Virus record (IMG/VR): IMGVR_UViG_3300049712_000011
Coordinates: 4,365-68,364 of that record
Strand: one strand, 5' to 3'
Length of the DNA stretch: 64,000 bases
DNA from: a virus
Taxonomy: Duplodnaviria > Caudoviricetes
Shown here: positions 1 to 64,000 of the stretch, piece after piece
Layout: each line of letters begins with the position of its first letter
How positions within the stretch are numbered: the stretch's first letter is position 1
Made by a program: the position numbers and the translations under genes
The notes under the pieces: model-generated
Databases searched by the model: none
What the model saw: only the letters and a program-made list of their open reading frames with translations
Told to the model about the DNA's origin: nothing

Positions 1-1
1 T

Positions 2-166
2 CCGAAAGCTCTTAACATGTTGCAGAAGAGTAATTATACAGGAGCAGCCCAGGAGTACCTGAACAACAATGAGTTTAAGACAACTCCACTGCAAGGTGTT
101 AAGAACCGTATGCAGTACAACGCTAACGTTTTCGCAAAGCAACAGCCAGCAATAGCCTCTAAGTAA
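2..166 (+). CDS. 3' end of a gene (partial), probably a lysozyme-like (GH24) domain
   Basis: Open frame from the window edge: KALNMLQKSNYTGAAQEYLNNNEF..GVKNRMQYNANVF, resembling the C-terminal helices of T4-type lysozymes. Confidence 0.4.
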   Translation, partial: PKALNMLQKSNYTGAAQEYLNNNEFKTTPLQGVKNRMQYNANVFAKQQPAIASK

Positions 167-223
167 CTTACAGCACAGTAAGATTCAATCTCACTTGTAA
201 CAACAGGTGGGGTTTTCTGTTTC

Positions 224-252
224 TTGACATAGGCAATACCTTGTGTGATATT
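224..252 (+). promoter_or_regulatory. sigma70-like promoter
   Basis: TTGACA, 17 nt spacer, TGn-GATATT upstream of ATG 266. Confidence 0.55.
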
Positions 253-1081
253 GCCAAACACTCGCATGTATTCACGCAGACGAATAACCACCAAGGTTGT
301 ACACGCTTACAACCACCTAGCTGAGCAAGGTCCAATTGGTGATCTTCTGCTCACGCTGGATAGAGATGTATATGATGCACAAAAAGCAAATAAGAAGTTA
401 AGATCATTCTTCCTGAACATTCTGTCGAAGAAATTTACTAAAGGCTTGAGAGTTCTTACAAGAGCTGATGACGGTAGAGTACATATACATGCGGCTGTGC
501 TACTACCTTCGGATTGTCCTAACTTTGACTGGAGAGCTTTCGACCAGGCTCAGAGATGGATGCGTATTTACAGAACGCTAAAAGATAAAGCTAGTCTTAA
601 GTTCTACAGGCAATTTACAGCTGCATACTACCGTTCAATGACTGTAGAGTTTAAGGAGCTTCACGATTTTGTAAGATTGAAAGGAAAGGTATATGGATTT
701 GGACACGTCAGACTACTACCAATCAGGAAAGTTTCAGACGCTCTTAAGTGGTATCTGGTCAAGAACGTTCCTAGACAACGACAAACTAGGGATAAAGGAA
801 TTCATTTCTTCAGCTCATGGGGGTGCCCTACTGTCGGCCCTAGTAAGCTCGTCAGCCCTGAATCCCGTAGATATAGAGAACGCTTATCGAGGTTTTCTAT
901 CGGGCTCGGGTTAACCGCAGACAACCATGTTACAGTATTGAGAGCTGTCCTAGGCCGAAACTGGCACTGGCAGTGTGAAGACATGATTAAGCATATAAAC
1001 AGCCTGGGGACTCATGCCGGTAGATACGAAGAACTTAAGAGAACCATCAGACAACATCAGCTTCGAGCTGTACAACTTTAA
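245..1081 (+). CDS. HUH (rolling-circle Rep-like) endonuclease; likely start ATG 266
   Basis: Motif I LLLTL, motif II RVHIHAAV (HUH), motif III WYLVKN (YxxK). Confidence 0.7.
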   Translation: MILPNTRMYSRRRITTKVVHAYNHLAEQGPIGDLLLTLDRDVYDAQKANKKLRSFFLNILSKKFTKGLRVLTRADDGRVHIHAAVLLPSDCPNFDWRAFDQAQRWMRIYRTLKDKASLKFYRQFTAAYYRSMTVEFKELHDFVRLKGKVYGFGHVRLLPIRKVSDALKWYLVKNVPRQRQTRDKGIHFFSSWGCPTVGPSKLVSPESRRYRERLSRFSIGLGLTADNHVTVLRAVLGRNWHWQCEDMIKHINSLGTHAGRYEELKRTIRQHQLRAVQL

Positions 1082-1154
1082 GTTGCTTTCTCAAATAAAG
1101 TTTACTAGTATAGTCTTAACTAGCAGTAGATTCTCATCACGAGAAAGATAAACT

Positions 1155-2492
1155 ATGGTGTACACAAATTATCAACAACTCGAAGCTGGTTTCCTCAAAG
1201 AAGCTGCAGAACAGGGATGCGACGTTACGTTCCTAGAAGGCATGCTAAAGGAAGCCGCTGAAATCCAACATAAGTGGGCAGAAGCCTTTGATGAGCTTGA
1301 GCAAATTACAGGTGACAAGACAATCAAAATTAAGATTGGCAATGACCTGGCTCAAATCGCCTTAATGAAGATGGCAGAAGGCGAAAAAGGTTGGATGGAC
1401 AGTCCGATGGTCCAACAGTTACTTTCAAGTTTACAACAGGGCGGTGGACAAGGTGCTCTAGCTGGTGGAGCAGGCGGTGGCTTAATCGGGCTCATTTTAG
1501 GTTTGCTTACAAAGAATCCTATGATGGGTTTGATGTTAGGTGGTCTAGGTGGAGCAGGGTTAGGTGGTTTGGGTTGGAACCGTATTAAAGATTTCTTTGG
1601 AGGTAAGGGTAACGCTTCTCCAGATGGTTCAACCTCACCTGAAGAATCCCCGGAACTATCTCCTGAATTGGCCGGCGCACCATCCGATCCTTCACAGCTT
1701 CCTACTGAACACAATGACCCAGAAGCAGCTCTTCGCTCAGCCGCACAAGGTAGCCCAGAAATAGCTGGAGGTAATACTCCGCATGAAATGCCTGGAGAAC
1801 ATTCGGATCCTGAAGCTCAGATTGCTCAACAGTTGTCTGGAGTTAAGCCTCCACAACCAGGTCAGTCTTCACTAGAGCCACAAGGTCAGCAACCTTTAGG
1901 TGCTAACCCACAGCAGGCTATGATGGAACAGCCTTATCAAAAGGATGACTACGATGTGGCTGTAGATAAGTATATGCAGTGGATGCAAGAACAATACCCA
2001 CAGCAGCAAAGTCCTCGTCAAAGCTTTGTACAACAATTTAATCCAAGTGGACAAGGTGCTGGTAATGTAAATCAACCAATGGGTCAACGTCCTATGGTAC
2101 CTAAGCCTCAAGTACAGCCTCATGCTAATCCAACTCCTAATGCGGCACAGCAGGCTCCAATGAGTGGAGGTAAACCTCTAAACACTACTTTCCCGTCTAT
2201 TCCAATGAATAGCCACATGCCTCAAATCGGCAAGCCGGCTATGCCACCAGGTGGTGGTATGCTTCCAAAAACTGGCGGTCTACGACTTAAGTTAGCGGAT
2301 CTTATGAGCGGACCTTCTATGGCTCCACAAGGGCCTGCAAGTCCAAATCTAAATATGTTAATGGGTCCTGGTCAACCTACAACAACATCTCAGAATCCCA
2401 TGCTGCCTAAGGGTACTCCGATCGTTTATCCTGTAAACAACCAGCCACGTCAGATGACCAGCAACTATGCTGTAGCCCCTAAGACTTTCTAA
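1155..2492 (+). CDS. Gln/Pro-rich putative virion internal protein
   Basis: Gly-zipper hydrophobic helices, low-complexity Q/P tail, repeated K-x-A motifs, internal EHxDPEA repeat. Confidence 0.55.
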   Translation: MVYTNYQQLEAGFLKEAAEQGCDVTFLEGMLKEAAEIQHKWAEAFDELEQITGDKTIKIKIGNDLAQIALMKMAEGEKGWMDSPMVQQLLSSLQQGGGQGALAGGAGGGLIGLILGLLTKNPMMGLMLGGLGGAGLGGLGWNRIKDFFGGKGNASPDGSTSPEESPELSPELAGAPSDPSQLPTEHNDPEAALRSAAQGSPEIAGGNTPHEMPGEHSDPEAQIAQQLSGVKPPQPGQSSLEPQGQQPLGANPQQAMMEQPYQKDDYDVAVDKYMQWMQEQYPQQQSPRQSFVQQFNPSGQGAGNVNQPMGQRPMVPKPQVQPHANPTPNAAQQAPMSGGKPLNTTFPSIPMNSHMPQIGKPAMPPGGGMLPKTGGLRLKLADLMSGPSMAPQGPASPNLNMLMGPGQPTTTSQNPMLPKGTPIVYPVNNQPRQMTSNYAVAPKTF

Positions 2493-2493
2493 T

Positions 2494-3411
2494 ATGGACC
2501 TCTATTTTGACGAATTCATTAAGGGAGTAAAGGAGACACTTGATCTGCATAAGCAGGGCGAGAGTATCTTTGAAATGGGTGGAGGCAATATGTTTCCAAG
2601 CATCGAGCGTCAACAAATGTGGCAATGGTCCAAAGCACCAGGACATATTCACTTCTCTGATGGTATGAAGACTTATAGCTTCAAACATCAAGGAGATCTA
2701 GCTGACGAAGATGTAGATCTAGAAAAGATTCCTGATGTACCGCTTCCAGACCTATTCAAGGATTCTACAGGAAAAGGTAAAGCACAAGTCCATCGCGCTG
2801 ATCCTGGTTCCATTTACTTTACTCTACAAGAAGGTACAAGAAATCCTACATACACTTTCAAACATACTGGTGGTCAAAGGTGGAAAGCTATCGTAAAGAA
2901 AAAGAAGCCGAAAGCTCAACTAGCTCAGCCTGCGTTTATACCTAATGTGAACGCTGAGGCTATTAAAGAAGGTATGCTCAAAGCTGCAGAAGAGTTACTT
3001 AAGGATGCCCAAGGAGGCGTCCTCGATTTTTTTAACCGTGCGGCCGGTGGAGCCTTAGACACAGCTGTTAATGCACCTGGTGTCATGTTAAACGCTCCCG
3101 GTCGAATTGGTGACTCTAACCCTGGTGATGATACACTAGGTCAGACGTTAGGTAATGCAGGCAAGGCAGGTCTTTTAGGAGCAGGTCTAGGTTTAGGTTA
3201 TCATGGCATCAAACAACACTTCTTCAATACACCGGAAGAAAATGCTAATGAGAACCAGAGCAAGACAACCATGCTACGTAGAATGTTGCTACCTGGCTTA
3301 GCTCTAGGTGGAGCCAACGCAATTTCTAGAACAACATTCCCTGACCACATTTTCCGAGCAGGGCAAGGCAAGACTCCAACATTAACAGCACCAGGCGATG
3401 CCGTCCAATAA
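2494..3411 (+). CDS. putative virion protein
   Basis: 305 aa ORF with Gly-rich hydrophobic segments and K-x-A motifs; coupled to neighbours. Confidence 0.55.
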   Translation: MDLYFDEFIKGVKETLDLHKQGESIFEMGGGNMFPSIERQQMWQWSKAPGHIHFSDGMKTYSFKHQGDLADEDVDLEKIPDVPLPDLFKDSTGKGKAQVHRADPGSIYFTLQEGTRNPTYTFKHTGGQRWKAIVKKKKPKAQLAQPAFIPNVNAEAIKEGMLKAAEELLKDAQGGVLDFFNRAAGGALDTAVNAPGVMLNAPGRIGDSNPGDDTLGQTLGNAGKAGLLGAGLGLGYHGIKQHFFNTPEENANENQSKTTMLRRMLLPGLALGGANAISRTTFPDHIFRAGQGKTPTLTAPGDAVQ

Positions 3412-3715
3412 CCAAGAACTACAGAATGCTGTATTAGCTGACCCAACATTAACACCTCAACAGAAACAAAAAATTGTAGAAGTGTTATCTGATGGAGATA
3501 AGCTACCACGACTCCTAACCGGAGCTCTAGGCTCAGCTGTAGGCGTCGCGATTGCTAAGTACATGAAGCTCAGCAAGGTATCTAAAGTTCTTTTAGGCGT
3601 TGCAGGGTTTGGAATTGGGCGTCTTTTGTATGACGTTCTCTCTAAACATGATGGACAATTTGCCTCCTATAATAGTAAGATAAGAGCATATGAGATGGAC
3701 ACCACAAGATATTAA
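3398..3715 (+). CDS. small Gly-zipper membrane-active/virion protein
   Basis: Two GxxxG hydrophobic helices; overlaps neighbours. Confidence 0.55.
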   Translation: MPSNNQELQNAVLADPTLTPQQKQKIVEVLSDGDKLPRLLTGALGSAVGVAIAKYMKLSKVSKVLLGVAGFGIGRLLYDVLSKHDGQFASYNSKIRAYEMDTTRY

Positions 3716-4031
3716 GGCAGGTATCGCCTACGAACTTGATAAGCAAGGTTCGACTCTACAAGATTTTGAATCTGCGTTAGAGAAGCAAGCACTAGGTTTA
3801 CCCTCCGTGGGATCAATCACTGCTGCTCTTAAAGGATTAGGTACCGTTGGTGCTGGTTCCGCCGCCGCTCTAGGTTTGGGTGCTGCAGGATTAGGATATG
3901 GAGCTTACAAAGGAAACCAGGACTCTGACGACAAGATTCAGAAGAAGCTTCAAGAGAAACAGCAATACGAGGACGCCATCCGTAGCTTACAAGCAGCTCT
4001 ACAAGAGAATCAAATTTCCGGAATGAGATAA
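3690..4031 (+). CDS. Gly-zipper putative virion protein
   Basis: LEKQAL followed by a Gly/Ala-rich helix and a coiled coil. Confidence 0.55.
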   Translation: MRWTPQDIKAGIAYELDKQGSTLQDFESALEKQALGLPSVGSITAALKGLGTVGAGSAAALGLGAAGLGYGAYKGNQDSDDKIQKKLQEKQQYEDAIRSLQAALQENQISGMR

Positions 4032-4032
4032 T

Positions 4033-4440
4033 ATGGCTAACAAGATTAAAGAGCGTGAGAGTTTCGTATTTCAAAACGCACTATCTGACATTCCATTTGA
4101 AGTGCGATCGGAAGAAGAAATCAGTAAGGCTCTATTCAAGGGTAGCGATCCCGAGAAGATGATTGATGCGTGGGAAGCTGCCCACGGTATTCCTGTTAAA
4201 GAAACTCCACTACCTAAGCTTAAGGTCAAGAACGTGATGCTTAGCCCAGGAGTGGACGATGAGGATGCCGATGCTCTTAATAAGCTCTATAACGATCATG
4301 AGTTGTACCAGATCATCGAAAAGTCTGCTAACTGGACTCCTCGTGGTGAGTACAAGATTTTTGTAATTTATACTGAGAACCAGGACGTGCTAGAAGCTCG
4401 AGCCAAACTCAAAGCCCAGGAGGAACCAGAACATGAATAA
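4033..4440 (+). CDS. hypothetical protein
   Basis: 135 aa ORF in a tightly packed operon. Confidence 0.6.
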   Translation: MANKIKERESFVFQNALSDIPFEVRSEEEISKALFKGSDPEKMIDAWEAAHGIPVKETPLPKLKVKNVMLSPGVDDEDADALNKLYNDHELYQIIEKSANWTPRGEYKIFVIYTENQDVLEARAKLKAQEEPEHE

Positions 4441-4975
4441 GATTGCTGACATGAGAGAATTTTACCCACAAGAGCTATTTGCTTTATCAGCACTAGCTGG
4501 TGGTGGCGGTTTCGCAGGTCTCCGAGCTCTCACAGAGATGATGCACAGAGTAAAGGGTCAACCAAAGCCTCAGCAAAAGGCTGTTAAACTAATGGTACCT
4601 CCAGGTCAAGCTCAAGAAGAAACAGCTATGGGCGGCCAGCTAAACACCGGTGAGTTTGAGCCACACGCTTTCACCTCTCCGAAAACAGCTTCGTTTGGAG
4701 AACTACCTCCAATAGGTATGGGCGAGTCTCCTACAACTATTGGTTCCTTGCTTCCACTACTTGCCGGATTACCAGCCGGATTTCTAGGCACTAAGATGGT
4801 CTATGACAAATATAAAGGTCATGAAATGCAAGGTAAGGTAGATGAATCCAAGAAGCGTTATTTAACCGAGCTTCAGAGAGCCCAAGAGCAAATGAAGACA
4901 GCGGGGTCTACACCTAAGGTTGATAAGTTTTGTGAAGCTGTAGCTGCAGAACTTAATTCCATTCAAGGAGCCTAA
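4433..4975 (+). CDS. putative virion internal protein
   Basis: NKIAD, KTAS and KTAG motifs, two Gly-rich hydrophobic helices. Confidence 0.55.
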   Translation: MNKIADMREFYPQELFALSALAGGGGFAGLRALTEMMHRVKGQPKPQQKAVKLMVPPGQAQEETAMGGQLNTGEFEPHAFTSPKTASFGELPPIGMGESPTTIGSLLPLLAGLPAGFLGTKMVYDKYKGHEMQGKVDESKKRYLTELQRAQEQMKTAGSTPKVDKFCEAVAAELNSIQGA

Positions 4976-5679
4976 TGAACGATAAGGCGTTTTACGAAGG
5001 TGTGCTGCATGAGCTGGATAAGATCGCGCAGTCTACGCAAGTAGCTGCTGCCGGTCCTGCTAAACCACAGCCTCAAGCACAGACCAATCAAACGTCTTCT
5101 GTTCAAGCTTCAGCGCCAACGAGTTCGCTCCCTAAACCTGTAACAGCTCCAGCTTCATCAGCTACTCCTTCTCCGGCTATGCCTGGAGGTTTTAATTTCT
5201 CTGCCAACGCTGATACAGAAGCTCAAAATACTGCTGCTACTAATCCTGGTACTGGTTTCCATCCTCTATGGGCTGCTCAAAGAATGCTAACGCCTGATTC
5301 TTGGAAGCAAAAGGAAATCGACAAAAGGATGAATAATGCTAGGTGGTCCGACGCTAACAAGGGGTTTAGTGAACGAGATGCTTACTTCTACAATAACGAT
5401 GACTATACTCGCAGCGCCGTTGACAAAGCTGTTTCCGACAAAACATACGGAGTAGGACAGTTAAATGGTGAAGGTAAGTTGCAGATGGGAGACCTTGGCA
5501 AATTTCAGGCGGGTAATTTCATGCAAGATCATTGGGGTAAGATTTTGCTAGCACTGTTGGGTGTAGGTGCGCTAGGTTGGATGGGTAACAACGGTGGCGG
5601 TAATCAACAACCAATCAACATTTACAATAACGCTGGTGGAGCCTCACAAGCTCCGACAAGTATTCCAAGGTATGCATGA
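4975..5679 (+). CDS. putative virion internal protein
   Basis: LDKIAQ motif, A/P/S-rich linker, C-terminal TM-like helix. Confidence 0.55.
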   Translation: MNDKAFYEGVLHELDKIAQSTQVAAAGPAKPQPQAQTNQTSSVQASAPTSSLPKPVTAPASSATPSPAMPGGFNFSANADTEAQNTAATNPGTGFHPLWAAQRMLTPDSWKQKEIDKRMNNARWSDANKGFSERDAYFYNNDDYTRSAVDKAVSDKTYGVGQLNGEGKLQMGDLGKFQAGNFMQDHWGKILLALLGVGALGWMGNNGGGNQQPINIYNNAGGASQAPTSIPRYA

Positions 5680-6392
5680 ACACGAACGTAAACCCCATTT
5701 ACGACATTTCAATTCCCGACCACGCTAGAGGTTGGTTTGATCCCATTAAAACACGCAAGTGGGTTAATGAGAATGCTGCACAATCCTTTCAGAAGGCGCT
5801 AAACAAACTTGAGTCGCCTACTTATAAGCTCAAGGTCGTAGACATCAAACTTCACGAGCCAGAGAAGCCGTTCAGTTACAAAGAACAGAACCAGGCTCTC
5901 ATGGATAAGAAGGATGTAACGATACCTCTCCGTGCTAAATTCCAGATGATAGATAAGAACACTGGAAAAATCGTGGATGAGAAGACAACAACCATTGCAA
6001 CCATTCCGTGGGTTACTGAGCGCAATACTTGCATTCTTAACGGCTCTGAATATGTTACAACTGGTCAACAGAGATTAAAACCTGGAATCTATTCCAGGAT
6101 CAAAGAGTCAGGTGAAGCAGAAGCTCACGTCAACGTAGCTCCTGGATCTGGCTTTGGTGGTAAGGTTATTTTCTATCCTGACCGAGCACTCTTCGTTTAT
6201 CAAGTAGGTACTACGCAAATTAAGCTTTATGGCCTCCTTCATGACCTAGGCGTTCCAGATTCAGATATGGAAAAAGCTTGGGGTAAAGAAATTTTTCTTA
6301 AGAACAAGATGTCGTACAAAGGCAACGAAATAGACAAGTTCTATACAAAGGTCTTTGGTACATATCAACAGGAGGAAGAAGCTTCGGTATGA
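5676..6392 (+). CDS. rpoB: RNA polymerase beta subunit, N-terminal piece
   Basis: IATIPWVTERNTCILNGSEYVTTGQQRLKPG matches the RpoB N-terminal IPxMTxxGTFIINGxERVxVSQLxRSPG pattern. Confidence 0.8.
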   Translation: MNTNVNPIYDISIPDHARGWFDPIKTRKWVNENAAQSFQKALNKLESPTYKLKVVDIKLHEPEKPFSYKEQNQALMDKKDVTIPLRAKFQMIDKNTGKIVDEKTTTIATIPWVTERNTCILNGSEYVTTGQQRLKPGIYSRIKESGEAEAHVNVAPGSGFGGKVIFYPDRALFVYQVGTTQIKLYGLLHDLGVPDSDMEKAWGKEIFLKNKMSYKGNEIDKFYTKVFGTYQQEEEASV

Positions 6393-6979
6393 TCGACTGG
6401 ATTGCTGCATTAAAAACAGCTGGCGTTGTAGCTAGTTCGCTCGGCTCTATTTGGGGCGGGTTTAAATACATATACAAGCCCATTAACCGCAAACTCAAAG
6501 AGCAGAAGAAATTTAAAGAGAGTTGTGTAGTCATTGCCAAGGAGATGCTTCCCAACGGAGGAGGTAGCTTGCGTGACAAGATGGAAGGACTAAAAGTATC
6601 TATCGACCATGTGTTGAATACTGTCGTCCGACTGGATCAACGCCAAGTATCTTTCGCCAATCAGAGCGATACAGCTATATTCGAAACGGATGCACCAGGT
6701 AACACAATCTTCGTTAACCGAGCATACTGCCGACTAACTGGCAGAACACCTGATGAGGTACTGGGCCAAGGATGGAAGATCATTATACATCCTGAACAGC
6801 GAGAATACGTAGTTGACGAGTGGAGTTCTGCTGTACGCGAAATGCGCGATTTTGACCTAACCTACGACATTATAGATACCGCTGGTAAGCTAATTAAGAT
6901 CCACAATCACGCTTACATCCTTAGAGATATCCAGAGTAAGACTATTGGATACATGGGTTTCATCCGCAAGGTAGTGTAA
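6389..6979 (+). CDS. membrane-anchored PAS domain protein
   Basis: N-terminal TM helix, PNGGGSLRD motif, then a clear PAS fold (IFETDAPGNTIFVNRAYCRLTG...GQGW..IIHPEQ...W). Confidence 0.8.
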   Translation: MIDWIAALKTAGVVASSLGSIWGGFKYIYKPINRKLKEQKKFKESCVVIAKEMLPNGGGSLRDKMEGLKVSIDHVLNTVVRLDQRQVSFANQSDTAIFETDAPGNTIFVNRAYCRLTGRTPDEVLGQGWKIIIHPEQREYVVDEWSSAVREMRDFDLTYDIIDTAGKLIKIHNHAYILRDIQSKTIGYMGFIRKVV

Positions 6980-6993
6980 TATTCGCTATAATA

Positions 6994-7022
6994 TTGACAC
7001 CTTAGTGTAATAAGGCTACACT
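6994..7022 (+). promoter_or_regulatory. sigma70-like promoter
   Basis: TTGACA, 17 nt spacer, TACACT. Confidence 0.65.
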
Positions 7023-7068
7023 TAATGTAAGTTCAATAAAGAACGAAACATTTAACAAAGGCTAATTT

Positions 7069-7560
7069 ATGGCAGATGCATCCAGTGTTCGTAAAGCTAA
7101 TAGCTCATTTCCTGCAGCAACAGGTCGTGCAGCCAGCAGCGTCCGTTTTTCCAACAAGGAGCTTTGGCTCGCTACCGGAACTAACTATGTTCCAGTAGGT
7201 CGTACTACAATCACCTATTCAGGCCCAGCAGCAGCTGACGCCGTAGACATCCCGATTTTCATTGCAGACCGTGCATATGAAGTCGTAAGCATTAAGGAAG
7301 TTCACGGTACAGCAGGTGGCGCCGGTGCCGCTGTAGTAGCCAAGAAGTGCACAGGTACTCAGGCTGCTTCGGCAGGTGCGGCATTGCACACAGGTTCTAT
7401 TGACCTTACTGCAACAGCTAACACTGTAATCACCCCGACACTCACAGCTACTGCAGCTGACCTCGTGTTGGCAGCAGGTGACCGTGTAGCTCTTGACTTC
7501 TCCGGCACAATTTCACCATTGGCTGGCATGAATGTCACTGTCGTACTTCGCGCGATCTAA
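7069..7560 (+). CDS. Ala/Thr-rich beta-structured protein, possibly capsid decoration or fibre
   Basis: Own promoter and terminator; composition typical of surface virion proteins. Confidence 0.45.
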   Translation: MADASSVRKANSSFPAATGRAASSVRFSNKELWLATGTNYVPVGRTTITYSGPAAADAVDIPIFIADRAYEVVSIKEVHGTAGGAGAAVVAKKCTGTQAASAGAALHTGSIDLTATANTVITPTLTATAADLVLAAGDRVALDFSGTISPLAGMNVTVVLRAI

Positions 7561-7580
7561 TAGCTAAAAAGATCTCACAA

Positions 7581-7607
7581 GCGCAGGACCGAAATCCTGC
7601 GCTTTTT
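7581..7607 (+). terminator. intrinsic terminator
   Basis: GCGCAGGA-CCGAAA-TCCTGCGC followed by TTTTT. Confidence 0.8.
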
Positions 7608-7610
7608 CAT

Positions 7611-7639
7611 TTGACACTTTCGCAGTCGTGAGCGATATT
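7611..7639 (+). promoter_or_regulatory. sigma70-like promoter
   Basis: TTGACA, 17 nt spacer, GATATT. Confidence 0.55.
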
Positions 7640-7670
7640 ACGACAACAACGTTATTAACAAAGGCTAATT

Positions 7671-7946
7671 ATGGCAGATGAACAGAAAGTAGAAACTCAA
7701 GCATCGTTGAATGGTACAGCTACTATAACCATTCCTCCGGTGACCGTTGAAAAGGTTCTAGAAGACCTGCAGCTCTACCGTGCAAACGGAGAAGATTCAT
7801 TGAACAAAATCAATGAAGCAATCAACAAGCACAATGAGCAGATTCAGAAGCTTCAACAGATGAAGTTGATGATTTTAGGTCAACGAGAAGTGTTCGAAGA
7901 ACTCTTGAGGAAATTCGGACCAGCGACTGAAGCAGCAAAGAACTAA
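7671..7946 (+). CDS. coiled-coil hypothetical protein
   Basis: 91 aa ORF with heptad pattern. Confidence 0.65.
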   Translation: MADEQKVETQASLNGTATITIPPVTVEKVLEDLQLYRANGEDSLNKINEAINKHNEQIQKLQQMKLMILGQREVFEELLRKFGPATEAAKN

Positions 7947-7948
7947 TT

Positions 7949-8149
7949 ATGGCAAAGATTCCAGAACAGCTTAATACACAGATTCGTGTATACAACCTCT
8001 ACTGTGAATTGATCCAAGAAGAGAAGGACAAGAAAGAGTACGCTAAGACTAAGGCAGAGAATATCAAGCGTATTAAGGAAGAGATTAAAGAGCTTATCGA
8101 GCAAGAGGCTGAGGAGAATGTGGTAGCCCAGAGGGAAGCAGGCGAGTAA
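7949..8149 (+). CDS. small charged coiled-coil protein
   Basis: 66 aa ORF, coupled to the previous gene. Confidence 0.65.
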   Translation: MAKIPEQLNTQIRVYNLYCELIQEEKDKKEYAKTKAENIKRIKEEIKELIEQEAEENVVAQREAGE

Positions 8150-8161
8150 TAGTTTGAGTAT

Positions 8162-8205
8162 AAAGGCCAGGTGGTGTATTTACGCTGCCTGGCCTTTGTG
8201 CTTTT
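8162..8205 (+). terminator. intrinsic terminator
   Basis: AAAGGCCAGGTGGTGTA/TACGCTGCCTGGCCTTT hairpin plus T-rich tail. Confidence 0.65.
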
Positions 8206-8211
8206 GATGTT

Positions 8212-8628
8212 ATGTTTACCTTAATGTATATTGCGGTTGGACTGACTGTAGCTTATCTCTTGGCAGTTTGGTATAAATCTGATGCGATAGTGGAGTACGG
8301 CCGGATGCTCCCACTTAGCTGGCAGGAAAAGCTTAAGATCAACGACTATGCTGCCCTATCGGTTGATGACCCGCAGATGACTTATGCCAAGTTTTTGAAC
8401 AGGTATGTAGCTGACAACTTCTTCACCAGGTTGTTAGAATGTGAAATCTGTTTATCGTTATGGCTATCCTTGTTTATCAATGTAGCTGTCTATTCTGCCA
8501 AATTCTTGTCAGGGCTGGACTTAGCTACCGCATTGTTGAGTATTGCGGGAGGAACGTTCCCTGCAGCAATGGCGGGCTTGATTATATATGCAGCTTGGCT
8601 TAAAGTAAGAGCAAATGGCACAGCTTAA
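8212..8628 (+). CDS. membrane protein, DUF1360-like
   Basis: Several TM helices and LLECEICLSLW (CxxCxSxW). Confidence 0.55.
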   Translation: MFTLMYIAVGLTVAYLLAVWYKSDAIVEYGRMLPLSWQEKLKINDYAALSVDDPQMTYAKFLNRYVADNFFTRLLECEICLSLWLSLFINVAVYSAKFLSGLDLATALLSIAGGTFPAAMAGLIIYAAWLKVRANGTA

Positions 8629-11500
8629 CCAAGACCTCAGTAAGATTCTCAAAGAGACAGGGCAGTTTCAAGCAGAGTATTTGAAACTGCCTTCGTCTGC
8701 TAAACCCAATACCTGTAAGTTGCCAGATATCGTGGACGTTACGATTGATCTGGACCCTATCGACTTACCAGATATCACAAAGATCTGTGCTCCTACATTC
8801 GTGGAATTCCCTATCATCCCCGAAATCTTTCCACCACCGGAAAGCTGTGAAAATGGTATAGTGTTCAAGCCTCATGAAATCTCCGTGTTGGGTAAACCAG
8901 GAGGTACAGAGTTGGACGTAATACCCGTCAGCATTAAGCAGGATAAGGTTGATTTCTGTGACTACGACATTGTCATTCCACCTATAGTCATCCCGTGTTA
9001 TCCGTACGGGCCGAACATAAAAGGTTCTGCAAAGATCAGCGTAATTGATCTGAATAACCAGACGTCTACAACATCAAGTCTGTCGATTAACAAACGTCCT
9101 GACGCCGACTGTATATGGGACTTTGTAGGCGATGACATTACCATTACAATCCCTGAGATTCCATGTGAAGAGGGTATTTCCTTCAACCCTGGTATCATGG
9201 AGATTAACTCCACTTGCCCAATAGTCCCTACTACTCAGCATATAGTTACAATCACTCCTACGTCAGAGCCTTGCACCTTTGACATTAGGATGCCTGAGAT
9301 TACCATTCCGTGTTATCCTGACGGACCTAGAGTCCATGGAGACATTACAATTCGTGTTCACGACCGTGAAGATGTGACCGAAAGTACGGTAGGATTTAGA
9401 CCGACCGCTAGTTGCTGTGATTTTAGATTGGGAGGTACAGTTGACCTGAACATACCTTGCCAAGACGGTATTAACTTTGTTCCTACGGATGTGATAGTTA
9501 GATCGTCTGTTGATGCTGACCCAGTTAGCCTGCCTCTGACTATCGAGCAAGCAGAAGATCAATGTAATTTTGAAGTCACCTTTCCAGAATTGGTTATCCC
9601 TTGCTACCCTGGTGGTATTATTTACGATGGTCAGATTCAGTTCCACACCATTGATAACCATGTCTTAGAAGACAAGATAGATTTCAACGCCATCAAGGAT
9701 CCGAATACTCCGTGTAAATGGAATCTGGAAGAAGTGGACATTGAGTTACCAATTCCTGACTGTGGTGGAGGTATTACATTTAGTTCCTCTGGCCTAGTCA
9801 TTAAAGCTAATGCAGCTACAGTTATTCCTGCAGTCTCTGATACTACAGGAAAGAAGCGTTGGAACAACATTGTACTACAACGCAATGAAGGTAACAACTG
9901 TGGTGCAGAACTAACAGGTGAGCTTAACCTAGGACTCCCAAACTTTGTCACACAGTGTAGCGCGTTGTCGTTAGGCCCTAAGAACGCAATGACAGTCACG
10001 TATGACCTGTCTAAGGAGCCTTCCACTGTGATAGGTTTAAAAACCCTGGACGACGGCTGCGGCTTTGAATTCCTCACTACAGACTTTAACATCCCAGCTT
10101 TGGCCTGCGGTCCTTCCGCGCCATATCAAGTTAAGTCTAGCCTGGATGTGTATGTAGGTACCAGGAAGCTAGTAGGTAATGAGAACACAGTGCAAATTAA
10201 GCCAGTTCACCTTGATTCACCACATTGTGGTATCGAGCTTCTAGGCCAGATTAAACTACCTGATATCACACCATCTGGAGGCTCGTTCAATTATCTGAGC
10301 TGGAACTTCTTTGGAAATGGTGAGGATGAGGGCTACCCACAAGGCACTGTAGCTTCAATCGTGTTTCCTGAAGGAGACCGCTGTGCCTACCGAGTTGTTG
10401 CTGAAGAGGCTGCCGCTGGTGTAGCACCTACAAGCCCGGATGCTACTGGAGTATGGCAGAGCTTAGGATGCTCTCCAGATACTAAGAATTTTCATCCATT
10501 CAAAGTGATTAGAACTTTGAGAAACAATGACCAGCCAGGTGGAGACACCTTTGACCACTCTTATGTAAAGGTAGTTCCGCGCTCCTACTTGTACAAAGAT
10601 ATTAAGGCCGACTCTTTGGTTAGGATCTATGGTCTAGAGACACCATTCTCTGTGGACGAGAATCAGAACATTTACTTGGAATGTGTATTCGATGCTGTAG
10701 GCGCTAATATCACACTCAAGCACGCGGCTATTGCTGTTGATGAAGAGTGGGACGATGAATTAGACGCTGACGTGCCTTCTGTATACGATGGGTTAATTAA
10801 AACCATTCGACCAGCTGACGCAACTAAGCTAATGAACACACTCTATACAGACTTTGGTACCTTAAAGTATGTAGGCATTACAGAGGCTGAACGCTTGGAG
10901 ATGAGAACAGCTGAGGATGACATTCTCCTTAGACTCTCTCAGCTCAAAGACAACCGTCCTCGTCAACTGAAAGCCTGGATACTTATTGCTAAAGCCACGA
11001 GTGGCAAAGTTAAAGGGAATGACGATCCTGACGAGGTAGCTGATGTGCTGCTACGTAAGGCTGATAAGCAGTACTCTATTGAACAGAAACTTAGACAACA
11101 CGTACTCTTGGTTACAAAGAATGAGGACAACGTGCCTGTAGTTGTATTGCAACCCTATGAAGGTAATGGTGATAAGTTCACAGAAGTGGATGTTCCAGCA
11201 ATATCAGTTGTAGGCCAGTTGAACGGATCTGAGGAAGAAGTTAAGATCTCTTTCACCTTATCTCCTCAAACGGACATTTTCCAGAAGCCAGCAAGTATAG
11301 GAGTAAATAGTTCAGACATTCACATTTACTATACTACTGACGGTTCATACCCAACTATCAATATCGTGGAGAATGCCAACTGCTATTTATACGAAGGCGA
11401 AGCTACATTCCCAGCTGAGATCATTGATGGCGGTATAATGTACATGGCTATCAGTGGACAATTTAAGCGTAGTGAAATTAAAAGTCTAGAGGTGTCATGA
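8615..11500 (+). CDS. large Cys/Pro/Ile-rich repeat protein, probably a tail/baseplate component
   Basis: About 100 aa repeats (C..GI.F....C.F...P(E)I.IPC.P.G) in the N-terminal half. Confidence 0.5.
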   Translation: MAQLNQDLSKILKETGQFQAEYLKLPSSAKPNTCKLPDIVDVTIDLDPIDLPDITKICAPTFVEFPIIPEIFPPPESCENGIVFKPHEISVLGKPGGTELDVIPVSIKQDKVDFCDYDIVIPPIVIPCYPYGPNIKGSAKISVIDLNNQTSTTSSLSINKRPDADCIWDFVGDDITITIPEIPCEEGISFNPGIMEINSTCPIVPTTQHIVTITPTSEPCTFDIRMPEITIPCYPDGPRVHGDITIRVHDREDVTESTVGFRPTASCCDFRLGGTVDLNIPCQDGINFVPTDVIVRSSVDADPVSLPLTIEQAEDQCNFEVTFPELVIPCYPGGIIYDGQIQFHTIDNHVLEDKIDFNAIKDPNTPCKWNLEEVDIELPIPDCGGGITFSSSGLVIKANAATVIPAVSDTTGKKRWNNIVLQRNEGNNCGAELTGELNLGLPNFVTQCSALSLGPKNAMTVTYDLSKEPSTVIGLKTLDDGCGFEFLTTDFNIPALACGPSAPYQVKSSLDVYVGTRKLVGNENTVQIKPVHLDSPHCGIELLGQIKLPDITPSGGSFNYLSWNFFGNGEDEGYPQGTVASIVFPEGDRCAYRVVAEEAAAGVAPTSPDATGVWQSLGCSPDTKNFHPFKVIRTLRNNDQPGGDTFDHSYVKVVPRSYLYKDIKADSLVRIYGLETPFSVDENQNIYLECVFDAVGANITLKHAAIAVDEEWDDELDADVPSVYDGLIKTIRPADATKLMNTLYTDFGTLKYVGITEAERLEMRTAEDDILLRLSQLKDNRPRQLKAWILIAKATSGKVKGNDDPDEVADVLLRKADKQYSIEQKLRQHVLLVTKNEDNVPVVVLQPYEGNGDKFTEVDVPAISVVGQLNGSEEEVKISFTLSPQTDIFQKPASIGVNSSDIHIYYTTDGSYPTINIVENANCYLYEGEATFPAEIIDGGIMYMAISGQFKRSEIKSLEVS

Positions 11501-12498
11501 ACGACGCTAGGTATTACCCATTTAACGCCGGCAACATAAAGGAGGAGCCGAGGCCTCTTATTACTACTACTTACTTCAATGATGTAGGTTTACGTAATAC
11601 TAATGCCAGTGGTAACCATGTGAGTACGGCAGTAGGGTACGGTACTAATTGGCCTATTGGCCTACTCCCATCTTCCATATATGACCTCTGGGCAAATGTA
11701 AAAATGCTCGGATACCATGTTAACGTAGCGTTCCTAAACAGTGTAGACTTTGACTCAGGCCTTGGAACTAGCATTGACTACTACAACATGGAGAACCTTA
11801 ATGCCCAAGGGGTTCTACGCAGATGTTTCATTTCTTCGGGCACTATGTTCAAGAATGCCTTTAAGAGCTTTCCGAGGAAAGGTTCTGCAAACTCTAAAGC
11901 TACTACAGACGATATTCTCATAGACTTCACAAAGAGCTTCTACGACCTTCGTCAACCAGGCCAGCAAGGTAAGGCTTTGTATTGGTTTCCATACATTAAG
12001 CTAGCCATAGCTGGGCAACATGGCTATATCACAAATGGAGCTAGCGCCAATCCCGCCATTGAATTCCAAGGTATGGCCATCCCAAGTGTGCCTCTTGAAG
12101 TCAGAAATGGAGCTGCGGGAATACCAATTTTAGACCCAATCGTACACCGTGCTGATTTTCAAATCATCGAGCGTTACGATCAGATCACCTTTACACCTAG
12201 GCGAGCTGTAGCGGGACAGACAGAAATCACAATCACAATTCCACCATACAACACAAACTATGACAGCACAGAATGGAGAGACGGATTCGCTGATGTTACG
12301 AATTTGGACTTCGGTGGCGTCAGTATTTCAACCTTCACAAAAGTACCCAACGACCAAGGAGTTATTGAAAGCATTAGAGTCACACCGCCAATCGGAAGCA
12401 GGTCAGATGTCATTAAATTTACTTCTGTCGCAAATACCGACAAACCTGAACTTACCACCGACTACTATCACACACAGGACATCCTCTACATCGATTAA
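11497..12498 (+). CDS. hypothetical protein, probably structural
   Basis: 333 aa ORF coupled to the repeat protein. Confidence 0.5.
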   Translation: MNDARYYPFNAGNIKEEPRPLITTTYFNDVGLRNTNASGNHVSTAVGYGTNWPIGLLPSSIYDLWANVKMLGYHVNVAFLNSVDFDSGLGTSIDYYNMENLNAQGVLRRCFISSGTMFKNAFKSFPRKGSANSKATTDDILIDFTKSFYDLRQPGQQGKALYWFPYIKLAIAGQHGYITNGASANPAIEFQGMAIPSVPLEVRNGAAGIPILDPIVHRADFQIIERYDQITFTPRRAVAGQTEITITIPPYNTNYDSTEWRDGFADVTNLDFGGVSISTFTKVPNDQGVIESIRVTPPIGSRSDVIKFTSVANTDKPELTTDYYHTQDILYID

Positions 12499-13181
12499 TG
12501 TTCAGGGATTTTCACCTGCTTATCAAGTACAGTCTCGTGGTCAAACCACTTTAGCTTTCCGTCCGGAGTCTTCATCACCCGGTAGAGCCTGCCATCACGG
12601 CCTTTCACAACATTGTGAGCTATGTAGTTCGTGACACCTACACGTTCTGATTCCATGATGTGTACAGGATCGAAGAAGCCGAAGGATGAAGTATTGACCT
12701 GACGAGATTCGTCTGGAACAGCTTCAATGGATGGAATACCACCTGGGCCTAGTTTGGTTACACGGTGACTGTTATCCCAATGTTCGAGAGGATTAATTCC
12801 GTCGACGTTTTGAGATAGTGCGTTACCTATGATAACTGAACGCACTTGAGGAGTGAAGAAGCCTGGAGTTAACCAAGACAGGTTCTTCTTCTGCTGCATC
12901 TTTTGTGCAGCTTTCTGCTGAATTCTTCCTGCGTCTCTAGTAATATGTTCCTCGATAAAATCTTCGAGGCCCATGAACTTAGAGAACTTGAGATTATCAC
13001 GATCGTCTGGGTCAACTTCACCCTTGTTGACCTTGATCAATTTCTGAGAAGAAGCTAGTAAGACGTTAGGAGATATAGAGCCTTCGTCTACACCTATGTT
13101 GCGCTTAACAATGCTGCTATCCAATTGAGTTTTACCAAGCCATTCTTTAATTTTGGCGACCTTTTCAGTCTTCGTTAACAT
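12495..13181 (-). CDS. rpoB: RNA polymerase beta subunit, internal piece
   Basis: DPDDRDNL (DDIDHL-like), INPLEHWDNSHRVTKLGPGG (fork loop), FGFFDPVHIMESERVGV (CPIETPEGxNIGL-like). Confidence 0.8.
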   Translation of the reverse strand: MLTKTEKVAKIKEWLGKTQLDSSIVKRNIGVDEGSISPNVLLASSQKLIKVNKGEVDPDDRDNLKFSKFMGLEDFIEEHITRDAGRIQQKAAQKMQQKKNLSWLTPGFFTPQVRSVIIGNALSQNVDGINPLEHWDNSHRVTKLGPGGIPSIEAVPDESRQVNTSSFGFFDPVHIMESERVGVTNYIAHNVVKGRDGRLYRVMKTPDGKLKWFDHETVLDKQVKIPEH

Positions 13182-13209
13182 AATAGAATCTTATTGTAAA
13201 AAAGAGGTG

Positions 13210-13239
13210 TTGACAATCTCTTTGTAAGTTAACTAAAGT
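13210..13239 (+). promoter_or_regulatory. sigma70-like promoter
   Basis: TTGACA, 18 nt spacer, TAAAGT heading the nucleotide metabolism cluster. Confidence 0.5.
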
Positions 13240-13253
13240 AAAGCCATATCAAT

Positions 13254-13451
13254 ATGCAGCTGGATATTACTTTTGACACAGAAGCGGAAGAAATCGCAAT
13301 CGTCGTTGACGATCACAATGTTATTAAACTAGGTTTTGACTCAGGAGATGTCATACCAATTAACAGAGCAGCTAGAGTTATGAGTGACGAAGACTCAGAC
13401 CTATACGAAACTTTAGCTGAGATCGCCAATGTACTGTTTGTGATGGAATAA
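13254..13451 (+). CDS. small acidic hypothetical protein
   Basis: 65 aa ORF after the promoter. Confidence 0.55.
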   Translation: MQLDITFDTEAEEIAIVVDDHNVIKLGFDSGDVIPINRAARVMSDEDSDLYETLAEIANVLFVME

Positions 13452-13492
13452 TCTTCTTGCCCTTACCACAGCCTATGTTAGGCTGAGTCCCT

Positions 13493-13942
13493 ATGCACCA
13501 AAGACCTAATTGGGACGAATACGCACTAAGCCTTGCTATAACAGCAGCGGCCCGGTCTGAGGACCCTTGGAGACAAGTAGGAGCGTGCGCCCTTCGACAC
13601 GATAATTCTGTTGCAGCTACAGGCTACAATGGAACAATCCCTGGAGTTATTGTAGATTGGAGCGACAGGCCCAATCGACAGAAATACGCAATTCACGCTG
13701 AACGTAATTGCTTGAACTATGTTAGACCCGGTGAGTGTAGGCTGATAGCCTGCCACTATATGCCGTGTCCTGAGTGCTTGAAAGAGATAGCACTTAAGCG
13801 GATTCCTCGTATTGTTTACTTAGAGGAATACGCTGTTAATGGTACCGAACCTGTGACGGAGCAGGTTAAAGAGCTGGCAAAACTGTTTAAAATAGAGCTA
13901 GTACACCTCGCCAATTATCCGTCAACCCAAAAAACTTCCTGA
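13493..13942 (+). CDS. dCMP deaminase
   Basis: HAERNC and PCPEC zinc motifs, VGAC, GYNG. Confidence 0.9.
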   Translation: MHQRPNWDEYALSLAITAAARSEDPWRQVGACALRHDNSVAATGYNGTIPGVIVDWSDRPNRQKYAIHAERNCLNYVRPGECRLIACHYMPCPECLKEIALKRIPRIVYLEEYAVNGTEPVTEQVKELAKLFKIELVHLANYPSTQKTS

Positions 13943-14029
13943 ACGAAATTAGTTGGATTGATTAGCACCTTTTGTAACGCTAATCTTCTAAACAGACACA
14001 CTCGTGTCTACGACTAATGGAGATAAATT

Positions 14030-14359
14030 ATGACATTTAACGAATATTCGATTGCCGCAGCCAAGACTGCGAAGTACCCACAAGACGTTGCTCTGGCCTA
14101 TTTAACCTTAGGTCTGACTGGCGAAGCTGGTGAGGTAGCCAACAAGTATAAGAAGGTAATCCGAGGCGATGACAATGGAGAACTAACCTTTGAGCGTATC
14201 TCTGCTATGAGGAGCGAGATTGGAGATTGCCTTTGGTATCTTGCTCGTTTGGCAGATGAACTAGGAACCAACCTCGAGACTATTGCCAAAGAGAACATTG
14301 TTAAGCTGGCCTCCCGTGATGAACGTGGCACGATCCAGTCTGATGGAGACGTTCGATAA
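14030..14359 (+). CDS. mazG: MazG-like NTP pyrophosphohydrolase
   Basis: LGLTGEAGEV...EIGDCLWY. Confidence 0.85.
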   Translation: MTFNEYSIAAAKTAKYPQDVALAYLTLGLTGEAGEVANKYKKVIRGDDNGELTFERISAMRSEIGDCLWYLARLADELGTNLETIAKENIVKLASRDERGTIQSDGDVR

Positions 14360-14361
14360 TT

Positions 14362-16839
14362 ATGGCTGATACACAAGTTGCTTACAATACAAACGGCTGG
14401 TCCTATGCTGATGCACTGAAACTTTCCGAGAAATACTTTGACGGCGACGAGATCGCGGCTAAAGTATATCTCGATAAGTATGCGCTGAAGTATGGAGACC
14501 AAATTCTGGAACCATCGCCTCAATTTATGCACAGGCGCTTGGCAAAGGAATTCGCTCGTATAGAGAAGAAGAAGTTTAAGGACCCAATGAATGAAGAGCT
14601 GATCTTTGCCTACTTAGATCGGTTCAAGCATATCATTCCACAAGGGTCTCCTATGTATGGTATCGGAAATCCGTTCCAGATTGTTTCATTATCCAATTGT
14701 TATGTCGTATCGTCTCCTGAAGACTCTTATGGAGGAATCTTCAGGTCAGACGAAGAACTCGCTCAAATTTCTAAGCGTAGAGGTGGGACTGGAGCCGACA
14801 TCAGCAACCTTCGACCGGCGGGCGCTTCAACACATAATGCTGCCGTAAGTTCTACAGGTGCTACATCATTCATGCATAGGTTTAGTAACACTATCCGTGA
14901 AGTAGCTCAGAACGGTCGTCGCGGAGCTTTGATGTTGACCATGTCGGTACATCATCCGGATATTGTAGGATTCGTTACAATCAAGAACGACGAGAAGAGT
15001 GTTACTGGAGCCAACATCTCCATACGCTTAACGGATGAGTTCATGCAGGCTGTCGTAAAAGACAAAGATGTTGAGCTGCGCTGGCCTGTGAATGCAGAGA
15101 ACCCTAAGGTTAAAACAAAGATGTCCGCAAGTGAACTTTGGAGAACCATTATCCACAGCGCCTGGCTCAGAGCTGAACCTGGCTTGTTGTTTTGGGATAA
15201 CATCATTAAAGGCAGCTTACCTGACTGCTATGCTGATGAGGGCTTTGGAACTGTATCCACTAATCCTTGTTCTGAGATTCCGCTGTGTCCATATGACAGC
15301 TGCAGACTGTTAGTAGTCAACCCACTAACATATGTCAAAAATCCATTCACAGCAGATGCTTACTTTGAATATCAGGAATTCTCCTCCGTCTGTCGAGTGG
15401 CACAACGACTGATGGATGACCTGATTGACCTAGAGGTAGAGAAGCTAGATCAAATCATAGACAAAGTTAAGAAGGATCCAGAGGACTCTGAGATCAAGAG
15501 AGTAGAACTTGATCTGTGGAAGAAGATCAAAGATAAGTGTGTCCGAGGCCGTCGTACTGGAACAGGTATGACAGCACTAGGAGACACATTAGCTGCGCTT
15601 GGCATTCCATACGGCTCAGATGAAAGTATCAAGACGATCGAGAAGATCACTAAGACACTTAAATTGGGTGCCGTCCGTGCTTCAATGGAGATGGCTAAAG
15701 AACTCGGAGCATTTCCTATTTGGGACTGGAAGAAGGAGAAGAATCACCCATTCCTGTTACAAATTGCGAAGGAAGATCCAGAGCTCTATGCAAACATAGC
15801 TAAGTATGGTAGGAGAAACATCGCACTACTTACAATTGCACCTGTGGGTTCTGTTAGCTTGCTGACACAAACCACATCTGGAATTGAGCCCTTGTTCATG
15901 CTTGAGCCTTATACCAGGCGTAAGAAAGTTAATCCACAGGACAAGAATGCTCGTGTAGACTTCGTGGATCCTAACGGTGACACATGGCAAAATTTCGAGG
16001 TGTATCACCCAAGAGTTAAATCATGGATGGAGATTACCGGCGAAACTAACCTAAAGAAGTCTCCATGGTACAAGTGCTGTGCTAATGACATTGACTGGGT
16101 GGCTAGAGTTAAACTACAAGCCGCCGCTCAGAAACACATTGACCACGCCATAAGCTCAACTATCAATCTGCCTGAGGATGTATCAGAAGACAAGGTAGCG
16201 GAGATCTACGAGACCGCCTGGAAAGCCGGCTGCAAAGGTATCACTGTATACCGAAGCAACTGCCGAACTGGCGTGCTAGTAGAGAAGAAGGATGAAGGCA
16301 AGAGAGATACGATCGCAAAGACCACAGCGCCTAAACGTCCCGAGTTTCTGCGAGCAGAGGTTCATCACATGGCGGTTAAAGGACAGCCGTACTACGCTGT
16401 TGTAGGATTGTTAGAGAAAGATCCATACGAAGTGTTTACAGGTGTGAACGATGGTAAGAAGGATCTGTTCATTCCTAAGAACATCAAGGCTGGTCGAATC
16501 ATTAAGAAGGGACGTAAAGCTTACTATCTGCTATCTGAAGATGGTGTGGAATACGCGCTCAATAATGGACATGCAGATGACAGTGCAGATGCCCTTACAC
16601 GTATGATTAGTACAGCGTTAAGGCATGGCTCTGACATTAACTTCATCGTCCATCAGCTAGAGAAAACTAGTGGTGACCTTATGTCCTTCAGTAAGGTGCT
16701 AGCTCGTGCTCTAAAGAAATACATCAAAGACGGATCAGTCGTATCCGGAGAGGAATGCCCAACGTGTGAGAATAAAAGCTTGCGTCGTGAGAATGGTTGT
16801 ATATCCTGTCCTAATTGCGGTTGGTCTAAATGCTCATAA
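14362..16839 (+). CDS. nrdJ: ribonucleotide reductase, probably class II (B12-dependent)
   Basis: TNPCSEI, IAPVGS, TTSGIEP, AISSTIN; C-terminal Zn ribbon (CPTC..CPNC); no adjacent small subunit. Confidence 0.88.
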   Translation: MADTQVAYNTNGWSYADALKLSEKYFDGDEIAAKVYLDKYALKYGDQILEPSPQFMHRRLAKEFARIEKKKFKDPMNEELIFAYLDRFKHIIPQGSPMYGIGNPFQIVSLSNCYVVSSPEDSYGGIFRSDEELAQISKRRGGTGADISNLRPAGASTHNAAVSSTGATSFMHRFSNTIREVAQNGRRGALMLTMSVHHPDIVGFVTIKNDEKSVTGANISIRLTDEFMQAVVKDKDVELRWPVNAENPKVKTKMSASELWRTIIHSAWLRAEPGLLFWDNIIKGSLPDCYADEGFGTVSTNPCSEIPLCPYDSCRLLVVNPLTYVKNPFTADAYFEYQEFSSVCRVAQRLMDDLIDLEVEKLDQIIDKVKKDPEDSEIKRVELDLWKKIKDKCVRGRRTGTGMTALGDTLAALGIPYGSDESIKTIEKITKTLKLGAVRASMEMAKELGAFPIWDWKKEKNHPFLLQIAKEDPELYANIAKYGRRNIALLTIAPVGSVSLLTQTTSGIEPLFMLEPYTRRKKVNPQDKNARVDFVDPNGDTWQNFEVYHPRVKSWMEITGETNLKKSPWYKCCANDIDWVARVKLQAAAQKHIDHAISSTINLPEDVSEDKVAEIYETAWKAGCKGITVYRSNCRTGVLVEKKDEGKRDTIAKTTAPKRPEFLRAEVHHMAVKGQPYYAVVGLLEKDPYEVFTGVNDGKKDLFIPKNIKAGRIIKKGRKAYYLLSEDGVEYALNNGHADDSADALTRMISTALRHGSDINFIVHQLEKTSGDLMSFSKVLARALKKYIKDGSVVSGEECPTCENKSLRRENGCISCPNCGWSKCS

Positions 16840-17568
16840 ATGAAACAAGGTTACTTTATAACGTTTGAAGGGTCTGATGGCGCAGGTAAATCTACTCAGT
16901 TGGATTTACTCGCCCAGGCCCTGGAGATGCATGGATTCAATGTACTCAGAGTGCGTGAACCAGGCGGTACTCCTATTGGTGAGAAGATTCGACATATCTT
17001 TAAAGATCCGAATCTAAAGGAAATGTGCCCTGAGACGGAGCTATTCTTAGTGAATGCAGCTAGAGCTCAGTTGGTACGCGAAGTTATTAAGCCGGCGCTA
17101 GAAGCAGGCAAGGTAGTGCTATGTGATAGATACTACCATTCAACCGTGCTGTACCAGGCATTCGGTAGAGGATTGGACCAGAACATGGTTAAGGCAACAA
17201 TTCAGTTTGCCATCGATGGTGTGGTTCCTGATGTGACATTCTTGTTATTTCTCGAGCGAGAAGAAGCTAAAAAGCGTAGTAAGCTACGCGGAGCTAAAGA
17301 CAGGTTAGAGTCAGATCAGGAAGCATTCTTCGACCGCATTCAGCAAGGTATTGACTGGATGAAGGAAAATGCTAGCAACAAGTTAGTGCCTATCAACGCT
17401 AACGATTCCAAGGAGAATCTAGCGAATGAGATTTATCGTTGTACAGCAGCTCGCATCAGTGAGCTCGCTAAGTCTCAATTATCCATGAAGCCTCTTATAG
17501 TTGGGGCTGATGGTAAAGAAGTCAGTTTTCATAAGGAAATTTTATGCGCGGACATAACAGCAAAGTAA
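16840..17568 (+). CDS. tmk: thymidylate kinase
   Basis: FEGSDGAGKST, REPGGT, LCDRY. Confidence 0.92.
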   Translation: MKQGYFITFEGSDGAGKSTQLDLLAQALEMHGFNVLRVREPGGTPIGEKIRHIFKDPNLKEMCPETELFLVNAARAQLVREVIKPALEAGKVVLCDRYYHSTVLYQAFGRGLDQNMVKATIQFAIDGVVPDVTFLLFLEREEAKKRSKLRGAKDRLESDQEAFFDRIQQGIDWMKENASNKLVPINANDSKENLANEIYRCTAARISELAKSQLSMKPLIVGADGKEVSFHKEILCADITAK

Positions 17569-17714
17569 CTAAAACTCGTAAATACGAGGAGAAGGATAAA
17601 CGACTACAAGCAGCTAAAGAAGCTGTTAAGATCAAAAGTGATAAACCACTTTCAGATAAGTCTATCCTAAAGTTTGTTCAGGAAACGGAAGGCAAGAAGT
17701 TCAAGGACGTTTAA
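17544..17714 (+). CDS. small basic protein (56 aa, not in ORF track)
   Basis: MRGHNSKVTKTRKYEEK...; its stop overlaps the thyX start (TAATG). Confidence 0.5.
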   Translation: MRGHNSKVTKTRKYEEKDKRLQAAKEAVKIKSDKPLSDKSILKFVQETEGKKFKDV

Positions 17715-18421
17715 TGGAACCCGGATATACAATCCCAATTTTAGATCACGGTTTTGTTCGTTATATTGATCACATGGGTAGTGATCAGCGTGTGGTGGAG
17801 TCTGCTCGTATTAGTTGGAAGTCTGGCAGCAAGGGTGAAGAGCAGGATAAGAAGCTTCTCAATTTCTTGTGGAAGAACAAGCACACTAGTCCGTTTGAGA
17901 TGGTTAAGCTCACCTTAAACATCAAGATGCCCATCTTCGTAATGAGGCAATACGTCCGCCACCGTATGCAGAACCTTAATGAGGTATCTGCTAGGTATAC
18001 GGAGCTTCCCAACGAGTTCTATATACCTACCAGCTGGCGACCCCAGGATACTAAGAACAAACAGGGTAGTATAGACGTAGGAAACTGGAACCCTCCCATA
18101 GACAACTCTACCGCTCCATATACAGCTACTGACATCCTGAAGGCTACCTGTCAAGGCTGTTATAATACCTACCAGAGCCTGTTAAACGCAGGGGTAGCTA
18201 GGGAGATGGCTAGGATGGTTCTTCCGGTCAACATCTATACTGAGATCTACGCTTGTTGGGATCTTAAGAACCTCCTCCACTTCATAACCCTCCGAGAGGA
18301 TGCTCATGCCCAGGCTGAGATCCAAGAGTACGGGAGGGGTATCAAAGCTATATGCCAGGAACTATTCCCTTGGACTATGGAAGCTTTCGAGAAACATAAG
18401 TGGAAGTTGATAGAAGGCTAG
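17714..18421 (+). CDS. thyX: flavin-dependent thymidylate synthase
   Basis: HTSPFE, RHRMQNLNEVSARY, LREDAHAQAEI. Confidence 0.95.
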   Translation: MEPGYTIPILDHGFVRYIDHMGSDQRVVESARISWKSGSKGEEQDKKLLNFLWKNKHTSPFEMVKLTLNIKMPIFVMRQYVRHRMQNLNEVSARYTELPNEFYIPTSWRPQDTKNKQGSIDVGNWNPPIDNSTAPYTATDILKATCQGCYNTYQSLLNAGVAREMARMVLPVNIYTEIYACWDLKNLLHFITLREDAHAQAEIQEYGRGIKAICQELFPWTMEAFEKHKWKLIEG

Positions 18422-18457
18422 GTACCCCCTCCCCCTCCTGGGTAAGTACCCGTTTCA

Positions 18458-18638
18458 TGGTATAATAAGTAGATCAGCATGTTCGTAGTTATCGAACGTG
18501 TTGATCACTTCTTTAAGGCAGCTGCCGGTTTTTGATTTGTCGGCAGCTGCTGAGCTTTTGATGCACCCCAGGGTCCTTTTGGAAACAAGGGATTTACACC
18601 AAACGGACAAACTAGGGCTGCGAGGCCCTGGGGTGCAT
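18458..18638 (+). promoter_or_regulatory. extended -10 promoter followed by three strong hairpins (structured leader or sRNA)
   Basis: TGgTATAAT at 18458-66; stems 18473-505, 18518-550, 18561-638. Confidence 0.5.
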
Positions 18639-18665
18639 TCTGATTCAGTCTTCTTTTTCTTAACT

Positions 18666-19715
18666 ATGACTACAGATGGAAATATCGCAAACTTAAGAGT
18701 TATGACCCCACTACAGCCAGTTGGACAAAAGGCCGATATAGGTGTGATTATCGGAAGGTTCCAAGTTGACGCCCTTCACCAAGGCCATATCAACTTGCTC
18801 GACACTGTTTCCTCCAGGCATCACAAGGTCATTATCTTGTTGGGTGTTGCGAGGGTTCCAGGAGAGCGCGACAACGCTTTGGACTTTGATTGTCGGCGTT
18901 TGATGATCCAGGAGAAGTATCCTGAGTTCATTGTGCTGCCTCTCCCAGACTGCCGAACCAATGAAGAGTGGAGTAAGAACGTTGACTCTACTGTGCGTAC
19001 GGTGGCAGGACCTGGTCAATCTGTAATACTGTATGGTGGGCGCGACAGTTGCCTACCCTGTTACAGCGGCAAGTTTAAGATCCAAGAATTGGAAGACCCA
19101 GAGGGTACCATTTCAATGTCTGGAACTGCTGTAAGGAATCGTCTCGCTGTTTCAGTACAGGCTAGCCAAGGCTTTCGAGCTGGAGCTATCTGGGAAGCTC
19201 ACCAGAGTTACCCACGGGTGATTACCACAGTTGACGTGGCTATTGTCGATAAGGAAAAACGTCGTGTACTTCTAGCTAGGAAGCCAGGAGAGACACAATG
19301 GCGGTTCGTTGGAGGGTTTTCGGAACCCAAGTCTGCTTCCTTTGAATCTGACGCCAAACGTGAAGCAATGGAGGAGACTGGATTGGAAATTTCTGATCTG
19401 GTTTATCTCGGTAGCTTTAACGTCCCAGACTGGCGTATGAAACGAAGTGTGAACCAGATCAGAACCTTGTTCTTTGCTGGTACCTACACATTCGGCGGAC
19501 CTAAAGCCAATGATGACATCGAAGAAGTTCGTTGGTTCGCGTATGACGAGCTCTACAATGAGCATGCCAAGAAATACGTTGAGAGAGAGGCCCGAGTGCC
19601 TCTAGTAGTCCCTGAACATAAGGACCTATTTTTAGCTCTCCTTAACTTTATTAAAAGGATCGATGAAGATTATCTTTTGGCAAGACCCGAGCAGGTACGA
19701 GTTACTGAATCCTGA
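18666..19715 (+). CDS. nadM: bifunctional NMN adenylyltransferase / Nudix ADP-ribose pyrophosphatase
   Basis: IIGRFQ..LHQGH, SGTAVR, then Nudix box GGF...REAMEETG; the ORF-track start at 18498 lies in a structured leader. Confidence 0.9.
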   Translation: MTTDGNIANLRVMTPLQPVGQKADIGVIIGRFQVDALHQGHINLLDTVSSRHHKVIILLGVARVPGERDNALDFDCRRLMIQEKYPEFIVLPLPDCRTNEEWSKNVDSTVRTVAGPGQSVILYGGRDSCLPCYSGKFKIQELEDPEGTISMSGTAVRNRLAVSVQASQGFRAGAIWEAHQSYPRVITTVDVAIVDKEKRRVLLARKPGETQWRFVGGFSEPKSASFESDAKREAMEETGLEISDLVYLGSFNVPDWRMKRSVNQIRTLFFAGTYTFGGPKANDDIEEVRWFAYDELYNEHAKKYVEREARVPLVVPEHKDLFLALLNFIKRIDEDYLLARPEQVRVTES

Positions 19716-20169
19716 ACGGTATTGTGCCATGGTGAATGTCTCTGACACACCTGGCCTACTGTTCCAGAATCCACGCGTACCTTATTACTGGTTTCCTGTT
19801 CAGGAGACTGGCTATTGGGGTTACAGTCCGTTTTTCGGTGCGGCGAAGGTTTACGACCATTTCAAAGATTCAGGCAAACCCCTCATGATTCATTGTCATG
19901 GTGGGGTTTGTCGATCTCCGTTAGTCTCTTATGCTATTAATTTAGCTGAGGGTCTCACGGAACAAGAGATGGCCGCTGACTATTCACTCTACAAGGGGTT
20001 TGAGGAACACTTCCAAGTTCACATGGACCGTGGATGTATTCCTAGGGATATTGTTAACTTCCTGAAGGCCAGGAAGCAGGAGCCAGAGTATTCCATCATT
20101 GGGCTTCTGGCAAAGATCGGTTCACCAAACTTGTACCTACCAACATTCAAACAACGTAATGCCGCATGA
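19663..20169 (+). CDS. Cys-based (CX5R) phosphatase
   Basis: IHCHGGVCRS P-loop. Confidence 0.75.
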   Translation: MKIIFWQDPSRYELLNPERYCAMVNVSDTPGLLFQNPRVPYYWFPVQETGYWGYSPFFGAAKVYDHFKDSGKPLMIHCHGGVCRSPLVSYAINLAEGLTEQEMAADYSLYKGFEEHFQVHMDRGCIPRDIVNFLKARKQEPEYSIIGLLAKIGSPNLYLPTFKQRNAA

Positions 20170-20333
20170 GCAAGCACACAGGTAAACTAACCGTAAAGTT
20201 CTACTGGATTATCCCGATTCTGCTAGGAGTTAGCAGGACGGAGATTATCGGAGATCGTACAGGCAAGACTGATGCCTTTGTGTATAGCTTACACATTACC
20301 CCACTATTCCAGGTGGGATTCAATTGGAAATAA
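20166..20333 (+). CDS. small hypothetical protein (55 aa)
   Basis: MSKHTGKLTVKFYW...; coupled to neighbours. Confidence 0.45.
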   Translation: MSKHTGKLTVKFYWIIPILLGVSRTEIIGDRTGKTDAFVYSLHITPLFQVGFNWK

Positions 20334-20336
20334 AGT

Positions 20337-20525
20337 ATGAACATCTTCCTCACAGAAAATCCGACAGTAATTATCAAGATTGGAAGCTATGAACATGATC
20401 CTCGGGTAGCCGTTCAGAATGTAGCATCTAACATCGCCAAAGATCTCAATGTGGTCTTGGTGGTGACTGATGCTGAATTTGAAGCTGCCAGGGCTGGTCT
20501 TCCTTTCGTCGCAAACAAGCAATAA
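20337..20525 (+). CDS. small hypothetical protein
   Basis: 62 aa ORF in operon. Confidence 0.5.
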   Translation: MNIFLTENPTVIIKIGSYEHDPRVAVQNVASNIAKDLNVVLVVTDAEFEAARAGLPFVANKQ

Positions 20526-20531
20526 ATTAAC

Positions 20532-21959
20532 ATGAGTGTAAAAATCGAGAATCGCCTTTTCCGTCCAGTTATCGACAACCCTATTCTGGCAACAGATGCG
20601 TACAAGCTTACGCACTGGTTGCAGTATCCAAAAGATACACAGGTTGTTTACTCCTATTTGGAGAGCCGTGGTGGTGAATTCGACCATACTGTGTTCTTCG
20701 GTTTGCAGTACTTCCTGAAGCAATATCTCACCGGCCGGGTTATCACTTACCAGGACGTGGATCGTGCAGAGATTTTCACCCAGGATCTTTTCGGTCACAA
20801 CAAGTACTTTAATCGGGAAGGTTGGATCCACATCATCAATAAGTATGATGGCCGCCTTCCAGTCAGAATCTGCGCAGTTCCTGAGGGTACACGTGTTCCT
20901 GTCCATAACGTCTTGATGACGATGGAGAACACGGACGAGAACTGCCCGTGGCTTACGAACTTTTTGGAGTCGCTTCTCCTGAAGGTTTGGTATCCCACGA
21001 CGGTATGCACCTTGTCTAATGAGATCAAGCGACTCATCGGCAAGTATGCCAAGCAAACGGGTGGAAGCGTGCATCCCTTCCATTTGAATGACTTCGGCGA
21101 CCGTGGCGTATCCTCACCAGAATCCGCAGCCCTTGGTGGTGCTGCACACTTGGTTAACTTCCAAGGCACTGATACGCTTCAAGCGATTCAGATGTTGCGC
21201 GCCCTGTACAATGGCGGCAAGGATACTGGACACTCCGTGATGGCGTCAGAGCATAGTACGACGACCATCTACGGCAAGGATGCAGAGGAGGACGCATACA
21301 GGCACTTCTTACAGGTAGCTGAACCCAATAGCATTCTCTCAGTCGTTATTGACTCGTGGGATACGCTTAACGCGGTCAACTACATTCTAGGCGAAAAGCT
21401 TAAGAAGGAGATCCTGGAGCGTCCTGGACGATTGGTACTTCGTCCGGACTCAGGTACACCAGAAGAGATGGCCGTGCAGGTTACCGACCTGGCGTTCAAT
21501 CGATTCGGGGGTACCACAAATGCTGCTGGTTACAAGGAGCTCAACCCAAAGATCGGAGTTATCTATGGAGATGGTATTACGTACCGCTCCATCGGAATGA
21601 TTCTCGAGAACATGGTTAAACACAAGTATGCTGTGTCGAACCTCGTGTTTGGTATGGGTGGTGGCTTGCTCCAGCAGGTAAACCGTGACACTCAGAAGTT
21701 TGCGTTCAAATGCAGCTGGGCTAAGGTTGCCGATGAAGGCCGCGAGGTCTTCAAGCAACCAAAGACGGATTCTGGCAAGAATTCGAAGAAGGGTCGATTG
21801 AAGCTGTGCCAAACGAACTTTGGTCAGCTGGCGACATTTCAAGAAGACTTTCAGGCTGACACCCTGCAGTCTGAAAACTTGCTGGTCCCTGTGTTTGAGA
21901 ATGGAGAACTTCTGGTTGATCAGAGCCTGAATGACATTCGTCAACGGGCTGCACAGTAG
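20532..21959 (+). CDS. nadV: nicotinamide phosphoribosyltransferase (NAMPT)
   Basis: TDAYKLTH, DFGDRG, SEHST, SVVIDSWD, RPDSG, FGMGGGLLQ. Confidence 0.95.
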   Translation: MSVKIENRLFRPVIDNPILATDAYKLTHWLQYPKDTQVVYSYLESRGGEFDHTVFFGLQYFLKQYLTGRVITYQDVDRAEIFTQDLFGHNKYFNREGWIHIINKYDGRLPVRICAVPEGTRVPVHNVLMTMENTDENCPWLTNFLESLLLKVWYPTTVCTLSNEIKRLIGKYAKQTGGSVHPFHLNDFGDRGVSSPESAALGGAAHLVNFQGTDTLQAIQMLRALYNGGKDTGHSVMASEHSTTTIYGKDAEEDAYRHFLQVAEPNSILSVVIDSWDTLNAVNYILGEKLKKEILERPGRLVLRPDSGTPEEMAVQVTDLAFNRFGGTTNAAGYKELNPKIGVIYGDGITYRSIGMILENMVKHKYAVSNLVFGMGGGLLQQVNRDTQKFAFKCSWAKVADEGREVFKQPKTDSGKNSKKGRLKLCQTNFGQLATFQEDFQADTLQSENLLVPVFENGELLVDQSLNDIRQRAAQ

Positions 21960-23250
21960 TATTACACGCTGGGGTTGGAGTCACCTCTATTCTTACATCT
22001 GGATTAAAGGCGTATATCACATTAACGATATACTCCTTATAATGCGGAGCAAGAGTAGGTACTCCAATCCCAGCTTCTAGGAAAATCTTGAATAGCTCTT
22101 TCATGAGCCTACTCTGGGATTCAAAGACCTTTCTTTTAACTATGAAGGGTGTTTCAGTTCTATTGTAGTAGATAACACCGTGTTGGTAAAACTCCCCATC
22201 GTTGTCCTTTACTATCTTAGTAAGACCAATGGCGAAGTTTGTGTACTCAATTTCCTCTAAAGCCCGGTGAATGTAGTAACGATCGTTCCTACAGCTAAAC
22301 TTGGTGCCTCCAATATCAGCCTCTACAGAGCGAGCGGCAACCCAGCTAGCTACGAGTTTAGTGTCTGTAAACTTTTCAAGGTCCTCCACCTGAGACCTAG
22401 TGAGCCCTTTAAGGTGCTCTTTAATTTTCTCTAACTCACCTCTGGACTTGATGACTTCCAACGGAGAGGGATCGCATTGTACGTTTTTGCTCGTAGACCA
22501 AATCTCGATGCATTGCTTGGTAGACAACGTATCTGTAAGTTCTACTGGGCGAGTCATCCAGCTATCTACTTTGTAGTCCCAGGTACAACCACGTCTGGTA
22601 AGCAGGTCAGAAAACTTTCCTACCAAGGCTACATCAAGCTCTCCGTACCAACCTTTCTCGGCGTTTACAAAGAGGTCCTCAGATTTATCAATATCCTCGA
22701 ATGACCTGAGTTCCAGAGAGGCTAGGTGAGACGGAGTATAGTAGGTAGGAACTATGATCTTGTTAACGTGCTCATCCTTTAGTCTAAGGAGGCGCCCTAC
22801 GTCGCTACGGACTATCTTCGGAGTAATTAGGCCTACATTCAGGTAGAGTAGGAATTGCATACCCAGTTCTGTAGCTATCCTAGTGAAGAAGTCGGTCTGG
22901 CGGCCTACCTTGACTCTTTCGGTAGAGGCAGCGCCAATAGCTTCCCTCATAAGCTTGTTCCAATACAGGATCTGCCGATTACTGGAGACCAGCTTGTTTT
23001 CGATGTATTCCGAGTAGGAGAACTTGTATTCCTGGAGATCAGGCTTTTCTCGGGTAACTAGACGGTAGATACCTGTAATGCCAAGCTCTGCTCCGAGCAG
23101 ACCTACAATGTTGAATACATGGCTGTAATCTGCATTGAAACCTATCCATCCAAACTTAGGCATTTTGAGGAATGAGTATCCCTTACCACTACCAAAGTAG
23201 CTAACCACGCTAGGTAGATGGACTTTACTGTTGAGCTCGTTTACTGTCAT
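21751..23250 (-). CDS. hypothetical protein (499 aa; last about 70 codons antisense to NAMPT)
   Basis: Long ORF occupying otherwise empty space. Confidence 0.65.
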   Translation of the reverse strand: MTVNELNSKVHLPSVVSYFGSGKGYSFLKMPKFGWIGFNADYSHVFNIVGLLGAELGITGIYRLVTREKPDLQEYKFSYSEYIENKLVSSNRQILYWNKLMREAIGAASTERVKVGRQTDFFTRIATELGMQFLLYLNVGLITPKIVRSDVGRLLRLKDEHVNKIIVPTYYTPSHLASLELRSFEDIDKSEDLFVNAEKGWYGELDVALVGKFSDLLTRRGCTWDYKVDSWMTRPVELTDTLSTKQCIEIWSTSKNVQCDPSPLEVIKSRGELEKIKEHLKGLTRSQVEDLEKFTDTKLVASWVAARSVEADIGGTKFSCRNDRYYIHRALEEIEYTNFAIGLTKIVKDNDGEFYQHGVIYYNRTETPFIVKRKVFESQSRLMKELFKIFLEAGIGVPTLAPHYKEYIVNVIYAFNPDVRIEVTPTPACNTTVQPVDECHSGSDQPEVLHSQTQGPASFQTAGCQPESLLEMSPADQSSFGTASIDPSSNSCQNPSLVA

Positions 23251-23294
23251 AGATAGTTGTTGAACGCCTATTGTGTCAATGCTATATTAAGCAT

Positions 23295-24344
23295 ATGAGA
23301 TTAAGTTTGGACCAAACGACAGATTACTCTTATCAAGAGACCAATCGCTACTTGCATGGTACCGCATTGCCTGATTTTGTCAAGCAAGCAGAGGCTATGA
23401 CTAAGGAAGCATCAGCCAGCTTGCCTTCAGAAGCTTTTGCCGATCGATACCATAGAGCTTTCCCTATTGATTCTGCTCCTAATGTGTACGTCAGTAACGC
23501 TTTTTTCATCAACAAGAAAGCTGCGCTAGAGGAACTCTGGGGTAAGAACTTCATCACTGAAGTCGAGGAAAGAATCAAGAAAGCTTCAGAAATTTTCGGT
23601 ATTCAAGAAGACATCACTCGTTACAACAGCGAGTTGAACGTCAAAGAAGCTACGGACTACTCAGAAGACTTTGTAGCCTCATTTAACGTAGGTGGACAAT
23701 CCTACGAGCTATTTCCATTTAAGACCGCTGCTGACCTGTTGAAACAGGCAGAGCAATTCAACAAGAACCTAAAAAACTATCCTTTCGGATGGCGCAAAAC
23801 AATCGCTGAGAACTTTGTAAAGAAAGCAGAAGAGCTAGGCGTTTCAGAACTACCTGATACGCTCTGTAAGTACGCCGGTCTATTCTACCCTGACACTCGA
23901 TTATTCGAGACTGAGCTTAAGCGTCGTATCAATAAGATTGCGAACGAGGAAGCTAAGAAGCGTTATGAAGACTGCCTATCTAAGGTAGCCTCCGCAACCT
24001 CCAGGGATGATTACTACAATGTTTGTGCAGAAGCTTACAACATAGAGAAGAATGCAGGAGTTTATGATAAGCCCGCTGTTTTCCAACAGCTTGGTGATAT
24101 TGTAGACAAGACGTTTACGCTTTCAGTTTACAAAGTTGCAGAAGAACTTCAGAACGTAGTTCATATGGCTGGTGACGTATTCTCCATTCCAGAGTTACAG
24201 AAGATTTCCAAAGACATCTACAAAGAAGCATTCGGCGTAGATATTGATCCTATGGATACTGGAACTCTCAGAGATACATTGCCGACCATGCCTCTTTCTG
24301 ACGTTGCATTGTTTAAAGAGCTGTCCGGGGTTAGACCACTCTAA
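23295..24344 (+). CDS. putative head/scaffold-like protein rich in K-x-A motifs
   Basis: About 13 K-x-A occurrences; ATG at 23295. Confidence 0.55.
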   Translation: MRLSLDQTTDYSYQETNRYLHGTALPDFVKQAEAMTKEASASLPSEAFADRYHRAFPIDSAPNVYVSNAFFINKKAALEELWGKNFITEVEERIKKASEIFGIQEDITRYNSELNVKEATDYSEDFVASFNVGGQSYELFPFKTAADLLKQAEQFNKNLKNYPFGWRKTIAENFVKKAEELGVSELPDTLCKYAGLFYPDTRLFETELKRRINKIANEEAKKRYEDCLSKVASATSRDDYYNVCAEAYNIEKNAGVYDKPAVFQQLGDIVDKTFTLSVYKVAEELQNVVHMAGDVFSIPELQKISKDIYKEAFGVDIDPMDTGTLRDTLPTMPLSDVALFKELSGVRPL

Positions 24345-24345
24345 C

Positions 24346-24561
24346 ATGACCATTACCGTAAGAACCGGATTCGATAAAACCAAACAAGTTGAAATTTACG
24401 AGACTGTAAAGCTCACAGCAAAGCAAGCCCAAGTCTTCATCCAGGAACAAGCCACTCGCTGGCCTTACGAGAAAGCCAAAGGTTTCTCCGACGTTTATGG
24501 ATCAAAGCGTTTGCCGGCTGTGGTTAAGAAGAAGTACAAGAAATGTACGAAACGCCGCTAA
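24346..24561 (+). CDS. small basic hypothetical protein
   Basis: MTITVRTGFDK...; ATG at 24346. Confidence 0.5.
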   Translation: MTITVRTGFDKTKQVEIYETVKLTAKQAQVFIQEQATRWPYEKAKGFSDVYGSKRLPAVVKKKYKKCTKRR

Positions 24562-25118
24562 CATTTTTACGCGACCAAAATGCTCCCGGTACCGTACTAC
24601 TCGCAGTGGCTCTAGCGAAGTACGGTACCGAATGTTTTAATTGGGAACCTGAACTGCTGCGTAAAGAGATTGAAGAGGACTTCAACATTGAAATGTCCGA
24701 TCTACAATCTGACAAGCTTCAGACCGCAATTCTAATTTACACAACCGACCAGTTCGAATCTAACTGGCATGCGTTTCACGTAGGTTGTCATTTGCTCAAT
24801 AACGAATACGCTGACCACGTGGTATTCGACCAGCCACTAGAGGCCGAATATATCATTGGCGCTTTACCTGAGATTAACTTTCTTCGTGCAGACGATGGAA
24901 TCAAGTTCTCGGATGAAGTCAATGCTTATGCAGGTCTAACCTTTGCAGAATATGGGTGTGCCAAGCCACCTACTTTGTTTCCTACAGCTATTATGCCGAA
25001 AGGTTTAGTAGATGCAGAGATGGCAGAGAAAAATGCAGCTCTGGACGAACTTTATCAAGCTAAGAAAGATTCACTTGATAAGTACCTCGCCAAGGTCCAG
25101 AAAGCTTACACAATTTAA
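24543..25118 (+). CDS. hypothetical protein, probably structural
   Basis: 191 aa ORF. Confidence 0.6.
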   Translation: MYETPLTFLRDQNAPGTVLLAVALAKYGTECFNWEPELLRKEIEEDFNIEMSDLQSDKLQTAILIYTTDQFESNWHAFHVGCHLLNNEYADHVVFDQPLEAEYIIGALPEINFLRADDGIKFSDEVNAYAGLTFAEYGCAKPPTLFPTAIMPKGLVDAEMAEKNAALDELYQAKKDSLDKYLAKVQKAYTI

Positions 25119-25235
25119 GCGTCGTTAGCTCAACGGTAGAGCACCTGCTTTCTAAGTAGGAGGTTGTGCGCTATTCATTGGAGGGCCTTTGAAGCTTTCC
25201 TTTCTCGCGAGGTTCGAATCCCACACGGCGCACCA
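25119..25235 (+). tRNA. trnR: tRNA-Arg(TCT) with a 42-nt insertion in the T-stem
   Basis: Acceptor GCGTCGT/ACGGCGC, D and anticodon arms, TTCGAAT loop, CCA; T-stem GTG|GG split by 25169-25210. Confidence 0.85.
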
Positions 25236-25240
25236 AATTT

Positions 25241-25373
25241 TCGAGTTAGGTATACGTGAAAGAAATTCCCAGGAAATGTGTCGTGAAGCTGTATGCGGCA
25301 GCCGCATAGCACGACCTCCACGCTTCCCGTGTGGTCCTAGCTAGATAGACCTGAGAGCCTCATTATAACTCGA
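25241..25373 (+). ncRNA. putative structured ncRNA
   Basis: Terminal stem TCGAGTTA/TAACTCGA, long internal hairpin (GTCGTG..TATGCGGC/GCCGCATA..ACGAC). Confidence 0.45.
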
Positions 25374-25377
25374 CGAC

Positions 25378-25533
25378 AGTCAACGTGATGGAAAGATTAG
25401 ACATAGGGGTGAAGCGGACGGTGTAGGACTATCAAGACCTCCTACTGATGCTGCTGTACTAGACGGGGAAGAACCGGTACACCTCAGGCTGAAACTTGAC
25501 AACCAGCCATGCAGGCCAATCCTGCCGTTGACT
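25378..25533 (+). ncRNA. class II (Leu-like) tRNA-like RNA with an expanded anticodon domain
   Basis: AGTCAACG/CGTTGACT, ATG..CAT D-arm, GGGGTG/CACCTC enclosing 68 nt, GGCTG/CAGCC arm, GCAGG/CCTGC T-arm. Confidence 0.55.
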
Positions 25534-25540
25534 AAATTTT

Positions 25541-25714
25541 ATGTCGGAAGAACAACAGAAGAAACCTCTAGTTAATGAGGATTGTCCTGGCTGCGGGGTG
25601 CAGCCTTACAAAGGGTATTGTGATAACTGTGAGTCGATGTTTTATGACACACGACACAAGTCATCATGCAACATGAAGTACTGGCTTTCTCTAGATTGCC
25701 TGTGTGAGTACTAA
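25541..25714 (+). CDS. small Cys-rich (Zn-finger) protein, 57 aa
   Basis: CPGC, CDNC, C..C.C; not in ORF track. Confidence 0.5.
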   Translation: MSEEQQKKPLVNEDCPGCGVQPYKGYCDNCESMFYDTRHKSSCNMKYWLSLDCLCEY

Positions 25715-27447
25715 TTGATTTCTTCCATCTTGTTATAGCTTGAGCTAAAGCAGTGGAAGTAAGGATCGCTACCCCAGACGTGAGCCTGGCAAGCGACCCA
25801 GCTAAGAGTATGGAAAAAGTCGTCCGGTTTATTATCAGGATGACAATACAGAATCTTAGCTTTCAAATTATCCTCTTTCACTTCTTTGAAGATACAGAGA
25901 ATATCACTCATGTGTTCCTTCATATCCTCCCAATCAGGAAATAGGATTTGACCTTTCTTGAGAAGGCGGAATGTAAATCCCATCGTGTCTGAGCGATGTA
26001 GACACCAGCGAGTTTGATGCCAGTCAGTTGCGTCTGGCGGCACTTCTGTATACTGAATGTATTTGCTATCTCGATAGGAAACTAACTGGGTAGCTTGTTT
26101 ATTGCAGTATGCGTTGTGGTAATTACCAAGCATCGCACCACGGATGGCGTCAGGTCCAGAGTCCGCGGCTACCATAACTTCCTTACCTGACATCTCACTA
26201 TATTTCCTTGCCACACTTGCTAACTCTTGAATATTGGCCTCGTAATTGACATCTTTGAAAATCTTAGACCAAAAGATCTCGATTATGCCATCGTCTCTCA
26301 CTCCGCCTAATGTACCTACCGTTCTTGAAGAGCTTGGGTTGATGCCCCAGTCAACTCCCATGAACAAACCACGGTATAAATGCTGACGTCGCTCAAAGAC
26401 CTTATTCATAGGACCTAGGATACACAATGCCTTGAGTTCCTGTTCAGTAATGTCTTTAGCGCCCTCATCATAAGGCAGACCGAGTACTTCGTTGTAGACC
26501 TGCAACATAGAGTATTCACGCTCGAAGCACTTCTGGTAAATATCTTTCCAGTCTTCCGGACTGGCATTGTAATACGGAATAAGCGGCTGAGCTAAGTGGA
26601 ATCCGATGATCTCTCGATCTCCTGGGTTTGCATCAACCCAGCATCCTTGAGAGGAGTCCAGAACCTTAGAACACTTTGAACATGAAAATCCATGTTTTTG
26701 AATCATCTTAATTGGATTGTTGTCCTCAGTTAGAGTGTTCCAGTGATTGCACCCAGTGCATTTCATGGCCCATTCCAGCTGGTTACCACGATTCCATAAA
26801 GCCGTAATTGTATTGTCGGTGGTTAGTGGCGTTCCTGCGAAAATTTCTCGCTTGATTTTGCTAATAGCCATCGTTTCCGCGATAATGGGCAGAATGTCTA
26901 ACAACATGTCCTGTACCTCGTCGTGGATGTTGTGGTCAGTTGCCGGACCACGTGTTCGAGTGGCATCATCACTAGCGTACTTAAGAATGACGTTACTATG
27001 AGTGTCTTCCAGTTCCTTTTCAAAGACATCGTTCTTTGACAAGCCGGATACAATGCGTTTAAGTGGAGGACTTTCGAATCGTGCTGCGAGGTAGTTATGA
27101 CTAAAATACTTCGTAAACTGTTCGTTAGGCCCTACATACATCATTTTGTAATCAGGATATCTAACCATGTTCAGTGTAATAATATTACTGATCAGGGTGG
27201 ACTTGAGCGTTTTACGACTACACTTCAGAAGTAACTTCTTTGGTAAATTATCATAAATTGGCCTCATCATAGGGAACTCCCTCAGAATTTGAGGGGCTCC
27301 TTCATTATTGTAGAGATAAAGCTCGACCAACTTGGACAGAGGACTGTTCGAGAAAAGCAACTGTCTTGCTCGGAATCGCTGCTTTTGATTTCTACTCTGG
27401 AAAAGTTCAGAGACTTTGGCTAGTATATCCATATGAGGTGTAATCAC
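25711..27447 (-). CDS. terL: terminase large subunit (GpA-like)
   Basis: Walker A-like SRKTLKS, HDEVQD, Zn-ribbon CTGC..CSKC, nuclease GVDWG and DDFFH. Confidence 0.82.
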   Translation of the reverse strand: MITPHMDILAKVSELFQSRNQKQRFRARQLLFSNSPLSKLVELYLYNNEGAPQILREFPMMRPIYDNLPKKLLLKCSRKTLKSTLISNIITLNMVRYPDYKMMYVGPNEQFTKYFSHNYLAARFESPPLKRIVSGLSKNDVFEKELEDTHSNVILKYASDDATRTRGPATDHNIHDEVQDMLLDILPIIAETMAISKIKREIFAGTPLTTDNTITALWNRGNQLEWAMKCTGCNHWNTLTEDNNPIKMIQKHGFSCSKCSKVLDSSQGCWVDANPGDREIIGFHLAQPLIPYYNASPEDWKDIYQKCFEREYSMLQVYNEVLGLPYDEGAKDITEQELKALCILGPMNKVFERRQHLYRGLFMGVDWGINPSSSRTVGTLGGVRDDGIIEIFWSKIFKDVNYEANIQELASVARKYSEMSGKEVMVAADSGPDAIRGAMLGNYHNAYCNKQATQLVSYRDSKYIQYTEVPPDATDWHQTRWCLHRSDTMGFTFRLLKKGQILFPDWEDMKEHMSDILCIFKEVKEDNLKAKILYCHPDNKPDDFFHTLSWVACQAHVWGSDPYFHCFSSSYNKMEEIN

Positions 27448-27585
27448 TACAAGCGCCTGCCCGCCACTTCGGAATGCCCAATCCTCGTGATTGTAAGCGC
27501 CATGTGCGACGCAGTAACGCTGGTGGGCTCGACTTTGTTGAGCCTGCTTGATTCATGCTCGAAGAATAACAGGAGATAAACTACT

Positions 27586-27726
27586 ATGTCAAGGTCCTTA
27601 ACTGGTTACAAGTCACTTAATGCCAAGAAGAAAAAAGGGCAAAGTGAGGCTCAATCGAAGTATGTATCTAAAAATGCAGTTAGCCTCCAACGCGGCAAAA
27701 GCGGTAAGTTGGGGAAGGTTAACTAA
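27586..27726 (+). CDS. very basic 46 aa protein
   Basis: AGGAG RBS; MSRSLTGYKSLNAKKKKG...GKLGKVN. Confidence 0.5.
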   Translation: MSRSLTGYKSLNAKKKKGQSEAQSKYVSKNAVSLQRGKSGKLGKVN

Positions 27727-27878
27727 AGGGTTCTTTAACACCCTCACTTCTCTTGAGACTAATGTCTCCAGGAGAGGACTACATAAGTAGTAACTGTTAG
27801 AGCATTTCGTTCATGGGGTAGGATGAGTAGTCCTGCCCTTTCAAATTTCCCGTCCTAAACCAGTAAATCAAAACACAA

Positions 27879-29498
27879 ATGCAACAAAATCAGATCTCGT
27901 TTGAAGAGAAAATGCGCAGCTACCTGAAGGCTAGCTATCCTTTGCTGTGGGTTAAAACTCACGAAGAGGGTCGCGTGATCAAAGACATCATCAATGCCTT
28001 CGGTGACACCAAAACCCCAATCATCATCTATTCCTGGGATGCTCAGAACAATCTCATGAAGCACAAGAAAGATGGCGGCGGTTGGGAAGAGGTGAAGAAC
28101 CAAGGCAACACCACCCTGATGGAGATCATCAAGGTGTGCCGTAAACTCGGAAGCGCCAATGAGCGTTCTGTGATCTTGATGAAGGACTTCCATGCATACA
28201 TTGAGCATGCGGGACAGATCCGTTTCATTCGTAATGCCATCGAAGACCTGAAGGCTCGTGGCAATATGATCGTGTTCCTGTCGCCGGTGATTAAGATCCC
28301 GGTGGAGCTGGAGAAGGAAATCCAAATCGTGGATTTCTCCCTGCCGGCTGAGAAACACTTGGGTAACGTTCTTCAATCAGTGATCGACACTGTGAAGAAG
28401 AAGTATCCAGAGGACACCGATAAGAGCGGTATCACGCCAGAGGTGCGTACAGCTTCTATCGAGGCTGCAAAAGGTATGACCCATTCGGAGGCCCATGACG
28501 CCTTCTCCCTCGCCATTGTGGAGAACCAAAAGTTCGACAATGGTTTCGTCCTGTCTGTCTTCGATGAGAAGGTCAAGCAGGTTAAGAAGCACGGTTTGTT
28601 GCAGTACATCAAACCTGACCTCTCCTTTGAGAGCATTGGTGGTCTTGACGGCTTGAAACGCTGGATCATCTCTCGATCAAAGGCCTACACGCAAAAGGCT
28701 CGTGACTACGGCCTGCCTTACCCTAAGGGCATCCTGCTCTGCGGTATTCCAGGTTGCGGTAAGACCCTGCTTGCGAAAGCTACAGCGAATGAGTTCGGCT
28801 TCCCACTGTTCCAGTTGGACGTCGGCTCACTGTTCGGCAAACATGTTGGTGAAACTGAAGAGAATTTCCGCCGTGTGGTGGAAACGGTCGATGGCATCGG
28901 TCGTTGTATTCTCTTCATCGACGAAATCGAAAAGGCGTTGAACCGTGATGCAGTGTCTGGCAAAGGCGACACTGGTACGTCTTCTCGCTCGTTCGGTACG
29001 TTGCTGACGTGGCTCTCAGAACACAAATCGCCCGTGTTTGTCATTGGTACCTCTAACGATCACACTCGGCTCCCAGCTGAGTTCACTCGTAAGGGTCGCT
29101 TTGACGAACTCTTCTGGATCGATCTTCCGTCCCAGGCTGAGCGTAAAGACATCTTCGGGGTGTTGCTCAAACGGTACAATATCGATACCAGCAAACTCAA
29201 ACTCGATCAACTGGCTGAAGAGGCCATTGATTTCACCGGTGCAGAAATTGAGAACGTAATCGTCTCTGCAATGTATGCTCGATTTGCTCACGACGGTAAA
29301 CCAGTCAGTACTAACAACCTGGTTGATGAAATCGTCGCGACAACTCCGTTCGCCCAGATGTGCGCGGCGGATCTCGAGAACATGCGGAAGAATGCGGAGG
29401 GCAAACTCCGTGTTGCAACATCTTCAGGTGCAGTTCGAGCCCTGGAAGCCAGTAAGTCAGCAGCTGGTGATCGTAAAGTTACTGTTGACGATTTGTAA
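27879..29498 (+). CDS. Ycf46-like AAA+ ATPase
   Basis: Degenerate N-terminal AAA domain (LMKDFH), GIPGCGKT, LFIDEIEK, SRH RKGRFD. Confidence 0.88.
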   Translation: MQQNQISFEEKMRSYLKASYPLLWVKTHEEGRVIKDIINAFGDTKTPIIIYSWDAQNNLMKHKKDGGGWEEVKNQGNTTLMEIIKVCRKLGSANERSVILMKDFHAYIEHAGQIRFIRNAIEDLKARGNMIVFLSPVIKIPVELEKEIQIVDFSLPAEKHLGNVLQSVIDTVKKKYPEDTDKSGITPEVRTASIEAAKGMTHSEAHDAFSLAIVENQKFDNGFVLSVFDEKVKQVKKHGLLQYIKPDLSFESIGGLDGLKRWIISRSKAYTQKARDYGLPYPKGILLCGIPGCGKTLLAKATANEFGFPLFQLDVGSLFGKHVGETEENFRRVVETVDGIGRCILFIDEIEKALNRDAVSGKGDTGTSSRSFGTLLTWLSEHKSPVFVIGTSNDHTRLPAEFTRKGRFDELFWIDLPSQAERKDIFGVLLKRYNIDTSKLKLDQLAEEAIDFTGAEIENVIVSAMYARFAHDGKPVSTNNLVDEIVATTPFAQMCAADLENMRKNAEGKLRVATSSGAVRALEASKSAAGDRKVTVDDL

Positions 29499-29513
29499 GA
29501 TAGTATATTAACC

Positions 29514-29548
29514 GAGGGTGCCCTGCCTAATAAGTGGGGCACCCTTTT
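29514..29548 (+). terminator. intrinsic terminator
   Basis: GAGGGTGCCCTGC/GTGGGGCACCCTT followed by T run. Confidence 0.7.
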
Positions 29549-29553
29549 GTATT

Positions 29554-30591
29554 ATGAATAACGCGACCTTAAACGATAAGCTAAGTAAGTTTTTCCAGGA
29601 TGGAAAGCTGGTTCACATCCATGTTAAAAAGTGGGGAATGAGTCATCAGCTCACAAAGGAAGACTTAGAGTTGGCTAACCAAACAACTGAAGAGTTGAAT
29701 ACGGAAGCTGATCAAGCTGATCCCGAACCTGAGAAGGTGGATATTAAGGTTGCAGAGTTCATGCAACTTGGAAAAAAGTTTTTGTTTATACCTGAGGTGC
29801 GCCTGAAGTTCGGGCGTATTGAATCTCAGGCCAGAAGGTTCCTAGCAGATAACTCCCATCCGTTTCCAATCACGGATGCGCATTTTGTTCCAGTCAAGAA
29901 ACTAATTCCGGTGATAAACCGGTTAACTCAGTTCAAGGAAGAATATGACAAAGCGACGCAAGAATTCCTACAGAATTACGGTCAGTACAAGAAGGACATG
30001 CGGGAAAAGTATCCTGATAACTGGGCCTCGTTGGAGCCTTACTATCCACAGGTAGAAAGTCTCAGACAGAAGTTTCTTTTCCAGGTGACCTGTTATGAAG
30101 TGGCGTTCCCAAAGAACGTCAAATCACTAACGATGGCTGATATTCATGCTCAGAATATTGCCATTGAACAGGCTCAGGAAAAGTACAGAGCCATCATGGA
30201 TGAGCAATACAAGCACTCCGTCCGTCAGATGGAAGCTTTCGTGAAGGAAGCAGCTGTAGGCCTCCGTGGTGAAATTGTAAAAGTATTTGAGACTATTGCG
30301 AACAAGATTCGTAATAAGGAAGTGGTTTCTACCACAAATTTGAAGACTATCAAGGAGACAATCGAGAGCTTTAATGGTCTCGACTTCTTAGATGACTCCA
30401 AAGTTAAGGCCCATTTGGCTGAAGTTAAAAAGCTAGTTAACTCTGGCGCAGACTTCAGGTCAGATGAGGAGGCGTTGGAACGTCTCAATGCCGCAGTTAC
30501 GATAACGCTGGAAACAGCAAAGAACATGACAGACATAGATGAGATTACGGGTGGATACATCCGTAGGCTTGATGTCGGTGACGATCTATGA
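29554..30591 (+). CDS. DUF3150-like helical protein
   Basis: LGKKFLF..RLKF..IESQARRFL...HFVP pattern; next to AAA ATPase. Confidence 0.5.
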   Translation: MNNATLNDKLSKFFQDGKLVHIHVKKWGMSHQLTKEDLELANQTTEELNTEADQADPEPEKVDIKVAEFMQLGKKFLFIPEVRLKFGRIESQARRFLADNSHPFPITDAHFVPVKKLIPVINRLTQFKEEYDKATQEFLQNYGQYKKDMREKYPDNWASLEPYYPQVESLRQKFLFQVTCYEVAFPKNVKSLTMADIHAQNIAIEQAQEKYRAIMDEQYKHSVRQMEAFVKEAAVGLRGEIVKVFETIANKIRNKEVVSTTNLKTIKETIESFNGLDFLDDSKVKAHLAEVKKLVNSGADFRSDEEALERLNAAVTITLETAKNMTDIDEITGGYIRRLDVGDDL

Positions 30592-30920
30592 TTACCTTTG
30601 ACGGAAATCCATTTCCGCAAGACTACCTTTTCTTCCGTACAGCAGGAAATGTAGAAATCTTGACCATGCCCCTATGCGAGGCCTTTATCGCTGTTAATGG
30701 GGTGATATTTGACCCCAAGTTAACGAGCGAATCCACAATTGCATTCATACAGCGAGAAGAGAATGGCAAAACCTTCAAGTACAACCGAGAAGAGTTTCGC
30801 CAGAGATTGTCCCAGGACATTTATGATGGTAACAAGAAGGTTACCGATTTCATTATTCAGCCTGAAGCTGAACAACTTACAGCGGAAGTTTCCGCATTCC
30901 TTGAACGATACAACTACTAA
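30588..30920 (+). CDS. hypothetical protein
   Basis: 110 aa ORF coupled to previous gene. Confidence 0.55.
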   Translation: MITFDGNPFPQDYLFFRTAGNVEILTMPLCEAFIAVNGVIFDPKLTSESTIAFIQREENGKTFKYNREEFRQRLSQDIYDGNKKVTDFIIQPEAEQLTAEVSAFLERYNY

Positions 30921-30925
30921 ACACC

Positions 30926-31327
30926 ATGAGTCACACAGTTAAAATCCAAACCCAATTCAAACAGATCAACCCACTCAAGCGTGCGTTCGAGCACTTCGGC
31001 TGGAAGATCGTTGAGAATTCCAAAGCCCGCACCTATAGCGGTGATCCTAAGCAGAACGATAAGTACCAGTTCGTTGCAGTCAATCCAGACCTCGGCACTG
31101 ATCGCGTCTTCGACGTCGGCATCAATGTGAATGCCAATGGCGAGATCGACGTTTACGGCGACATGTGGGGCGGCTCAATTTCAAAGTCCCTTGGAAGCAA
31201 CTTGGACAAGCTCCGTCAGGAGTACGCTTATCGCGTGATTGAAGAGAAGTACACATATGAAGGTGCTTCAGTGTTCCGCACGGCGAATCAGGACGGTACG
31301 ATGACCGTCGATGTTGACCTCGCCTAA
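30926..31327 (+). CDS. DUF1257 (Ycf35-like) protein
   Basis: MSHTVKIQT...L..AF, DVG, YGDMW, LRQEYA. Confidence 0.75.
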   Translation: MSHTVKIQTQFKQINPLKRAFEHFGWKIVENSKARTYSGDPKQNDKYQFVAVNPDLGTDRVFDVGINVNANGEIDVYGDMWGGSISKSLGSNLDKLRQEYAYRVIEEKYTYEGASVFRTANQDGTMTVDVDLA

Positions 31328-31359
31328 TTCCAGAACTGAAAACAAATCAAAACCAAAAT

Positions 31360-31632
31360 ATGGCAAAGCAATTTATCGACACTCTTTCCCGTGACCAACA
31401 CAAGAAAGTGGAGAATCAGCTAGTGAGTGTGTTCAAGACTGAACAACCACCTGCTGATTACGTCGAAGTGGTGCCCGACTCCTTGAGACCTGTTGATGCG
31501 AAATTCAAGCTCTACAAAGCTCTGGTTCGTACTGACGTCTATTGTAATGGCGTCAAACAACACATTTCAAATATCCGGCTTAAGCTGGACAAGGGCAATA
31601 ACGTCATTGCCAACAGTATCACCTTTAACTAA
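31360..31632 (+). CDS. hypothetical protein
   Basis: 90 aa ORF. Confidence 0.55.
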   Translation: MAKQFIDTLSRDQHKKVENQLVSVFKTEQPPADYVEVVPDSLRPVDAKFKLYKALVRTDVYCNGVKQHISNIRLKLDKGNNVIANSITFN

Positions 31633-31640
31633 TCTCACAT

Positions 31641-31844
31641 ATGGCTAACAAGCGAATCACATTCCAAATCGGTACGAACGGTAACATTACTGGCACGGAT
31701 ACGTGCGGTATGGGTGCCGGCTGCCAGGAAGCCACTGCCGACATTGAAAAGATGCTCGGTCAAGTGGACGAATCCAGCCGCAAATCTACGGCGGATGCCT
31801 TTGTTAAGGCAGACGACCTGATCCTCAAGCGCGAGCTCGAATAG
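31641..31844 (+). CDS. DUF2997 protein
   Basis: ITFQIGTNGNI...G.GAGCQEATADIEKMLG. Confidence 0.7.
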   Translation: MANKRITFQIGTNGNITGTDTCGMGAGCQEATADIEKMLGQVDESSRKSTADAFVKADDLILKRELE

Positions 31845-32071
31845 TGAAAATCAAGATTGACACCCAAGCCAACGTTGTGGCAGTTTACAATGATAAGCTG
31901 CCCGCGTTGGCCTTGGGCCCAATGGAAGTAAAGCGTGCCTCCAATGTGGAGTTCAACCATGACGCACAGGAATGGGAAGCACGTACTCCTGCAGGCGAAT
32001 TGATTGCCCGAGGAACTAACCGTGATGCAGTCATTAAGGAAGAAGTCCGAGTAATTGAAAGTCGCCTATGA
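31844..32071 (+). CDS. small hypothetical protein of the AAA module
   Basis: KRASNVEFNHDAQEW...RDAVIKEE. Confidence 0.55.
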   Translation: MKIKIDTQANVVAVYNDKLPALALGPMEVKRASNVEFNHDAQEWEARTPAGELIARGTNRDAVIKEEVRVIESRL

Positions 32072-32432
32072 AAAAGTTCAAGCACCAGCACCTATCGTTG
32101 AAGCTTTGGTCTCTTCAGAGGAGGCAATTAAGCAATGGTCAGAGAATCCTAAAACTGTACTAGCCTTGCAGTATTCAGATGTCTCTAGGTCATCACGACC
32201 TGTTAAGTACATTGCTTTGGTTATTCAACTTAGAGCGATGGCGGGTACAGAATATGCTATCTTCTATGGTAATAGAATGGAGATGGGTCTCCTTACTCGC
32301 TTCGCCACAGCGGATGACGCTATTGCTGATTTTCTGAAGCACAAGGAAGATGTTCAAATTCTTCTCTTTGATAATAAGGAAGAGCTCGAAACTGCTGCTA
32401 AGAAGTTTGGGTGGTTTTTCTACTACAATTGA
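32055..32432 (+). CDS. hypothetical protein
   Basis: 125 aa ORF filling the gap before sbcD. Confidence 0.5.
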   Translation: MKVAYEKVQAPAPIVEALVSSEEAIKQWSENPKTVLALQYSDVSRSSRPVKYIALVIQLRAMAGTEYAIFYGNRMEMGLLTRFATADDAIADFLKHKEDVQILLFDNKEELETAAKKFGWFFYYN

Positions 32433-32434
32433 TT

Positions 32435-33586
32435 ATGAACGAGGGTAAGGAACTCTTTACCCTCCAGGATGGGATTGTCGGGAGGAGCTTCATAGCTTCT
32501 TCCGACATCCACTTGGGGCACAAACTATACAATATCCCAGAACTGGAGGATGATCTCACAGACAATTTCATTCGACTTTGTGATTTAGCAATTACAAAGA
32601 ACGTAGACGCACTGGTAATCGTTGGAGACTTATTCGACGACAACCAACCTAAACCTCACATGATATCTCTGCTTAAGGAACAGTCTAATCGATTGCTCAA
32701 AGCAGGAGTTACGCTTGTAGGTATAGCGGGTGACCATGATAAGCCTATTAGAGGTGAGACTTGGTGTAGTGTAGGTGGAATGCAGCCTGTACAGTGTATA
32801 CAAAGCTTTACAGGTGTTGACTACTACGACTATAGCACAAGCACAACCAAAGCTTTAATGGAGCGACTGGTTAGTGGTGAAACAGGTTGGCAGCCCGAAG
32901 CCGAAGAGGTGCATTGGATATTTCTCCATGCTCAGTTTCCCGCGCTGTACCAGTTTACCGAGGCTAAGAAGAAAGTCGACTTTAGTGAAGTTGAACTGTT
33001 TGACCTATTCCCTAATCTACAGGGAGTAATCGCAGGGGATATTCATATTCCCTTGGAAGGAAGGCTAGCGGAGAAAGACCGTGAAGCCTACATTGGATAT
33101 TGTGGTAGTTTGGGTATCATAGACATCTCTGAGATTAAACATCCCAAGAGCGTGCTTTATTGTGATGGCCATAAGCTATACCGACTTCCATTTGCACAGA
33201 GGAGATCTTTTACAAGGATCAACTTTAAAGGTGACAATCACAAGGTGTTCGACCTGGAATCCCACATCAAGTATCACAAGGACTCGCCTTACAGGCCGGT
33301 GTTCTGTATTGACTACGATGCTGATTCTGAGCCTTACCTAAGTAAGATTAAACCTTTGTATAACCTAGGATTTGTCAGGTTGAGTCAATCTATTAGAAGT
33401 GTGAAAACAGGGACAGAAGAAGTCATTAACATACGTTCTGAAATCAAAACTGAAGAAAAGATTGATGGAGCACTTACAGAATGCTGTGAGGGTGACCAGG
33501 AAATCTACAGCTTACTTTCAGAAACGCTTGGCGCAGCAGATCCAAAGTTAAGTCTTGATACCTTCAAAGCAAAGGCATTGGCATGA
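32435..33586 (+). CDS. sbcD: Mre11/SbcD-like metallophosphoesterase nuclease
   Basis: SDIHLG, GDLFD, GDHD, GDIH, YCGS. Confidence 0.85.
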   Translation: MNEGKELFTLQDGIVGRSFIASSDIHLGHKLYNIPELEDDLTDNFIRLCDLAITKNVDALVIVGDLFDDNQPKPHMISLLKEQSNRLLKAGVTLVGIAGDHDKPIRGETWCSVGGMQPVQCIQSFTGVDYYDYSTSTTKALMERLVSGETGWQPEAEEVHWIFLHAQFPALYQFTEAKKKVDFSEVELFDLFPNLQGVIAGDIHIPLEGRLAEKDREAYIGYCGSLGIIDISEIKHPKSVLYCDGHKLYRLPFAQRRSFTRINFKGDNHKVFDLESHIKYHKDSPYRPVFCIDYDADSEPYLSKIKPLYNLGFVRLSQSIRSVKTGTEEVINIRSEIKTEEKIDGALTECCEGDQEIYSLLSETLGAADPKLSLDTFKAKALA

Positions 33587-34125
33587 GCGCAGCAGGAATG
33601 TGGAAAACAATGGATGGCAGAGTAATCAGAATTGCTGAGATGGATGATAACCATGTCAAAAATTCCATGTGTTACCTGTATCGCAAGATACTGGAGTATG
33701 AGGCCAGAGCACCTGCCGGTACCAACGCTGTAGCAGCCAGGCAAAACAATCTAACCTATCTTGGGTTTGTACCTGAATACTACATCAACAAGACTATAGA
33801 ACTAGCTGAGGAAGCCCAACGTCGGAGTATATTACCTACAGGTGACTATACTTATCCGCAGATGATGACGATGATCCAAGCAGTTAACGATCCTATGATG
33901 GCTCGTAGGGCTGCTACTAATCCTTATCGAAACGCGATTCCACAGGCTGAGGTAAGACGTACTAATAATCCTAGTACCATTAACTTCACTCAACTAGTCG
34001 CTGATGCACCTCCAGCTGTAATGTCCATATACGTGGATGTACTTGGAGAGGTTAAGAAGCAGATGGCAATGCCTCCACCTCCGCCACCAGTTAAGGTAGA
34101 TAGGAATCTTTCATTTGAACTATGA
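33583..34125 (+). CDS. hypothetical protein with C-terminal RNLSFEL motif
   Basis: WKTMDGRVIRIAEMDDNHVKN N-terminus; poly-Pro before the tail. Confidence 0.6.
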   Translation: MSAAGMWKTMDGRVIRIAEMDDNHVKNSMCYLYRKILEYEARAPAGTNAVAARQNNLTYLGFVPEYYINKTIELAEEAQRRSILPTGDYTYPQMMTMIQAVNDPMMARRAATNPYRNAIPQAEVRRTNNPSTINFTQLVADAPPAVMSIYVDVLGEVKKQMAMPPPPPPVKVDRNLSFEL

Positions 34126-36185
34126 TACAACTAGATAATTTAATATTGAAGAACTACAAGTGTCATAGGAATCTTGAATTGGATTTTGGATCTGGAGTGA
34201 CAGCTATTGTAGGAGATAACGGATCAGGCAAGTCCTCCGTCATAAGTGCTATTAGGTTCTTGTTTACTGGAGAAGTAGACACAAAAAGTAAACAAGAGTC
34301 TATTACCCTTGGAGAAACCGAAGGATGGGTCAGAGGTACACTTACACTCAACGACAAAGAAGCTGTGCTGGAGCGCCACCTAGCTACGTCTAAAGTAGTT
34401 TTACAGTATGATGGAACTAAATACAACAAAGCCACAGAGGTAAAAGATCTGTGGGCTAAGTTGCTACAAATAGATACCAGTCTGTTTAACAATGTAATCA
34501 TAGCTGCCCAAGGCGACATACCGTTGCTTTTCAGTGGTGATTCCACAGTTAGAGAGAAGGTATTCCAAAAGATTTTCCTAGTTCCTCCTACTGAACGACT
34601 CCGTAGTATCATTTGGGACCAGTACATCAAAACCTGCCCTCCTGAGAAGTTTGAAGAGAATGTAAGCCAGCTACAATCCGAAGAAGCCAGGGTAGCTACT
34701 GTAAGAAATAACATCCTACAGGAGATAGACCAGAAGACCTCAGCTATCCTCAATGACGCATTCCTCAAATGCATCATGGAGCGTATAGCGTTTCTGGAGA
34801 AGTGCCAAAGGGACTCTATTGAGAAGCCTCGCTTGGAACTAGAAGCACGCGGATTGGATATATCTAAGCAGACCCAGGAGATGTGGTATAACACAGCTCA
34901 GAAAGGTTTGGAAGGTCTAGACATAGATGAGCTGACCGCTGCTTACAATCACCTGCTGTCCCAGAAGAAGTTAGCCGAGCATACCCAACTGCTGGAAGAC
35001 GAGCTATTCCGTGTCGAGGCGCAATCTCCTACATATGAGCAGCTGGAGGAAAGCAGAGGTAAGGTAGCTGAAGTAGACGCTGAAGTTAAGGAAGTCTACA
35101 ATAAGCTCGTTACTGCAAATGCTGAGATCCAAAGACTGAAAGAGCTGGGAACTACCTACCAGGATTTGCAAGGTCATGTAGCTTGCCCCACTTGTGGTCA
35201 GGAAATAAAGGACATTGTGGAAGCAATGGCTCACCACGTAGAGCAAGAAGCAGAAGCTCGTAAGATGGCGGTAGCTTGCAATGCTAAGTATACTGTTGCC
35301 AACAAAAGGCTACAGCGACTCACTGCTGACCTTTCATTAATGGAAGGACAGTACCAGAGAGTAAGCAATCTCAAGCAGCAGCTATCCAGATACGATGACA
35401 TAACTTACTCACAAGAGGAGTTAGACATTTTATCGAAGGCGATAGATACCTATAAGTCTGGCACTAAGGTTTCAAACGCTGCGGAGCTAGAGTTACAGAA
35501 GATTACAGGGCAACTCGCACTGAACGCCGAGAAACAAAAAGGCTTGGCAGTGTATGATGGGGACGCATCCATTGAGGAAGAGTTGACCACTATGCGTGAA
35601 GTTATTGAGGAAAACAAGAAACGGATCGCTGCTTTAGAATCTTTACGTGTTGAGGAAGCCAAGTTACGACACGAACTTGAGTTGCTAGAACAACGTATTG
35701 AAACCTCATTAGAGAACCACAAACACAACGAGAAGCGCAGGCTGTACATCGAGAAGATGCAAAAGGCTTATGACATTCTCCACGTTTCTAAGTTCCCTCG
35801 TAAGCTCATAGAGAGCTACAGTGAACATGTCCAGGCACACTTGACCAAGTACCTGGATAAGTTCAACATTCCTTATAGGGCCAAAATCGCAGAGGGCTTC
35901 AGGATCCAAATGTTAAACACGGAGAACCAAGAGATGCCTATGGTATCTGGCGGTCAGGAAATGATCGTTGGTATTTGTCTCCGCCTGGCTTTGCACAAAA
36001 TGTTTGCACAATCATTCCCTATGTGGATTGTTGACGAAGGTACGACACACCTTTCCGAGTCTAACCGGAAAGCGTACTTTCGGTTGATTGAAGATATCAG
36101 AACTAACAAAATCGTCAATCAGGTCTTAATCATCGACCACGATCCGCAGCTATCAACTGTGGTAGATAGAACAATACAACTATGA
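34122..36185 (+). CDS. sbcC: Rad50/SbcC-like ATPase
   Basis: GDNGSGKS, coiled coil with CPTC hook, VSGGQ signature, VDEGTTHL. Confidence 0.9.
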   Translation: MIQLDNLILKNYKCHRNLELDFGSGVTAIVGDNGSGKSSVISAIRFLFTGEVDTKSKQESITLGETEGWVRGTLTLNDKEAVLERHLATSKVVLQYDGTKYNKATEVKDLWAKLLQIDTSLFNNVIIAAQGDIPLLFSGDSTVREKVFQKIFLVPPTERLRSIIWDQYIKTCPPEKFEENVSQLQSEEARVATVRNNILQEIDQKTSAILNDAFLKCIMERIAFLEKCQRDSIEKPRLELEARGLDISKQTQEMWYNTAQKGLEGLDIDELTAAYNHLLSQKKLAEHTQLLEDELFRVEAQSPTYEQLEESRGKVAEVDAEVKEVYNKLVTANAEIQRLKELGTTYQDLQGHVACPTCGQEIKDIVEAMAHHVEQEAEARKMAVACNAKYTVANKRLQRLTADLSLMEGQYQRVSNLKQQLSRYDDITYSQEELDILSKAIDTYKSGTKVSNAAELELQKITGQLALNAEKQKGLAVYDGDASIEEELTTMREVIEENKKRIAALESLRVEEAKLRHELELLEQRIETSLENHKHNEKRRLYIEKMQKAYDILHVSKFPRKLIESYSEHVQAHLTKYLDKFNIPYRAKIAEGFRIQMLNTENQEMPMVSGGQEMIVGICLRLALHKMFAQSFPMWIVDEGTTHLSESNRKAYFRLIEDIRTNKIVNQVLIIDHDPQLSTVVDRTIQL

Positions 36186-36319
36186 TTGAAATACTTTGTG
36201 TAGGTGCTGGTGTATTCATTGGCTATGTACTTTTAAACAGCGACCGCAGAACTCGTTTTGTGGCGTCCTGTGTAAATATGGTAAATAGTGTGAAGGACCA
36301 ACCTAAGAAAGCAGAATAA
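36182..36319 (+). CDS. small membrane protein (45 aa)
   Basis: Hydrophobic N-terminus; overlaps both neighbours by 1-4 nt. Confidence 0.5.
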   Translation: MIEILCVGAGVFIGYVLLNSDRRTRFVASCVNMVNSVKDQPKKAE

Positions 36320-37824
36320 TGGACATTGAAGTCACAAGAGTCGATGGGGCGGTAAGGGTTAATCCTGCGCCGCCTTACATCCCGAAGTTCTTGCAGTACA
36401 CTCATAGAGGCTTTAAACGTGAACGCTGGCAGATGGTCAACGACTATCAAAAAAGATTGTTGCACACGCCGCATCCTGATGGAGGAATAGTCACGTTCCA
36501 AGGCTTCTATGATTCTATTGCAGCACTTATCCACAAGCACGGAGACAAGCTAGTCTCTATTGACTTACGGTCTCCAGTTGGTGAACCTGATCTCGTTGCA
36601 GTCAGAGACATCAACTGGGATGCTATTGGTAGCACAGGACCTCGTGACTACCAGTTTGACCCTATTGTTGAGTTCCTGTATAAAGCTAAGGAAACCAGCG
36701 GAATTGTAAATGCTACAGGTGGTTGGGGTAAGACTGTAATGCAAGCTGTGACTTATGCTGCATACAACCACTTAAAGTATGCGATTCTAGCTATCCCGTT
36801 GAAAGCAGTGTATCAGCAGACCTACGAGAAATTCTGTGGGTTGTTTCCAGATAAACATATAGGAAGATGCGGTGATGGTTACCATGATATTTCAGAGGAT
36901 ATCACGCTAACCACCTTCAAATCTTTACCTAAATGCGCCTTGGAGAAATGTGAGTTACTGCTGGCGGACGAGATCCAAGGTACCACTGGAGACAAGATCA
37001 TGGAGGTCTTGACAAAGGTTCAACCTAGGCGTATGTTTGGCTATACGGCGACTGACCAAAACCTATTTAACAACGCCGATAAGCTAATCAAGGGGTTGTT
37101 TGGAGAACGACTCATATTCGTTCCATACGAGGATGCTCAAGCTGATGGAGCAGTAGTTCCTTGCGTAGTTTACATGGTTAAGATGCCCCAGAATCATTTC
37201 ATTGATGCTGGAAGTATCGAAGGTAAATTCATGAAGGGGATTAAAACCAACGAGGTTAGAAATAAGCTCATAGGTGACATCTGCAGGAAGATGCCGGAGA
37301 ACTGGCAAACGATTGTGTTTGTAGATCACATCGAGGATCACTTGGTAAATCTATACAAGCACCTGCCTAACGGAGCTAAGTATCTACACCGAGGCACCAG
37401 CAAAAAGAAACTAGGAGCTTACGCACTAACTAACACCCAGCAGGATAAGATCATCGAAGAATTTAAAGCCAATGAATTTCAAACGTTGTTGGCCACAGAT
37501 GCTTTCCGAGCAGGTGTAGACGTTCCCAATTGTCGTGTTGTCGTTCAAGCGGCGGGAGGAACTAGTGAGATTGAGATCCTACAAGAGGCTTATCGTGGTA
37601 GCCGTACTCTACCAGACTATTTGAGAGAAGAACTAGATGTGCCAGAAAAGACACATTTCGTACTTATTGACTTCATTGATACCCATGACACTGTTTTAGA
37701 GAACATGAGCTATAAGCGCATGGACATCTATAAGAAACAGGGCTGGGTAATAAAGGAAGTTGAATCTCTGAATGAGATAGATTGGCATGACTACGAAAGC
37801 CACAAAGTAGCTAAAACATTATGA
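36319..37824 (+). CDS. SF2 (UvsW-like) helicase
   Basis: ATGGWGKT, DEIQ, GYTAT, GVDVP, QEAYRGSR. Confidence 0.85.
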   Translation: MDIEVTRVDGAVRVNPAPPYIPKFLQYTHRGFKRERWQMVNDYQKRLLHTPHPDGGIVTFQGFYDSIAALIHKHGDKLVSIDLRSPVGEPDLVAVRDINWDAIGSTGPRDYQFDPIVEFLYKAKETSGIVNATGGWGKTVMQAVTYAAYNHLKYAILAIPLKAVYQQTYEKFCGLFPDKHIGRCGDGYHDISEDITLTTFKSLPKCALEKCELLLADEIQGTTGDKIMEVLTKVQPRRMFGYTATDQNLFNNADKLIKGLFGERLIFVPYEDAQADGAVVPCVVYMVKMPQNHFIDAGSIEGKFMKGIKTNEVRNKLIGDICRKMPENWQTIVFVDHIEDHLVNLYKHLPNGAKYLHRGTSKKKLGAYALTNTQQDKIIEEFKANEFQTLLATDAFRAGVDVPNCRVVVQAAGGTSEIEILQEAYRGSRTLPDYLREELDVPEKTHFVLIDFIDTHDTVLENMSYKRMDIYKKQGWVIKEVESLNEIDWHDYESHKVAKTL

Positions 37825-38057
37825 TGGAACTGACTATTGACAACGAAGTTAAAGTTATGATGCATGGCGTCCCAATGTATCCTCAAAATGTAACGATGAG
37901 CTCACGTAGTGAGGGTGCCGGCGTCGGGATGCATAAGGTCGATGTCTCTTTTACTATAAACGTATTTGAACACGATAGGGAGCGAATGCTGAAAAACATA
38001 ATTGCTGCCGCGAATCCACCCAAGGAAGGAGAAAGGAATGTCACCCTAAGTCTATGA
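37821..38057 (+). CDS. small protein with C-terminal RNVTLSL motif
   Basis: 78 aa ORF coupled to neighbours. Confidence 0.6.
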   Translation: MMELTIDNEVKVMMHGVPMYPQNVTMSSRSEGAGVGMHKVDVSFTINVFEHDRERMLKNIIAAANPPKEGERNVTLSL

Positions 38058-38992
38058 GTAATGTTGCAAGGCTTGAAGCGGAACTGAAGAAGAAATTCGG
38101 ACAGGTGAAGTCCACTGGAAACGGTTGGCTCCGCATTCAGTGTCCTACTTGCACTTCTCACAACGCGAAGAAATTCAAGCGTTACGTTTCGACGACAAGC
38201 CGATATTCAAACTGTTTCATTTGTGGCAAAAGAATGGACATCCAGGATCTGACCAACGGTTTTTACGTTCCCAGCTATGACCCTAAAGACGTCAAAGCTG
38301 TTGTAAAGAAAGAGGTCGATCCTCGGGCATTGGAGATGCCATGTTACAGCTCAATTCCTGTTAACCAACTTGAAGCAGACCATCCAGCTGTGAAATTCCT
38401 GCATAAGGACTTTCTATACGACTTGGATAGGTATGCTATAGAGTACGGGATTGTATACGTTCCTTCAGATGGAGGAAAGGTATTCAGGACTACCGCTCCG
38501 TATACAACATCCGCAGAACGCTTAATCTTCCCAGTGTTCTTCAACAAGAAGATGGTTGGATGGCAGATGAGATCAATCCCAGGCACCTTTTACGGTGACC
38601 GGAAGGATGTCGTCCGCTATTACCATCTCTTCGATAAAGGTAGTTATGTGTTCAACTATGATAACGCGATTCAACATGATGAAGTGATTGTAGTCGAAGG
38701 CGTCAAGAAAGCACTAAAGTTTCCCAATGCAGTAGCAACCTGGGGAACTGGTATTTCTAACCCTCAGATGCAAATCATTCAGCAATGGGATCGTATTGTC
38801 ATGATGTTGGATGGTGAAGAACATAACGGCACTCAACAACGAGCTAAGGAGTTTGTAGAGGGGCTTAAGACAGCAGGTAAGAAGGCAATCAACATAGATC
38901 TAAGAAGCTATGGTGTAACCTCGCCTGATGACCTGCCTGCTGAAACTCTGCAGAACATTGTTAGAGAAGAATGGTGTGAACAATATGCCTGA
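38054..38992 (+). CDS. dnaG: DNA primase (Zn finger plus TOPRIM)
   Basis: CPTC..CFIC, LIFPV, VVEG, MLDGE, SPDDL. Confidence 0.85.
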   Translation: MSNVARLEAELKKKFGQVKSTGNGWLRIQCPTCTSHNAKKFKRYVSTTSRYSNCFICGKRMDIQDLTNGFYVPSYDPKDVKAVVKKEVDPRALEMPCYSSIPVNQLEADHPAVKFLHKDFLYDLDRYAIEYGIVYVPSDGGKVFRTTAPYTTSAERLIFPVFFNKKMVGWQMRSIPGTFYGDRKDVVRYYHLFDKGSYVFNYDNAIQHDEVIVVEGVKKALKFPNAVATWGTGISNPQMQIIQQWDRIVMMLDGEEHNGTQQRAKEFVEGLKTAGKKAINIDLRSYGVTSPDDLPAETLQNIVREEWCEQYA

Positions 38993-39563
38993 AGAACTAG
39001 ACGATCTAGATCAAGACCTGTTTGATGAATTGAAGTCCCAGTACTTTAAGCAAACAGGTAGAGAAAATATCAAGGCCTTTCAAAATCCACAATTGGACAA
39101 GGCTCTCAAGAAAGCTTCAGCTTTATGTAGAGAGCACGAGATTGATCCAGGTGTATTTATAGCAGCTCAGATGCAATATTTCACTCCAAGGACAGGACAG
39201 AAGAAGATGTTCCCTAACGACTTCTGTCCTGCCAATGCGGTGGAGAACTGTCTCAACTTCAAAAGTATAGTTCACAAGGGCGGAACTGTTAAAGGCTCCT
39301 GGGAAGTGCAGAAGCGTTACCTGGGTATGGCCATAAAGAATACAGGCAGAACGGTAGAAGAGATTCTACTCGATCATAACATCAATTTCTCTGCATGGTT
39401 TAGGTGCTTGATCACTAAAGAGCCAATACCTTCTGTAATCAAAAGATGGGGTTATGAGGCAAGCCAGGAACTACAATCAGAAGATTTGAAGGTGTTCTTT
39501 GAACATCTTAAGAGAGACGAAGGTCTCGAATTTGACTTTTCCCGAATCCCGAAGTACTGGTAA
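38985..39563 (+). CDS. hypothetical protein (possible helicase loader)
   Basis: Lies between primase and helicase; function inferred from position only. Confidence 0.45.
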   Translation: MPEELDDLDQDLFDELKSQYFKQTGRENIKAFQNPQLDKALKKASALCREHEIDPGVFIAAQMQYFTPRTGQKKMFPNDFCPANAVENCLNFKSIVHKGGTVKGSWEVQKRYLGMAIKNTGRTVEEILLDHNINFSAWFRCLITKEPIPSVIKRWGYEASQELQSEDLKVFFEHLKRDEGLEFDFSRIPKYW

Positions 39564-39567
39564 CAAT

Positions 39568-40995
39568 ATGCCTGATGACAAAATAGCAATGGACAGTAAT
39601 GACTACATTGAGTTGTTACTCAGACACCTTGTGAGAAGCAAACCAGTATTCGACAAGGCGGTAGCTCTAAAGCTTACAGGAGACGACCTGATATTGGACG
39701 AAACATTTGGTGTTCAGCTCTACAAGGAGCTTGCAGACACAATTTTTGAAATAGGTTTCTGTCCGATAGACCAAAATCTACTGTTCGCTCATGTTAATCG
39801 CAAGATTGAGGATTGTATCATTCCTGATACTCAGTTTGATATTACTTGCGAACTTTTGGACTTCATTTACGACGGTCAATGCAGTCCATTGTACTTCCTC
39901 AACACACTTAAAGACTTCGTTAAATCACGTCGATCTTCACGGATCGCTCACGAGCATAAGGACAACCCGGATCTCATGTATCAGAACATGCAGAGCCTGA
40001 TGGTTGATCTTCATACAGACGAGTTCGCTGCTGCTGCAGTTAAAATACATCCCTTCGCAGCACCTGTGTTTAAAACACACCAGGAGCTTATGGGTGTCGG
40101 CTTGCAGGAATTGGACGAACGAATGCACGGTCTTGGCCTTGGAGAGTACGGCATCATAGTCGGATTCTCTGGAGGTGGTAAGACTGTTCTAGGCTGTAAC
40201 ATCGTCTCAAACAATGCCTCAGTTGGTTTTCCATCTCAGTTCATCTCGCTAGAAGCAGATGAGGTGGAAATCTCTCAACGCTTTTACTCTAAGTTCTTTG
40301 AAATTCCCTATTCTGAACTCCACAAGGGAGGTGCGAATATTCAATTAGAGGAAGCGTTTAAGGATCCAGCACTGGAGTCTCGACGACAGAACTTGGCGAG
40401 AAACCTATCTCTCATCGGCTTAAAAGGACAAACTCCTATTACAGCTGACCAGGTTTATCAAGTTATGGTGAATAACTATGAGACTACAGGCTTTGCACCA
40501 ATGGTTGTAGTGCTCGACCAGCTCCAGTTCGTGGAGCCTAGAGCAATACAAAAAGGCATGAAGGATTGGGAAATTGAGAAGCGCGTGTCCGCAGAATTAG
40601 ACGAACTATCCCACAAGACGATCGGTGGGCAGAAATTCTGTTTATGGGTTCTACACCAGGCTAAAGGTAAGCTGAAGAGGTGCTTCAGCCGTGATGACAT
40701 TGATGGATTCAAGGGAGTCATCCATAAGCCCGACCTGGTGATGGGAATTGGTCGTGATAGCGAAAAGACAAACGAGTGTGATATCTTCTCCCTGAAGGTA
40801 AGACATTGCCCAGATTTCAACATCACTTATAACACTGATTTTCAATATATGAGATTCGGTGCATTTAAGCCTAAAGATGGTGAGAGGGCATCGAGCTGGA
40901 GTAGGCCTACTAGCAATCCAATGGCTGACAGTGGACCTCCTCAACCGCCCTCATTCGATTCCCCTCCGCAACCTCCGGAGGTGGCTAATGAATGA
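39568..40995 (+). CDS. dnaB: DnaB-like replicative helicase
   Basis: GFSGGGKT, ISLE, VLDQLQ, LHQA, KPDLVMGI, KVRH. Confidence 0.82.
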   Translation: MPDDKIAMDSNDYIELLLRHLVRSKPVFDKAVALKLTGDDLILDETFGVQLYKELADTIFEIGFCPIDQNLLFAHVNRKIEDCIIPDTQFDITCELLDFIYDGQCSPLYFLNTLKDFVKSRRSSRIAHEHKDNPDLMYQNMQSLMVDLHTDEFAAAAVKIHPFAAPVFKTHQELMGVGLQELDERMHGLGLGEYGIIVGFSGGGKTVLGCNIVSNNASVGFPSQFISLEADEVEISQRFYSKFFEIPYSELHKGGANIQLEEAFKDPALESRRQNLARNLSLIGLKGQTPITADQVYQVMVNNYETTGFAPMVVVLDQLQFVEPRAIQKGMKDWEIEKRVSAELDELSHKTIGGQKFCLWVLHQAKGKLKRCFSRDDIDGFKGVIHKPDLVMGIGRDSEKTNECDIFSLKVRHCPDFNITYNTDFQYMRFGAFKPKDGERASSWSRPTSNPMADSGPPQPPSFDSPPQPPEVANE

Positions 40996-41407
40996 GGAGA
41001 ATAATGACAGTGTAATCTATACAAACGAGATATACTGTATAACGTCAAGACATGGAACTCAGTTTCATACTTTGACCGTTAGCCCGTTGTGGGTGGGATT
41101 CTTGAATCCTCAACCACACGTCTTGTCGACCTATCTAGGTGAACACACCTTTGTAGTGCAAACTGATAAGCCGATGTATCTGATTCCATACAACCACCAG
41201 ATGGCTCTTAAGTACGCTACCAAGGTTATAGACCTGGACACTTATCCATCTGGTAAGGCACCTTGTGACGCTCATAGAGTGATAAAGGTTCCTATGGAAT
41301 TTACGTTGAACGTAATGCCGTATTTTCAATTTAAGATTGATGAGGGAGGTACGCTTTACAAAAGAGAAGGAGATAGTAAATGGCAGAAGTGCAAGCTACA
41401 GCAATAG
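40988..41407 (+). CDS. hypothetical protein
   Basis: ATG at 40988 overlapping the helicase stop. Confidence 0.5.
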   Translation: MNEENNDSVIYTNEIYCITSRHGTQFHTLTVSPLWVGFLNPQPHVLSTYLGEHTFVVQTDKPMYLIPYNHQMALKYATKVIDLDTYPSGKAPCDAHRVIKVPMEFTLNVMPYFQFKIDEGGTLYKREGDSKWQKCKLQQ

Positions 41408-44169
41408 GTATTGACGAGTTCTTAGAGAACATACAGAAGCTTAAACCGGAGGGCGTGGATAAGAAGTGGATACTTCCTTATGGTGATCACGAAGCAAAGT
41501 TGATGATCATAATGAGTTATCCTGGAGCAGACGCGCTACAAACTGGTGAGCTAATGGAGGGTCCGAATGGGTTAGAGCTAAGCAATGCGTTAGATGTGGC
41601 TGGCTTCAAAGAGTCCGATTACTATTTGACCAGCATGGTTAAGTATGGAATTGGAAACTTGCCAAAACCCACTACCGCTCAGATTAACGAATGCTCTGCA
41701 GCATTGGATTATGAGATAGAGGTAATCAAACCAGACTTGATTATCACACTAGGTGCGGAACCCTTCAAACGCATCATGAAGCAGAATTCGAAGATTACTG
41801 ATTACATGGGCAACATTATTGATAGCCCATATGGTAAGCTTCTCCCGAATTTCTCGCCAGGCATGATCGTAACTCAAGATCCAAGAAAACGCCCACAGTT
41901 CAGAGAAGTATTTGAGCTAGCTAAACGTTTCCTGGATGGAACCCTTGAGTACACTCCATACGAGTACATTGTAGTGGATGACCCGGATGTTAGTAAGGAA
42001 ATCATTCAACACTACATCGACACAGAGCAATTCCAGATAGGCTATGACGCAGAGTGGTTTGGAACTAAAATGACCGATGATGAAGTCATGTATACGTTCC
42101 AATTCAGCTGTGAACCACACAAGGCTATTATCCTGGACATCTCCAAGGATGGTGTTAAAGAAAACTTGGAACTGCTTCATACAGTTAAGCCACTATTGGA
42201 GCATCCTAAAGCAGAGCGTATGGGTTGGAACGTACGAGCTGACGATAAGAGACTCAAGCTTAGAGGTATCACACCTTTGGAAGAAACCTTAGGTTTCGAC
42301 GGAATGAAAGCTTGTGGCTTCCTGGATAGCAGATGGCCAAAGGGTTTGGAAACTGGTATTAAGTACTTCACTAAATATCGCCCATACTACAAGGACCTCA
42401 CAAAGGTTCTAAAGGATAACGGGTTAAAGTATAGTGAGATGGCTAAGGCTAAGTTCATTGATCCCAAGACATTCTATGAGTACTGCGGTGGTGACGCCGT
42501 AGCACACAGAACCGCGTGTCTTGGTATGAAGGAACGTATGCTGCAGCTTCCTCCTAAACAGAGGGACTACTACTTCAACACGTATCTTCCACTGTCCAAC
42601 TACTTGATGGATCTGGAGCTTACCGGCATATCTATCGACATGAAGGTATTGCAGGATCTCACAGACAAGTATGGCGCTAAGTACGATGAGCTTAGAGGCA
42701 AGCTGTTGGAGCTTACCAAGCCTTACCTGGAGACGTTCAACCCTAACTCCTCCAAGGATAAGAAGGTCTTGTTATTTGACCAGCTCAAGCTTACACCTGC
42801 GTTCTACACTAAAGACAGGAAGATCAAATCTCGAGCTTGGTTTGAGAAGCAGAAAACAGCAACCCAGAAGCAATGCTCACCCAGCACTAATGGTAAATCG
42901 CTTGCTACAATTGCCTTCGACTTGGAGAAGGAGCTTAAAATCACTGGTGACCCAGAGGTTCGAGCTAAGCATGAGATTGTACAAACCATGTTGCAGCTGG
43001 CCCGTGTTGGTGTATTTGCAACTAAGTTCCTTTGTAAAGACGGAACAGAGTTCGATGAAACGCCAGAAGAGGAAGATGACGAGACAGAAGCTAAGAAGAT
43101 ATCCTACTGGACTTCCATTTGTAAAGATGGTCGTATCCATCCGGACTTCTTTGAATGTCTGAAGAACTTCCGAAGCAGCTCAACACCTAACGTCCAAAAC
43201 CCGGCGTCAAAGGTGTTGTCCCACGTTCCAGCGATTTTCGTACCAGATTACGCAAATAAGCTGAAGGAACTGAAGGCTCTTAAACTTCCTGAAGATGAAT
43301 TCAAGAAGAAAAAGAAAGAGCTCGAAGCGCCGATTCCTGACAACGTTCGCCATATCTTCTACGGAGGTAGCAAGGATTGGCACTGGGCTGAAGTGGACGT
43401 TGCTGGAGCTGACTTGGCGATTGCTGCGTTTGTGTCCGGTGACAAGAAGTATATTACTGACATGCTTAAGGGTGGTTTCCACCTTACGAAAGCTAAAGAG
43501 TATTTCCAAGATCCTAATGTGTCTAAGGATGACTACTCTCGCTATGTATCTGCTAAGGCTATTACTTTCCGTGTGGCCTATACCGCAGATCTTATGTCAG
43601 CTTCTCTCCCAATTCAGGCGGAAATCTATGCGGAGTCTGGTATCTATGTAGATCTAGACCGTATTGAGTTCGCTTTGAAGACTTGGGAAAACTACGATAC
43701 GTACATGGCCTTCCGGGACCATTGTACGAAGCAAGTAGAGGAAACAAAGAGTATCGTGAACCTTAGAGGTATTCGTTATCACTTTGAGGATAGCGAAGAC
43801 TTTAAGATTCTGGCTGGATGGAAGAATGAATCGTTAGCTTATCCTATTGCTAGTGAGCTAGCTCTGTTTCTGTGGGACGTATCAGTCTCAATGAAGAAGC
43901 AGCTTAAAAAGGATGGGCTATGGCTCGATAAGATCTACCCAGTAAACTCTGTACATGATGCGTCATATTGGACAGTCCATAAAGACCTCATGAAAGACAA
44001 CTACTTCCCGGAATTATGCAAGTACTTCTTCACGAAGCACTGCAAGATCACCACTGGAGATAACTTAGGTATGGAAATGGTCGTCGCGGACCGCTGGAAA
44101 GGTAAGGATGCTGTATTCCATGGTGAGACTCAGTGGGACTTCGAAAAGAAGTGCTGGAACTGGAAATAA
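41380..44169 (+). CDS. polA: family A DNA polymerase with N-terminal uracil-DNA-glycosylase-like and 3'-5' exonuclease domains
   Basis: UDG-like PYGDHEAKLMII..PG..IKPDLIITLG; exo YDAE; motifs A (EVDVAGAD), B (R..AKAITF..AY), C (VHD). Confidence 0.9.
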   Translation: MAEVQATAIGIDEFLENIQKLKPEGVDKKWILPYGDHEAKLMIIMSYPGADALQTGELMEGPNGLELSNALDVAGFKESDYYLTSMVKYGIGNLPKPTTAQINECSAALDYEIEVIKPDLIITLGAEPFKRIMKQNSKITDYMGNIIDSPYGKLLPNFSPGMIVTQDPRKRPQFREVFELAKRFLDGTLEYTPYEYIVVDDPDVSKEIIQHYIDTEQFQIGYDAEWFGTKMTDDEVMYTFQFSCEPHKAIILDISKDGVKENLELLHTVKPLLEHPKAERMGWNVRADDKRLKLRGITPLEETLGFDGMKACGFLDSRWPKGLETGIKYFTKYRPYYKDLTKVLKDNGLKYSEMAKAKFIDPKTFYEYCGGDAVAHRTACLGMKERMLQLPPKQRDYYFNTYLPLSNYLMDLELTGISIDMKVLQDLTDKYGAKYDELRGKLLELTKPYLETFNPNSSKDKKVLLFDQLKLTPAFYTKDRKIKSRAWFEKQKTATQKQCSPSTNGKSLATIAFDLEKELKITGDPEVRAKHEIVQTMLQLARVGVFATKFLCKDGTEFDETPEEEDDETEAKKISYWTSICKDGRIHPDFFECLKNFRSSSTPNVQNPASKVLSHVPAIFVPDYANKLKELKALKLPEDEFKKKKKELEAPIPDNVRHIFYGGSKDWHWAEVDVAGADLAIAAFVSGDKKYITDMLKGGFHLTKAKEYFQDPNVSKDDYSRYVSAKAITFRVAYTADLMSASLPIQAEIYAESGIYVDLDRIEFALKTWENYDTYMAFRDHCTKQVEETKSIVNLRGIRYHFEDSEDFKILAGWKNESLAYPIASELALFLWDVSVSMKKQLKKDGLWLDKIYPVNSVHDASYWTVHKDLMKDNYFPELCKYFFTKHCKITTGDNLGMEMVVADRWKGKDAVFHGETQWDFEKKCWNWK

Positions 44170-44174
44170 ATACT

Positions 44175-44507
44175 ATGGAACTATCTGAACTGTTAGAACA
44201 AGCTGAAAAAGCTAATCGCACTAAAGAAACTAGCGTTACAATCGCTATTGCACAAACTCCTGTTGCTGAAATTAAAACTGCAAAGGAAGGTAAGGTAAAG
44301 ACCGAAGAACTCACCCAGGAAGGTGAAGTATTCTCCTGTGATACAACTAATGTCAAGGCGACCCTGACTTTTCCACCGCAAAGGTTGAAAAAGGGTGCGA
44401 CTCTTGATATCAGTGGTGTCATTGAAGGTCAAACGACTGCCACGCTGCACCTGAACGGTAAAGCAGCAAAATCGTTATATACGATGCTTCGACAAGCATA
44501 CGAATAA
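44175..44507 (+). CDS. hypothetical protein
   Basis: ATG at 44175; followed by a hairpin. Confidence 0.55.
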   Translation: MELSELLEQAEKANRTKETSVTIAIAQTPVAEIKTAKEGKVKTEELTQEGEVFSCDTTNVKATLTFPPQRLKKGATLDISGVIEGQTTATLHLNGKAAKSLYTMLRQAYE

Positions 44508-44567
44508 CGACTCACTCAACCTAGACCCTCCATCTACCCAGGTGGAGGGTCAACCCTTTAATAACCC

Positions 44568-45308
44568 ATGACCAAAAACACTATGAAGTTAGGTATTATT
44601 TTTGAAGCACCTTTTACCAACGACAAATTCGACAAGCACAGCACAGCTCCGGCGTTTGCTAGTTTGCGAGATCAAATTATCACTTACGCTGATGCTCTAA
44701 AGAAAGATCCCAATGTGATCATCGTGGATGCATTTGCTATCACCGAACCTGGTGACTACGGTAAGCGCGCCACGCAACCAGCCGATTCCCATATCGCTGA
44801 GTTGAAGGCTCAACAGACAGAGAACATTAACAAGGAGACACCTAAGCCTGCTACCAAGACGGCTAAGGCACCTGCAACAGGTCCTGTGACTGCTCCTGTT
44901 AAAGTTGCAGCCAAAGTCAAAGCAGCTGTTGAACCTGAAAAGAAACAGAAGACTGCTGTTGTTGAGAAGAAAGCTATGGAAGGTATTTCGTTCGGCCCTG
45001 GTGCTCGCGCCCTCGAGGATGAAGATACTAAACCGGCTAAATCTGCTAAGGCTGCCGCTGTTGCTGCTGAAGATGTCGATGCTGTCCTTGACAAGATCTT
45101 CGAAAATCTCAAGCGTACGGAGAAGTCCGTAACGATTGTCACTGCACTAGCGAAAGCTGGTGGTGAAGTCTCAACTGCGGATCTGGTCAAAGCCACCAAG
45201 ATCAATGGTAATGATCTAGGCTCCTGGCTATCTCAGACCGGCAAAAGCATCAAAGCTCTTGAGAAGGTTGGACGAGGCAAATACCGTCTCGACTTTGCAA
45301 AGGTCTAA
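44568..45308 (+). CDS. protein with Lys/Ala-rich linker and C-terminal winged-HTH-like domain
   Basis: PAK/AAK repeats; C-terminal helices plus wing (GRGKYRL). Confidence 0.55.
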   Translation: MTKNTMKLGIIFEAPFTNDKFDKHSTAPAFASLRDQIITYADALKKDPNVIIVDAFAITEPGDYGKRATQPADSHIAELKAQQTENINKETPKPATKTAKAPATGPVTAPVKVAAKVKAAVEPEKKQKTAVVEKKAMEGISFGPGARALEDEDTKPAKSAKAAAVAAEDVDAVLDKIFENLKRTEKSVTIVTALAKAGGEVSTADLVKATKINGNDLGSWLSQTGKSIKALEKVGRGKYRLDFAKV

Positions 45309-45346
45309 TTTTTGACAAGGGTGGGTGAAATATCCCACCCCTTCTT

Positions 45347-45589
45347 ATGACACGAGCTAAGGTCTATAGTTTAATTGACGGCGAACGAGATTACCAGGAA
45401 CTTCGACATGCTTACGATAAGCATTCCGTAGGAGACTGGTTGACTTTTATGCGGTACTATCTTGACGAAGCTACCGCGCAGTTTACGACTAAGAGTGCGA
45501 GTACAGAAGATCCACTCATAGAGGTTCGTAAGTTAGCAGCTTTGGCTGTAGCTTGCATGGAGCAACATGACACTCCTGCTAGAGAATGA
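45347..45589 (+). CDS. small MazG-like helical protein
   Basis: ERDYQ...DW...EVRKLAALAVACME. Confidence 0.45.
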   Translation: MTRAKVYSLIDGERDYQELRHAYDKHSVGDWLTFMRYYLDEATAQFTTKSASTEDPLIEVRKLAALAVACMEQHDTPARE

Positions 45590-46350
45590 AAGCTACATTA
45601 AAACCAAAAGTCAAAAAAGCTGCAGAACCGATTTTTCACCTCTCAGACAATGGCAAAACAAAGTTCAGATCAAATCATAGAAATACATTTGGTTTGAACT
45701 TTGGCTTGCCCAAAAATGGAGGTACTTGCCCAGGAGCCACTAGTGGCCAGGGCGGCTGTTTGGATGTCAGAACTGGATGCTCTAGAGAAACTTGTTACAT
45801 GGCTAAGATTGTACAGATCTATAAAGCTGTGGGGCAGACATTGTTGGATAATACTAACCTGGTTCGCGATAAGTCGTATGAGGAGATGGTTCCCATCCTT
45901 CGTACCACAATACAACACTTCGTAGATAAGAACCCTGAGGGTAAATGGTATTTCCGACTTCATTATAGTGGTGACTTCTTTTCCCCGGCTTACACAAGAG
46001 CCTGGGCGACCGTTATCAACGAGTTTCCTAAAGTAAAGTTCTGGGTTTACACAAGGTCTTTTCATCTGGTACAGTACTTAATAGATTGTACCAACCTTAC
46101 GATCATGTTGAGCGTAGACCCTGTCAATAAAGACAAGGGTTTAGAGCTTTACAAGACGTATGAAGAGAGACCGAATATTGGGCTTGCCTGGTTGGGTGAG
46201 AATGAACCTGATACTGTCAGGTGGGTGACTTGTCCTGAGACGTCTGGTATATTAAAGAATACCAAGGATCAAGGAGCCTGTGCCCGATGCCGGTTATGCA
46301 TCGACAGGTACAAATCTAAAGTCAGAAACATAAAGTTTTTGATACATTGA
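45586..46350 (+). CDS. GP88-like Cys-rich protein
   Basis: CPGA..C..CYMAK, FRLHYSGDFFS, FWVYTRS, SVD, CPE..C..C..C. Confidence 0.7.
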   Translation: MKATLKPKVKKAAEPIFHLSDNGKTKFRSNHRNTFGLNFGLPKNGGTCPGATSGQGGCLDVRTGCSRETCYMAKIVQIYKAVGQTLLDNTNLVRDKSYEEMVPILRTTIQHFVDKNPEGKWYFRLHYSGDFFSPAYTRAWATVINEFPKVKFWVYTRSFHLVQYLIDCTNLTIMLSVDPVNKDKGLELYKTYEERPNIGLAWLGENEPDTVRWVTCPETSGILKNTKDQGACARCRLCIDRYKSKVRNIKFLIH

Positions 46351-46426
46351 CGTTATTAACCCTAAACATTGAGAGGGACATTACTCTCGAACTGCAAAAC
46401 TAAAAAGCAAACTAAAACGGTGACAG

Positions 46427-46461
46427 CGTAATGTGTACTTTCGAAATTATTACACATTATG
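46427..46461 (+). promoter_or_regulatory. hairpin sequestering the Ubl start codon
   Basis: TAATGTGTA (46429-37) pairs with TACACATTA (46451-59); stem includes the A of ATG 46459. Confidence 0.5.
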
Positions 46462-46746
46462 GCAACTACAACTACTAACAACAAGATCGTTACTATCCGT
46501 TTGACCGACAACACTGGTCACACTACACTTGAGCAGGCTATCGACCAGGCTATCGTCACGGTCGTCAAGGAGCACTTCGCCAATGGCAAGTGGCCTTGGG
46601 TTGGCGCTCGTCCGTTCCAGTTCACTGCGACGGATCTCAACGACGCCACAGGCCTTTTGACGGACACCATCCGTCTCAAGGAAATGCTTGAGGAGTCCGA
46701 CGAGCCTATCGTCGTTCTCACTGGTGCCCTCCAGGGTGGCTGCTAA
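46459..46746 (+). CDS. ubiquitin-like (beta-grasp) protein precursor ending in -GG-C
   Basis: beta-beta-alpha-beta...beta pattern, C-terminus VVLTGALQGGC*; E1 and JAB genes downstream. Confidence 0.7.
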   Translation: MATTTTNNKIVTIRLTDNTGHTTLEQAIDQAIVTVVKEHFANGKWPWVGARPFQFTATDLNDATGLLTDTIRLKEMLEESDEPIVVLTGALQGGC

Positions 46747-46771
46747 TCAGCCTGCTGGTTGAATTAAGGTT

Positions 46772-46795
46772 GGGGAGGGACTTCGGTTTCTCCCC
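46772..46795 (+). terminator. stable cUUCGg hairpin after the Ubl gene (partial terminator or stabiliser)
   Basis: GGGGAGGGAC-TTCG-GTTTCTCCCC, weak U tract. Confidence 0.5.
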
Positions 46796-46885
46796 TTCCT
46801 AATGATCTTGGTTCCTGCCAGCGGCAGGTAACTCACAAAGGCCCCCACAGAGCCTAGCGAATCTGTGGATTTATTCCTTTTACAT

Positions 46886-48841
46886 ATGGCCTACAAAATT
46901 AGTTTACCACTACTCAATCGCTACGTTAAATACTTCAACGCGTTGGAGAAAGCCGGCATCAAATTTGAGATCCAAGTCAACCATCAGTACGACTACGGCT
47001 CCAATAACTACGGTGCAGCATTTACTCCTATCATCAAGGACATTACAGGGTTCGATGCACTATCCAAGATCTGGGAAGCCAGCACTTCTGCCGTCAAGGT
47101 AGCTCACATTACCGACTTCAAAGGTCTGCGAGACTTGTACCAAAAGCCAAATGCAGCACCAGTCACAGCAGAGCTATACAAGAAGACCAACCCTACAGTT
47201 AAGTTCTTTGCAGAGGAAGTGTTTACAGCACAGTCTCAACTCGGAGTTTACGTGCTTACAGAAGCACCTGTTGAGACGAGAATTGGGGAACATACTTATC
47301 GTGTCTGTTGTACAACTGGTGATTACTACAATGCAGAAATCATCTACTGTGCTCCTGAAACGAATAACTACTTCAACTACATTGACAAGGGACACGTCAT
47401 TGTAACCGCTTCAGCTCCGGATAAACCGGAATCGTATATGTTCGTAACCAATATGATGACATTGGATATGAACTATATTCTCGCCGCTTTTGCTACGTAT
47501 CCAGAATGCATTAAGGACATCCTTCAAGCAAACGGTACGTTCATTCAAGCTAAAGATGCACGCACTAATCTACTTAAGGTAGAGCGGGCTATTCCTGCTA
47601 AGTTCCAGGAAGCCTATCAGAAACTCAAGGCCGGCGTTCAAGCTGACTTCGAGAAGAATGCGCAAAACGTGATGATTGGTAAGCTCACTCGTAGTGAAGC
47701 TCCATTCGTCGAACTAAACAACTGTCGTATTTCACGCACCCGCGCTACATACGAACACGTCTCTATCGAGGCTAATAACCTCGCGGAAGTTGTCTTCGCT
47801 TCGCTAAACCCAAATGAAGAGTGGGACATTTTCACACTGATTAACATCTATACTGACTGGGTGGAGAATCAGTTTAAATCCTTGCCGCTTAACGCGGATG
47901 GTACTGGATTCAAGGAAAAGAAGACCTTCGAATTCAAGATCAACGACATTACACTAAAGGTTGCTTGTGCTACTACGAACACTCGCCGATCTGTTAACGA
48001 CACACTTATTAACGTTGATGAGTTGTCGAAAGTAATGCGCCGTGCTTCTTGCTATGAGAAAGAAGAAGACTATAACAACTTTGTCAAAGAGGTTGGTCGT
48101 ATCTCTCTCTATGCTCGCGACATTCTAGCGAACGGCTTGCCAGTGAAAACTATCTATCTGGATACTGACCAGAATAGCTATGGCAAGAATGCAACCCAAC
48201 GCCACCCTAAACTTAGGTTCGTCAAGAAGCAGAAAACTAAAGGTTCCGCTGATGAAACTGGTTACTACCTTGTTGTCAGACACTTGGACAAGGAAGGGAA
48301 AGCTACGAAGACCACTGAGCGCCGTATCGGTAAGTTCATTGAGTTTATTCGTAAAGTAGAGCCAATCAACAAGAGGCATCATGTTGGTTATACCGGATAC
48401 TACCAGCGTACACACGAAGGTGGTTACGAGTATAAGGATGGTCGTGCTAACGAGTGTGCCGTCGAGCTGTTGAAGCTGATGGAGCAATACGTTACAGGAC
48501 TTGACGACGATGATAAGAAAGTAATCATCGGATCAATCAACAAGGAGCGTTCTGAGGCTGAGAAGAAGTCTGAGGAACTCTTGCAGCTGGCCTGTAAGGC
48601 AGTTGGAGCCGTTAAGAAAGAGCGTAATGGCAAATCTGGCTATCGAGTGCCAGGCACTAAGCGCAACTACTTTGTCGAAGAAGATAGCTTGCGTGTGTAC
48701 GATGACGACACCAGCCAATACTACTGCGTAGTTAATAAAGGCAATCCCGATGCACAAGGTGTCGGTAAAGACGCACTAGTAACCCGCTTGTACGCGCTAC
48801 ACAATGACTCGATGGTGGCCCATTTGATCACCACCCTCTAA
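46886..48841 (+). CDS. large hypothetical protein of the Ubl operon (E2/ligase or substrate candidate)
   Basis: 651 aa from ATG 46886; C-terminal YYCVV...RLYALHND. Confidence 0.6.
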   Translation: MAYKISLPLLNRYVKYFNALEKAGIKFEIQVNHQYDYGSNNYGAAFTPIIKDITGFDALSKIWEASTSAVKVAHITDFKGLRDLYQKPNAAPVTAELYKKTNPTVKFFAEEVFTAQSQLGVYVLTEAPVETRIGEHTYRVCCTTGDYYNAEIIYCAPETNNYFNYIDKGHVIVTASAPDKPESYMFVTNMMTLDMNYILAAFATYPECIKDILQANGTFIQAKDARTNLLKVERAIPAKFQEAYQKLKAGVQADFEKNAQNVMIGKLTRSEAPFVELNNCRISRTRATYEHVSIEANNLAEVVFASLNPNEEWDIFTLINIYTDWVENQFKSLPLNADGTGFKEKKTFEFKINDITLKVACATTNTRRSVNDTLINVDELSKVMRRASCYEKEEDYNNFVKEVGRISLYARDILANGLPVKTIYLDTDQNSYGKNATQRHPKLRFVKKQKTKGSADETGYYLVVRHLDKEGKATKTTERRIGKFIEFIRKVEPINKRHHVGYTGYYQRTHEGGYEYKDGRANECAVELLKLMEQYVTGLDDDDKKVIIGSINKERSEAEKKSEELLQLACKAVGAVKKERNGKSGYRVPGTKRNYFVEEDSLRVYDDDTSQYYCVVNKGNPDAQGVGKDALVTRLYALHNDSMVAHLITTL

Positions 48842-48857
48842 AGATCAATAATTACAT

Positions 48858-49418
48858 ATGGCATTTAAGACTAATATAGCAAACGAGACCATTCTCGAAC
48901 AGACCGCAGACATTACAAAGCTTGTCGACCAACTTGGCGTTGTATCCAAGGCTATCGATAAACTGCAAGTCGAAGAGGAGAAGCTTAAGACAACTCTTAA
49001 GACCCAAGCTAAAGAGGCTTGGTTTACTTACAACTTTGAGACCTATCAAGGTCCTCAACACACGTTTGACCAAAGTGGCCGCAATTTCATTGCGCAGATC
49101 AACTTTGAGAACTCGTACTTCCTGAATAAGGAGCGATTCACCCAGCTTCAGCCGTTGATTGTTGAGGACGCCTGGCTTATTGAGGCATTCCAGGAGCAAC
49201 CAGTCGTGAACATCAACGTTCATGAGCTGGAGCCTGAAGAGCGTACGGAATTCTATAAAGCTATCAAAGAAGTCTGCGACGACTTTGGTGTGCAGGGATT
49301 CGTAGATGAGAAGTACGTTGTGGACCCGGAATTCCATAATCAACGCCACGAACTGCTACCTGCAGTGAACAAGGCGATTGACGCTATCCTTCCGGTTAAG
49401 ATCGCAGTAACTATCTAA
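48858..49418 (+). CDS. hypothetical protein (Ubl operon)
   Basis: 186 aa, N-terminal coiled coil. Confidence 0.6.
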   Translation: MAFKTNIANETILEQTADITKLVDQLGVVSKAIDKLQVEEEKLKTTLKTQAKEAWFTYNFETYQGPQHTFDQSGRNFIAQINFENSYFLNKERFTQLQPLIVEDAWLIEAFQEQPVVNINVHELEPEERTEFYKAIKEVCDDFGVQGFVDEKYVVDPEFHNQRHELLPAVNKAIDAILPVKIAVTI

Positions 49419-49428
49419 AATCAAAATT

Positions 49429-49776
49429 ATGGACCGTGATGACCTAGTTTTCGCAACATGTCACCAGATTGGTGGACTAATCAAAGAAAGCTGGGATGAC
49501 GCGTTGAGCCATGATGCGGTGTACGGAGGTCTGATACTGCTTACAGCGGTTGACGACCCCGACACCAACATGGACAACAAGGCACTCACCATTGCTAAGT
49601 TAGAGCTAGCAATCCGAGCGTTTAAAGCGATTATCTCGTATTCAGACGACTGGAAAGACGACGAGGCAGAGATGCTCAAGAAAGAGATGCTCAGTCGAAT
49701 CAGAAACTATGAACGAAGAAGCAAACAACTCACTAGACCGCTCATTGACCTTGGCAATCTTGAGCTGCACACCTGA
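49429..49776 (+). CDS. hypothetical protein (Ubl operon)
   Basis: 115 aa ORF. Confidence 0.55.
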   Translation: MDRDDLVFATCHQIGGLIKESWDDALSHDAVYGGLILLTAVDDPDTNMDNKALTIAKLELAIRAFKAIISYSDDWKDDEAEMLKKEMLSRIRNYERRSKQLTRPLIDLGNLELHT

Positions 49777-50227
49777 ACTCAAAGAAGAGGAAGGTGGATT
49801 CATCATCAAGCAAATCGACTCCGAGGAGTACGAGTTTCATAAAATCCGCAATGCCAATACAGGCAACAAGGTAGCTCGTGTACTCTATACAGTGGATCGA
49901 GAAACGGTCGATAACAACGAATTCGTGGAGAAGATCTTAAAGAAGACCATGCTGGCTAAGAAACCAGAATGGGAGATCTTCGCAAGTTTCCACACACATC
50001 CAAGCGGGTTTGGCCCATTCCCGAGTCAATTGGATCTTACAGAACTCTTCAGGGGCCATCCTACTAACTTCATCTACTCTCCAGACATGGACATGTTGAT
50101 GCGGTATGACTTCGATAAGGAACAAAATCAATGGCAAGCAAAACAGATAAACCCGAATCAAAATCAAAAATCATCAAGCCCACAAAACTCGCTATCGCCG
50201 GAGCTGGCGGTATTGGAGGTTTCGTAG
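49709..50227 (+). CDS. JAB/MPN+ metalloprotease
   Basis: EEGGFII and FHTHPSGFGPFPSQLD (E...HxH...SxxD JAMM motif). Confidence 0.85.
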   Translation: MNEEANNSLDRSLTLAILSCTPELKEEEGGFIIKQIDSEEYEFHKIRNANTGNKVARVLYTVDRETVDNNEFVEKILKKTMLAKKPEWEIFASFHTHPSGFGPFPSQLDLTELFRGHPTNFIYSPDMDMLMRYDFDKEQNQWQAKQINPNQNQKSSSPQNSLSPELAVLEVS

Positions 50228-50766
50228 CCTCAGGTATCTTCAACTACGGAGCGATTCGTAATCAATTTGATTATGCCGGGATGACAGTCGATATCTTCGA
50301 CGACGATATCGTTGATGCGAGCAACCTGCTCCATCAAAACTATACAGAGGATGATATTGGTCAATACAAAGCCAAGCTTTGCGCGGATCGATATGCCATG
50401 AACCCCATGCTGAGGTTTATGGAACAGAAGGACTTCAAGAACTACGAGGTTATCTTCTCCTGTGTGGACAGCATGAAGTTCCGTACTGATCTTTACAAGT
50501 ACGGTTTTGATCATCCTGAATTGTTCTGGATCGACGGCCGATGCTCTTCCCGCAACGTGGGTCTCTACAACTCCCGCTGCTCGAGGAAATCGCTCGAAGT
50601 ATCTCTGAACAACAGTGAAGAACGTCAAGGCTGCTTGCTGGCAGTTGACAAGAAAAACAAAGTGTCCCATGCTACGCCGCAAGTAATTGCAGCGATGGTA
50701 TTGCAGACATTTTTGAATTATATTCGAGGCGAAGTCCAGACAGACAAGCTCGAGATCATGATCTAA
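50131..50766 (+). CDS. E1/ThiF-family adenylating enzyme
   Basis: IAGAGGIGG, FDDDIVDASNLLHQ, KAK, FSCVDS, WIDGR, later Cys (QGCLL). Confidence 0.88.
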   Translation: MASKTDKPESKSKIIKPTKLAIAGAGGIGGFVASGIFNYGAIRNQFDYAGMTVDIFDDDIVDASNLLHQNYTEDDIGQYKAKLCADRYAMNPMLRFMEQKDFKNYEVIFSCVDSMKFRTDLYKYGFDHPELFWIDGRCSSRNVGLYNSRCSRKSLEVSLNNSEERQGCLLAVDKKNKVSHATPQVIAAMVLQTFLNYIRGEVQTDKLEIMI

Positions 50767-50774
50767 ATGCCTGT

Positions 50775-50836
50775 GGGAGTGTCGCGATAAAAAGTGACAC
50801 TCCCCATTTGACATACTCGAGCGACCGTGTTAAGTT
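50775..50836 (+). promoter_or_regulatory. hairpin terminator followed by a sigma70-like promoter
   Basis: GGGAGTGTC/GACACTCCC stem; TTGACA (50808), 17 nt spacer, TAAGTT. Confidence 0.65.
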
Positions 50837-50903
50837 GACTAAGATGACTTAATATCATCACTTTAAAATCAATTAACAATTAACATTAGAAAGACTACAT
50901 TAT

Positions 50904-51995
50904 ATGGCAATTATTCGAGCATCTAGAACCTTCGAAGGTGGCGAACTTAAACAAGGCGGTGGCTCTTACCTCAAGGCCGGAACCCGCACAATGAACTTCC
51001 GTGACAAAAGCGTAGCTCAAGGAGCATACGTCTTCGTTTTGGGTGCGTACAAAGAGGATAGCGCAGGTAATGGTGTATGGTATAAACCCCTTAAGATTCG
51101 TGCTGATTTCGGCATGGATACTAAGGAAAAGTTTCCCGTACAACAGAACTGCCCTATCGACTACTTCGCAAACAAAGTTAAGACTTATGCGCCTAACTTC
51201 GCAAAGACGGAGAAGGTTCAAAGGGATAATCGTGAAGTAACGGTTTACCCTGCGTTCGGTCGTACGACCTGGCGTGTTCTATACAATGCAGCTTGGTTTG
51301 ACAACCTTGGTGCAGGTATTCACCTCCTAGACCTTCCACAGTCTGGTGGCGCTTCAGTCATCGATGAATATGTGAGAGGTAAGCAACCAGACGGTTCTGA
51401 TAACCCTCTGATCAATGACTACAAGGCCGCTATTCCGGTCTTCATTAAGCTGGACCTTACAGCAAAGGGTCAGCCATGGAAGATCTCCGTGAAGGACGGC
51501 AAGACCTACGAACTCGATGACCAATTTGCTGATACCGATTACCTCTACAATCTTGATGAGCAAATCGTATATCCTAGCAAAGACGAGTTGATCGAGAAGC
51601 TTCGCATGGTGGTTCCAAGCGATCTCTTTAACAAGTGCATGGCAGGTTACTCTGACGGCAGTGTTAAAGTTTCGTTCAATACACCAGTATCCGCACCTAA
51701 GGCAGAGGATGATGTTCCATTTGATCCTCCAGTGCCTTCAAATCCAACGCGGCTAGCCGCTCCTGCTAACATGCCTAAGGCCTCTGTACCAGCAGCTGCA
51801 AAGCCTACAGCTACATCGGTAGCTCCAGCGTTCAACCTACCTAAAGCTGTCAAACCCGCAGCTGCTCCAGTGGTAGAGCCTCAAGCTGAAGAGGTGGTAG
51901 ATGACGATGAAGGTCTCCCAACACCTCCAGTTGCTGCTGCATCATCAGCGACTCTCGCAAAGGCAAGGGACTTCCTTAAACGCTCACAGGCCTAA
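50904..51995 (+). CDS. probable single-stranded DNA-binding protein
   Basis: CPIDYF, aromatic OB-like core, Pro/Ala linker, acidic tail; upstream of recA. Confidence 0.55.
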   Translation: MAIIRASRTFEGGELKQGGGSYLKAGTRTMNFRDKSVAQGAYVFVLGAYKEDSAGNGVWYKPLKIRADFGMDTKEKFPVQQNCPIDYFANKVKTYAPNFAKTEKVQRDNREVTVYPAFGRTTWRVLYNAAWFDNLGAGIHLLDLPQSGGASVIDEYVRGKQPDGSDNPLINDYKAAIPVFIKLDLTAKGQPWKISVKDGKTYELDDQFADTDYLYNLDEQIVYPSKDELIEKLRMVVPSDLFNKCMAGYSDGSVKVSFNTPVSAPKAEDDVPFDPPVPSNPTRLAAPANMPKASVPAAAKPTATSVAPAFNLPKAVKPAAAPVVEPQAEEVVDDDEGLPTPPVAAASSATLAKARDFLKRSQA

Positions 51996-52014
51996 TTAAC
52001 TGGGAGGCCTGGTT

Positions 52015-53247
52015 ATGAGCGTAGCTAGGCCTCCTTCTATTTATATGTCTGACGTACTGTCACAACTACTTGAGACTACCCAGAAACAATTCAAGAAGAA
52101 GTTCAAGAGCTCGGATACTGAGTTCAAGTTTGCGAAGGATGAAAAACCTCCGACAGGCTTGATCGTAGATAATCCACTCTTGGAATATATCTTGGATAGA
52201 CGATTCATTCCATATGGCCGCTTCTACCTGACTTACGGAAGGAAGAGTTCTTGCAAGACCAGTTTTTTCTTTGATCTTGCAAAAACTTTTCAACGCGCAG
52301 GTGGTGGTGTCGTATGGCTTGAAACAGAAAACGCAGCTGACCTGGATTACGCCAGGAAGCAAGGCGTAGATATCGACAAGATGGTGTTGCAACATCCTCA
52401 GAGCCTTGAGGAAGCGTTGAACCTATCTGAAATGTACATTCGTAACCTACCCAAGGTAGACCCAACAGGACAGATGCCTATGTTGATTTGTTTGGACTCT
52501 ATTGCAGGTTCAGTAACTGAGTACGAACAAGATACCACACATTCAATTACAGATATGACTCCTGGCGCACACGCTCGTTTGCTAAGCAGGTTCTACCGAG
52601 AGATGGAGCATCCGCTTGCCAATGAACGCTGTGTATTCCTTGCGCTAAACCAGCTTAAGGACAAGATTGGTGGTATGGGTGGATTCAATGGTGAGGCTCC
52701 TGAGTCTATGATGGGTGGTGAAGCTCCAAGGTTCTCTTCCACATACCAGTTCAAGATGGATTATACAGGCGCTCTTAAAGGTGCCAACTCTCACGGTGTT
52801 GAGCGTAAGTATGGTTCTACTCACAAGATGACGTGCAAGCGTAACAAGCTTGGGCGTGAAGGTAACATGCAGAACATTGAGTTCGACCTCTACATCAATG
52901 GAGGTATTGACTGGTGGACACCTCTGGTTCGAAAACTAGTGAAGGAAGAGTACACAGATATCATAGGTGGTGATGGAGCTAACTTGTCATGGAAATTACC
53001 TAATTGCACATTTGTAGATACAGATGGCGAAACCAGGTCTATTCCCACTGATGAGAAAATGACTGCTAGAGAAATGGCAGTTATGATAGCCAAGTCGGAC
53101 GCTGCTAAGGAGCACATCCGAACCGCATTTGAAATCCCGGCTCTCCCTTCTCAAGAAGAAGTTGCTGAAGTTGAAAAAGAAAGATTGACTAAGCGTACTA
53201 AAAAGAAGAAGCTGGATGACGAACCATTAAGCAGGAATGAAGAGTAA
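52015..53247 (+). CDS. recA: RecA/UvsX recombinase
   Basis: YGRKSSCKT, WLETE, CLDSIA, LNQLKDKIG, GGEAPRF, KRNK. Confidence 0.88.
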   Translation: MSVARPPSIYMSDVLSQLLETTQKQFKKKFKSSDTEFKFAKDEKPPTGLIVDNPLLEYILDRRFIPYGRFYLTYGRKSSCKTSFFFDLAKTFQRAGGGVVWLETENAADLDYARKQGVDIDKMVLQHPQSLEEALNLSEMYIRNLPKVDPTGQMPMLICLDSIAGSVTEYEQDTTHSITDMTPGAHARLLSRFYREMEHPLANERCVFLALNQLKDKIGGMGGFNGEAPESMMGGEAPRFSSTYQFKMDYTGALKGANSHGVERKYGSTHKMTCKRNKLGREGNMQNIEFDLYINGGIDWWTPLVRKLVKEEYTDIIGGDGANLSWKLPNCTFVDTDGETRSIPTDEKMTAREMAVMIAKSDAAKEHIRTAFEIPALPSQEEVAEVEKERLTKRTKKKKLDDEPLSRNEE

Positions 53248-53282
53248 ACGATATATACCAGTCAATTTTTTCAAGCCAACGA

Positions 53283-53561
53283 ATGAAATCTACGAAAAAG
53301 AATACGAACGCATCTTCAAGAAGGGAAAAGGTAAAGAATCTTCTGAAGTCAGCGAAACTTCCCAAGTCATCCTCCAAAAAGCGGGTGGCTTCAGGAAAGT
53401 CTACGGCCGCAAAGGTACCAAGTACCAGGGTTGAACCCCTAAGGGAAGGCACCATTGATATGAACAAGATGCCCTTTCCAGAACAAGCTGGATTGATCTT
53501 CAACCCACTCGGAGGTGTAAACCCCAAGTATGTAGTGGGTGCGAAAAAAGAAGGCAAGTAA
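53283..53561 (+). CDS. basic hypothetical protein (overlapped by a second plausible ORF 53237-53434)
   Basis: Lys/Ser-rich; stop 2 nt before the next start. Confidence 0.5.
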   Translation: MKSTKKNTNASSRREKVKNLLKSAKLPKSSSKKRVASGKSTAAKVPSTRVEPLREGTIDMNKMPFPEQAGLIFNPLGGVNPKYVVGAKKEGK

Positions 53562-53563
53562 TT

Positions 53564-54043
53564 ATGGATTACTACATCGGAATTGATAACGGCGTAACAG
53601 GTAGCATAGGTATCCTAAGTCCTAATGGCGAATCAAAGTTCTTCAAGACTCCTGTATACAAGGAGGCTTCCTACACCAAGGAAGAGAAGAATATTTCGCG
53701 AGTGGACGTACCAGAACTACGTAAGATTCTGGGAGGATATCCTCAAGAGCAAACCCTGGTGCTGTTGGAAAGGCCGATGGTTAATCCTAGACGATTCACC
53801 GCTTCTATGTCAGCTTTAAGAGCACTGGAAGCGACTTTAATTGTAATTGAAGAGATGGGATACACGCTTCGCTACGTAGACTCTAAGGAATGGCAGAAAG
53901 TGCTTCTTCCTAAGATTCTAGGTAGCGAAGAGCTTAAAGAGGCTTCCCTAGAGCTTGGGAAGAAACTCTACCCAGATCTTAAGTTCAAGAGCGACGCAGA
54001 TTCAATTCTGATGGCTCATTGGGCAAAACAAGCAAAGCTCTAA
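53564..54043 (+). CDS. RuvC-like Holliday junction resolvase
   Basis: YIGIDNG, LLERP, SKEWQK, ADSILMA. Confidence 0.8.
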   Translation: MDYYIGIDNGVTGSIGILSPNGESKFFKTPVYKEASYTKEEKNISRVDVPELRKILGGYPQEQTLVLLERPMVNPRRFTASMSALRALEATLIVIEEMGYTLRYVDSKEWQKVLLPKILGSEELKEASLELGKKLYPDLKFKSDADSILMAHWAKQAKL

Positions 54044-54097
54044 GTTAACTTTATTAACCCTACGACCCGGCCAGCAATGGTCGGGTTTCTTTATTTT

Positions 54098-54763
54098 ATG
54101 CCTCAAGCAGAAGTTGAAGCACACATTAATAACCTGTCCTCTGAAGACATTAAACGATACACCGACTATTGGAAAACAATTACACCAACTACACACAGAC
54201 AAGTGTGGGATCGTTGGGCATTTGCATTTCTATCAGTTCACACCTCCTGGCAAGCTAACCTGAGAGCGTACAAGAATCTAATTAAGGCAGACTACGATAA
54301 GTTGTCTGAACGAGACTACCTTAGGCAGATTATTGTAAACTCTCGAGTTGGCTTGGATAAGATGAGAACTGAAGGCATAGGGAGGTTTAAAGAAACCTTC
54401 TGGAAAGATCCTGCCTTTTGGTACAAGAAAGATAACGAAAGTTGGAGCGACTACCGAGAACGCACCATGGAGTTGTGTTACGGTCTAGGCTACGCAAAGA
54501 CTTCATTCGCTATCGAGCTTTGTTACCCAACCACCTGCGAGCTTACATGTCTCGATACACACATGTTACAACTGTATGGAGTTAAATCTAGTCCATCACC
54601 TTCTCCCAGTAAATACAAAGAACTGGAAAAACATTGGATCAACAAATGTAAGGAGAAAGAATATCCTTCATTTCAGGTTCGCAATGTTTATTGGGACAAG
54701 GTACAGGATCAGAAAGACACTAGATATTGGTCTTCTGTATTTGAAGAAAACATATGTACGTAG
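54098..54763 (+). CDS. HhH-type DNA glycosylase (8-oxoG glycosylase-like)
   Basis: GLGYAKTSF helix-hairpin-helix, CLDTHM, KYKELE. Confidence 0.65.
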   Translation: MPQAEVEAHINNLSSEDIKRYTDYWKTITPTTHRQVWDRWAFAFLSVHTSWQANLRAYKNLIKADYDKLSERDYLRQIIVNSRVGLDKMRTEGIGRFKETFWKDPAFWYKKDNESWSDYRERTMELCYGLGYAKTSFAIELCYPTTCELTCLDTHMLQLYGVKSSPSPSPSKYKELEKHWINKCKEKEYPSFQVRNVYWDKVQDQKDTRYWSSVFEENICT

Positions 54764-55047
54764 CTAATGCAGTAGAACTAACTCACCAGCCGAAGACTGA
54801 CGAACGCCTCTTTGATTGGTCTTATGTGATAGCCAATCCGGGTATATATACAGCACAGCATCAAACGCATGCTAGAATAGTTCATGTAGATCTACCTGCA
54901 AATACAAGAGACCACTCGAATAACCACTGCGTCTTTTATTTTGATGGTCACTCTTTCGAGCCAGCTAATCGACAACTGTGGTGCAAGTGTAAATTCAAAC
55001 TCTGTAATGAGCAGTTGCACGTCAGTATAATTCCTGCGGAAAACTAA
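54754..55047 (+). CDS. hypothetical protein
   Basis: 97 aa ORF. Confidence 0.5.
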   Translation: MYVANAVELTHQPKTDERLFDWSYVIANPGIYTAQHQTHARIVHVDLPANTRDHSNNHCVFYFDGHSFEPANRQLWCKCKFKLCNEQLHVSIIPAEN

Positions 55048-55057
55048 AAAAAGCTTA

Positions 55058-55086
55058 TTGACAACATTCGTTACTTTGGATAAGTT
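55058..55086 (+). promoter_or_regulatory. sigma70-like promoter heading the tRNA region
   Basis: TTGACA, 17 nt spacer, TAAGTT. Confidence 0.7.
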
Positions 55087-55096
55087 AAAGATAACG

Positions 55097-55281
55097 ATGA
55101 AATCGTCATATACAAACACAGCAGGTAGCCGCCCGGTATTAAAGCCGGGGCAGTGGGCTATTTGTGCCTACTCGTCTCTGCGACTATCCTTTAGACATGA
55201 AGGTAACGCAGTAGATAAAGTAGGTTGAGTGGGAGTATACCAAGTTTAGCCCACTCGGCCGAAAGGTAGAGTGGGTTTTTT
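55097..55281 (+). promoter_or_regulatory. attenuator-like leader: 43-codon uORF plus terminator with alternative pairings
   Basis: uORF 55097-55228; terminator AGCCCACTC/GAGTGGGTT plus T run; competing GTGGGCT (55153) and GAGTGGG (55227). Confidence 0.5.
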
Positions 55282-55287
55282 AGTTTT

Positions 55288-55432
55288 GCGGATTAACTGA
55301 CTGGGTTTTAAGCAAACTCCATCGGTACACCTGCTAGATAGATAAAGGTCTAGTATACGGGTACCTGCTTTTCCCAAGGTATTAAAAAAAGGTGATTGGT
55401 CAGGCGGTGTTATGATATTGCTTCAGAACCGC
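55288..55432 (+). ncRNA. possible structured ncRNA
   Basis: GCGG-TT/AACCGC closing stem, CTGAC/GTCAG, several internal hairpins. Confidence 0.3.
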
Positions 55433-55470
55433 GACTGGCGCTAACAAAGATAGTGAACGGACTACGTATT

Positions 55471-55710
55471 ATGCTTGATGAAGAAAATTGGTATCAAGAC
55501 TTTCAGGGAGGTCAGGTCGAACGACACTTAAATCACACCTTGAAGTTACAATCATGGAAAGTAAAATCTGGCTCCTTTCAATGCCAAGATACTGATTGTA
55601 ATCGAGTCTTCAATGTAGGTGAGTATCTTCTTCCCGTTTTCTATAAGAATTACTACCCAACGAATTTTGTATGTTCTAGTTGTAGAGGTCTTCTAAAATT
55701 AGTAACATAA
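55471..55710 (+). CDS. small Cys-containing protein
   Basis: CQDTDC...CSSC; ATG at 55471. Confidence 0.5.
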   Translation: MLDEENWYQDFQGGQVERHLNHTLKLQSWKVKSGSFQCQDTDCNRVFNVGEYLLPVFYKNYYPTNFVCSSCRGLLKLVT

Positions 55711-55716
55711 CCCTAT

Positions 55717-55791
55717 GCGGCAGTAGCTCAATGGTAGAGCACTTCCTTGCCAAGGAAGATGTTGAGGGTTCGAGTCCCTTCTGCCGCTCCA
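55717..55791 (+). tRNA. trnG: tRNA-Gly(GCC)
   Basis: Canonical cloverleaf, encoded CCA. Confidence 0.95.
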
Positions 55792-55796
55792 ATCTT

Positions 55797-55997
55797 ATGT
55801 CCAACAATTCAAAATCCAGGCGATTTCCAAATCTGGAACCTGAAAATTACGAGTATTACAAAGATGCTGATAAGCATTATGTAGAAACACACGAGTTTGG
55901 GTTACAGGAATATGATACTGAGGAACTTGCTGTAAAATTCATAAACAATTATGGATTATGGCTAGCAGCAATGGACCCTTACGATGGTCATGGATAA
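55797..55997 (+). CDS. hypothetical protein
   Basis: ATG at 55797 after tRNA-Gly. Confidence 0.5.
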   Translation: MSNNSKSRRFPNLEPENYEYYKDADKHYVETHEFGLQEYDTEELAVKFINNYGLWLAAMDPYDGHG

Positions 55998-56151
55998 ACG
56001 AATTCAACACGAGCTAAACTATATTGCCTTTTTAGAAAAGCGATTAGCTAGTTCCAACTACAAGAAGAACGTCAGCAAAGAAGAATACGAGGAGACAGAA
56101 GCTAAGCTTAAGAAAGCCAAGTTCATCCTCAAAGTTCTGAAGACTAACTAA
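55990..56151 (+). CDS. small helical protein (53 aa)
   Basis: MDKRIQHELNYIAFLEKRL...; not in ORF track. Confidence 0.5.
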   Translation: MDKRIQHELNYIAFLEKRLASSNYKKNVSKEEYEETEAKLKKAKFILKVLKTN

Positions 56152-56157
56152 TGAGAT

Positions 56158-56587
56158 ATGACCTCACAATGGACTGAAGAAGATTTTGAACCTCAGATTT
56201 GTGTGGTAGGAGTTATCCATAACCCGGAGAACCGGGATGAAATACTTCTCCAGAAGCACAAAAAGCTAGAGGCTTGGAATCTCCCTGGCGGCAAAGGCAC
56301 TCTCGAGGATAACCCATACGATGTGCTTGTAAGGGAGCTACAAGAAGAATGTGGAATCGCCGTAGCAGACGCATATCTGTATAAACACAAACTTATTACT
56401 GTCGAGCGTGACGGTAAGAAAATGAATGTACCGTTATATTGTGTTGAAGTATACCGGTGTAATTAAGAACTTGCAGGAAGATAAACATCCTATACAAGAA
56501 TTCCTTAATGCCTGGGAGAAAAAACGTCGTAACGAGCCTTTAACTCAAGCTTTGGAGTACTGGCTAGAGTTTGACTACGCAATTTAA
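56158..56587 (+). pseudogene. Nudix hydrolase split by a +1 frameshift near 56425
   Basis: Nudix box PGGK...RELQEECG; +1 frame continues MYRYIVLKYTGVIKNLQEDKH. Confidence 0.55.
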
Positions 56588-56597
56588 TTTTACTCAT

Positions 56598-56673
56598 GGC
56601 CCGGTCGTCTAATGGTTTAGGACACCTCCCTTTCACGGAGAAGACAGGAGTTCGATTCTCCTTCGGGCTACCA
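56598..56673 (+). tRNA. trnE: tRNA-Glu(TTC)
   Basis: Canonical cloverleaf, CCA. Confidence 0.92.
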
Positions 56674-56678
56674 ATTTT

Positions 56679-56870
56679 ATGGAAACGAAAACTAAAAAAG
56701 AGCTGCAACCTGGACAAGTCCGGGGACCTTACGAAAAAAATAAGCAGTGGTTCTACGAAACCGTGGAACTGGGTGAGTCTTGTGGTTTTGATGTCAAAGA
56801 AGAAGCTGAAAAGAATATCGAAGCTTACACTACCTGGTTCAAAGATAAGCAAGTTGAAGCTACTGTATGA
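56679..56870 (+). CDS. hypothetical protein
   Basis: 63 aa ORF. Confidence 0.55.
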   Translation: METKTKKELQPGQVRGPYEKNKQWFYETVELGESCGFDVKEEAEKNIEAYTTWFKDKQVEATV

Positions 56871-57142
56871 AGACTTTTGTAGAATCTACACCGTTTGCTG
56901 CGTACTTTAAATGTGACTGCGGCTGGTTAAACGAATGTTGGCAAGTCAGCAGCTGTTGCCCCAAGTGCGGTATTGGTGTTCAATATTTGCGCCGTGTTAC
57001 TGGCCGTTGGAATATCACTTACAACAAACCTGGAATATTTCGACAATTCCTTTATGCCATAACTTGGGCTCCCTTCTACGATGAAGTCAGCCGGGAATTT
57101 GAGGAAGGCAGAAAGTTCGGTTCAGCTGTACCGGTCAGCTAA
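56867..57142 (+). CDS. Zn-ribbon protein
   Basis: CDCG...CPKCG. Confidence 0.55.
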   Translation: MKTFVESTPFAAYFKCDCGWLNECWQVSSCCPKCGIGVQYLRRVTGRWNITYNKPGIFRQFLYAITWAPFYDEVSREFEEGRKFGSAVPVS

Positions 57143-57256
57143 TTAATTTAGAGCAGGTATCTGCTCAATTGGACAATGTGTCCTGGTGGGAATCGCACGA
57201 AGACGGTTTGGGAATCAACCCTACGTGTAGCAACACGATCTTCGAAATCTAATTAA
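57143..57256 (+). ncRNA. multibranch structured leader upstream of the RNA ligase
   Basis: GAGCAG/CTGCTC, GGAC/GTCC, CGAAGA/TCTTCG, GGTT/AACC, CGTG/CACG stems. Confidence 0.4.
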
Positions 57257-57257
57257 A

Positions 57258-58136
57258 ATGGGATACCTACATATAGACAACCTTTACAAGAACCAAGATG
57301 TTCTCCTTTTCAAAGAGTGCTACGCTCTTGAGAAGATTCACGGCACTTCTGCTCATTTGATATGGCACTTTCAGGATGGTAAGATCACTTATTCTTCCGG
57401 TGGTGCAAGTCACACGAACTTCCTTAAGTTGTTTCAAGATGACCTGCTGAGCCAGGCATTCAAACAACTAGGTGTGCTTGACCGTAATGTAACAGTTTAC
57501 GGAGAAGCCTACGGTGGCAAAGAGCAGGGAATGAGCGCCACGTATGGTAAGGAAATGAAGTTCATTGTTTTCGATGTTCAAATCGGGGACAGCTGGCTTT
57601 CAGTACCTCAAGCCGAAGATGTAGCAAAGAAGCTCGGTCTCGAGTTTGTTTACTACGTTAAGATTCCTACCACATTAGAAGCTCTAGATAAGGAGAGGGA
57701 CGCAGAATCTCAACAAGCCATTCGTAATGGAATGGGTCCTGGTAAGGCTCGTGAGGGTGTCGTTCTCCGGCCTCTTATCGAGGTTATCAAGAACAATGGA
57801 GCCCGAGTACTTTCTAAGCACAAGGGTGATGCGTTCAAGGAAACTGCTACACCGCGGAAGGTAGTAGATCCAGCACAAATGCAAATATTAGCTGATGCCC
57901 AAGCTGTGGCTGATGAGTGGGTAACTCTCACACGCCTGGAGCATGTGCTACAAAAGATTCCAGACCATGGCATGGAAAAGATGCGGGACATCTTAGCGGC
58001 TATGGTAGCGGACGTGCTGCGAGAGGGTATAGGTGAAATTGTGCCCTCTACAGCAGTGGAGAAAGCTATTGCTGGTAAGACTGCTGTGATGTACAAGTCT
58101 TACTTGAAAGCTAAGCTTCAGGAAATTGCAGTTTAA
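57258..58136 (+). CDS. RNA ligase (Rnl2-like nucleotidyltransferase)
   Basis: Motif I LEKIHGTS, III VYGEAYG, IIIa FIVFDV, IV REGVVLRP, V SKHK. Confidence 0.85.
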   Translation: MGYLHIDNLYKNQDVLLFKECYALEKIHGTSAHLIWHFQDGKITYSSGGASHTNFLKLFQDDLLSQAFKQLGVLDRNVTVYGEAYGGKEQGMSATYGKEMKFIVFDVQIGDSWLSVPQAEDVAKKLGLEFVYYVKIPTTLEALDKERDAESQQAIRNGMGPGKAREGVVLRPLIEVIKNNGARVLSKHKGDAFKETATPRKVVDPAQMQILADAQAVADEWVTLTRLEHVLQKIPDHGMEKMRDILAAMVADVLREGIGEIVPSTAVEKAIAGKTAVMYKSYLKAKLQEIAV

Positions 58137-58381
58137 GCAAATCACACGCTGCCGATAAAGCTAAACAGGTAGAGGAAGTTCGCGACTCCAGAAACTCGTA
58201 ATGGGAGGGCTGCTGGGTAACACTGGCAGCCCGACTTACCATATGTCAGGAGCAACCCTAAAACGTCCCAGTGTGTGAGTTCCACGTTATGAGGACATGG
58301 TTGGGGCAGTGGCTATTAGCACGCCACCACGAAAGTGAGATAAATGTGTGATCACGACAGAATCGCGGCTACATGCTAAAC
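58131..58381 (+). ncRNA. rnpB: RNase P RNA, minimal (about 250 nt)
   Basis: GAGGAAGTTCGCGACTCC and AGATAAATG..ACAGAATCGCGGCT with P4 (bulged U), P1, P2, P5 (CTCC/GGAG), P6 (AACTC/GAGTT), GAGCAA. Confidence 0.88.
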
Positions 58382-58478
58382 AATAGGAGTAAGACAATAT
58401 GACACAGCTAAACGCAAGATAAAAGTACCTGACAAGGTACGAGAGGAATTCGAGTTCTTCCTAAATACAGATCTCGAC

Positions 58479-58832
58479 ATGATAGGTAACGAAGTTGGAG
58501 TTAAGAGCGTAGATGATCCTAATGGATATTCAGCTCTTGAATGTTACTTCATGTTTGATAGTCAAGGTAAGCATTTGCCTTGTCGAGGAGTCGATAACTT
58601 AAATAAGGTTATACGAGGTAAGAAAAGTTGGAACTTGCAAGTGAAGCTATGGGCAGAAGACATGGGTAGCGAACTAGGTTTGCTGCTGATGCCTGAAGAG
58701 CTTCATGAATATTGTAATAGTCTACCTTCTTGGATAGAGAAATCTGTTCTTAATCAAGCTAAGAAAATCAAAATGAAGAATAACGATGGATACTGTCCTA
58801 GTTACATTTTGAAGGCGCTTGAAAACTTATAG
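58479..58832 (+). CDS. hypothetical protein (frame open from 58380)
   Basis: 117 aa from ATG; plausible N-terminal extension without a canonical start. Confidence 0.55.
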   Translation: MIGNEVGVKSVDDPNGYSALECYFMFDSQGKHLPCRGVDNLNKVIRGKKSWNLQVKLWAEDMGSELGLLLMPEELHEYCNSLPSWIEKSVLNQAKKIKMKNNDGYCPSYILKALENL

Positions 58833-58903
58833 GCGGTCCTCTGTGCGAGGTGACGAGACTCCAAATCTTGTCTTGGTCGGTTCGATTCCGACACCGCCTG
58901 CCA
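58831..58903 (+). tRNA. trnW: tRNA-Trp(CCA) with atypical short D-arm and 7-bp anticodon stem
   Basis: AGGCGGT/ACCGCCT, CTCCAAA loop, GTCGG-TTCGATT-CCGAC, G73, CCA. Confidence 0.8.
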
Positions 58904-58916
58904 ATTTTAAGAAATA

Positions 58917-59429
58917 ATGATTACAGTTAAAACAGTAAATAAACCAGGTAAAATTGATACAGCCTGGATCAGAACACAGCTGGCTAACCTGTATCCAGGT
59001 ACTGTTGCAGCTAAATGGAAACGAACATCAAAGAAAAATATTGCTGACGATGTGGTTCGTACCTTTATTCATCCTGGTAAGCCAACTATTGTAGTCACAG
59101 AGTTATTGGGTATCCTTTCCCCTGTGCAATTTTCAGAGCAACCAGATGGTGATAATCGTTTGATGGAAGAGCAGGTTATTGCTGCTGCTAAAACTATCAA
59201 ACATTGTGGTGATTACGGTCGACTACATGTTAATCACAACGATAAAGAAATTTGGTGGTGCGCAGGTGATGGTGACTGTAGTACAGAACAAGGTCACACA
59301 GGCTATGAGGAAATCAAGCTATTGCTAAAAGTTCCAGGGGTTAAAGTTGTTCATTTGGAAGCGGAATGCGAACCAGATGAAAACGATACTGAGTGGAAAT
59401 ATCTAGGCACATTTGGCATCACTGTATAG
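58917..59429 (+). CDS. hypothetical protein
   Basis: 170 aa ORF. Confidence 0.6.
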   Translation: MITVKTVNKPGKIDTAWIRTQLANLYPGTVAAKWKRTSKKNIADDVVRTFIHPGKPTIVVTELLGILSPVQFSEQPDGDNRLMEEQVIAAAKTIKHCGDYGRLHVNHNDKEIWWCAGDGDCSTEQGHTGYEEIKLLLKVPGVKVVHLEAECEPDENDTEWKYLGTFGITV

Positions 59430-59699
59430 CTAGTCCACTAGGCAGACGAGTATGTCTGTTGGATGACTAGCACTTGTCCTCTGTGTTCCCTTTCGATTTG
59501 AGCGACGTGAGCCGACGAAGGTCTTCGGATCTATACTGTGCAGTCTGTTTCTCTTACGATAGATAATATAGCGGAGGTTGCTTACCGACATGGCCTCTAG
59601 GGGATTCTGTTTGTAAGTTAGTACGCTTCAAACCGTACAACGAGGTGCGTCTCGTTAAACGACGGGGGACGGTAGGCATCATCCCGATACCACACCTAC
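59429..59699 (+). ncRNA. putative large structured ncRNA
   Basis: GCTAGTC/GACTAGC, GTCCTCTGT/ACGGGGGAC, GTTCCCT/AGGGATT, AACGAG/CTCGTT, GGTAGG/CCTACC. Confidence 0.5.
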
Positions 59700-59711
59700 C
59701 AGACTTTCCAT

Positions 59712-59770
59712 GGGCGCATAGCTCAAAGGTAGAGCCATATGAATTGAGGGTTCGAGTCCTTCTGCGTCCA
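59712..59770 (+). ncRNA. tRNA-Ala-like RNA lacking the anticodon arm
   Basis: GGGCGCA/TGCGTCC (G3:U70) and A73, full D- and T-arms, only 10 nt between them. Confidence 0.75.
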
Positions 59771-59778
59771 TACTATTT

Positions 59779-59982
59779 ATGCATCCTAGTCCTATTTACC
59801 CTGATACGTCTCCAGCTGCCAGGCGTAAGCGCAAGAATAAAGAACGTCATCGAGTGCAATTCCCTAAAAGAATTCATACTTGTAATAGATGTGGCGGGCA
59901 CGAGACGTGGTGTAGTTGTTGTGAAGTATTCTCTTGCCATGGAGATTGTAATGACGGATACGGTACTTGTATGTGCAGTTAA
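59779..59982 (+). CDS. small Cys-rich protein
   Basis: CNRC, CSCC, C..C..C. Confidence 0.55.
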   Translation: MHPSPIYPDTSPAARRKRKNKERHRVQFPKRIHTCNRCGGHETWCSCCEVFSCHGDCNDGYGTCMCS

Positions 59983-59986
59983 TTTA

Positions 59987-60120
59987 CTTGGGGCAGTGAC
60001 AGAAACGGTTACTTCTTATTGACAAAGACGGGGCTGGGTTCGAATCCCAGCGGCAACACAATATGTTGCTGTGGTGTAGCGGATAGCATCGAACACACTG
60101 TTTCAACTTTTCTCCCCAAG
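59987..60120 (+). ncRNA. circularly permuted tRNA-like RNA (YrlA/Y RNA-like topology)
   Basis: T-arm, then acceptor hairpin CGGCAAC/GTTGCTG, then D-arm; ends paired (CTTGGGG/CCCCAAG, GAAACGGT/ACTGTTTC). Confidence 0.7.
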
Positions 60121-60129
60121 GAGACTTTC

Positions 60130-60205
60130 GGGCTCGTAGCTCATTTGGTAGAGCGGCTGCCTTGCACGCAGTAGGTGGCAGGTTCGAATCCTGTCGGGTC
60201 CACCA
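60130..60205 (+). tRNA. trnA: tRNA-Ala(TGC)
   Basis: Canonical cloverleaf, G3:U70, CCA. Confidence 0.95.
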
Positions 60206-60329
60206 ATTAACACAGGTAGAAATACCTTCCGTAATGTCGGACGTCTGGGCCACGATAGTGTCCACCAATTTACCGCGTCTATATTGCTAGGCTTAGATCA
60301 GTAGGTGTTGCTGAAGCGGTTCCGTTTAT

Positions 60330-60407
60330 GGGGGTTTAGCTCAGTTAGGTAGAGCAACACCCTTTAATAAGGTGTACGGGTCGGTGGTTCAAATCCATCA
60401 GCCCCCA
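60330..60407 (+). tRNA. tRNA-Ile-like with a 9-nt anticodon loop (CTTTAATAA), no encoded CCA
   Basis: Ile-type body; ACACC/GGTGT stem; enlarged loop and variable region. Confidence 0.65.
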
Positions 60408-60414
60408 AACTTTA

Positions 60415-60491
60415 GGGGTCATAGCTCAGTTGGCTAGAGCGTCTGCATGGCATGCAGAAGGTCGTGGGTTCGAGTCCCACTGGCTCCACCA
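60415..60491 (+). tRNA. trnA: tRNA-Ala(GGC)
   Basis: Canonical cloverleaf, CCA. Confidence 0.95.
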
Positions 60492-60501
60492 GAATTCAAA
60501 A

Positions 60502-60741
60502 ATGAAAAAGAAGGTAGAATACGTAGTTACACTAGCGGAGCTTATGGCTCCTAAGATTGCTGAGATAGAAGCTAAGGATAACATAAAGCTACAAAATTGG
60601 ATCTTTTCTCCAATCGGGAATGCCAAGGTTGTCAACGGTGACTTGGATGCTAGTAAGATTACTATCACCTTCAGTGCCACCCTTGATGCTGAAAAGGTAG
60701 AAGCTGAAAATCTAGAGAGAAAGATTGACCTAAAGCTATGA
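60502..60741 (+). CDS. tandem family member 1 (ends ERKIDLKL)
   Basis: ATG at 60502; ATGA/GTGA-coupled series. Confidence 0.65.
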   Translation: MKKKVEYVVTLAELMAPKIAEIEAKDNIKLQNWIFSPIGNAKVVNGDLDASKITITFSATLDAEKVEAENLERKIDLKL

Positions 60742-61007
60742 CACAAGAAGTCGTACTCAAACTTACAATGACAGATTTGATGGAAATGATTGAACCAGCT
60801 TTAGTGGCTTCTGGATTTACTTTAATAGACTGGGCTGTTAATAGAGCTGATCCGTACGCTATCTACAATAGGTGTTCTAATGGTGCCAGAACCGAAGGTA
60901 GCAGAGCTCAGATTGAAATTAGGGCTACTAAGAACGTCAGCAATACTACAACTGACGTGGCTAAGTTAGTTGCGGAAGGCACTAGGAATATCTCGCTAAA
61001 GCTATGA
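60738..61007 (+). CDS. tandem family member 2 (ends TRNISLKL)
   Basis: Shared C-terminal motif. Confidence 0.65.
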   Translation: MTQEVVLKLTMTDLMEMIEPALVASGFTLIDWAVNRADPYAIYNRCSNGARTEGSRAQIEIRATKNVSNTTTDVAKLVAEGTRNISLKL

Positions 61008-61285
61008 AAGTAACCAAAACTGTTACCACAAATGTCGAAGTTTCCTTGATGAGTCTGGTAGCTGAAATGGTTAACAGGCTGGTTCAGGATGGTGATAATG
61101 TAGCTAACGTAGCAATATCGGTGTCCAGCCCATACTACAATGCTACATCTGTGGAGGCTACAACGGTCGACCGGCTCAACTGTACGTTGAAACTTAAGAT
61201 CACGAAAGTCATTGAAGAAGAGATAGGCGTTAAGCCTGGTAAGATTATTGATTCCGCAGAACGAAACATTTCCTTAAAACTGTGA
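61004..61285 (+). CDS. tandem family member 3 (ends ERNISLKL)
   Basis: Shared C-terminal motif. Confidence 0.65.
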   Translation: MKVTKTVTTNVEVSLMSLVAEMVNRLVQDGDNVANVAISVSSPYYNATSVEATTVDRLNCTLKLKITKVIEEEIGVKPGKIIDSAERNISLKL

Positions 61286-61575
61286 ACGCGACACAAACTA
61301 CAAAGATCGAAATTTCACTCAGAGACTTGCTGGCCCCTTACATCAAACGAATAGAATTGATGGACGGAGTAAAGCTTAAGGCTTTCACTCTGGTATCCAG
61401 CTCCAAAGGTAGCTTTGACCCAAGCATCATGTACATCTCTGAATACATGATTAACAACCCTGACTACACACTAAAGATGGACGTCGAGGTTGAGAAAACT
61501 TATACGATAGATCCATCTGAAGACCTTGTGGCTGCCGTTAACGAGCACGCCCGAAACATTACACTTACATTATGA
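61282..61575 (+). CDS. tandem family member 4 (ends ARNITLTL)
   Basis: Shared C-terminal motif. Confidence 0.65.
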   Translation: MNATQTTKIEISLRDLLAPYIKRIELMDGVKLKAFTLVSSSKGSFDPSIMYISEYMINNPDYTLKMDVEVEKTYTIDPSEDLVAAVNEHARNITLTL

Positions 61576-62021
61576 ACGAACAATTTATTAACGACCTTGT
61601 AGCAGCAGCTAAAGAAGCTGTAGCTAAAAATGGCGGTTCTGGCAAGCGCCCCGTCAAAGGTAGCTGTGCAGCTGTAAAAACTCCGGAAGTGGTTTTTCAA
61701 GCTGCAGGAGCTAATCCTAAGGCCACTGTCAAGCCACCTCCACCAACAGAGAATGACCTTCGTATAGCTGCAGAACGGCTAGGGCTGACTTACAATCCTC
61801 CGCCTGTTAAGGTTGCTACCGTGGGTGCAGGCAAGCCTAAGGTTGTTGAACACATGATTCCAGGTGTCGCTCACGGAGTGGCTTTGCAGCCTGGCTCAGA
61901 GCTGCGTTACTCCCATAGGGCATTGAAGAAGCTTATTATGGAAGACATAGCACGCCGAGGTAATGGTGGTGAATACGATATCGATTTTGATGATCTTGGA
62001 GCTGTTATAACAGCTCGATAA
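61572..62021 (+). CDS. hypothetical protein
   Basis: 149 aa, Pro/Ala-rich middle. Confidence 0.55.
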   Translation: MNEQFINDLVAAAKEAVAKNGGSGKRPVKGSCAAVKTPEVVFQAAGANPKATVKPPPPTENDLRIAAERLGLTYNPPPVKVATVGAGKPKVVEHMIPGVAHGVALQPGSELRYSHRALKKLIMEDIARRGNGGEYDIDFDDLGAVITAR

Positions 62022-62028
62022 AATTTCT

Positions 62029-62105
62029 GCATCCATAGCTCAATTGGTTAGAGCAGCGCCCTTTTAAGGCGAGGGTTGGGGGTTCGAGTCCCTCTGGGTG
62101 CACCA
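62029..62105 (+). tRNA. trnK: tRNA-Lys(TTT)
   Basis: Canonical cloverleaf, CCA. Confidence 0.93.
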
Positions 62106-62113
62106 ATTTAAGT

Positions 62114-62204
62114 GGGGACTGTTCCATGTGGCTGACTGTAAATCAGTTGTCTATAAATATACATGGCGGCTGACGAAGAGGTTCAACTCCTCCAGGCCCC
62201 ACCA
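62114..62204 (+). tRNA. trnY: atypical tRNA-Tyr(GTA): reduced D-arm, long variable arm, 8/4-like acceptor/T stems
   Basis: GCTGA-CTGTAAA-TCAGT, GAGG-TTCAACT-CCTC, A73, CCA. Confidence 0.7.
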
Positions 62205-62213
62205 CTTTAACTT

Positions 62214-62696
62214 GTGCAAAACGAAAAACTACAAGTATTGGAAGACGCGATAGAGTTTTTCAAGGACTTCTATCGTGTGAAGCTGTATGACGTGAAGTAC
62301 CTATTTGTTCCAGAGTCTAACCCCGTAGCGAATGGAACATACAATCGAGAGAGTCAATTGGTTATAGTCTACGGCATTGACCACAACCCAATTGACTCTT
62401 TATTGAACACTTTGTTTCATGAGTTATGGCATCATTACCAGTATTACATTGCCAGGACTCTGAAAGCTGAAAGTAAAGTATTCATAACCAGCAGTGAGTC
62501 TCTGTGTCAATCTGTTCCTTGGGATGAACCTAGAATTAGAGACATCTACCACTATCCGTACAAAGTTATGTATCGGACGTTCTTCTACAGCAAAGACGAA
62601 ACAGATGTTAAGTACTGGGATAAAGAATACGAGTTAGAAGCTCGTGACAAAGCAAGTATGCTCCATAAAGAATTCAAAAAGTCTAAACAAACATGA
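62214..62696 (+). CDS. HExxH zinc metallopeptidase-like protein
   Basis: NGTY...LFHELWHHYQ...ELEAR. Confidence 0.6.
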   Translation: MQNEKLQVLEDAIEFFKDFYRVKLYDVKYLFVPESNPVANGTYNRESQLVIVYGIDHNPIDSLLNTLFHELWHHYQYYIARTLKAESKVFITSSESLCQSVPWDEPRIRDIYHYPYKVMYRTFFYSKDETDVKYWDKEYELEARDKASMLHKEFKKSKQT

Positions 62697-62860
62697 AAAT
62701 ACTAGAACCTTTTCTCATAGGCCTACTGGCTGGGTTAGTCGTCGGTATGATTGCTGGTGCGACCTTGGTAACCGACCGGATGAAATCCGAAGCAATCAAG
62801 AATAACGTGGGTCGGTACAACCCTACGAATGCCGCTTTTGAATGGCAAGTTTGCAAATAA
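62693..62860 (+). CDS. small membrane protein (55 aa)
   Basis: N-terminal TM helix; not in ORF track. Confidence 0.5.
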   Translation: MKILEPFLIGLLAGLVVGMIAGATLVTDRMKSEAIKNNVGRYNPTNAAFEWQVCK

Positions 62861-63166
62861 ATGAAAACAATCAGTCTTAATCCAAAAAAGAATCCAGCTG
62901 TTCGTCGTAAGGCTCTGCGTAAAAAGGCAGGCCTTACAGGTCCAGTTACCTTGAAGGCTTGGCGTGGCGTCCCTTCTCGAAATGTACGACACAACAAGTA
63001 TGTGTTCGTTGAAGGAAAGTGCTACAACATTGCAAAGATAACTGCTGACGTAGAAGCTAAACTTCGCGAAGCAGAAAAGAATCAAGTTGCCGCTGAGGTT
63101 TCCAGTAAGGAAGAGACTCAGCCTACCTTGACTGTGGAGTCAGTTAAAGAAGGTCTGACACAATAA
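62861..63166 (+). CDS. basic hypothetical protein
   Basis: Arg/Lys-rich N-terminus, acidic tail. Confidence 0.6.
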   Translation: MKTISLNPKKNPAVRRKALRKKAGLTGPVTLKAWRGVPSRNVRHNKYVFVEGKCYNIAKITADVEAKLREAEKNQVAAEVSSKEETQPTLTVESVKEGLTQ

Positions 63167-63172
63167 TTTAGT

Positions 63173-63248
63173 GGGACGTTAGTTCAGTGGTTTAGAATAC
63201 TGCCCTGTCACGGCAGAGACACGGGTTCGACTCCCGTACGTCCCGCCA
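63173..63248 (+). tRNA. trnD: tRNA-Asp(GTC)
   Basis: Canonical cloverleaf, G73, CCA. Confidence 0.95.
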
Positions 63249-63252
63249 CCTT

Positions 63253-63465
63253 ATGGCTAACACAAGTAAACACGCGTGTCCTAGATGTAGCCACAGTAGA
63301 GAGAACAAGATTATTTCAGAATGTACGAAGTGCGAGGAAGCACATCGGCATATGGAGTGCTCCAACTGTGGTTACAATTGGAATGAATGGATAAAGCATG
63401 AAACTAGTGATATCAAAATCAGAAGTGCTGGAAATACTTCGCAAGAGCCTGAACCTTCCAGTTGA
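63253..63465 (+). CDS. Zn-ribbon protein
   Basis: CPRC, CTKC, CSNCGYNW. Confidence 0.55.
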   Translation: MANTSKHACPRCSHSRENKIISECTKCEEAHRHMECSNCGYNWNEWIKHETSDIKIRSAGNTSQEPEPSS

Positions 63466-63712
63466 CGTTAACATAGAGTTAGAAGTCTCCCAGAATGCCG
63501 AGCTCAGCTACGGTGACTCTGTACTTATCCAGGAGATCGACAAACTGGATTGGAGATACAGTGCGAAAATTACTGCAATTAAGAAACTCCGTGAGTATAC
63601 TAATTGTAGTCTGTTCGATGGTAAGACTGCCATTGAGAATTGGCCTACGTTCAAAGAATTTGCCAAGTCCCAAGGTCGATTTCCTAAACTAGGAGTCGAG
63701 AAGTTCATCTAA
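63398..63712 (+). CDS. protein with a ribosomal bL12 C-terminal-like domain
   Basis: KITAIKKLREYTNCSLFDGKTAIE resembles KIxVIKxVRExTGLGLKEAKxxVE. Confidence 0.65.
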   Translation: MKLVISKSEVLEILRKSLNLPVDVNIELEVSQNAELSYGDSVLIQEIDKLDWRYSAKITAIKKLREYTNCSLFDGKTAIENWPTFKEFAKSQGRFPKLGVEKFI

Positions 63713-63718
63713 ACTAAT

Positions 63719-63796
63719 CCGAGTGTAGCACAGTTTGGCTAGTGCGCCTGCTTTGGGAGCAGGAGGTCGCAGGTTCAAATCCTGCCACTCGGACCA
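63719..63796 (+). tRNA. trnP: tRNA-Pro(TGG)
   Basis: Canonical cloverleaf, CCA. Confidence 0.95.
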
Positions 63797-63802
63797 CAAA
63801 TT

Positions 63803-64000
63803 ATGAATAAGCTCACATATTGGTTTGAAGACTGGTGCGATTGGTTGTTGGAACAGCCTCGATGGATCTGCACCACAATGAGTTTTCTTGCAGGGTTGAC
63901 TATTAAACAAATGGTCACTACACAGTGCTGGTGGTGGTTATTCCTGACCATCCCACTCCTCATCCCCTTGACTACAGGGCTTTGCGCCATAGTGTATTAT
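63803..64000 (+). CDS. membrane protein (partial, runs off the window)
   Basis: Trp-rich hydrophobic ORF from ATG 63803. Confidence 0.45.
   Translation, partial: MNKLTYWFEDWCDWLLEQPRWICTTMSFLAGLTIKQMVTTQCWWWLFLTIPLLIPLTTGLCAIVYY

What the first reader, a model, noticed from the sequence alone, without database searches (positions are those of the whole stretch)
25119..25235. tRNA-Arg(UCU) interrupted by a structured 42-nt insert in the T-stem
Seen: removing 25169-25210 restores a perfect 75-nt tRNA (T-stem GTGGG/CCCAC). The insert folds (GGAGGGC/GCTTTCC hairpin; CGC/GCG ends). It is too short for a group I intron, and I could not fit a canonical bulge-helix-bulge. Established: bacterial tRNA introns are self-splicing and sit in the anticodon loop; T-arm introns are known from archaea. 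Inference: an enzymatically spliced phage tRNA intron (an RNA ligase is encoded at 57258), a conditional switch, or a functional non-spliced mimic.
Basis: partly seen in the sequence, partly recalled or inferred. Interest (0 to 1): 0.75.

Follow-up and report, generated by a model that had tools for sequence, protein, structure and literature searches.

The report
Phage arginine tRNA split in T-stem
An uncultivated soil jumbo phage carries an otherwise perfect arginine tRNA gene with a 42-base hairpin inserted in its T-stem, and RNA data show that the stretch just downstream is joined into an abundant 295-base RNA circle, so this phage may cut and rejoin RNA in a way not described for bacterial viruses.

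Summary
Window 25119-25235 (+) is a tRNA-Arg(UCU) gene. Deleting exactly 25169-25210 gives a flawless 75-nt cloverleaf that ARAGORN calls; it does not call the unspliced form. Rfam scores the unspliced form at 47.9 bits. A second assembly and a DNA run have the identical sequence, so it is not a misassembly.

The insert lies between tRNA positions 51 and 52. It folds on its own: a 3-bp closing helix, a 7-bp hairpin and one unpaired 3' A. It is not a group I intron, has no bulge-helix-bulge motif and is not a repeat.

No allele, with or without the insert, was found. Relatives lack the whole tRNA cassette. Whether the insert is spliced out is therefore still unshown.

New evidence: in three metatranscriptome libraries, 25238-25532, which starts 3 nt after the tRNA's CCA, forms an abundant 295-nt back-joined (circular) RNA. 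The DNA run lacks this joint. The joint is a nick inside a predicted helix, and the nick left by removing the insert would be of the same kind. The phage ligase (57258-58136) is T4 Rnl2-like, a nick-sealing type.

Best reading (about 0.4): the insert is cut out by proteins or RNase P and the nick is sealed by the ligase. Rivals are a permanent tRNA-like RNA and a dead gene.

This scan has noted small inserts in phage tRNAs on other DNA. The published precedent is the Lak-phage 'enigmatic introns'.

The parts
25119..25168 (+). 5' exon of tRNA-Arg(UCU): acceptor 5' strand, D arm, anticodon arm (loop TTTCTAA), 5-nt variable loop, first 3 nt (GTG) of the T stem (tRNA nt 1-51)
25169..25210 (+). 42-nt insert: CGC/GCG closing helix, pyrimidine-rich 8x6 internal loop, 7-bp hairpin with the 7-nt loop CTTTGAA, one unpaired 3' A
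25211..25235 (+). 3' exon: last 2 nt (GG) of the T stem 5' strand, T loop TTCGAAT, CCCAC, acceptor 3' strand, discriminator A, encoded CCA
25238..25532 (.). 295-nt segment that is back-joined (25532 to 25238, 1-nt ambiguity) in three RNA libraries at 37-146x against 2-7x for the flanks: a circular or head-to-tail RNA. Predicted as two closed domains. Strand is not shown by contigs; the structure was read on +.
24543..25118 (+). 191-aa ORF of unknown function. Its TAA stop abuts tRNA nt 1. One RNA contig runs from this ORF 27 nt into the tRNA.
25541..25714 (+). 57-aa CxxC...CxxC ORF, the last part of the lineage-specific cassette; no family match
57258..58136 (+). T4 Rnl2-like ATP-dependent RNA ligase (nick-sealing type), the candidate joining enzyme
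58130..58386 (+). weak full-length match to bacterial RNase P class A RNA with large deletions; a candidate phage RNase P-like ribozyme
   Evidence: 34.3 bits, below the gathering score of 100

Best explanation
This is an intact tRNA-Arg(UCU) gene of an uncultivated soil or rhizosphere jumbo phage. A 42-nt self-closing hairpin has been inserted into the 5' strand of its T stem, between nt 51 and 52. Most likely the hairpin is an intron-like element removed from the RNA by enzymes, not by self-splicing. The pre-tRNA can fold as a cloverleaf in which the insert's own CGC/GCG helix branches off the T stem, so both junctions lie side by side at a three-way junction. Cuts at the base of that helix (G51|C1 and, after the unpaired A42, A42|G52) would release the hairpin and leave a nick in an otherwise perfect T-stem duplex. 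The phage's Rnl2-like ligase could seal that nick. The cutting enzymes are unknown. The geometry resembles a short acceptor-type helix plus discriminator, so RNase P-type and RNase Z-type cuts, which leave 3'-OH and 5'-phosphate ends as this ligase needs, are the leading candidates. Shown: the gene and insert are real; the exons restore a canonical tRNA; the ligase is Rnl2-like; RNA from the adjacent segment of the same locus is cut and rejoined in vivo at a joint that is also a nick in a helix. Inferred: that the insert is excised at all, which enzymes cut it, and that the same ligase acts on it.
For: Only the exact deletion of 25169-25210 gives a 75-nt tRNA with five perfect T-stem pairs and a 5-nt variable loop. 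The joined motif is contiguous in ordinary tRNAs of a distant relative and of a metagenome contig. Apart from the insert the gene shows no decay: all stems pair, and U8, G18 G19, U33, A37 and the T loop are present. The phage uses AGA for 22% and AGG for 15% of its Arg codons, and this is the only Arg tRNA in the 68 kb held. The insert is closed by its own helix exactly at both junctions. Searches show that both joints lie within predicted helices. A back-joined 295-nt RNA from 25238-25532 is present in three RNA libraries at 8- to 70-fold the depth of the flanking genes and is absent from the DNA run. In its circular fold U25238 pairs with A25378 and stacks on G25379-C25532, so the ligation point is a nick in a helix. 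The ligase's only PDB sequence match is T4 Rnl2. Its AlphaFold model (pLDDT 89) best matches full-length T4 Rnl2 bound to a nicked duplex, E 5.8e-13. An RNase P-like RNA lies next to the ligase gene. Published precedent for unexplained non-group-I introns in phage tRNAs: Lak megaphages (PMC6784885).
Against: No read or contig shows the spliced junction. No known enzyme is documented to excise a hairpin from a T stem in bacteria or their phages. The insert is not a convincing tRNA top half: it has a 3-bp closing helix, an 8x6 internal loop and no T-loop motif, so recognition by RNase P or RNase Z is speculative. The cut sites of the circle are AU-rich (AAA|UUUU and GAC|UAAA) and unlike the GC-rich junctions of the insert, so the two events need not share nucleases. 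A host RtcB could make the circle instead of the phage ligase. There is one sequence only, hence no covariation and no intron-less allele. D-loop position 20 is U, not the A20 that I recall as a main ArgRS identity element in E. coli; this was not tested here. This phage family carries several tRNA-like genes that clearly are not decoding tRNAs.
Confidence: 0.4

Rival explanations
1. The insert stays in the RNA. The gene makes a 117-nt tRNA-like non-coding RNA, such as a decoy for tRNA-targeting nucleases or processing enzymes, or a tRNA scaffold that displays the hairpin as a protein handle. It is not a decoding tRNA.
For: The same genome holds a 59-nt tRNA lacking the anticodon arm, a permuted tRNA-like element and other odd tRNAs. 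Relatives carry tRNA-like genes with large extra domains at the syntenic site (L003, L004). The adjacent circle contains a domain closed by a 7-bp acceptor-like helix. A related 380-kb phage has a Ro60 (TROVE) gene near its Rnl2-like ligase. No excision route is known.
Against: A mimic does not need a complete canonical anticodon arm with UCU, U33 and A37. It also does not need exons that rejoin into a perfect T stem. The hairpin is not repeated in any other tRNA-like gene of the window. No TROVE gene was found in the 68 kb held, although the record is only 33% complete. By my reading of tRNA-EF-Tu structures (from memory), a helix branching from the T stem would disturb the acceptor/T stack that most tRNA-binding proteins read.
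Confidence: 0.3
2. The tRNA gene was recently inactivated. A piece of DNA landed in the T stem and the gene is a young pseudogene that has not yet decayed.
For: The whole cassette (tRNA, circle segment, 57-aa ORF) is absent from six relatives whose terminase is 66-80% identical, so it is a recent, lineage-specific acquisition. No homologue of the insert was found anywhere. All copies seen are identical, so there is no signal of selection either way.
Against: The insert has no target-site duplication or terminal repeats and is unique in the window. Random DNA would rarely form a helix that closes exactly at both junctions. There is not one mutation in the exons. About 16 runs hold half or more of the sampled words of the 1-kb query. 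The only DNA run that was laid, X1, carries the insert with no difference and no insert-less joint.
Confidence: 0.18
3. The tRNA works unspliced, with the insert acting as an oversized variable arm. In this alternative pairing the T stem is GCG(A)GG/CCCAC and about 44 nt, including the hairpin, project like the long arm of class II tRNAs.
For: This is the alignment that the Rfam tRNA model chooses. By general knowledge, variable arms point away from EF-Tu and the ribosome.
Against: That T stem has a C-A mismatch and a bulged A, against five perfect pairs in the other register. From memory, an arm of about 44 nt is twice the longest natural variable arms. tRNA-Arg is a class I tRNA.
Confidence: 0.07
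4. The insert is an archaeal-type intron cut at a bulge-helix-bulge motif by a splicing endonuclease, or a self-splicing or self-cleaving RNA.
For: T-arm introns occur in Archaea (53/54, 56/57, 59/60) and in nucleomorphs (PMC4090602).
Against: In the strict BHB geometry the central helix would be GUUG against UCGC, giving one Watson-Crick pair, two wobbles and one mismatch, and neither outer helix forms (hand test). There is no tRNA_int_endo or RtcB match in the 68 kb held. At 42 nt the insert is far too short for group I. No ribozyme family matches at E up to 1.
Confidence: 0.03

Closest known systems
'Enigmatic' introns of Lak megaphage tRNAs (Devoto et al. 2019, PMC6784885)
   Same: Small inserts in tRNA genes of very large phages. 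They are not group I introns and no splicing route is known. In one case the insert itself looks tRNA-like. Here too the insert is closed by its own helix and followed by one unpaired A.
   Different: The Lak introns were predicted with eukaryote settings of tRNAscan, which by my knowledge look for introns in the anticodon loop. Here the insert is in the T stem (51/52). It is a plain hairpin without a T-loop motif or CCA. The host environment is soil, and no family of related inserts was found.
Non-canonical tRNA introns of Archaea and algal nucleomorphs (review PMC4090602)
   Same: The interruption lies outside the anticodon loop, including the T arm. The insert is small. Removal depends on proteins and ligation.
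   Different: Those introns are defined by a bulge-helix-bulge motif cut by EndA/TSEN. No such motif can be drawn here and no such enzyme was found. The virus looks bacterial: bacterial-type RNase P-like RNA, T4-type ligase and matches to PHROG families.
Group I introns in bacterial and phage tRNA genes
   Same: An interrupted tRNA gene in a bacterial or phage setting. A relative of this phage does carry a group I intron, in a protein-coding gene.
   Different: Group I introns are 200 nt or longer, sit in the anticodon loop and have a conserved catalytic core. This insert is 42 nt, lies in the T stem and matches no Rfam family.
T4 Rnl2 / kinetoplastid editing ligases (nick-sealing RNA ligases), and archaeal Rnl3 that circularises small RNAs (PMC9014305)
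   Same: The phage ligase has the Rnl2 fold. Both the circle joint and the putative tRNA joint are nicks in duplex RNA. Archaeal Rnl shows that ATP-dependent ligases can make stable RNA circles in vivo.
   Different: As far as I know, no natural substrate of T4 Rnl2 is established. Neither tRNA splicing nor RNA circularisation by a phage Rnl2 has been reported.

Membership tests
tRNA (Rfam RF00005) | Cloverleaf with acceptor, D, anticodon and T arms that scores above the family threshold | tested here: met
   47.9 bits against a gathering score of 29, with the insert treated as an insertion. After deletion of 25169-25210 ARAGORN calls tRNA-Arg(tct), 75 nt.
Archaeal/eukaryal protein-spliced tRNA intron | Bulge-helix-bulge motif (two 3-nt bulges around a 4-bp helix) at the two junctions | tested here: not met
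   Hand test of the strict geometry on the sequence: the central helix has 1 Watson-Crick pair, 2 wobbles and 1 mismatch, and neither outer helix forms.
Archaeal/eukaryal protein-spliced tRNA intron | A splicing endonuclease (tRNA_int_endo) and an RtcB-type ligase are available | tested here: inconclusive
   No PF01974 or PF01139 match in the 68 kb held, but the record is about 33% of the genome and the host is unknown.
Group I intron | Catalytic core P3-P9, typically 200 nt or longer, located in the anticodon loop in tRNA genes | tested here: not met
   The insert is 42 nt and lies in the T stem. No Rfam match at E up to 1 in 25000-25400.
Lak-type / tRNA-shaped phage tRNA introns | A non-group-I insert in a tRNA gene of a large phage whose removal restores a canonical tRNA | tested here: met
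   a record estimated at 33% of an approximately 200-kb phage, and an exact restoration of the tRNA.
Lak-type / tRNA-shaped phage tRNA introns | The insert is itself tRNA- or minihelix-shaped (acceptor plus T arm, discriminator, often CCA) and sits in the anticodon loop | tested here: not met
   Only a 3-bp closing helix plus an unpaired A resembles an acceptor end. There is no T-loop motif, no 12-bp stack and no CCA, and the position is 51/52.
Class II tRNA (long variable arm) | A variable arm of roughly 10-24 nt between positions 44 and 48, with an intact T stem | tested here: not met
   In the Rfam register the arm is about 44 nt and the T stem has a mismatch and a bulge.
Ro60/Y-RNA-type tRNA-like particle | A TROVE (Ro60) gene nearby and a shared Ro-binding hairpin in several tRNA-like genes | tested here: inconclusive
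   No PF05731 match in the 68 kb held. The YrlA model gives only weak tRNA-like matches. The hairpin is unique. The genome is incomplete, and a related phage has TROVE near its ligase.
Rnl2-family RNA ligase (for ORF 57258-58136) | Nucleotidyltransferase domain plus the Rnl2-type C-terminal domain | tested here: met
   PF09414. The only PDB sequence match is T4 Rnl2, residues 194-308. Foldseek's best matches are 2hvr/2hvq, full-length T4 Rnl2, E 5.8e-13 over about 325 columns.

The most novel reading that the evidence does not exclude
The phage runs its own RNA cut-and-rejoin pathway. Hairpins embedded in stems of phage RNAs are excised by an RNase P-type activity, possibly the reduced RNase P-like RNA encoded next to the ligase, together with a 3' endonuclease. 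The Rnl2-like ligase seals the resulting nicks. This both matures a tRNA-Arg(UCU), which becomes usable only once the phage enzymes are made (a timing switch for AGA/AGG-rich genes), and locks a 295-nt structured RNA into an exonuclease-proof circle. That would be the first natural substrates for a phage Rnl2 and the first protein- or RNase P-dependent tRNA splicing in a bacterial system.
Probability: 0.25. Interest if true: 0.9.

Novelty: new variant of a known kind. Interest (0 to 1): 0.7.

Why it matters
Textbook tRNA introns in bacteria and their phages are self-splicing group I introns in the anticodon loop. A 42-nt hairpin in the T stem cannot splice itself. If the tRNA is used, an undescribed enzymatic splicing route must therefore exist in a bacterial virus. 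T4-type Rnl2 ligases have had no established natural substrate for twenty years (my recollection). This locus offers two candidate substrates, and one of them, the circle, is already visible in public metatranscriptomes. An abundant, DNA-encoded, non-intron RNA circle made during phage infection would be new in itself. The question can be tested directly, because several public RNA libraries contain this phage.

Tried and rejected
1. Alleles in relatives. Neighbour proteins and DNA patterns were searched in IMG/VR and JGI metagenomes. No copy of the tRNA with or without the insert was found, and no homologue of the insert or of the circle. The three matches to the 3' junction pattern look like tRNA 3' fragments without an upstream tRNA body, and one 18-mer match was chance.
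2. Synteny. Six relatives with 66-80% terminase identity were fetched. None has the cassette.
3. tRNA islands of relatives reached through ligase homologues. No tRNAs lie near their ligases.
4. RNA coverage of the tRNA. No RNA contig covers 25146-25237 in X4, X15 or X17.
5. Alternative reading as tRNA-Gln(UUG), with the insert hairpin as anticodon arm. ARAGORN accepts it only after deleting the native anticodon arm, and with a poor D arm and a mismatched T stem. Rejected.
6. The circle as a guide for the pre-tRNA. Duplex energy is -79 against -73.6 +/- 5.4 kcal/mol for shuffles. No signal.
7. The circle as a group I or II intron or a BHB intron. It has no terminal G, no GUGYG 5' end and no Rfam match at E up to 10. 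The two cuts lie on the 5' side of the 4-bp segment between them, the opposite of BHB polarity.
8. Thermodynamic stability. The fold energies of the whole tRNA, the intergenic region and the circle do not differ from shuffles.
9. Promoter and terminator scan of 24300-25900. Nothing above chance.
10. Ro60, EndA and RtcB genes were not found in the 68 kb held.

Full report
WHAT THE WINDOW IS. The window is bases 4365-68364 of a 68-kb IMG/VR virus record that CheckV rates 33% complete, which implies a phage of about 200 kb. It encodes a GpA-type large terminase, NAMPT, an AAA ATPase and an RNA ligase. A tRNA island runs off the contig end. Terminase relatives of 60-80% identity lie on 215-236-kb contigs. 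Runs that hold the locus are soil and rhizosphere samples.

THE OBSERVATION. Window 25119-25235 (+) starts directly after the TAA stop of a 191-aa ORF. Rfam's tRNA model matches 25119-25232 at 47.9 bits and treats about 44 nt as an insertion. ARAGORN misses the gene.

Deleting exactly 25169-25210 gives a 75-nt RNA that ARAGORN calls tRNA-Arg(tct). It has a 7-bp acceptor stem, a 4-bp D stem, a 5-bp anticodon stem, the loop TTTCTAA, a 5-nt variable loop, the T stem GTGGG/CCCAC, discriminator A and an encoded CCA. This spliced form has the cloverleaf as its minimum-energy fold. The insert therefore lies between tRNA positions 51 and 52, in the 5' strand of the T stem.

The joined variable-loop and T-arm sequence is found uninterrupted in ordinary tRNAs of a distant relative and of a metagenome contig. 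This fixes the junction.

The insert folds on its own into a 3-bp CGC/GCG closing helix, an 8x6 pyrimidine-rich internal loop and a 7-bp hairpin with a 7-nt loop, followed by one unpaired A. With the cloverleaf enforced, the pre-tRNA forms a three-way junction in the T stem at -33.2 kcal/mol, against -37.5 kcal/mol for the unconstrained fold.

The insert is in the DNA. A 2.8-kb contig from another JGI sample record is identical across the ORF end, tRNA, insert and intergenic region. A DNA-run contig crosses it without a difference. The 42-mer is unique in the window.

WHAT THE INSERT IS NOT.
- It is too short for group I and matches no Rfam family.
- In the strict bulge-helix-bulge geometry the central helix would have one Watson-Crick pair, two wobbles and a mismatch, and neither outer helix forms.
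- No splicing endonuclease or RtcB is encoded in the 68 kb held.
- It has no terminal repeats or target duplication, and it does not recur in IMG/VR.
- A reading in which the hairpin acts as a Gln(UUG) anticodon arm needs a bad D arm and a mismatched T stem.
- The Rfam register (an oversized variable arm with T stem GCG(A)GG) costs a C-A mismatch and a bulge.

COMPARATIVE CONTEXT. In relatives L007, L018 and L019 the homologue of the 191-aa ORF abuts the terminase gene. The window's tRNA, the 300-nt spacer and the 57-aa CxxC ORF are therefore a lineage-specific cassette at an insertion hot spot.

Other lineages have filled the same site differently.
- L003 has a tRNA-like gene that overlaps the ORF's stop codon. 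It has a G3-U70 acceptor stem and a good T arm, but 70-80 extra nt and no U33. A normal tRNA-Met follows it.
- L004 has a tRNA-like gene with perfect acceptor, D and T arms and about 60 nt in place of the anticodon arm.

No intron-less or intron-bearing allele of the Arg gene was found in IMG/VR, JGI metagenomes or cultured phages.

RNA EVIDENCE. Logan contigs of three metatranscriptome libraries were laid on 24700-25700, together with one DNA run. The three libraries (X4, X15, X17) carry three study codes but share year and habitat, so they may be one campaign.

In all three RNA libraries a 325-nt contig (295 + 30, a closed k-mer cycle) covers 25238-25532. It carries a joint from 25532 back to 25238, with 1 nt of ambiguity. 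Its depth is 37, 146 and 111, against 2-7 for the flanking genes. The DNA run has no such joint and no excess depth.

The simplest reading is an abundant 295-nt circular RNA, or a head-to-tail multimer. It starts 3 nt after the CCA of the interrupted tRNA and ends 8 nt before the ATG of the 57-aa ORF. Contigs do not give the strand.

The circle matches no Rfam family at E up to 10, is non-coding and lacks the end features of group I or group II introns.

Its circular fold has two closed domains. The first is closed by 25241-48/25366-73.

In the circle U25238 takes the place of U25533 opposite A25378 and stacks on G25379-C25532. The ligation point is therefore a nick inside a helix.

The upstream cut (AAA|UUUU, 2 nt after CCA) fits the AU-rich RNase E-type sites that start tRNA 3' maturation in E. 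coli. That comparison rests on my general knowledge and was not tested here.

No RNA contig covers 25146-25237, so nothing can be said about splicing of the insert. One low-depth RNA contig runs from the 191-aa ORF 27 nt into the tRNA, which is compatible with co-transcription.

THE LIGASE. ORF 57258-58136 has the PF09414 domain. Its only PDB sequence match is T4 Rnl2, including part of the C-terminal domain. An AlphaFold model (pLDDT 89) best matches full-length T4 Rnl2 bound to a nicked duplex (E 5.8e-13). Rnl2 enzymes seal 3'-OH/5'-phosphate nicks in duplex RNA (established biochemistry). Directly after the ligase gene lies a weak, full-model match to bacterial RNase P RNA with large deletions (34 bits).

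SYNTHESIS. The gene was a canonical tRNA-Arg(UCU) that received a precise insertion. Apart from the insert it is undamaged. The phage uses AGA and AGG for 37% of its arginine codons, and no other Arg tRNA lies in the held part.

Removing the hairpin at the base of its own helix would leave a nick in the T-stem duplex. The adjacent RNA is demonstrably rejoined at a nick in a duplex, and the phage encodes a nick-sealing ligase. This makes enzymatic splicing the best-supported single reading, at about 0.4.

It is not shown. The nucleases are unknown, the insert is not a convincing RNase P or RNase Z substrate, and the circle's cut sites do not resemble the insert's junctions.

The main rival, at about 0.3, is that the insert is permanent and the RNA is one more of this phage family's tRNA-like non-coding RNAs. 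A young pseudogene (about 0.18) and a working tRNA with a giant variable arm (about 0.07) remain possible.

RELATION TO WHAT IS KNOWN. The only published parallel I found is the 'enigmatic' introns of Lak megaphage tRNAs, one of which may itself encode a tRNA (PMC6784885). Four further full-text searches found no mechanism for such introns. T-arm introns are known from Archaea and nucleomorphs (PMC4090602), but they depend on the BHB motif or are mechanistically unexplained.

Earlier notes of this scan report many phage tRNAs with small structured inserts, in anticodon loops and stems, and propose RNase P or RNase Z cuts plus a phage ligase. One note reads such inserts as Ro60 handles. These are unchecked notes, and I used them as leads only. 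The T-stem position and the linked RNA circle are what set this locus apart.

Noticed in passing
window 25238-25532: An abundant 295-nt back-joined (circular) RNA in three metatranscriptome libraries, absent as a joint from the DNA run. It has two closed structural domains, the ligation point is a nick in a helix, and AAATTT on both flanks can pair in the precursor. No Rfam family matches and no homologue was found.
   Followed up: partly
window 58130-58386 (+): Weak but full-model match to bacterial RNase P class A RNA (34.3 bits, E 6e-8 in 9 kb) with most of the specificity domain deleted, directly after the RNA ligase gene. Possibly a reduced phage RNase P ribozyme.
   Followed up: no
window 59712-59770 (+): A 59-nt tRNA-like gene (44.4 bits) with acceptor, D and T arms, in which the anticodon arm is replaced by a few nucleotides.
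   Followed up: no
window 59987-60120 (+): An unannotated perfect T arm (CTGGG-TTCGAAT-CCCAG), followed by an acceptor stem closed as a hairpin and then a D-arm-like segment. The outer ends pair (CTTGGGG/CCCCAAG). This is a circularly permuted tRNA-like element.
   Followed up: partly
window 60330-60407 (+) and 62113-62201 (+): In the Rfam alignment the tRNA called Ile(aat) has a 9-nt anticodon loop. An 89-nt tRNA-like gene with a GTA (Tyr) anticodon loop and a long variable region is missed by ARAGORN and scores only 26 bits against tRNA-Sec.
   Followed up: no
L003 about 8045-8232 (-) and L004 about 8350-8468 (-): At the syntenic site, relatives carry tRNA-like genes with intact acceptor and T arms but large extra domains. 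In L003 the gene overlaps the stop codon of the upstream ORF and has G3-U70.
   Followed up: partly
L005 2195-2498 (-) and L006 2208-2511 (-): A group I intron (76.7 bits) interrupts the AAA ATPase gene of a relative, next to an ORF with a faint LAGLIDADG match.
   Followed up: no
L029 1-20888: A 380-kb phage contig has its Rnl2-like ligase clustered with a Ro60 (TROVE) gene, a T4 Rnl1-type ligase, a kinase-like ORF and Thg1. This looks like an RNA repair island.
   Followed up: no
L033 1418-1495 (-): A metagenome contig carries an amber-suppressor-type tRNA (anticodon CTA) whose T arm and acceptor 3' strand are identical to those of the window's tRNA-Arg exons.
   Followed up: no

Follow-up and report, generated by a model that had tools for sequence, protein, structure and literature searches.

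In the 64-kb window analysed here (64,000 nt, the whole stretch of DNA examined, from a large soil phage not yet in culture), a miniature RNase P RNA gene of 251 nt lies on the plus strand at positions 58131-58381, running from the 5' end to the 3' end of helix P1. Directly upstream on the same strand is an RNA ligase gene (57258..58136; PF09414, E = 1.6e-12; phrog_548 RNA ligase, E = 2.2e-28), the stop codon of which (58134-58136) sits within P1 and is overlapped by the P1 5' strand. A loose cluster of 9-10 tRNA genes surrounds the RNA (55717..63796, all on the plus strand), and the nearest of these are tRNA-Glu (56598-56673, 1.5 kb upstream) and tRNA-Trp (58831-58903, 450 nt downstream). Nine tRNAs of the window were called by ARAGORN; a 3' CCA is encoded by eight of the nine, and ordinary D- and T-loops are likewise found in eight. 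We also observed a tRNA-Trp with an atypical D-loop in the window, as well as a tRNA-like gene of 59 nt at 59712-59770 that has no anticodon arm.

The RNA was mapped element by element, and all elements are given on the plus strand. The P1 5' strand (58131..58139; GUUUA, a bulged A58136 and GCA) pairs with 58374-58381 (UGC and UAAAC), and the P2 5' strand AUCACACG (58141..58148) pairs with UGUGUGAU (58345-58352). The P3 hairpin (58149..58172) is closed by CUGCC (58149-53) and GGUAG (58168-72) around a 14-nt loop and is followed by CR-I with the P4 5' strand (GAGGAAGUUCGCGA, 58172..58185), in which the bulged U58180 is the equivalent of E. coli U69. P4 consists of A58177-U58370, G58178-C58369 and U58179-G58368, followed beyond the bulge by C58181..A58185 paired with U58363..G58367. 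The P5 5' strand CUCC (58186..58189) pairs with GGAG (58249-58252), after which the J5/15 region (58253..58264) comprises CAA, the P15 5' strand CCC (58256-58) and an A-rich UAAAAC that corresponds to the A248 region. P16 and P17 occupy 58265..58296 (P16, GUCC 58265-68 with GGAC 58293-96; P17, GUG 58271-73 with CAC 58283-85), and the P17 loop holds the P6 3' strand GAGUU (58277-81), which forms a pseudoknot with AACUC (58193-97). The L15/P15 3' side AUGGUUGGGGC (58297..58307) carries GGU at 58299-58301, the equivalent of the RCCA-binding motif G292 G293 U294, and the P15 3' strand GGG at 58303-05. The roles of A248 and of GGU are those given in PMC11143913, and the pairing of GGU with the RCCA of the tRNA is described in two papers (PMC11143913; PMC5839562). 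At the position of P18 there are two hairpins (58309..58337), GUGGC/GCCAC (58309-13/58323-27) and CAC-GAAA-GUG with a GNRA loop (58328-37). The 3' part (58337..58371) contains CR-IV, the P2 3' strand, J2/4 (CACG) and CR-V with the P4 3' strand (ACAGAAUCGCGGCUA); CR-IV GAGAUAAAUG (58337-46) lies between P18 and P2 and resembles the type A AGAUGAAUG.

All that remains between the two P5 strands is a 59-nt remnant of the S-domain (58190..58248, plus strand), compared with 154-163 nt in the full-size RNase P RNAs of huge phages. This stub consists of the P6 5' strand AACUC (58193-97) and a 4-bp P7-like helix (AUGG 58201-04 with CCAU 58239-42), which encloses a GA spacer, a 10-bp hairpin (58207-16 with 58223-32, loop GUAACA) and, after the hairpin, an A-rich 3' junction GACUUA (58233-38). 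P8, P9, P10-P14, CR-II and CR-III are absent, and the RNA thus fails the test for a complete S-domain (the P7-P10 four-way junction, P10-P14 and CR-II/CR-III). It passes the type A tests for P4 with its bulged U and CR-I/CR-V, for P15-P17 with GGU and P6, and for CR-IV with P1, P2 and P3. Both type A flanks of P4, CR-I (GAGGAA..UC) and CR-V (ACAGAA...), are present.

Using the bacterial type A covariance model RF00010, we obtained a global alignment over 58130-58386 with 34.3 bits (E = 4.8e-9 in a 701-nt search), which spans model positions 1-367 with deletions limited to the S-domain. When only the best match per clan was kept in cmscan, the best RNase P clan match was RNaseP_bact_a and not type T. 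The Rfam gathering cut-off of RF00010 is 100 bits, and no match to the RNA was obtained at this cut-off; routine annotation therefore overlooks it. An RF00010 search of the window's own record returned no candidate either, by a route that is too insensitive for miniature forms. In single-sequence folding the energy is unremarkable (z = -1.66); the minimum-free-energy fold joins 58196-58204 to 58286-58294, cutting across the actual helices, and is uninformative for a pseudoknotted RNA. An nhmmer profile of the family described below, built without the window, matched 58147-58371 with 56.3 bits (E = 3.7e-17) over profile positions 6-179 of 179 and found no other significant match in the whole 64-kb window. 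By both E-values, the match exceeds chance.

These data bear out most of the original prediction, which had been made from the sequence alone. Its coordinates, 58131-58381, are exactly the outer ends of P1, and the P4 that it proposed forms between 58177-85 and 58363-70 with U58180 bulged. The covariance-model alignment places the conserved 3' block, which the prediction had likened to the E. coli RNA, against the RF00010 consensus (AGAugAAUG ... ACAGAACCCGGCUUA), and P1, P2, P5, P6 and P15-P17 pair in the helix map as it had claimed, with P3 forming too. The same alignment agrees with the claimed loss of P10-P14, about 140 model positions being reduced to about 55 nt, and the covariance-model search that it had put forward as a check matched RNaseP_bact_a (34.3 bits, E = 4.8e-9), type T not being the clan best. 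Its estimate of about 60 nt between the P5 strands was close to the actual 59 nt (58190-58248), but the two separate hairpins that it saw there are the P6 5' strand and one interrupted stem.

Two motif scans of IMG/VR phage contigs yielded 16 other distinct miniature members of 190-284 nt, in addition to truncated ones. In an alignment of 16 sequences that excluded the window, 93.3% of the pair cells were formed, compared with 67.9% in shuffled alignments, and when the pair partners were slid along the alignment only 35-44% were formed. Compensatory changes on both sides occurred in 35 of the 44 pairs, a number reached by none of 500 shuffles. P4 was 100% paired (compensatory changes in six of eight pairs), P2 97% (six of seven pairs) and the P6 pseudoknot 90.6% (four of four pairs), and the three closing pairs of P3 were 100% paired. 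P15, P16 and P17 were 95.8%, 90.5% and 85% paired, respectively; every pair of P16, P17 and P6 was compensatory, and P15 showed compensatory changes as well. P5 was fixed by the search pattern used, yet DLP6, the cultured member described below, has CUGGC/GCCAG in the same position. Outside the first search pattern, the L15 GGU, AG and AAU within CR-IV, the A/C residues of ACAGAA and the UA that follows P4 were invariant in 15 members, and P1 was found at the same place in all members checked, with 6-14 bp. The S side of the family is a stub of 40-76 nt made up of the P6 strand, a P7-like helix, a GA spacer, a G-C-closed hairpin and an A-rich 3' junction, all of which are present in the window; P7 was 79% paired and the S-side hairpin 86%, and compensatory changes occur in this part as well. 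Hairpins at the P18 position also occur in six other members and in DLP6, and none is found in the smallest members. By eye, the occurrence of a GNRA hairpin at the P18 position was unrelated to how long the S-side hairpin is.

Only with the family profile did we find an unannotated miniature copy in the cultured Stenotrophomonas phage DLP6, at about 105,774-106,022 of KU682439.2. By blastn, neither the RNA of the window nor three other members (L007, L022 and L029) matched the GenBank phages. A pattern scan of cellular genomes gave at least 120 loci, and no true miniature form was present among the matches listed; one candidate (L109) proved to be a weak chance match and another (L170) a normal bacterial rnpB of full length in which GGAGCAA occurs internally. 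The pattern CACGAAAGTGAGNNAAATG added a single locus (L205), a repeat-derived chance match. In the literature that could be searched, we found no publication describing a phage family of miniature RNase P RNAs. Because the covariance-model alignment, the family-wide covariation of P2, P3, P4, P6, P15, P16 and P17 and the phage context agree, we read the RNA as phage-encoded RNase P RNA. The sequence data support its assignment as a phage-encoded RNase P RNA of bacterial type A with a complete C-domain and an S-domain cut to a 59-nt stub, its catalytic activity being inferred.

The family is closely associated with tRNA genes. Most members are embedded in tRNA arrays, and of 18 member loci, 15 have tRNA genes near the RNA. 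Where the arrays are dense, RNA and tRNAs share the strand, and some dense-array members are only a few nucleotides from the adjacent tRNAs. The window shares this same-strand siting, with a cluster that is looser than in most members. The idea that an encoded CCA offsets the lost S-domain did not hold family-wide, CCA ending 52% of the tRNAs adjacent to miniature forms versus 40% of those by full-size phage forms; the CCA share among adjacent tRNAs is bimodal by phage. The RNA was not downstream in any of six loci with homologues of the upstream ligase. A strict RNA pattern found nothing in five of these records, and a loose detector picked up nothing but AT-rich noise in two that are 59% and 84% complete. 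Since these two best-covered ligase relatives show no such RNA, the gene is patchy even among possible relatives.

No match to PF00825 (RnpA) was found in the window's 68-kb record, which is about 33% complete, or in five member genomes, four of which are complete (DLP6 and three that are 100% complete among those searched). As the record covers only part of the genome, the missing part could still encode a cofactor of the phage's own or another RNase P RNA, of full size. Pfam searches returned nothing for the downstream 117-aa ORF (58479-58832) and, among ten further small ORFs (53.5-62.7 kb), only NUDIX and two sub-threshold matches, none of them relevant to RNase P; no candidate for a dedicated protein cofactor was seen among the small ORFs examined by Pfam. 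Contigs of four metatranscriptome libraries cover parts of 57970-58295. This is only a weak hint of expression, as DNA carry-over is possible and such contigs cannot show ends, strand or level. The bins 58376-58777 had no RNA-library contig, which is uninformative either way.

Homology to RNase P RNA, the conserved fold, the existence of a phage-borne family, its tRNA-array context and the lack of rnpA in the complete member genomes are demonstrated by these analyses. We consider it probable that the RNA is a ribozyme that matures phage tRNAs, most likely together with host RnpA; its transcription as a discrete RNA, its catalysis, its choice of substrate and the use of host RnpA are all inferred. 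The RNA would be made during infection and, like the other family members, would act for the tRNA genes that the phage itself carries. By C-domain contacts like those of the cellular enzymes, it would bind a pre-tRNA at its acceptor end, with the L15 GGU base-paired to the encoded 3' RCCA, the A-rich strand of J5/15 stacked at the -1/+1 site and the catalytic metal ions held by the P4 core with its bulged U; the 5' leader would then be cleaved off. Because the platform for the T-loop/D-loop 'elbow' (P10-P12, CR-II/III) has been lost, weaker binding of tRNA and reliance on a protein cofactor would be predicted, and because no phage rnpA was seen, this cofactor would most probably be host RnpA. 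The use of host RnpA had been suggested in the original prediction; the PF00825 searches of the 68-kb record and the five member genomes are consistent with it and do not show that it is used. The same prediction had raised the possibility of a loosened or altered substrate range that takes in mRNA or host RNA. We found no support for this; the siting in tRNA arrays and the retained GGU/CCA-binding loop point to pre-tRNA as the likely substrate.

Gammaproteobacteria, which include the host genus of DLP6, have a type A RNase P of their own, so the phage copy would be redundant on paper and its benefit is unexplained. As a more speculative extension, to which we give only limited credence, the miniature RNA could be the core of a phage-private tRNA supply line that, in concert with the adjoining RNA ligase and the tRNAs of the phage, matures and repairs the phage's own tRNAs when host RNase P or host tRNAs are shut off, degraded or attacked. 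With its elbow-reading domain lost, the RNA might in addition need hardly any protein or none, or accept tRNA-like substrates that are non-canonical (e.g. the mimic lacking an anticodon arm at 59712-59770). The attack could come from host-takeover nucleases, from the anticodon nucleases of abortive infection or from toxins that modify structured RNAs.

Other explanations of the conserved RNA were weighed against tRNA maturation. An active ribozyme might have a changed substrate range, cutting acceptor-stem-like hairpins of any kind, for example in the neighbouring tRNA-like mimics, in polycistronic phage transcripts or in mRNAs and non-coding RNAs of the host, instead of or besides ordinary pre-tRNAs. 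The RNA lacks the S-domain platform for measuring the 12-bp acceptor/T-stem, cleavage of pre-4.5S RNA does not need an intact S-domain (PMC11143913), and the window does contain the 59-nt tRNA-like gene lacking an anticodon arm and the tRNA-Trp with its atypical D-loop. We nevertheless regard this as unlikely, as the D- and T-loops of eight of the nine ARAGORN tRNAs are ordinary, the family members sit within arrays of ordinary tRNAs, the CCA-binding GGU is invariant and nothing points to mRNA targets.

A non-catalytic role, in which the RNA sequesters host RnpA or competes with the host RNase P RNA and so reprograms or stops the processing of host tRNA and other RNA, would fit the retention of the regions that bind protein in bacterial enzymes (the P2/P3/P4 side, CR-IV and CR-V) and the failure to find a phage rnpA. 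Such a decoy or regulator would have no need for the bulged U of P4, the A-rich J5/15, the L15 GGU or the P6 pseudoknot, yet all of these are conserved or covarying, and the siting inside phage tRNA arrays suggests service to them; we hold this role to be very improbable. It is also conceivable that the RNA is a decaying, non-functional relic of a captured bacterial or huge-phage rnpB, since type A RNase P RNAs of full size are carried on huge-phage contigs, which makes capture followed by deletion a plausible origin, and since the distribution is patchy. A relic would gather disruptive changes, whereas 16 other members on different contigs share the architecture, with compensatory changes in every helix and the P4 pairs unbroken, and we find it scarcely credible that the RNA has lost its function.

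A conserved virus-borne family of RNase P RNAs would add a ribozyme to the translation-related functions carried by phages; as far as the literature searched shows, RNase P RNA has been described only from cells and organelles. With about 190-284 nt, the family would be a natural experiment on the minimum bacterial RNase P RNA, in which P4, P6, P15-17 and GGU are kept and the elbow platform is dropped, and it is relevant to the old problem of the purpose of the S-domain. The miniature forms also offer compact natural scaffolds for structural work and guide-sequence applications, and the class is concealed by curated covariance-model cut-offs. As an unannotated copy exists in the cultured phage DLP6, function can be tested at the bench now.

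Among known systems, the bacterial type A RNAs (RF00010; E. coli M1 RNA/rnpB and the Thermotoga maritima P RNA) have in common with the window RNA P1-P6, P15-P17, the P18 position, CR-I/IV/V, the bulged U, J5/15 and GGU, as well as the helix order and the P2/P4 and P6 crossings. They differ in having about 155-165 nt between the P5 strands instead of 59 nt; P15 in the window has 3 bp, and the window RNA is phage-borne, with no rnpA found in the searched record. The full-size type A RNAs of huge phages (L031/L054, L038/L052, L041, L045, L047/L049, L050 and L053) were found by the GGAGCAA-NNN-AAANAG ... GGGUNGNNGC arrangement, which they share with the window RNA, and like the miniature forms they are phage-borne and lie within tRNA arrays. 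With 339-354 nt, a complete S-domain (154-163 nt) and 224-268 bits, they are detected by routine Rfam annotation, in contrast to the miniature forms. A tmRNA was also present on two contigs with such full-size RNAs. Reduced organellar RNase P RNAs (e.g. yeast mitochondrial RPM1) are natural too and keep little beyond the P4 core; they are far more degenerate, need large dedicated proteins and are without the P15-P17/GGU module kept in the phage RNA. Archaeal type T RNAs are not of type A bacterial architecture. Type T RNAs (Pyrobaculum and other Thermoproteaceae) are natural RNAs that have lost most of the S-domain and kept the catalytic core, with an archaeal C-domain and archaeal proteins, and are cellular and essential, whereas the window RNA is viral (Lai et al., 2010, PMC3012483; PMC3579882). 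The engineered E. coli construct without an S-domain ('CP RPR') resembles the phage RNA in being a C-domain alone; C-domain-only RNAs are reported to cleave pre-tRNA with and without protein, at lower affinity (PMC5839562; PMC11143913). Those constructs are laboratory deletions, whereas the phage RNAs are natural and conserved and carry a P7-like helix and a hairpin stub.

We scanned the region around the RNA against Rfam with permissive filters, and the sole meaningful match was to the bacterial type A model RNaseP_bact_a (RF00010), at 58130-58386 (+). The RNA aligned across model positions 1-367, with 34.3 bits (E 4.8e-9), below the gathering cut-off of 100 bits. Nothing except tRNAs reached that cut-off in the window or the whole 68-kb record, and the mini RNase P RNA is therefore missed by ordinary annotation. 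The alignment retained P1/P2, P3, CR-I (GAGGAAGUUCGCGACUCC), the P5 3' strand with GGAGCAA, the P15-P17 arm with GGU, CR-IV (GAGAUAAAUG) and CR-V (ACAGAAUCGCGGCUA), while the S-domain, the half that reads the tRNA elbow, shrank from ~140 model positions to ~55 nt. On the (+) strand, P1 (58131-35 and 58137-39 with 58374-76 and 58377-81) ends exactly at the limits first proposed, 58131-58381. It is followed by P2 (58141-48/58345-52), the P3 hairpin (58149-72) and P4, which comprises A58177-U58370, G58178-C58369, U58179-G58368, the bulged U58180 and 58181-85/58363-67. The P5 strands (58186-89/58249-52) are 59 nt apart. This stub contains one strand of the P6 pseudoknot (AACUC 58193-97, pairing with GAGUU 58277-81 inside the P17 loop), a 4-bp P7-like helix (58201-04/58239-42), a GA spacer and a 10-bp hairpin (58207-16/58223-32), and then the A-rich 3' junction GACUUA; the two hairpins originally placed here are actually a single interrupted stem formed by the P7-like helix and the hairpin. 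The remainder consists of P15 (CCC 58256-58/GGG 58303-05), P16 (58265-68/58293-96), P17 (58271-73/58283-85), the L15 GGU (58299-301) and, at the P18 position, two hairpins (58309-27 and CAC-GAAA-GUG 58328-37).

Relatives were collected from IMG/VR with the motif GAGGAANNTCNNNNCTCC N40-70 GGAGCAA, which demands a short gap between the P5 strands. It matched 23 loci, 18 of which (one, L012, interrupted by the contig end) carried the complementary P4 3' strand behind an ACAGAA-like motif; a second motif, drawn from the J5/15-P15 region, yielded additional members. After duplicate removal, 16 members besides the window RNA remained; they are 190-284 nt long and share the order P1, P2, P3, P4, P5, stub, P15-17, CR-IV, CR-V. 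When the structure was applied to an alignment of these 16 without the window (A3), with P4 and P6 as pseudoknots, 93.3% of pair cells formed, compared with 67.9% in shuffles, and both sides changed in 35 of 44 pairs, a number reached by none of 500 shuffles. Shifting the partners by 1-3 columns lowered pairing to 35-44%. Paired cells amounted to 100% in P3 and P4, 97% in P2, 96% in P15, 90.6% in P6, 90.5% in P16, 86% in the stub hairpin, 85% in P17 and 79% in the P7-like helix. The P5 sequence of the collected members was predetermined by the search patterns. Several positions outside the first pattern were nevertheless invariant in the 15 members it found: GGU in L15, AG and AAU in CR-IV, each A and the C of ACAGAA, and UA following P4. 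An nhmmer profile of A3 had a single match in the window (58147-58371, E 3.7e-17). At L023, a second, partial profile match (3418-3535 (-), E 8e-11, profile positions 5-129) adjoins the full copy at 3202-3409 and may be a tandem partial duplication.

The family profile also matched a cultured phage, Stenotrophomonas phage DLP6 (KU682439.2, E 5.1e-19), whose copy (~105,774-106,022) lies within the phage tRNA cluster, in a stretch without annotation that separates a hypothetical gene from tRNA-Arg. RF00010 scored 54.7 bits over 249 nt of this copy; its P4 strands are identical to those of the window, and its P5, CUGGC/GCCAG, is unlike the pattern-fixed P5. Full-size type A RNAs (339-354 nt, 224-268 bits) were also recovered by the second motif, on huge-phage contigs of 75.6-497 kb (L038, L041, L045, L031/L054, L047/L049, L050 and L053). 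All were located within dense tRNA arrays, and two contigs (L041 and L053) carry tmRNA genes. These RNAs have 154-163 nt between the P5 strands, in contrast to 59 nt in the window RNA. L033 and L036 combine the mini architecture with a stub hairpin enlarged to ~155 nt, and L033:1484-1838 is nearly identical to L024:7125-7375 save for a ~104-nt insertion in the stub hairpin loop, which marks this hairpin as a site of variable expansion. The surrounding junction is conserved (consensus GGGAG ... CGUUAAUACC) and resembles the strand that directly precedes the P7 3' strand of the full-size phage forms, GGUAAACCC. That the two are homologous is only an inference; the corresponding E. coli region contains A233, linked to a T-stem 2'-OH contact (PMC11143913).

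The tRNA genes lie near the mini RNA in 15 of 18 member loci. In dense arrays it shares their strand, in some loci only a few nucleotides away (9 nt on either side in L007). The window is more loosely arranged: the RNA's 5' end overlaps the stop codon of an RNA ligase gene (PF09414, phrog_548), and 9-10 same-strand tRNAs occupy 55.7-63.8 kb. CCA is encoded by eight of the nine ARAGORN tRNAs, so GGU could pair with RCCA with no need for CCA addition; encoded CCA beside the mini RNA is not a rule across the family. Just downstream of the mini RNA, tRNA-Trp(CCA) (58831-58903 (+)) has an atypical elbow, with a short D-loop (UGUGC) that lacks the customary GG; the remaining eight appear canonical. 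A 59-nt tRNA-like gene at 59712-59770 (+) (Rfam tRNA 44.4 bits), uncalled by ARAGORN, has an acceptor stem, D-arm and T-arm, ~9 nt in place of the anticodon arm and no encoded CCA; it may represent a tRNA mimic or a minimal substrate for RNase P. Distant from the main cluster, a 114-nt tRNA-model match (25119-25232 (+), 47.9 bits) has an Arg(UCU)-like anticodon arm, a ~40-nt insertion before the T-arm and CCA after the acceptor end. Another mini-RNA phage contig encodes a tRNA with the amber-reading anticodon CUA ('Pyl'/suppressor type; L018:2041-2114 (-), ARAGORN).

The 68-kb IMG/VR virus record to which the window belongs is ~33% complete (CheckV). The window's genes, namely ribonucleotide reductase, SbcCD-like proteins, helicases (one DnaB-like), a UDG-PolA fusion, RecA, NAMPT plus NUDIX/cytidylyltransferase and RNA ligase, are consistent with a large-phage module for replication and nucleotide metabolism. 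Its DNA polymerase shares no more than 24% identity with that of any GenBank phage, which indicates an uncultured lineage. That ORF (41380-44169 (+), 929 aa) joins an N-terminal uracil-DNA-glycosylase-superfamily domain to a family A polymerase domain, and an NAD+ salvage pair (18498-19715 and 20532-21959 (+)) encodes a NUDIX/cytidylyltransferase-like protein and nicotinamide phosphoribosyltransferase (phrog_448, E 5e-160). In 596 Gb of cellular genomes the short-S-domain motif matched at least 120 loci, about the number expected by chance; no mini RNA was found among the matches listed, one of which (L170) was an ordinary full-size rnpB. The RNA is phage-borne and, in its mini form, apparently phage-specific. 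Near-identical DNA was found in many soil and rhizosphere metagenomes, and rhizosphere metatranscriptome contigs from four libraries cover 57970-58175, 57998-58153, 58093-58285 and 58162-58295. These are only a weak hint of expression, since contigs reveal neither ends nor strand and might derive from carried-over DNA. One contig (run X20) differs by C58235U in the stub junction and C58253G at the C of GGAGCAA, which could be strain variation or assembly error.

Type A and B RNAs lacking the S-domain still cleave pre-tRNA, with and without protein, at lower affinity, and U69, A248 and G292-U294 make substrate and metal contacts of the catalytic C-domain (PMC11143913). Compared with bacterial RNase P RNA, all of these have counterparts in the window RNA; therefore we consider it likely that it is a working, elbow-blind RNase P ribozyme serving the phage tRNAs, with catalysis inferred, and we give very little credence to a decaying relic. 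A changed substrate range seems unlikely, and a decoy for RnpA less likely still; no evidence points to the mRNA or host-RNA targets suggested originally, and they are not excluded.

Searches for RnpA (PF00825) were negative for the 68-kb record, DLP6 and three member genomes that are 100% complete, and positive for the control genomes. The simplest inference is that the mini RNA uses host RnpA; alternatively, it may work without protein or with an unidentified phage partner.

The full-text literature searched, including a 2026 jumbo-phage review and a 2024 RNase P review, yielded no account of an RNase P RNA encoded by a phage, and no Rfam 15 model reaches threshold on the mini RNA. Type A RNase P RNA is itself a known kind; the new aspect is that here it is virus-borne and S-domain-reduced.

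Follow-up and report, generated by a model that had tools for sequence, protein, structure and literature searches.

A Phage tRNA-Like RNA Gene Without Anticodon Arm and Its Conserved Pairing With a Small Cysteine-Rich Protein Gene

The Locus and Its Genomic Setting

The stretch of DNA analyzed here, hereafter referred to as the window, comprises 64 kb of a 68-kb viral contig from IMG/VR with a CheckV completeness of 33%. Its genes for ribonucleotide reductase, an SbcC-like ATPase, a UDG-PolA fusion, RecA, a helicase and an RNA ligase make up a phage replication module, and the source is an uncultured jumbo phage. Toward its end the window contains a long tRNA gene cluster with small ORFs between the genes. 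Within it, 1.6 kb downstream of the RNA ligase gene and with two intact tRNA-Ala genes within 700 nt, lies the gene for a tRNA-like RNA lacking the anticodon arm (the arm-less RNA), which occurs once in the 68-kb contig and is followed by the gene for a 67-aa protein (Table 1).

Table 1. Coordinates of the arm-less RNA gene, its structural parts and the partner gene in the window
Feature	Position	Strand	Remarks
Arm-less tRNA-like RNA gene	59712..59770	+	59 nt through discriminator A73; Rfam tRNA 44.4 bits, class model R1 73 bits; homologues with compensatory changes
Acceptor stem, 5' strand GGGCGCA (G1, G2, G3)	59712..59718	+	7/7 pairs with 59763-59769; pairs 4-7 covary in the family
D arm: stem GCTC/GAGC, loop AAAGGTA including G18 G19	59721..59735	+	Read from the sequence
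10-nt linker CATATGAATT in place of nucleotide 26, anticodon arm and variable loop	59736..59745	+	Length 8-11 nt in the family
T arm: stem GAGGG/CCTTC, loop TTCGAGT	59746..59762	+	Read from the sequence; double-sided changes at 4/5 T-stem pairs
Acceptor 3' strand TGCGTCC (U70) and discriminator A73	59763..59770	+	Next bases TAC, so that CCA is not encoded
Partner gene, 67-aa protein	59779..59982	+	Starts 8 nt 3' of A73; homologues adjoin the RNA at many loci

A preliminary description of this locus had reported perfect acceptor, D and T arms, an anticodon arm and variable loop reduced to a few nucleotides, and no encoded CCA. Direct reading of the sequence agrees with this anatomy in every detail and adds the 67-aa partner ORF, of which the description made no mention. 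T8 and A9 (U8 and A9 in the RNA) follow directly 3' of the acceptor 5' strand, and the final linker base (T at 59745) stands for nucleotide 48 and is pairable with A15, the second base of the D loop. A four-arm cloverleaf with a 5-bp anticodon stem and a 7-nt loop bearing an Ala anticodon is absent from 59712-59770. In the predicted fold, the tRNA core and elbow are kept and the anticodon stem-loop alone is removed.

The arm-less RNA was matched by the Rfam tRNA model (RF00005) with 44.4 bits (E 3.4e-6; gathering score 29), in an alignment where two nucleotides stand for the 15 anticodon-arm positions of the model, and it was not called by ARAGORN in the window. A class model built here from arm-less RNAs (R1) scored the window copy at 73 bits (E 6e-18) and the canonical and insert-bearing tRNAs of the window at 23-40 bits. 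A match of the arm-less RNA to a tmRNA family was not listed by Rfam, where weaker overlapping clan matches are suppressed.

Between 55717 and 63803 (+ strand) the majority of the tRNA genes end 5-13 nt ahead of the ATG that opens a small ORF, a layout resembling the tRNA punctuation of polycistronic transcripts, and an SD-like motif was found in 18 of the 74 ORFs of the window. Since this tight packing of tRNA and ORF is general in the window, only the pairing of the arm-less RNA with one specific protein is special to it. Around the window copy neither a consensus promoter nor a terminator was found, and the folding of the 282 nt that precede the RNA is not better than that of shuffled sequences (z = -0.78).

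Several other RNA-like features were observed in the window. Directly after the RNA ligase gene, a 257-nt full-length match to RF00010 (58130-58386, + strand; 34.3 bits, gathering score 100, E 6e-8) with recognizable conserved core blocks is a candidate miniature phage RNase P RNA; an RNase P-like RNA was not found in the Rfam E-value scan of the related locus L031. At 25119-25232 (+ strand) the Rfam tRNA model matched with 47.9 bits over 114 nt, pointing to an insertion of approximately 43 nt, and no ARAGORN call was made. In the gene called as Ile(AAU) (60329-60408, + strand), the anticodon loop is 9 nt long (CTTTAATAA) and CCA is not encoded, unlike in its neighbors. A tRNA-like element with a long variable arm and a possible GTA (Tyr) anticodon (62113-62201, + strand) directly follows tRNA-Lys; it was not called by ARAGORN and was matched weakly by the tRNA-Sec model (26 bits). 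A tRNA-Tyr(GTA) is likewise found downstream of tRNA-Lys in the related loci L036 and L037, directly after it in the latter. Just past the partner ORF, at 59985-60120 (+ strand), a T arm is followed by an apparent tRNA 5' half with no tRNA called, which may be a permuted tRNA mimic.

The Partner Protein

The 67-aa protein consists of an Arg/Lys-rich N-terminal half and an eight-Cys C-terminal domain that reaches the last residue (CxxCGG..WCxxC..C..C..GTCxCS-stop), and is 56-64% identical to the proteins of loci L110 and L129. Clustering of its family gave 108 groups at 90% identity and, at 50%, 146 representatives, the members being 37-182 aa long with the domain at the C-terminus, except for one weak match of 982 aa. 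For the partner protein there was no Pfam match and only a weak match to phrog_15916, no sequence match in the PDB, no structural neighbor in Foldseek, nothing useful in the ESM Atlas and no tblastn match in 50,697 cultured phage records. The source annotations of the family members do not point to a function, and the longer homologues contain no informative domain. An AlphaFold model of moderate confidence (pLDDT 69.5) predicts a basic helix followed by a beta hairpin. A peptide substrate of the RiPP/PEARL type was also considered for the Cys-rich ORF and rejected, as no modifying enzyme recurs nearby.

In the protein tree, the window protein is grouped with those of L165 and L129 at 100/98 support, all of them linked to Ala-type RNAs. 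The tree is otherwise poorly resolved, with non-Ala classes nested among Ala-type lineages, and is too short to reveal the number of changes in acceptor class or gene order.

Relatives and Selection on the Fold

Two relatives found through their RNA ligase (L030 and L031; ligase approximately 55% identical) carry a homologous arm-less element at the corresponding position, directly upstream of a homologous ORF and with a linker of exactly 10 nt. The preliminary description had named an intact tRNA-Ala at this place in relatives as the sign of a recent deletion or assembly error; the ligase-found relatives show the arm-less form instead. In several relatives a sigma70-like promoter (TTGACA-type -35 and -10 box) lies approximately 32-38 nt upstream of the RNA 5' end, which puts the predicted start a few bases 5' of the RNA, so that the transcript would begin with the RNA. 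The order in L030 and L031 is promoter, odd tRNA-like RNA, arm-less RNA and ORF. These odd RNAs (15384-15454 in L031 and approximately 15285-15370 in L030; promoter TTGACT-N17-TATTCT) lie directly 5' of the arm-less RNA, and the one in L031 was called as Arg(UCU) by ARAGORN, yet scored only 28.3 bits with the Rfam tRNA model.

A search of IMG/VR for the pattern of a D arm with a T arm a short distance 3' of it yielded 27 loci, and the same kind of search in metagenome contigs at least 120 stretches. Parsing left at least 76 distinct sequences from viral and metagenome contigs in which six or more of the seven acceptor pairs are formed and the linker measures 7-11 nt. The pattern fixed the D stem and part of the T stem, so that both say little about covariation in the pattern-found set; the acceptor stem, which lay outside the pattern, carries most of the covariation, and the D stem covaries in two loci found through the protein without the pattern (L169 and L178). 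In 17 elements chosen by the downstream small ORF alone, 272 of 272 helix cells were paired and 7 pairs had changes on both sides. An alignment of 37 members was paired in 592 of 592 helix cells, with double-sided changes in 11 of the 16 pairs, and pairing was far lower in its shuffled and slid controls. D-loop base 2 and the last linker base are A:U in 14 of these members, U:G in 12, G:C in 8 and other combinations in 3, and thus covary; judged from this pattern, they are the 15:48 Levitt pair of true tRNAs. This covariation in turn implies that the linker consists of nucleotide 26, a bridge of 2-5 nt and the variable loop.

As dozens of assemblies made independently show this architecture, neither chance nor misassembly can account for it, and from its distribution among the sequenced relatives the arm-less RNA is neither a recent deletion nor an assembly error. 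All members of the module family come from uncultured material. In cultured phages, near and distant DNA searches with 58900-60500 matched the canonical tRNAs and not the arm-less element, and in IMG/VR relatives of the upstream ORF (58917-59429) were not found. Relatives found through RecA (L036-L041) have syntenic tRNA clusters; in them, neither R1 nor the Rfam tRNA model at its gathering score detected an arm-less element, and the partner ORF of the window was not matched by tblastx. The 186-kb contig behind locus L025 contains the module and lacks the RNA ligase. When 185,579 species genomes were scanned by DNA pattern, the module turned up on only one contig of 6.6 kb, which is binned as Planctomycetota and probably is a misbinned phage fragment that gives no clue to the host.

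Arm-less tRNA-like genes without a Cys-rich partner were observed as well (L003-L029 and L193-L227). They include genes on GC-rich phage contigs, some of them inside tRNA clusters, and a conserved form with the acceptor strands ACGTGCA/TGCACGT in many Levilactobacillus genomes. In Bacteroidota genomes, D-arm and T-arm matches are followed by a hairpin and look Y-RNA-like or permuted.

Linkage of RNA and Protein

In a search from the protein side, run independently of the RNA, 15 distinct IMG/VR loci were found. At 13 of these an arm-less RNA is located 4-13 nt from the protein gene, upstream of it in seven cases and downstream in six, the downstream copies being detected by covariance model just past the stop codon; the other two have no arm-less RNA within 3 kb. 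Many loci with the RNA first have the ORF 6-12 nt after it, and in 15 protein-then-RNA modules of the larger set the gap is 4-13 nt. Seen from the RNA side, the ORF is adjacent in at least 29 of the 76 elements (ORF upstream in 12 and downstream in 16, plus L124). Clustering of the ORFs within 4 kb of 28 module loci recovered the Cys-rich protein in 26 of the 28 and any other family in at most five, and four large phage contigs, two of them complete, carry exactly one arm-less copy each.

Adjacency on the same strand has thus been kept despite flipped gene order and changed neighborhood, which argues for a functional pair. The window module combines the features by which the family is recognized, namely the fit to R1, an eight-Cys ORF on the same strand within approximately 13 nt and a pairable 15:48. 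We consider it very probable that the arm-less RNA is a conserved functional RNA with a dedicated protein partner.

Acceptor Identity

In bacteria, the alanine identity set comprises A73, G2-C71, G3.U70, G4-C69 and G20, and charging is possible with minihelices as well (PMC9976931). The window RNA has G3:U70, G2:C71 and A73 and is without the minor determinants, with C4:G69 in place of G4:C69 and U20 in place of G20; the tRNA-Ala(UGC) of the phage itself has these two features too. Among RNAs picked by their downstream protein only, 14 of 17 carry G3:U70. The pair is present in 5 of 7 protein-first IMG/VR loci with the RNA upstream of the ORF and in 4 of 6 with the RNA downstream, as well as in 25 of 35 RNAs recovered by a structural finder blind to the acceptor sequence together with an adjacent ORF. 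The 37-member alignment was partly selected for GGG...TCC acceptors, which biases its G:U share, and was not used to assess alanine identity. The 25 G:U members represent 17 distinct acceptor stems; G1:C72, G2:C71 and G3:U70 are invariant in them, A73 is found in 23 of the 25, and pairs 4:69 to 7:66 each show three to five pair types. As G3:U70 is one transition away from G:C or A:U, its retention despite this much divergence points to selection.

The other ten of the 35 partner-linked RNAs have non-alanine acceptors, which AlaRS is expected to reject. Seven of them (L072, L133, L141, L111, L150, L048 and L177), all in protein-then-RNA order, combine C3:G70 with a mismatch or weak pair at 1x72, G2:C71, A73 and, in most, G4:C69, and by these bases the sister class looks like an initiator-tRNA acceptor. 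U1:A72 and G3:C70 characterize the remaining three, which include the ligase-found relatives of the window, L030 and L031. Consequently, alanine is not the common denominator of the whole family: as far as acceptor sequences tell, the alanine-type acceptor is the dominant and perhaps the ancestral state, not a universal one, and the function of the module must tolerate or exploit a changed acceptor identity. The alanine identity claimed in the preliminary description is accordingly upheld for the window RNA, where the discriminator and G3:U70 are present, and for the Ala-type members, where the first three pairs are fixed while pairs 4-7 covary, but it does not extend to the ten non-Ala relatives.

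CCA is encoded in 22 of the 35 family members and by 8 of the 9 ARAGORN-called tRNA genes of the window. The window copy does not encode it, and CCA addition would be needed before charging. With this step included, the Ala-type members, among them the window RNA, are reasonably likely to be alanylated, judged by their predicted acceptor ends.

Proposed Function and Alternatives

As the combined best explanation we tentatively suggest that a working non-decoding tRNA mimic and a small basic Cys-rich protein form a two-gene module in which the RNA would be charged with alanine and directed to translation like tmRNA with SmpB. The RNA would mature along the tRNA route, with RNase P and 3' processing releasing it; a CCA-adding enzyme of the host would then supply CCA in this phage, and the host AlaRS, which needs only the acceptor end, would charge it with alanine. 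In the most speculative step, the charged RNA and the protein would jointly target the translation apparatus in the manner of SmpB and the tRNA-like domain of tmRNA, the protein standing in for the missing anticodon arm and the complex either freeing stalled ribosomes without tagging or blocking trans-translation of the host. Such a ribosome-directed, tmRNA/SmpB-like role, drawn by analogy, is conceivable and rather doubtful, and it counts against the rescue variant that the RNA has no mRNA-like part, which would leave the termination of the rescued ribosome unexplained. The minimal ribosome-rescue acceptor put forward in the preliminary description would have a published precedent in tmRNAs that consist of the tRNA-like domain only (PMC11915505). 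In its most specific and unlikely form, the module would be an SmpB-independent ribonucleoprotein of jumbo phages, composed of an Ala-charged arm-less tRNA body and a zinc-type protein of 65 aa, with a basic helix and a Cys domain that take the place of the arm; it would enter ribosomes without a codon and free those stalled on cleaved mRNAs or sabotage host tmRNA, sister lineages having been retargeted to an initiator-like acceptor.

Alternatively, the RNA could be a cis-acting processing or stability element, i.e., a signal for RNase P or 3'-end formation or a block to exonucleases that shapes the mRNA ends of the small protein, the protein itself being unrelated to the RNA. This would fit the distance of 4-13 nt between RNA and ORF at either end of the latter, the short spacing of most tRNA 3' ends in the window before an ATG (5-13 nt) with few SD-like motifs, and the position of the RNA as first element of the transcript in several relatives with predicted promoters. 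CCA and A73 also aid bacterial RNase P, and the t-elements of plant mitochondria provide a published precedent (PMC1920247). Processing by RNase P or at the 3' end needs no G3:U70, however, yet this pair is invariant over 17 acceptor stems. Generic punctuation would be expected beside many kinds of genes, whereas the RNA is single-copy and has one shared neighbor family, and the full D arm and the 15:48 pair exceed what t-elements keep. We regard a cis-acting element as improbable.

About equally improbable is a decoy or sponge, formed by the RNA with or without the protein, for a host factor that reads the acceptor end or elbow, such as a defence toxin modifying tRNA 3' ends, AlaRS, EF-Tu, SmpB or the CCA-adding enzyme. 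The acceptor/T/D surface is exactly kept and the decoding part alone is lost; several acceptor classes (Ala-like, initiator-like and others) exist, as if different targets were mimicked; the RNA of phage DS6A inhibits tmRNA (PMC11915505); and an RNA ligase gene and other tRNA mimics share the island of the window RNA. Against this, no defence or counter-defence gene is conserved as a neighbor in the 28 loci compared, a single gene copy provides little for a stoichiometric sponge, and the role of the protein is left unexplained. The variant put forward in the preliminary description, a bait immune to anticodon nucleases, was rejected, as an RNA without anticodon loop is no mimic of their substrate.

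A role as non-ribosomal alanine donor to a transferase acting on cell walls, lipids or peptides is very improbable. The retained alanine identity speaks for it, as does the fact that such alanyl transferases read mainly the acceptor end. However, no gene for a Fem-, MprF- or L,F-transferase-like or other enzyme recurs beside the module, the partner of approximately 65 aa is too small for such an enzyme, and non-Ala acceptor classes exist. A decaying tRNA-Ala pseudogene or assembly artefact, suggested by the missing CCA, unlike in the canonical neighbors, and by the two intact tRNA-Ala genes nearby, can practically be dismissed in view of more than 70 distinct sequences of this architecture in independent assemblies, the perfect helix pairing with abundant compensatory change, and the conserved linker length and partner gene.

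Returning to the two-gene module, a true tRNA core joined to an unnamed protein family with 146 representatives and no Pfam entry suggests an RNA-protein device aimed at a step in which the acceptor end or elbow is read. If charged, the RNA would put to a natural test what functions an aminoacyl-tRNA is capable of when it does not decode, and it would offer a new handle on ribosome rescue, or on its inhibition, during infection. Standard tRNA finders miss arm-less genes, which leaves them currently unannotated.

Comparison With Known Systems

Full-text searches of the literature did not turn up arm-less tRNA genes described together with a protein partner. Natural tRNAs lacking the D arm or the T arm are known; to our knowledge, the genes for tRNAs that have lost only the anticodon arm and have a selected charging identity are so far only those of tmRNA derivatives. 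The stable RNAs C and D of phage T4 are non-decoding tRNA look-alikes in phage tRNA clusters. The Y RNA YrlA has a closed acceptor end and a stem that binds Ro60 (PMC4201824). Like RNAs C and D and YrlA, the window RNA is a small tRNA-derived RNA among phage tRNA genes. We know of none of these described with an open Ala-type acceptor and a dedicated Cys-rich protein.

The t-elements of plant mitochondria are tRNA-like folds abutting mRNA ends (PMC1920247), and the window RNA likewise abuts an ORF, its ATG being 8 nt away. Whereas t-elements are incomplete folds that carry no aminoacylation identity and adjoin many different genes, the window RNA is complete except for one arm, bears an identity and has one recurrent partner. 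With tRNA-Ala and the minihelix substrates of AlaRS the window RNA shares G1:C72, G2:C71, G3:U70 and A73, and an acceptor/T-arm helix is sufficient for charging by AlaRS in vitro (PMC9976931). As compared to minihelices, it is a natural gene in which D arm and core are kept, with C4:G69, U20 and no encoded CCA.

The module resembles canonical tmRNA-SmpB in that an anticodon-less Ala-type acceptor is accompanied by an adjacent gene for a dedicated small basic protein, smpB and ssrA often being adjacent. Unlike tmRNA, the window RNA has no mRNA-like domain, pseudoknots or tag frame, and its partner is an eight-Cys protein of approximately 65 aa, whereas SmpB is an OB-fold protein. Neither this contig nor any of four large relatives encodes SmpB (PF01668).

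The published objects closest to the window RNA are tmRNAs consisting of the tRNA-like domain only ("CDS-less"), which are known from mycobacteriophage DS6A, from jakobid and other mitochondria and, in forms of approximately 65 bp, from plastids of Mallomonadaceae (PMC11915505; PMC3590771), and the DS6A RNA is reported to inhibit the tmRNA of E. coli (PMC11915505). The sequence of the DS6A RNA has no D stem and a P2-like stub and scores only 15 bits with R1, whereas in the window RNA a canonical D stem of 4 bp is present together with the 15:48 pair, a P2 stub is absent, and the linked protein is unrelated to SmpB. Although an Ala-type acceptor and a T arm without anticodon arm are shared with tmRNA, two defining features of the latter, the D loop without D stem and the P2 helix, are lacking, and the window RNA is therefore not classed as a tmRNA. 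In outline, the window RNA nevertheless resembles the DS6A tmRNA: both are short, phage-encoded and without anticodon arm or message, with a G3:U70 acceptor stem and a T arm, and just as the CDS-less tmRNAs presumably act with the small basic protein SmpB, the window RNA adjoins the gene for a small basic protein.
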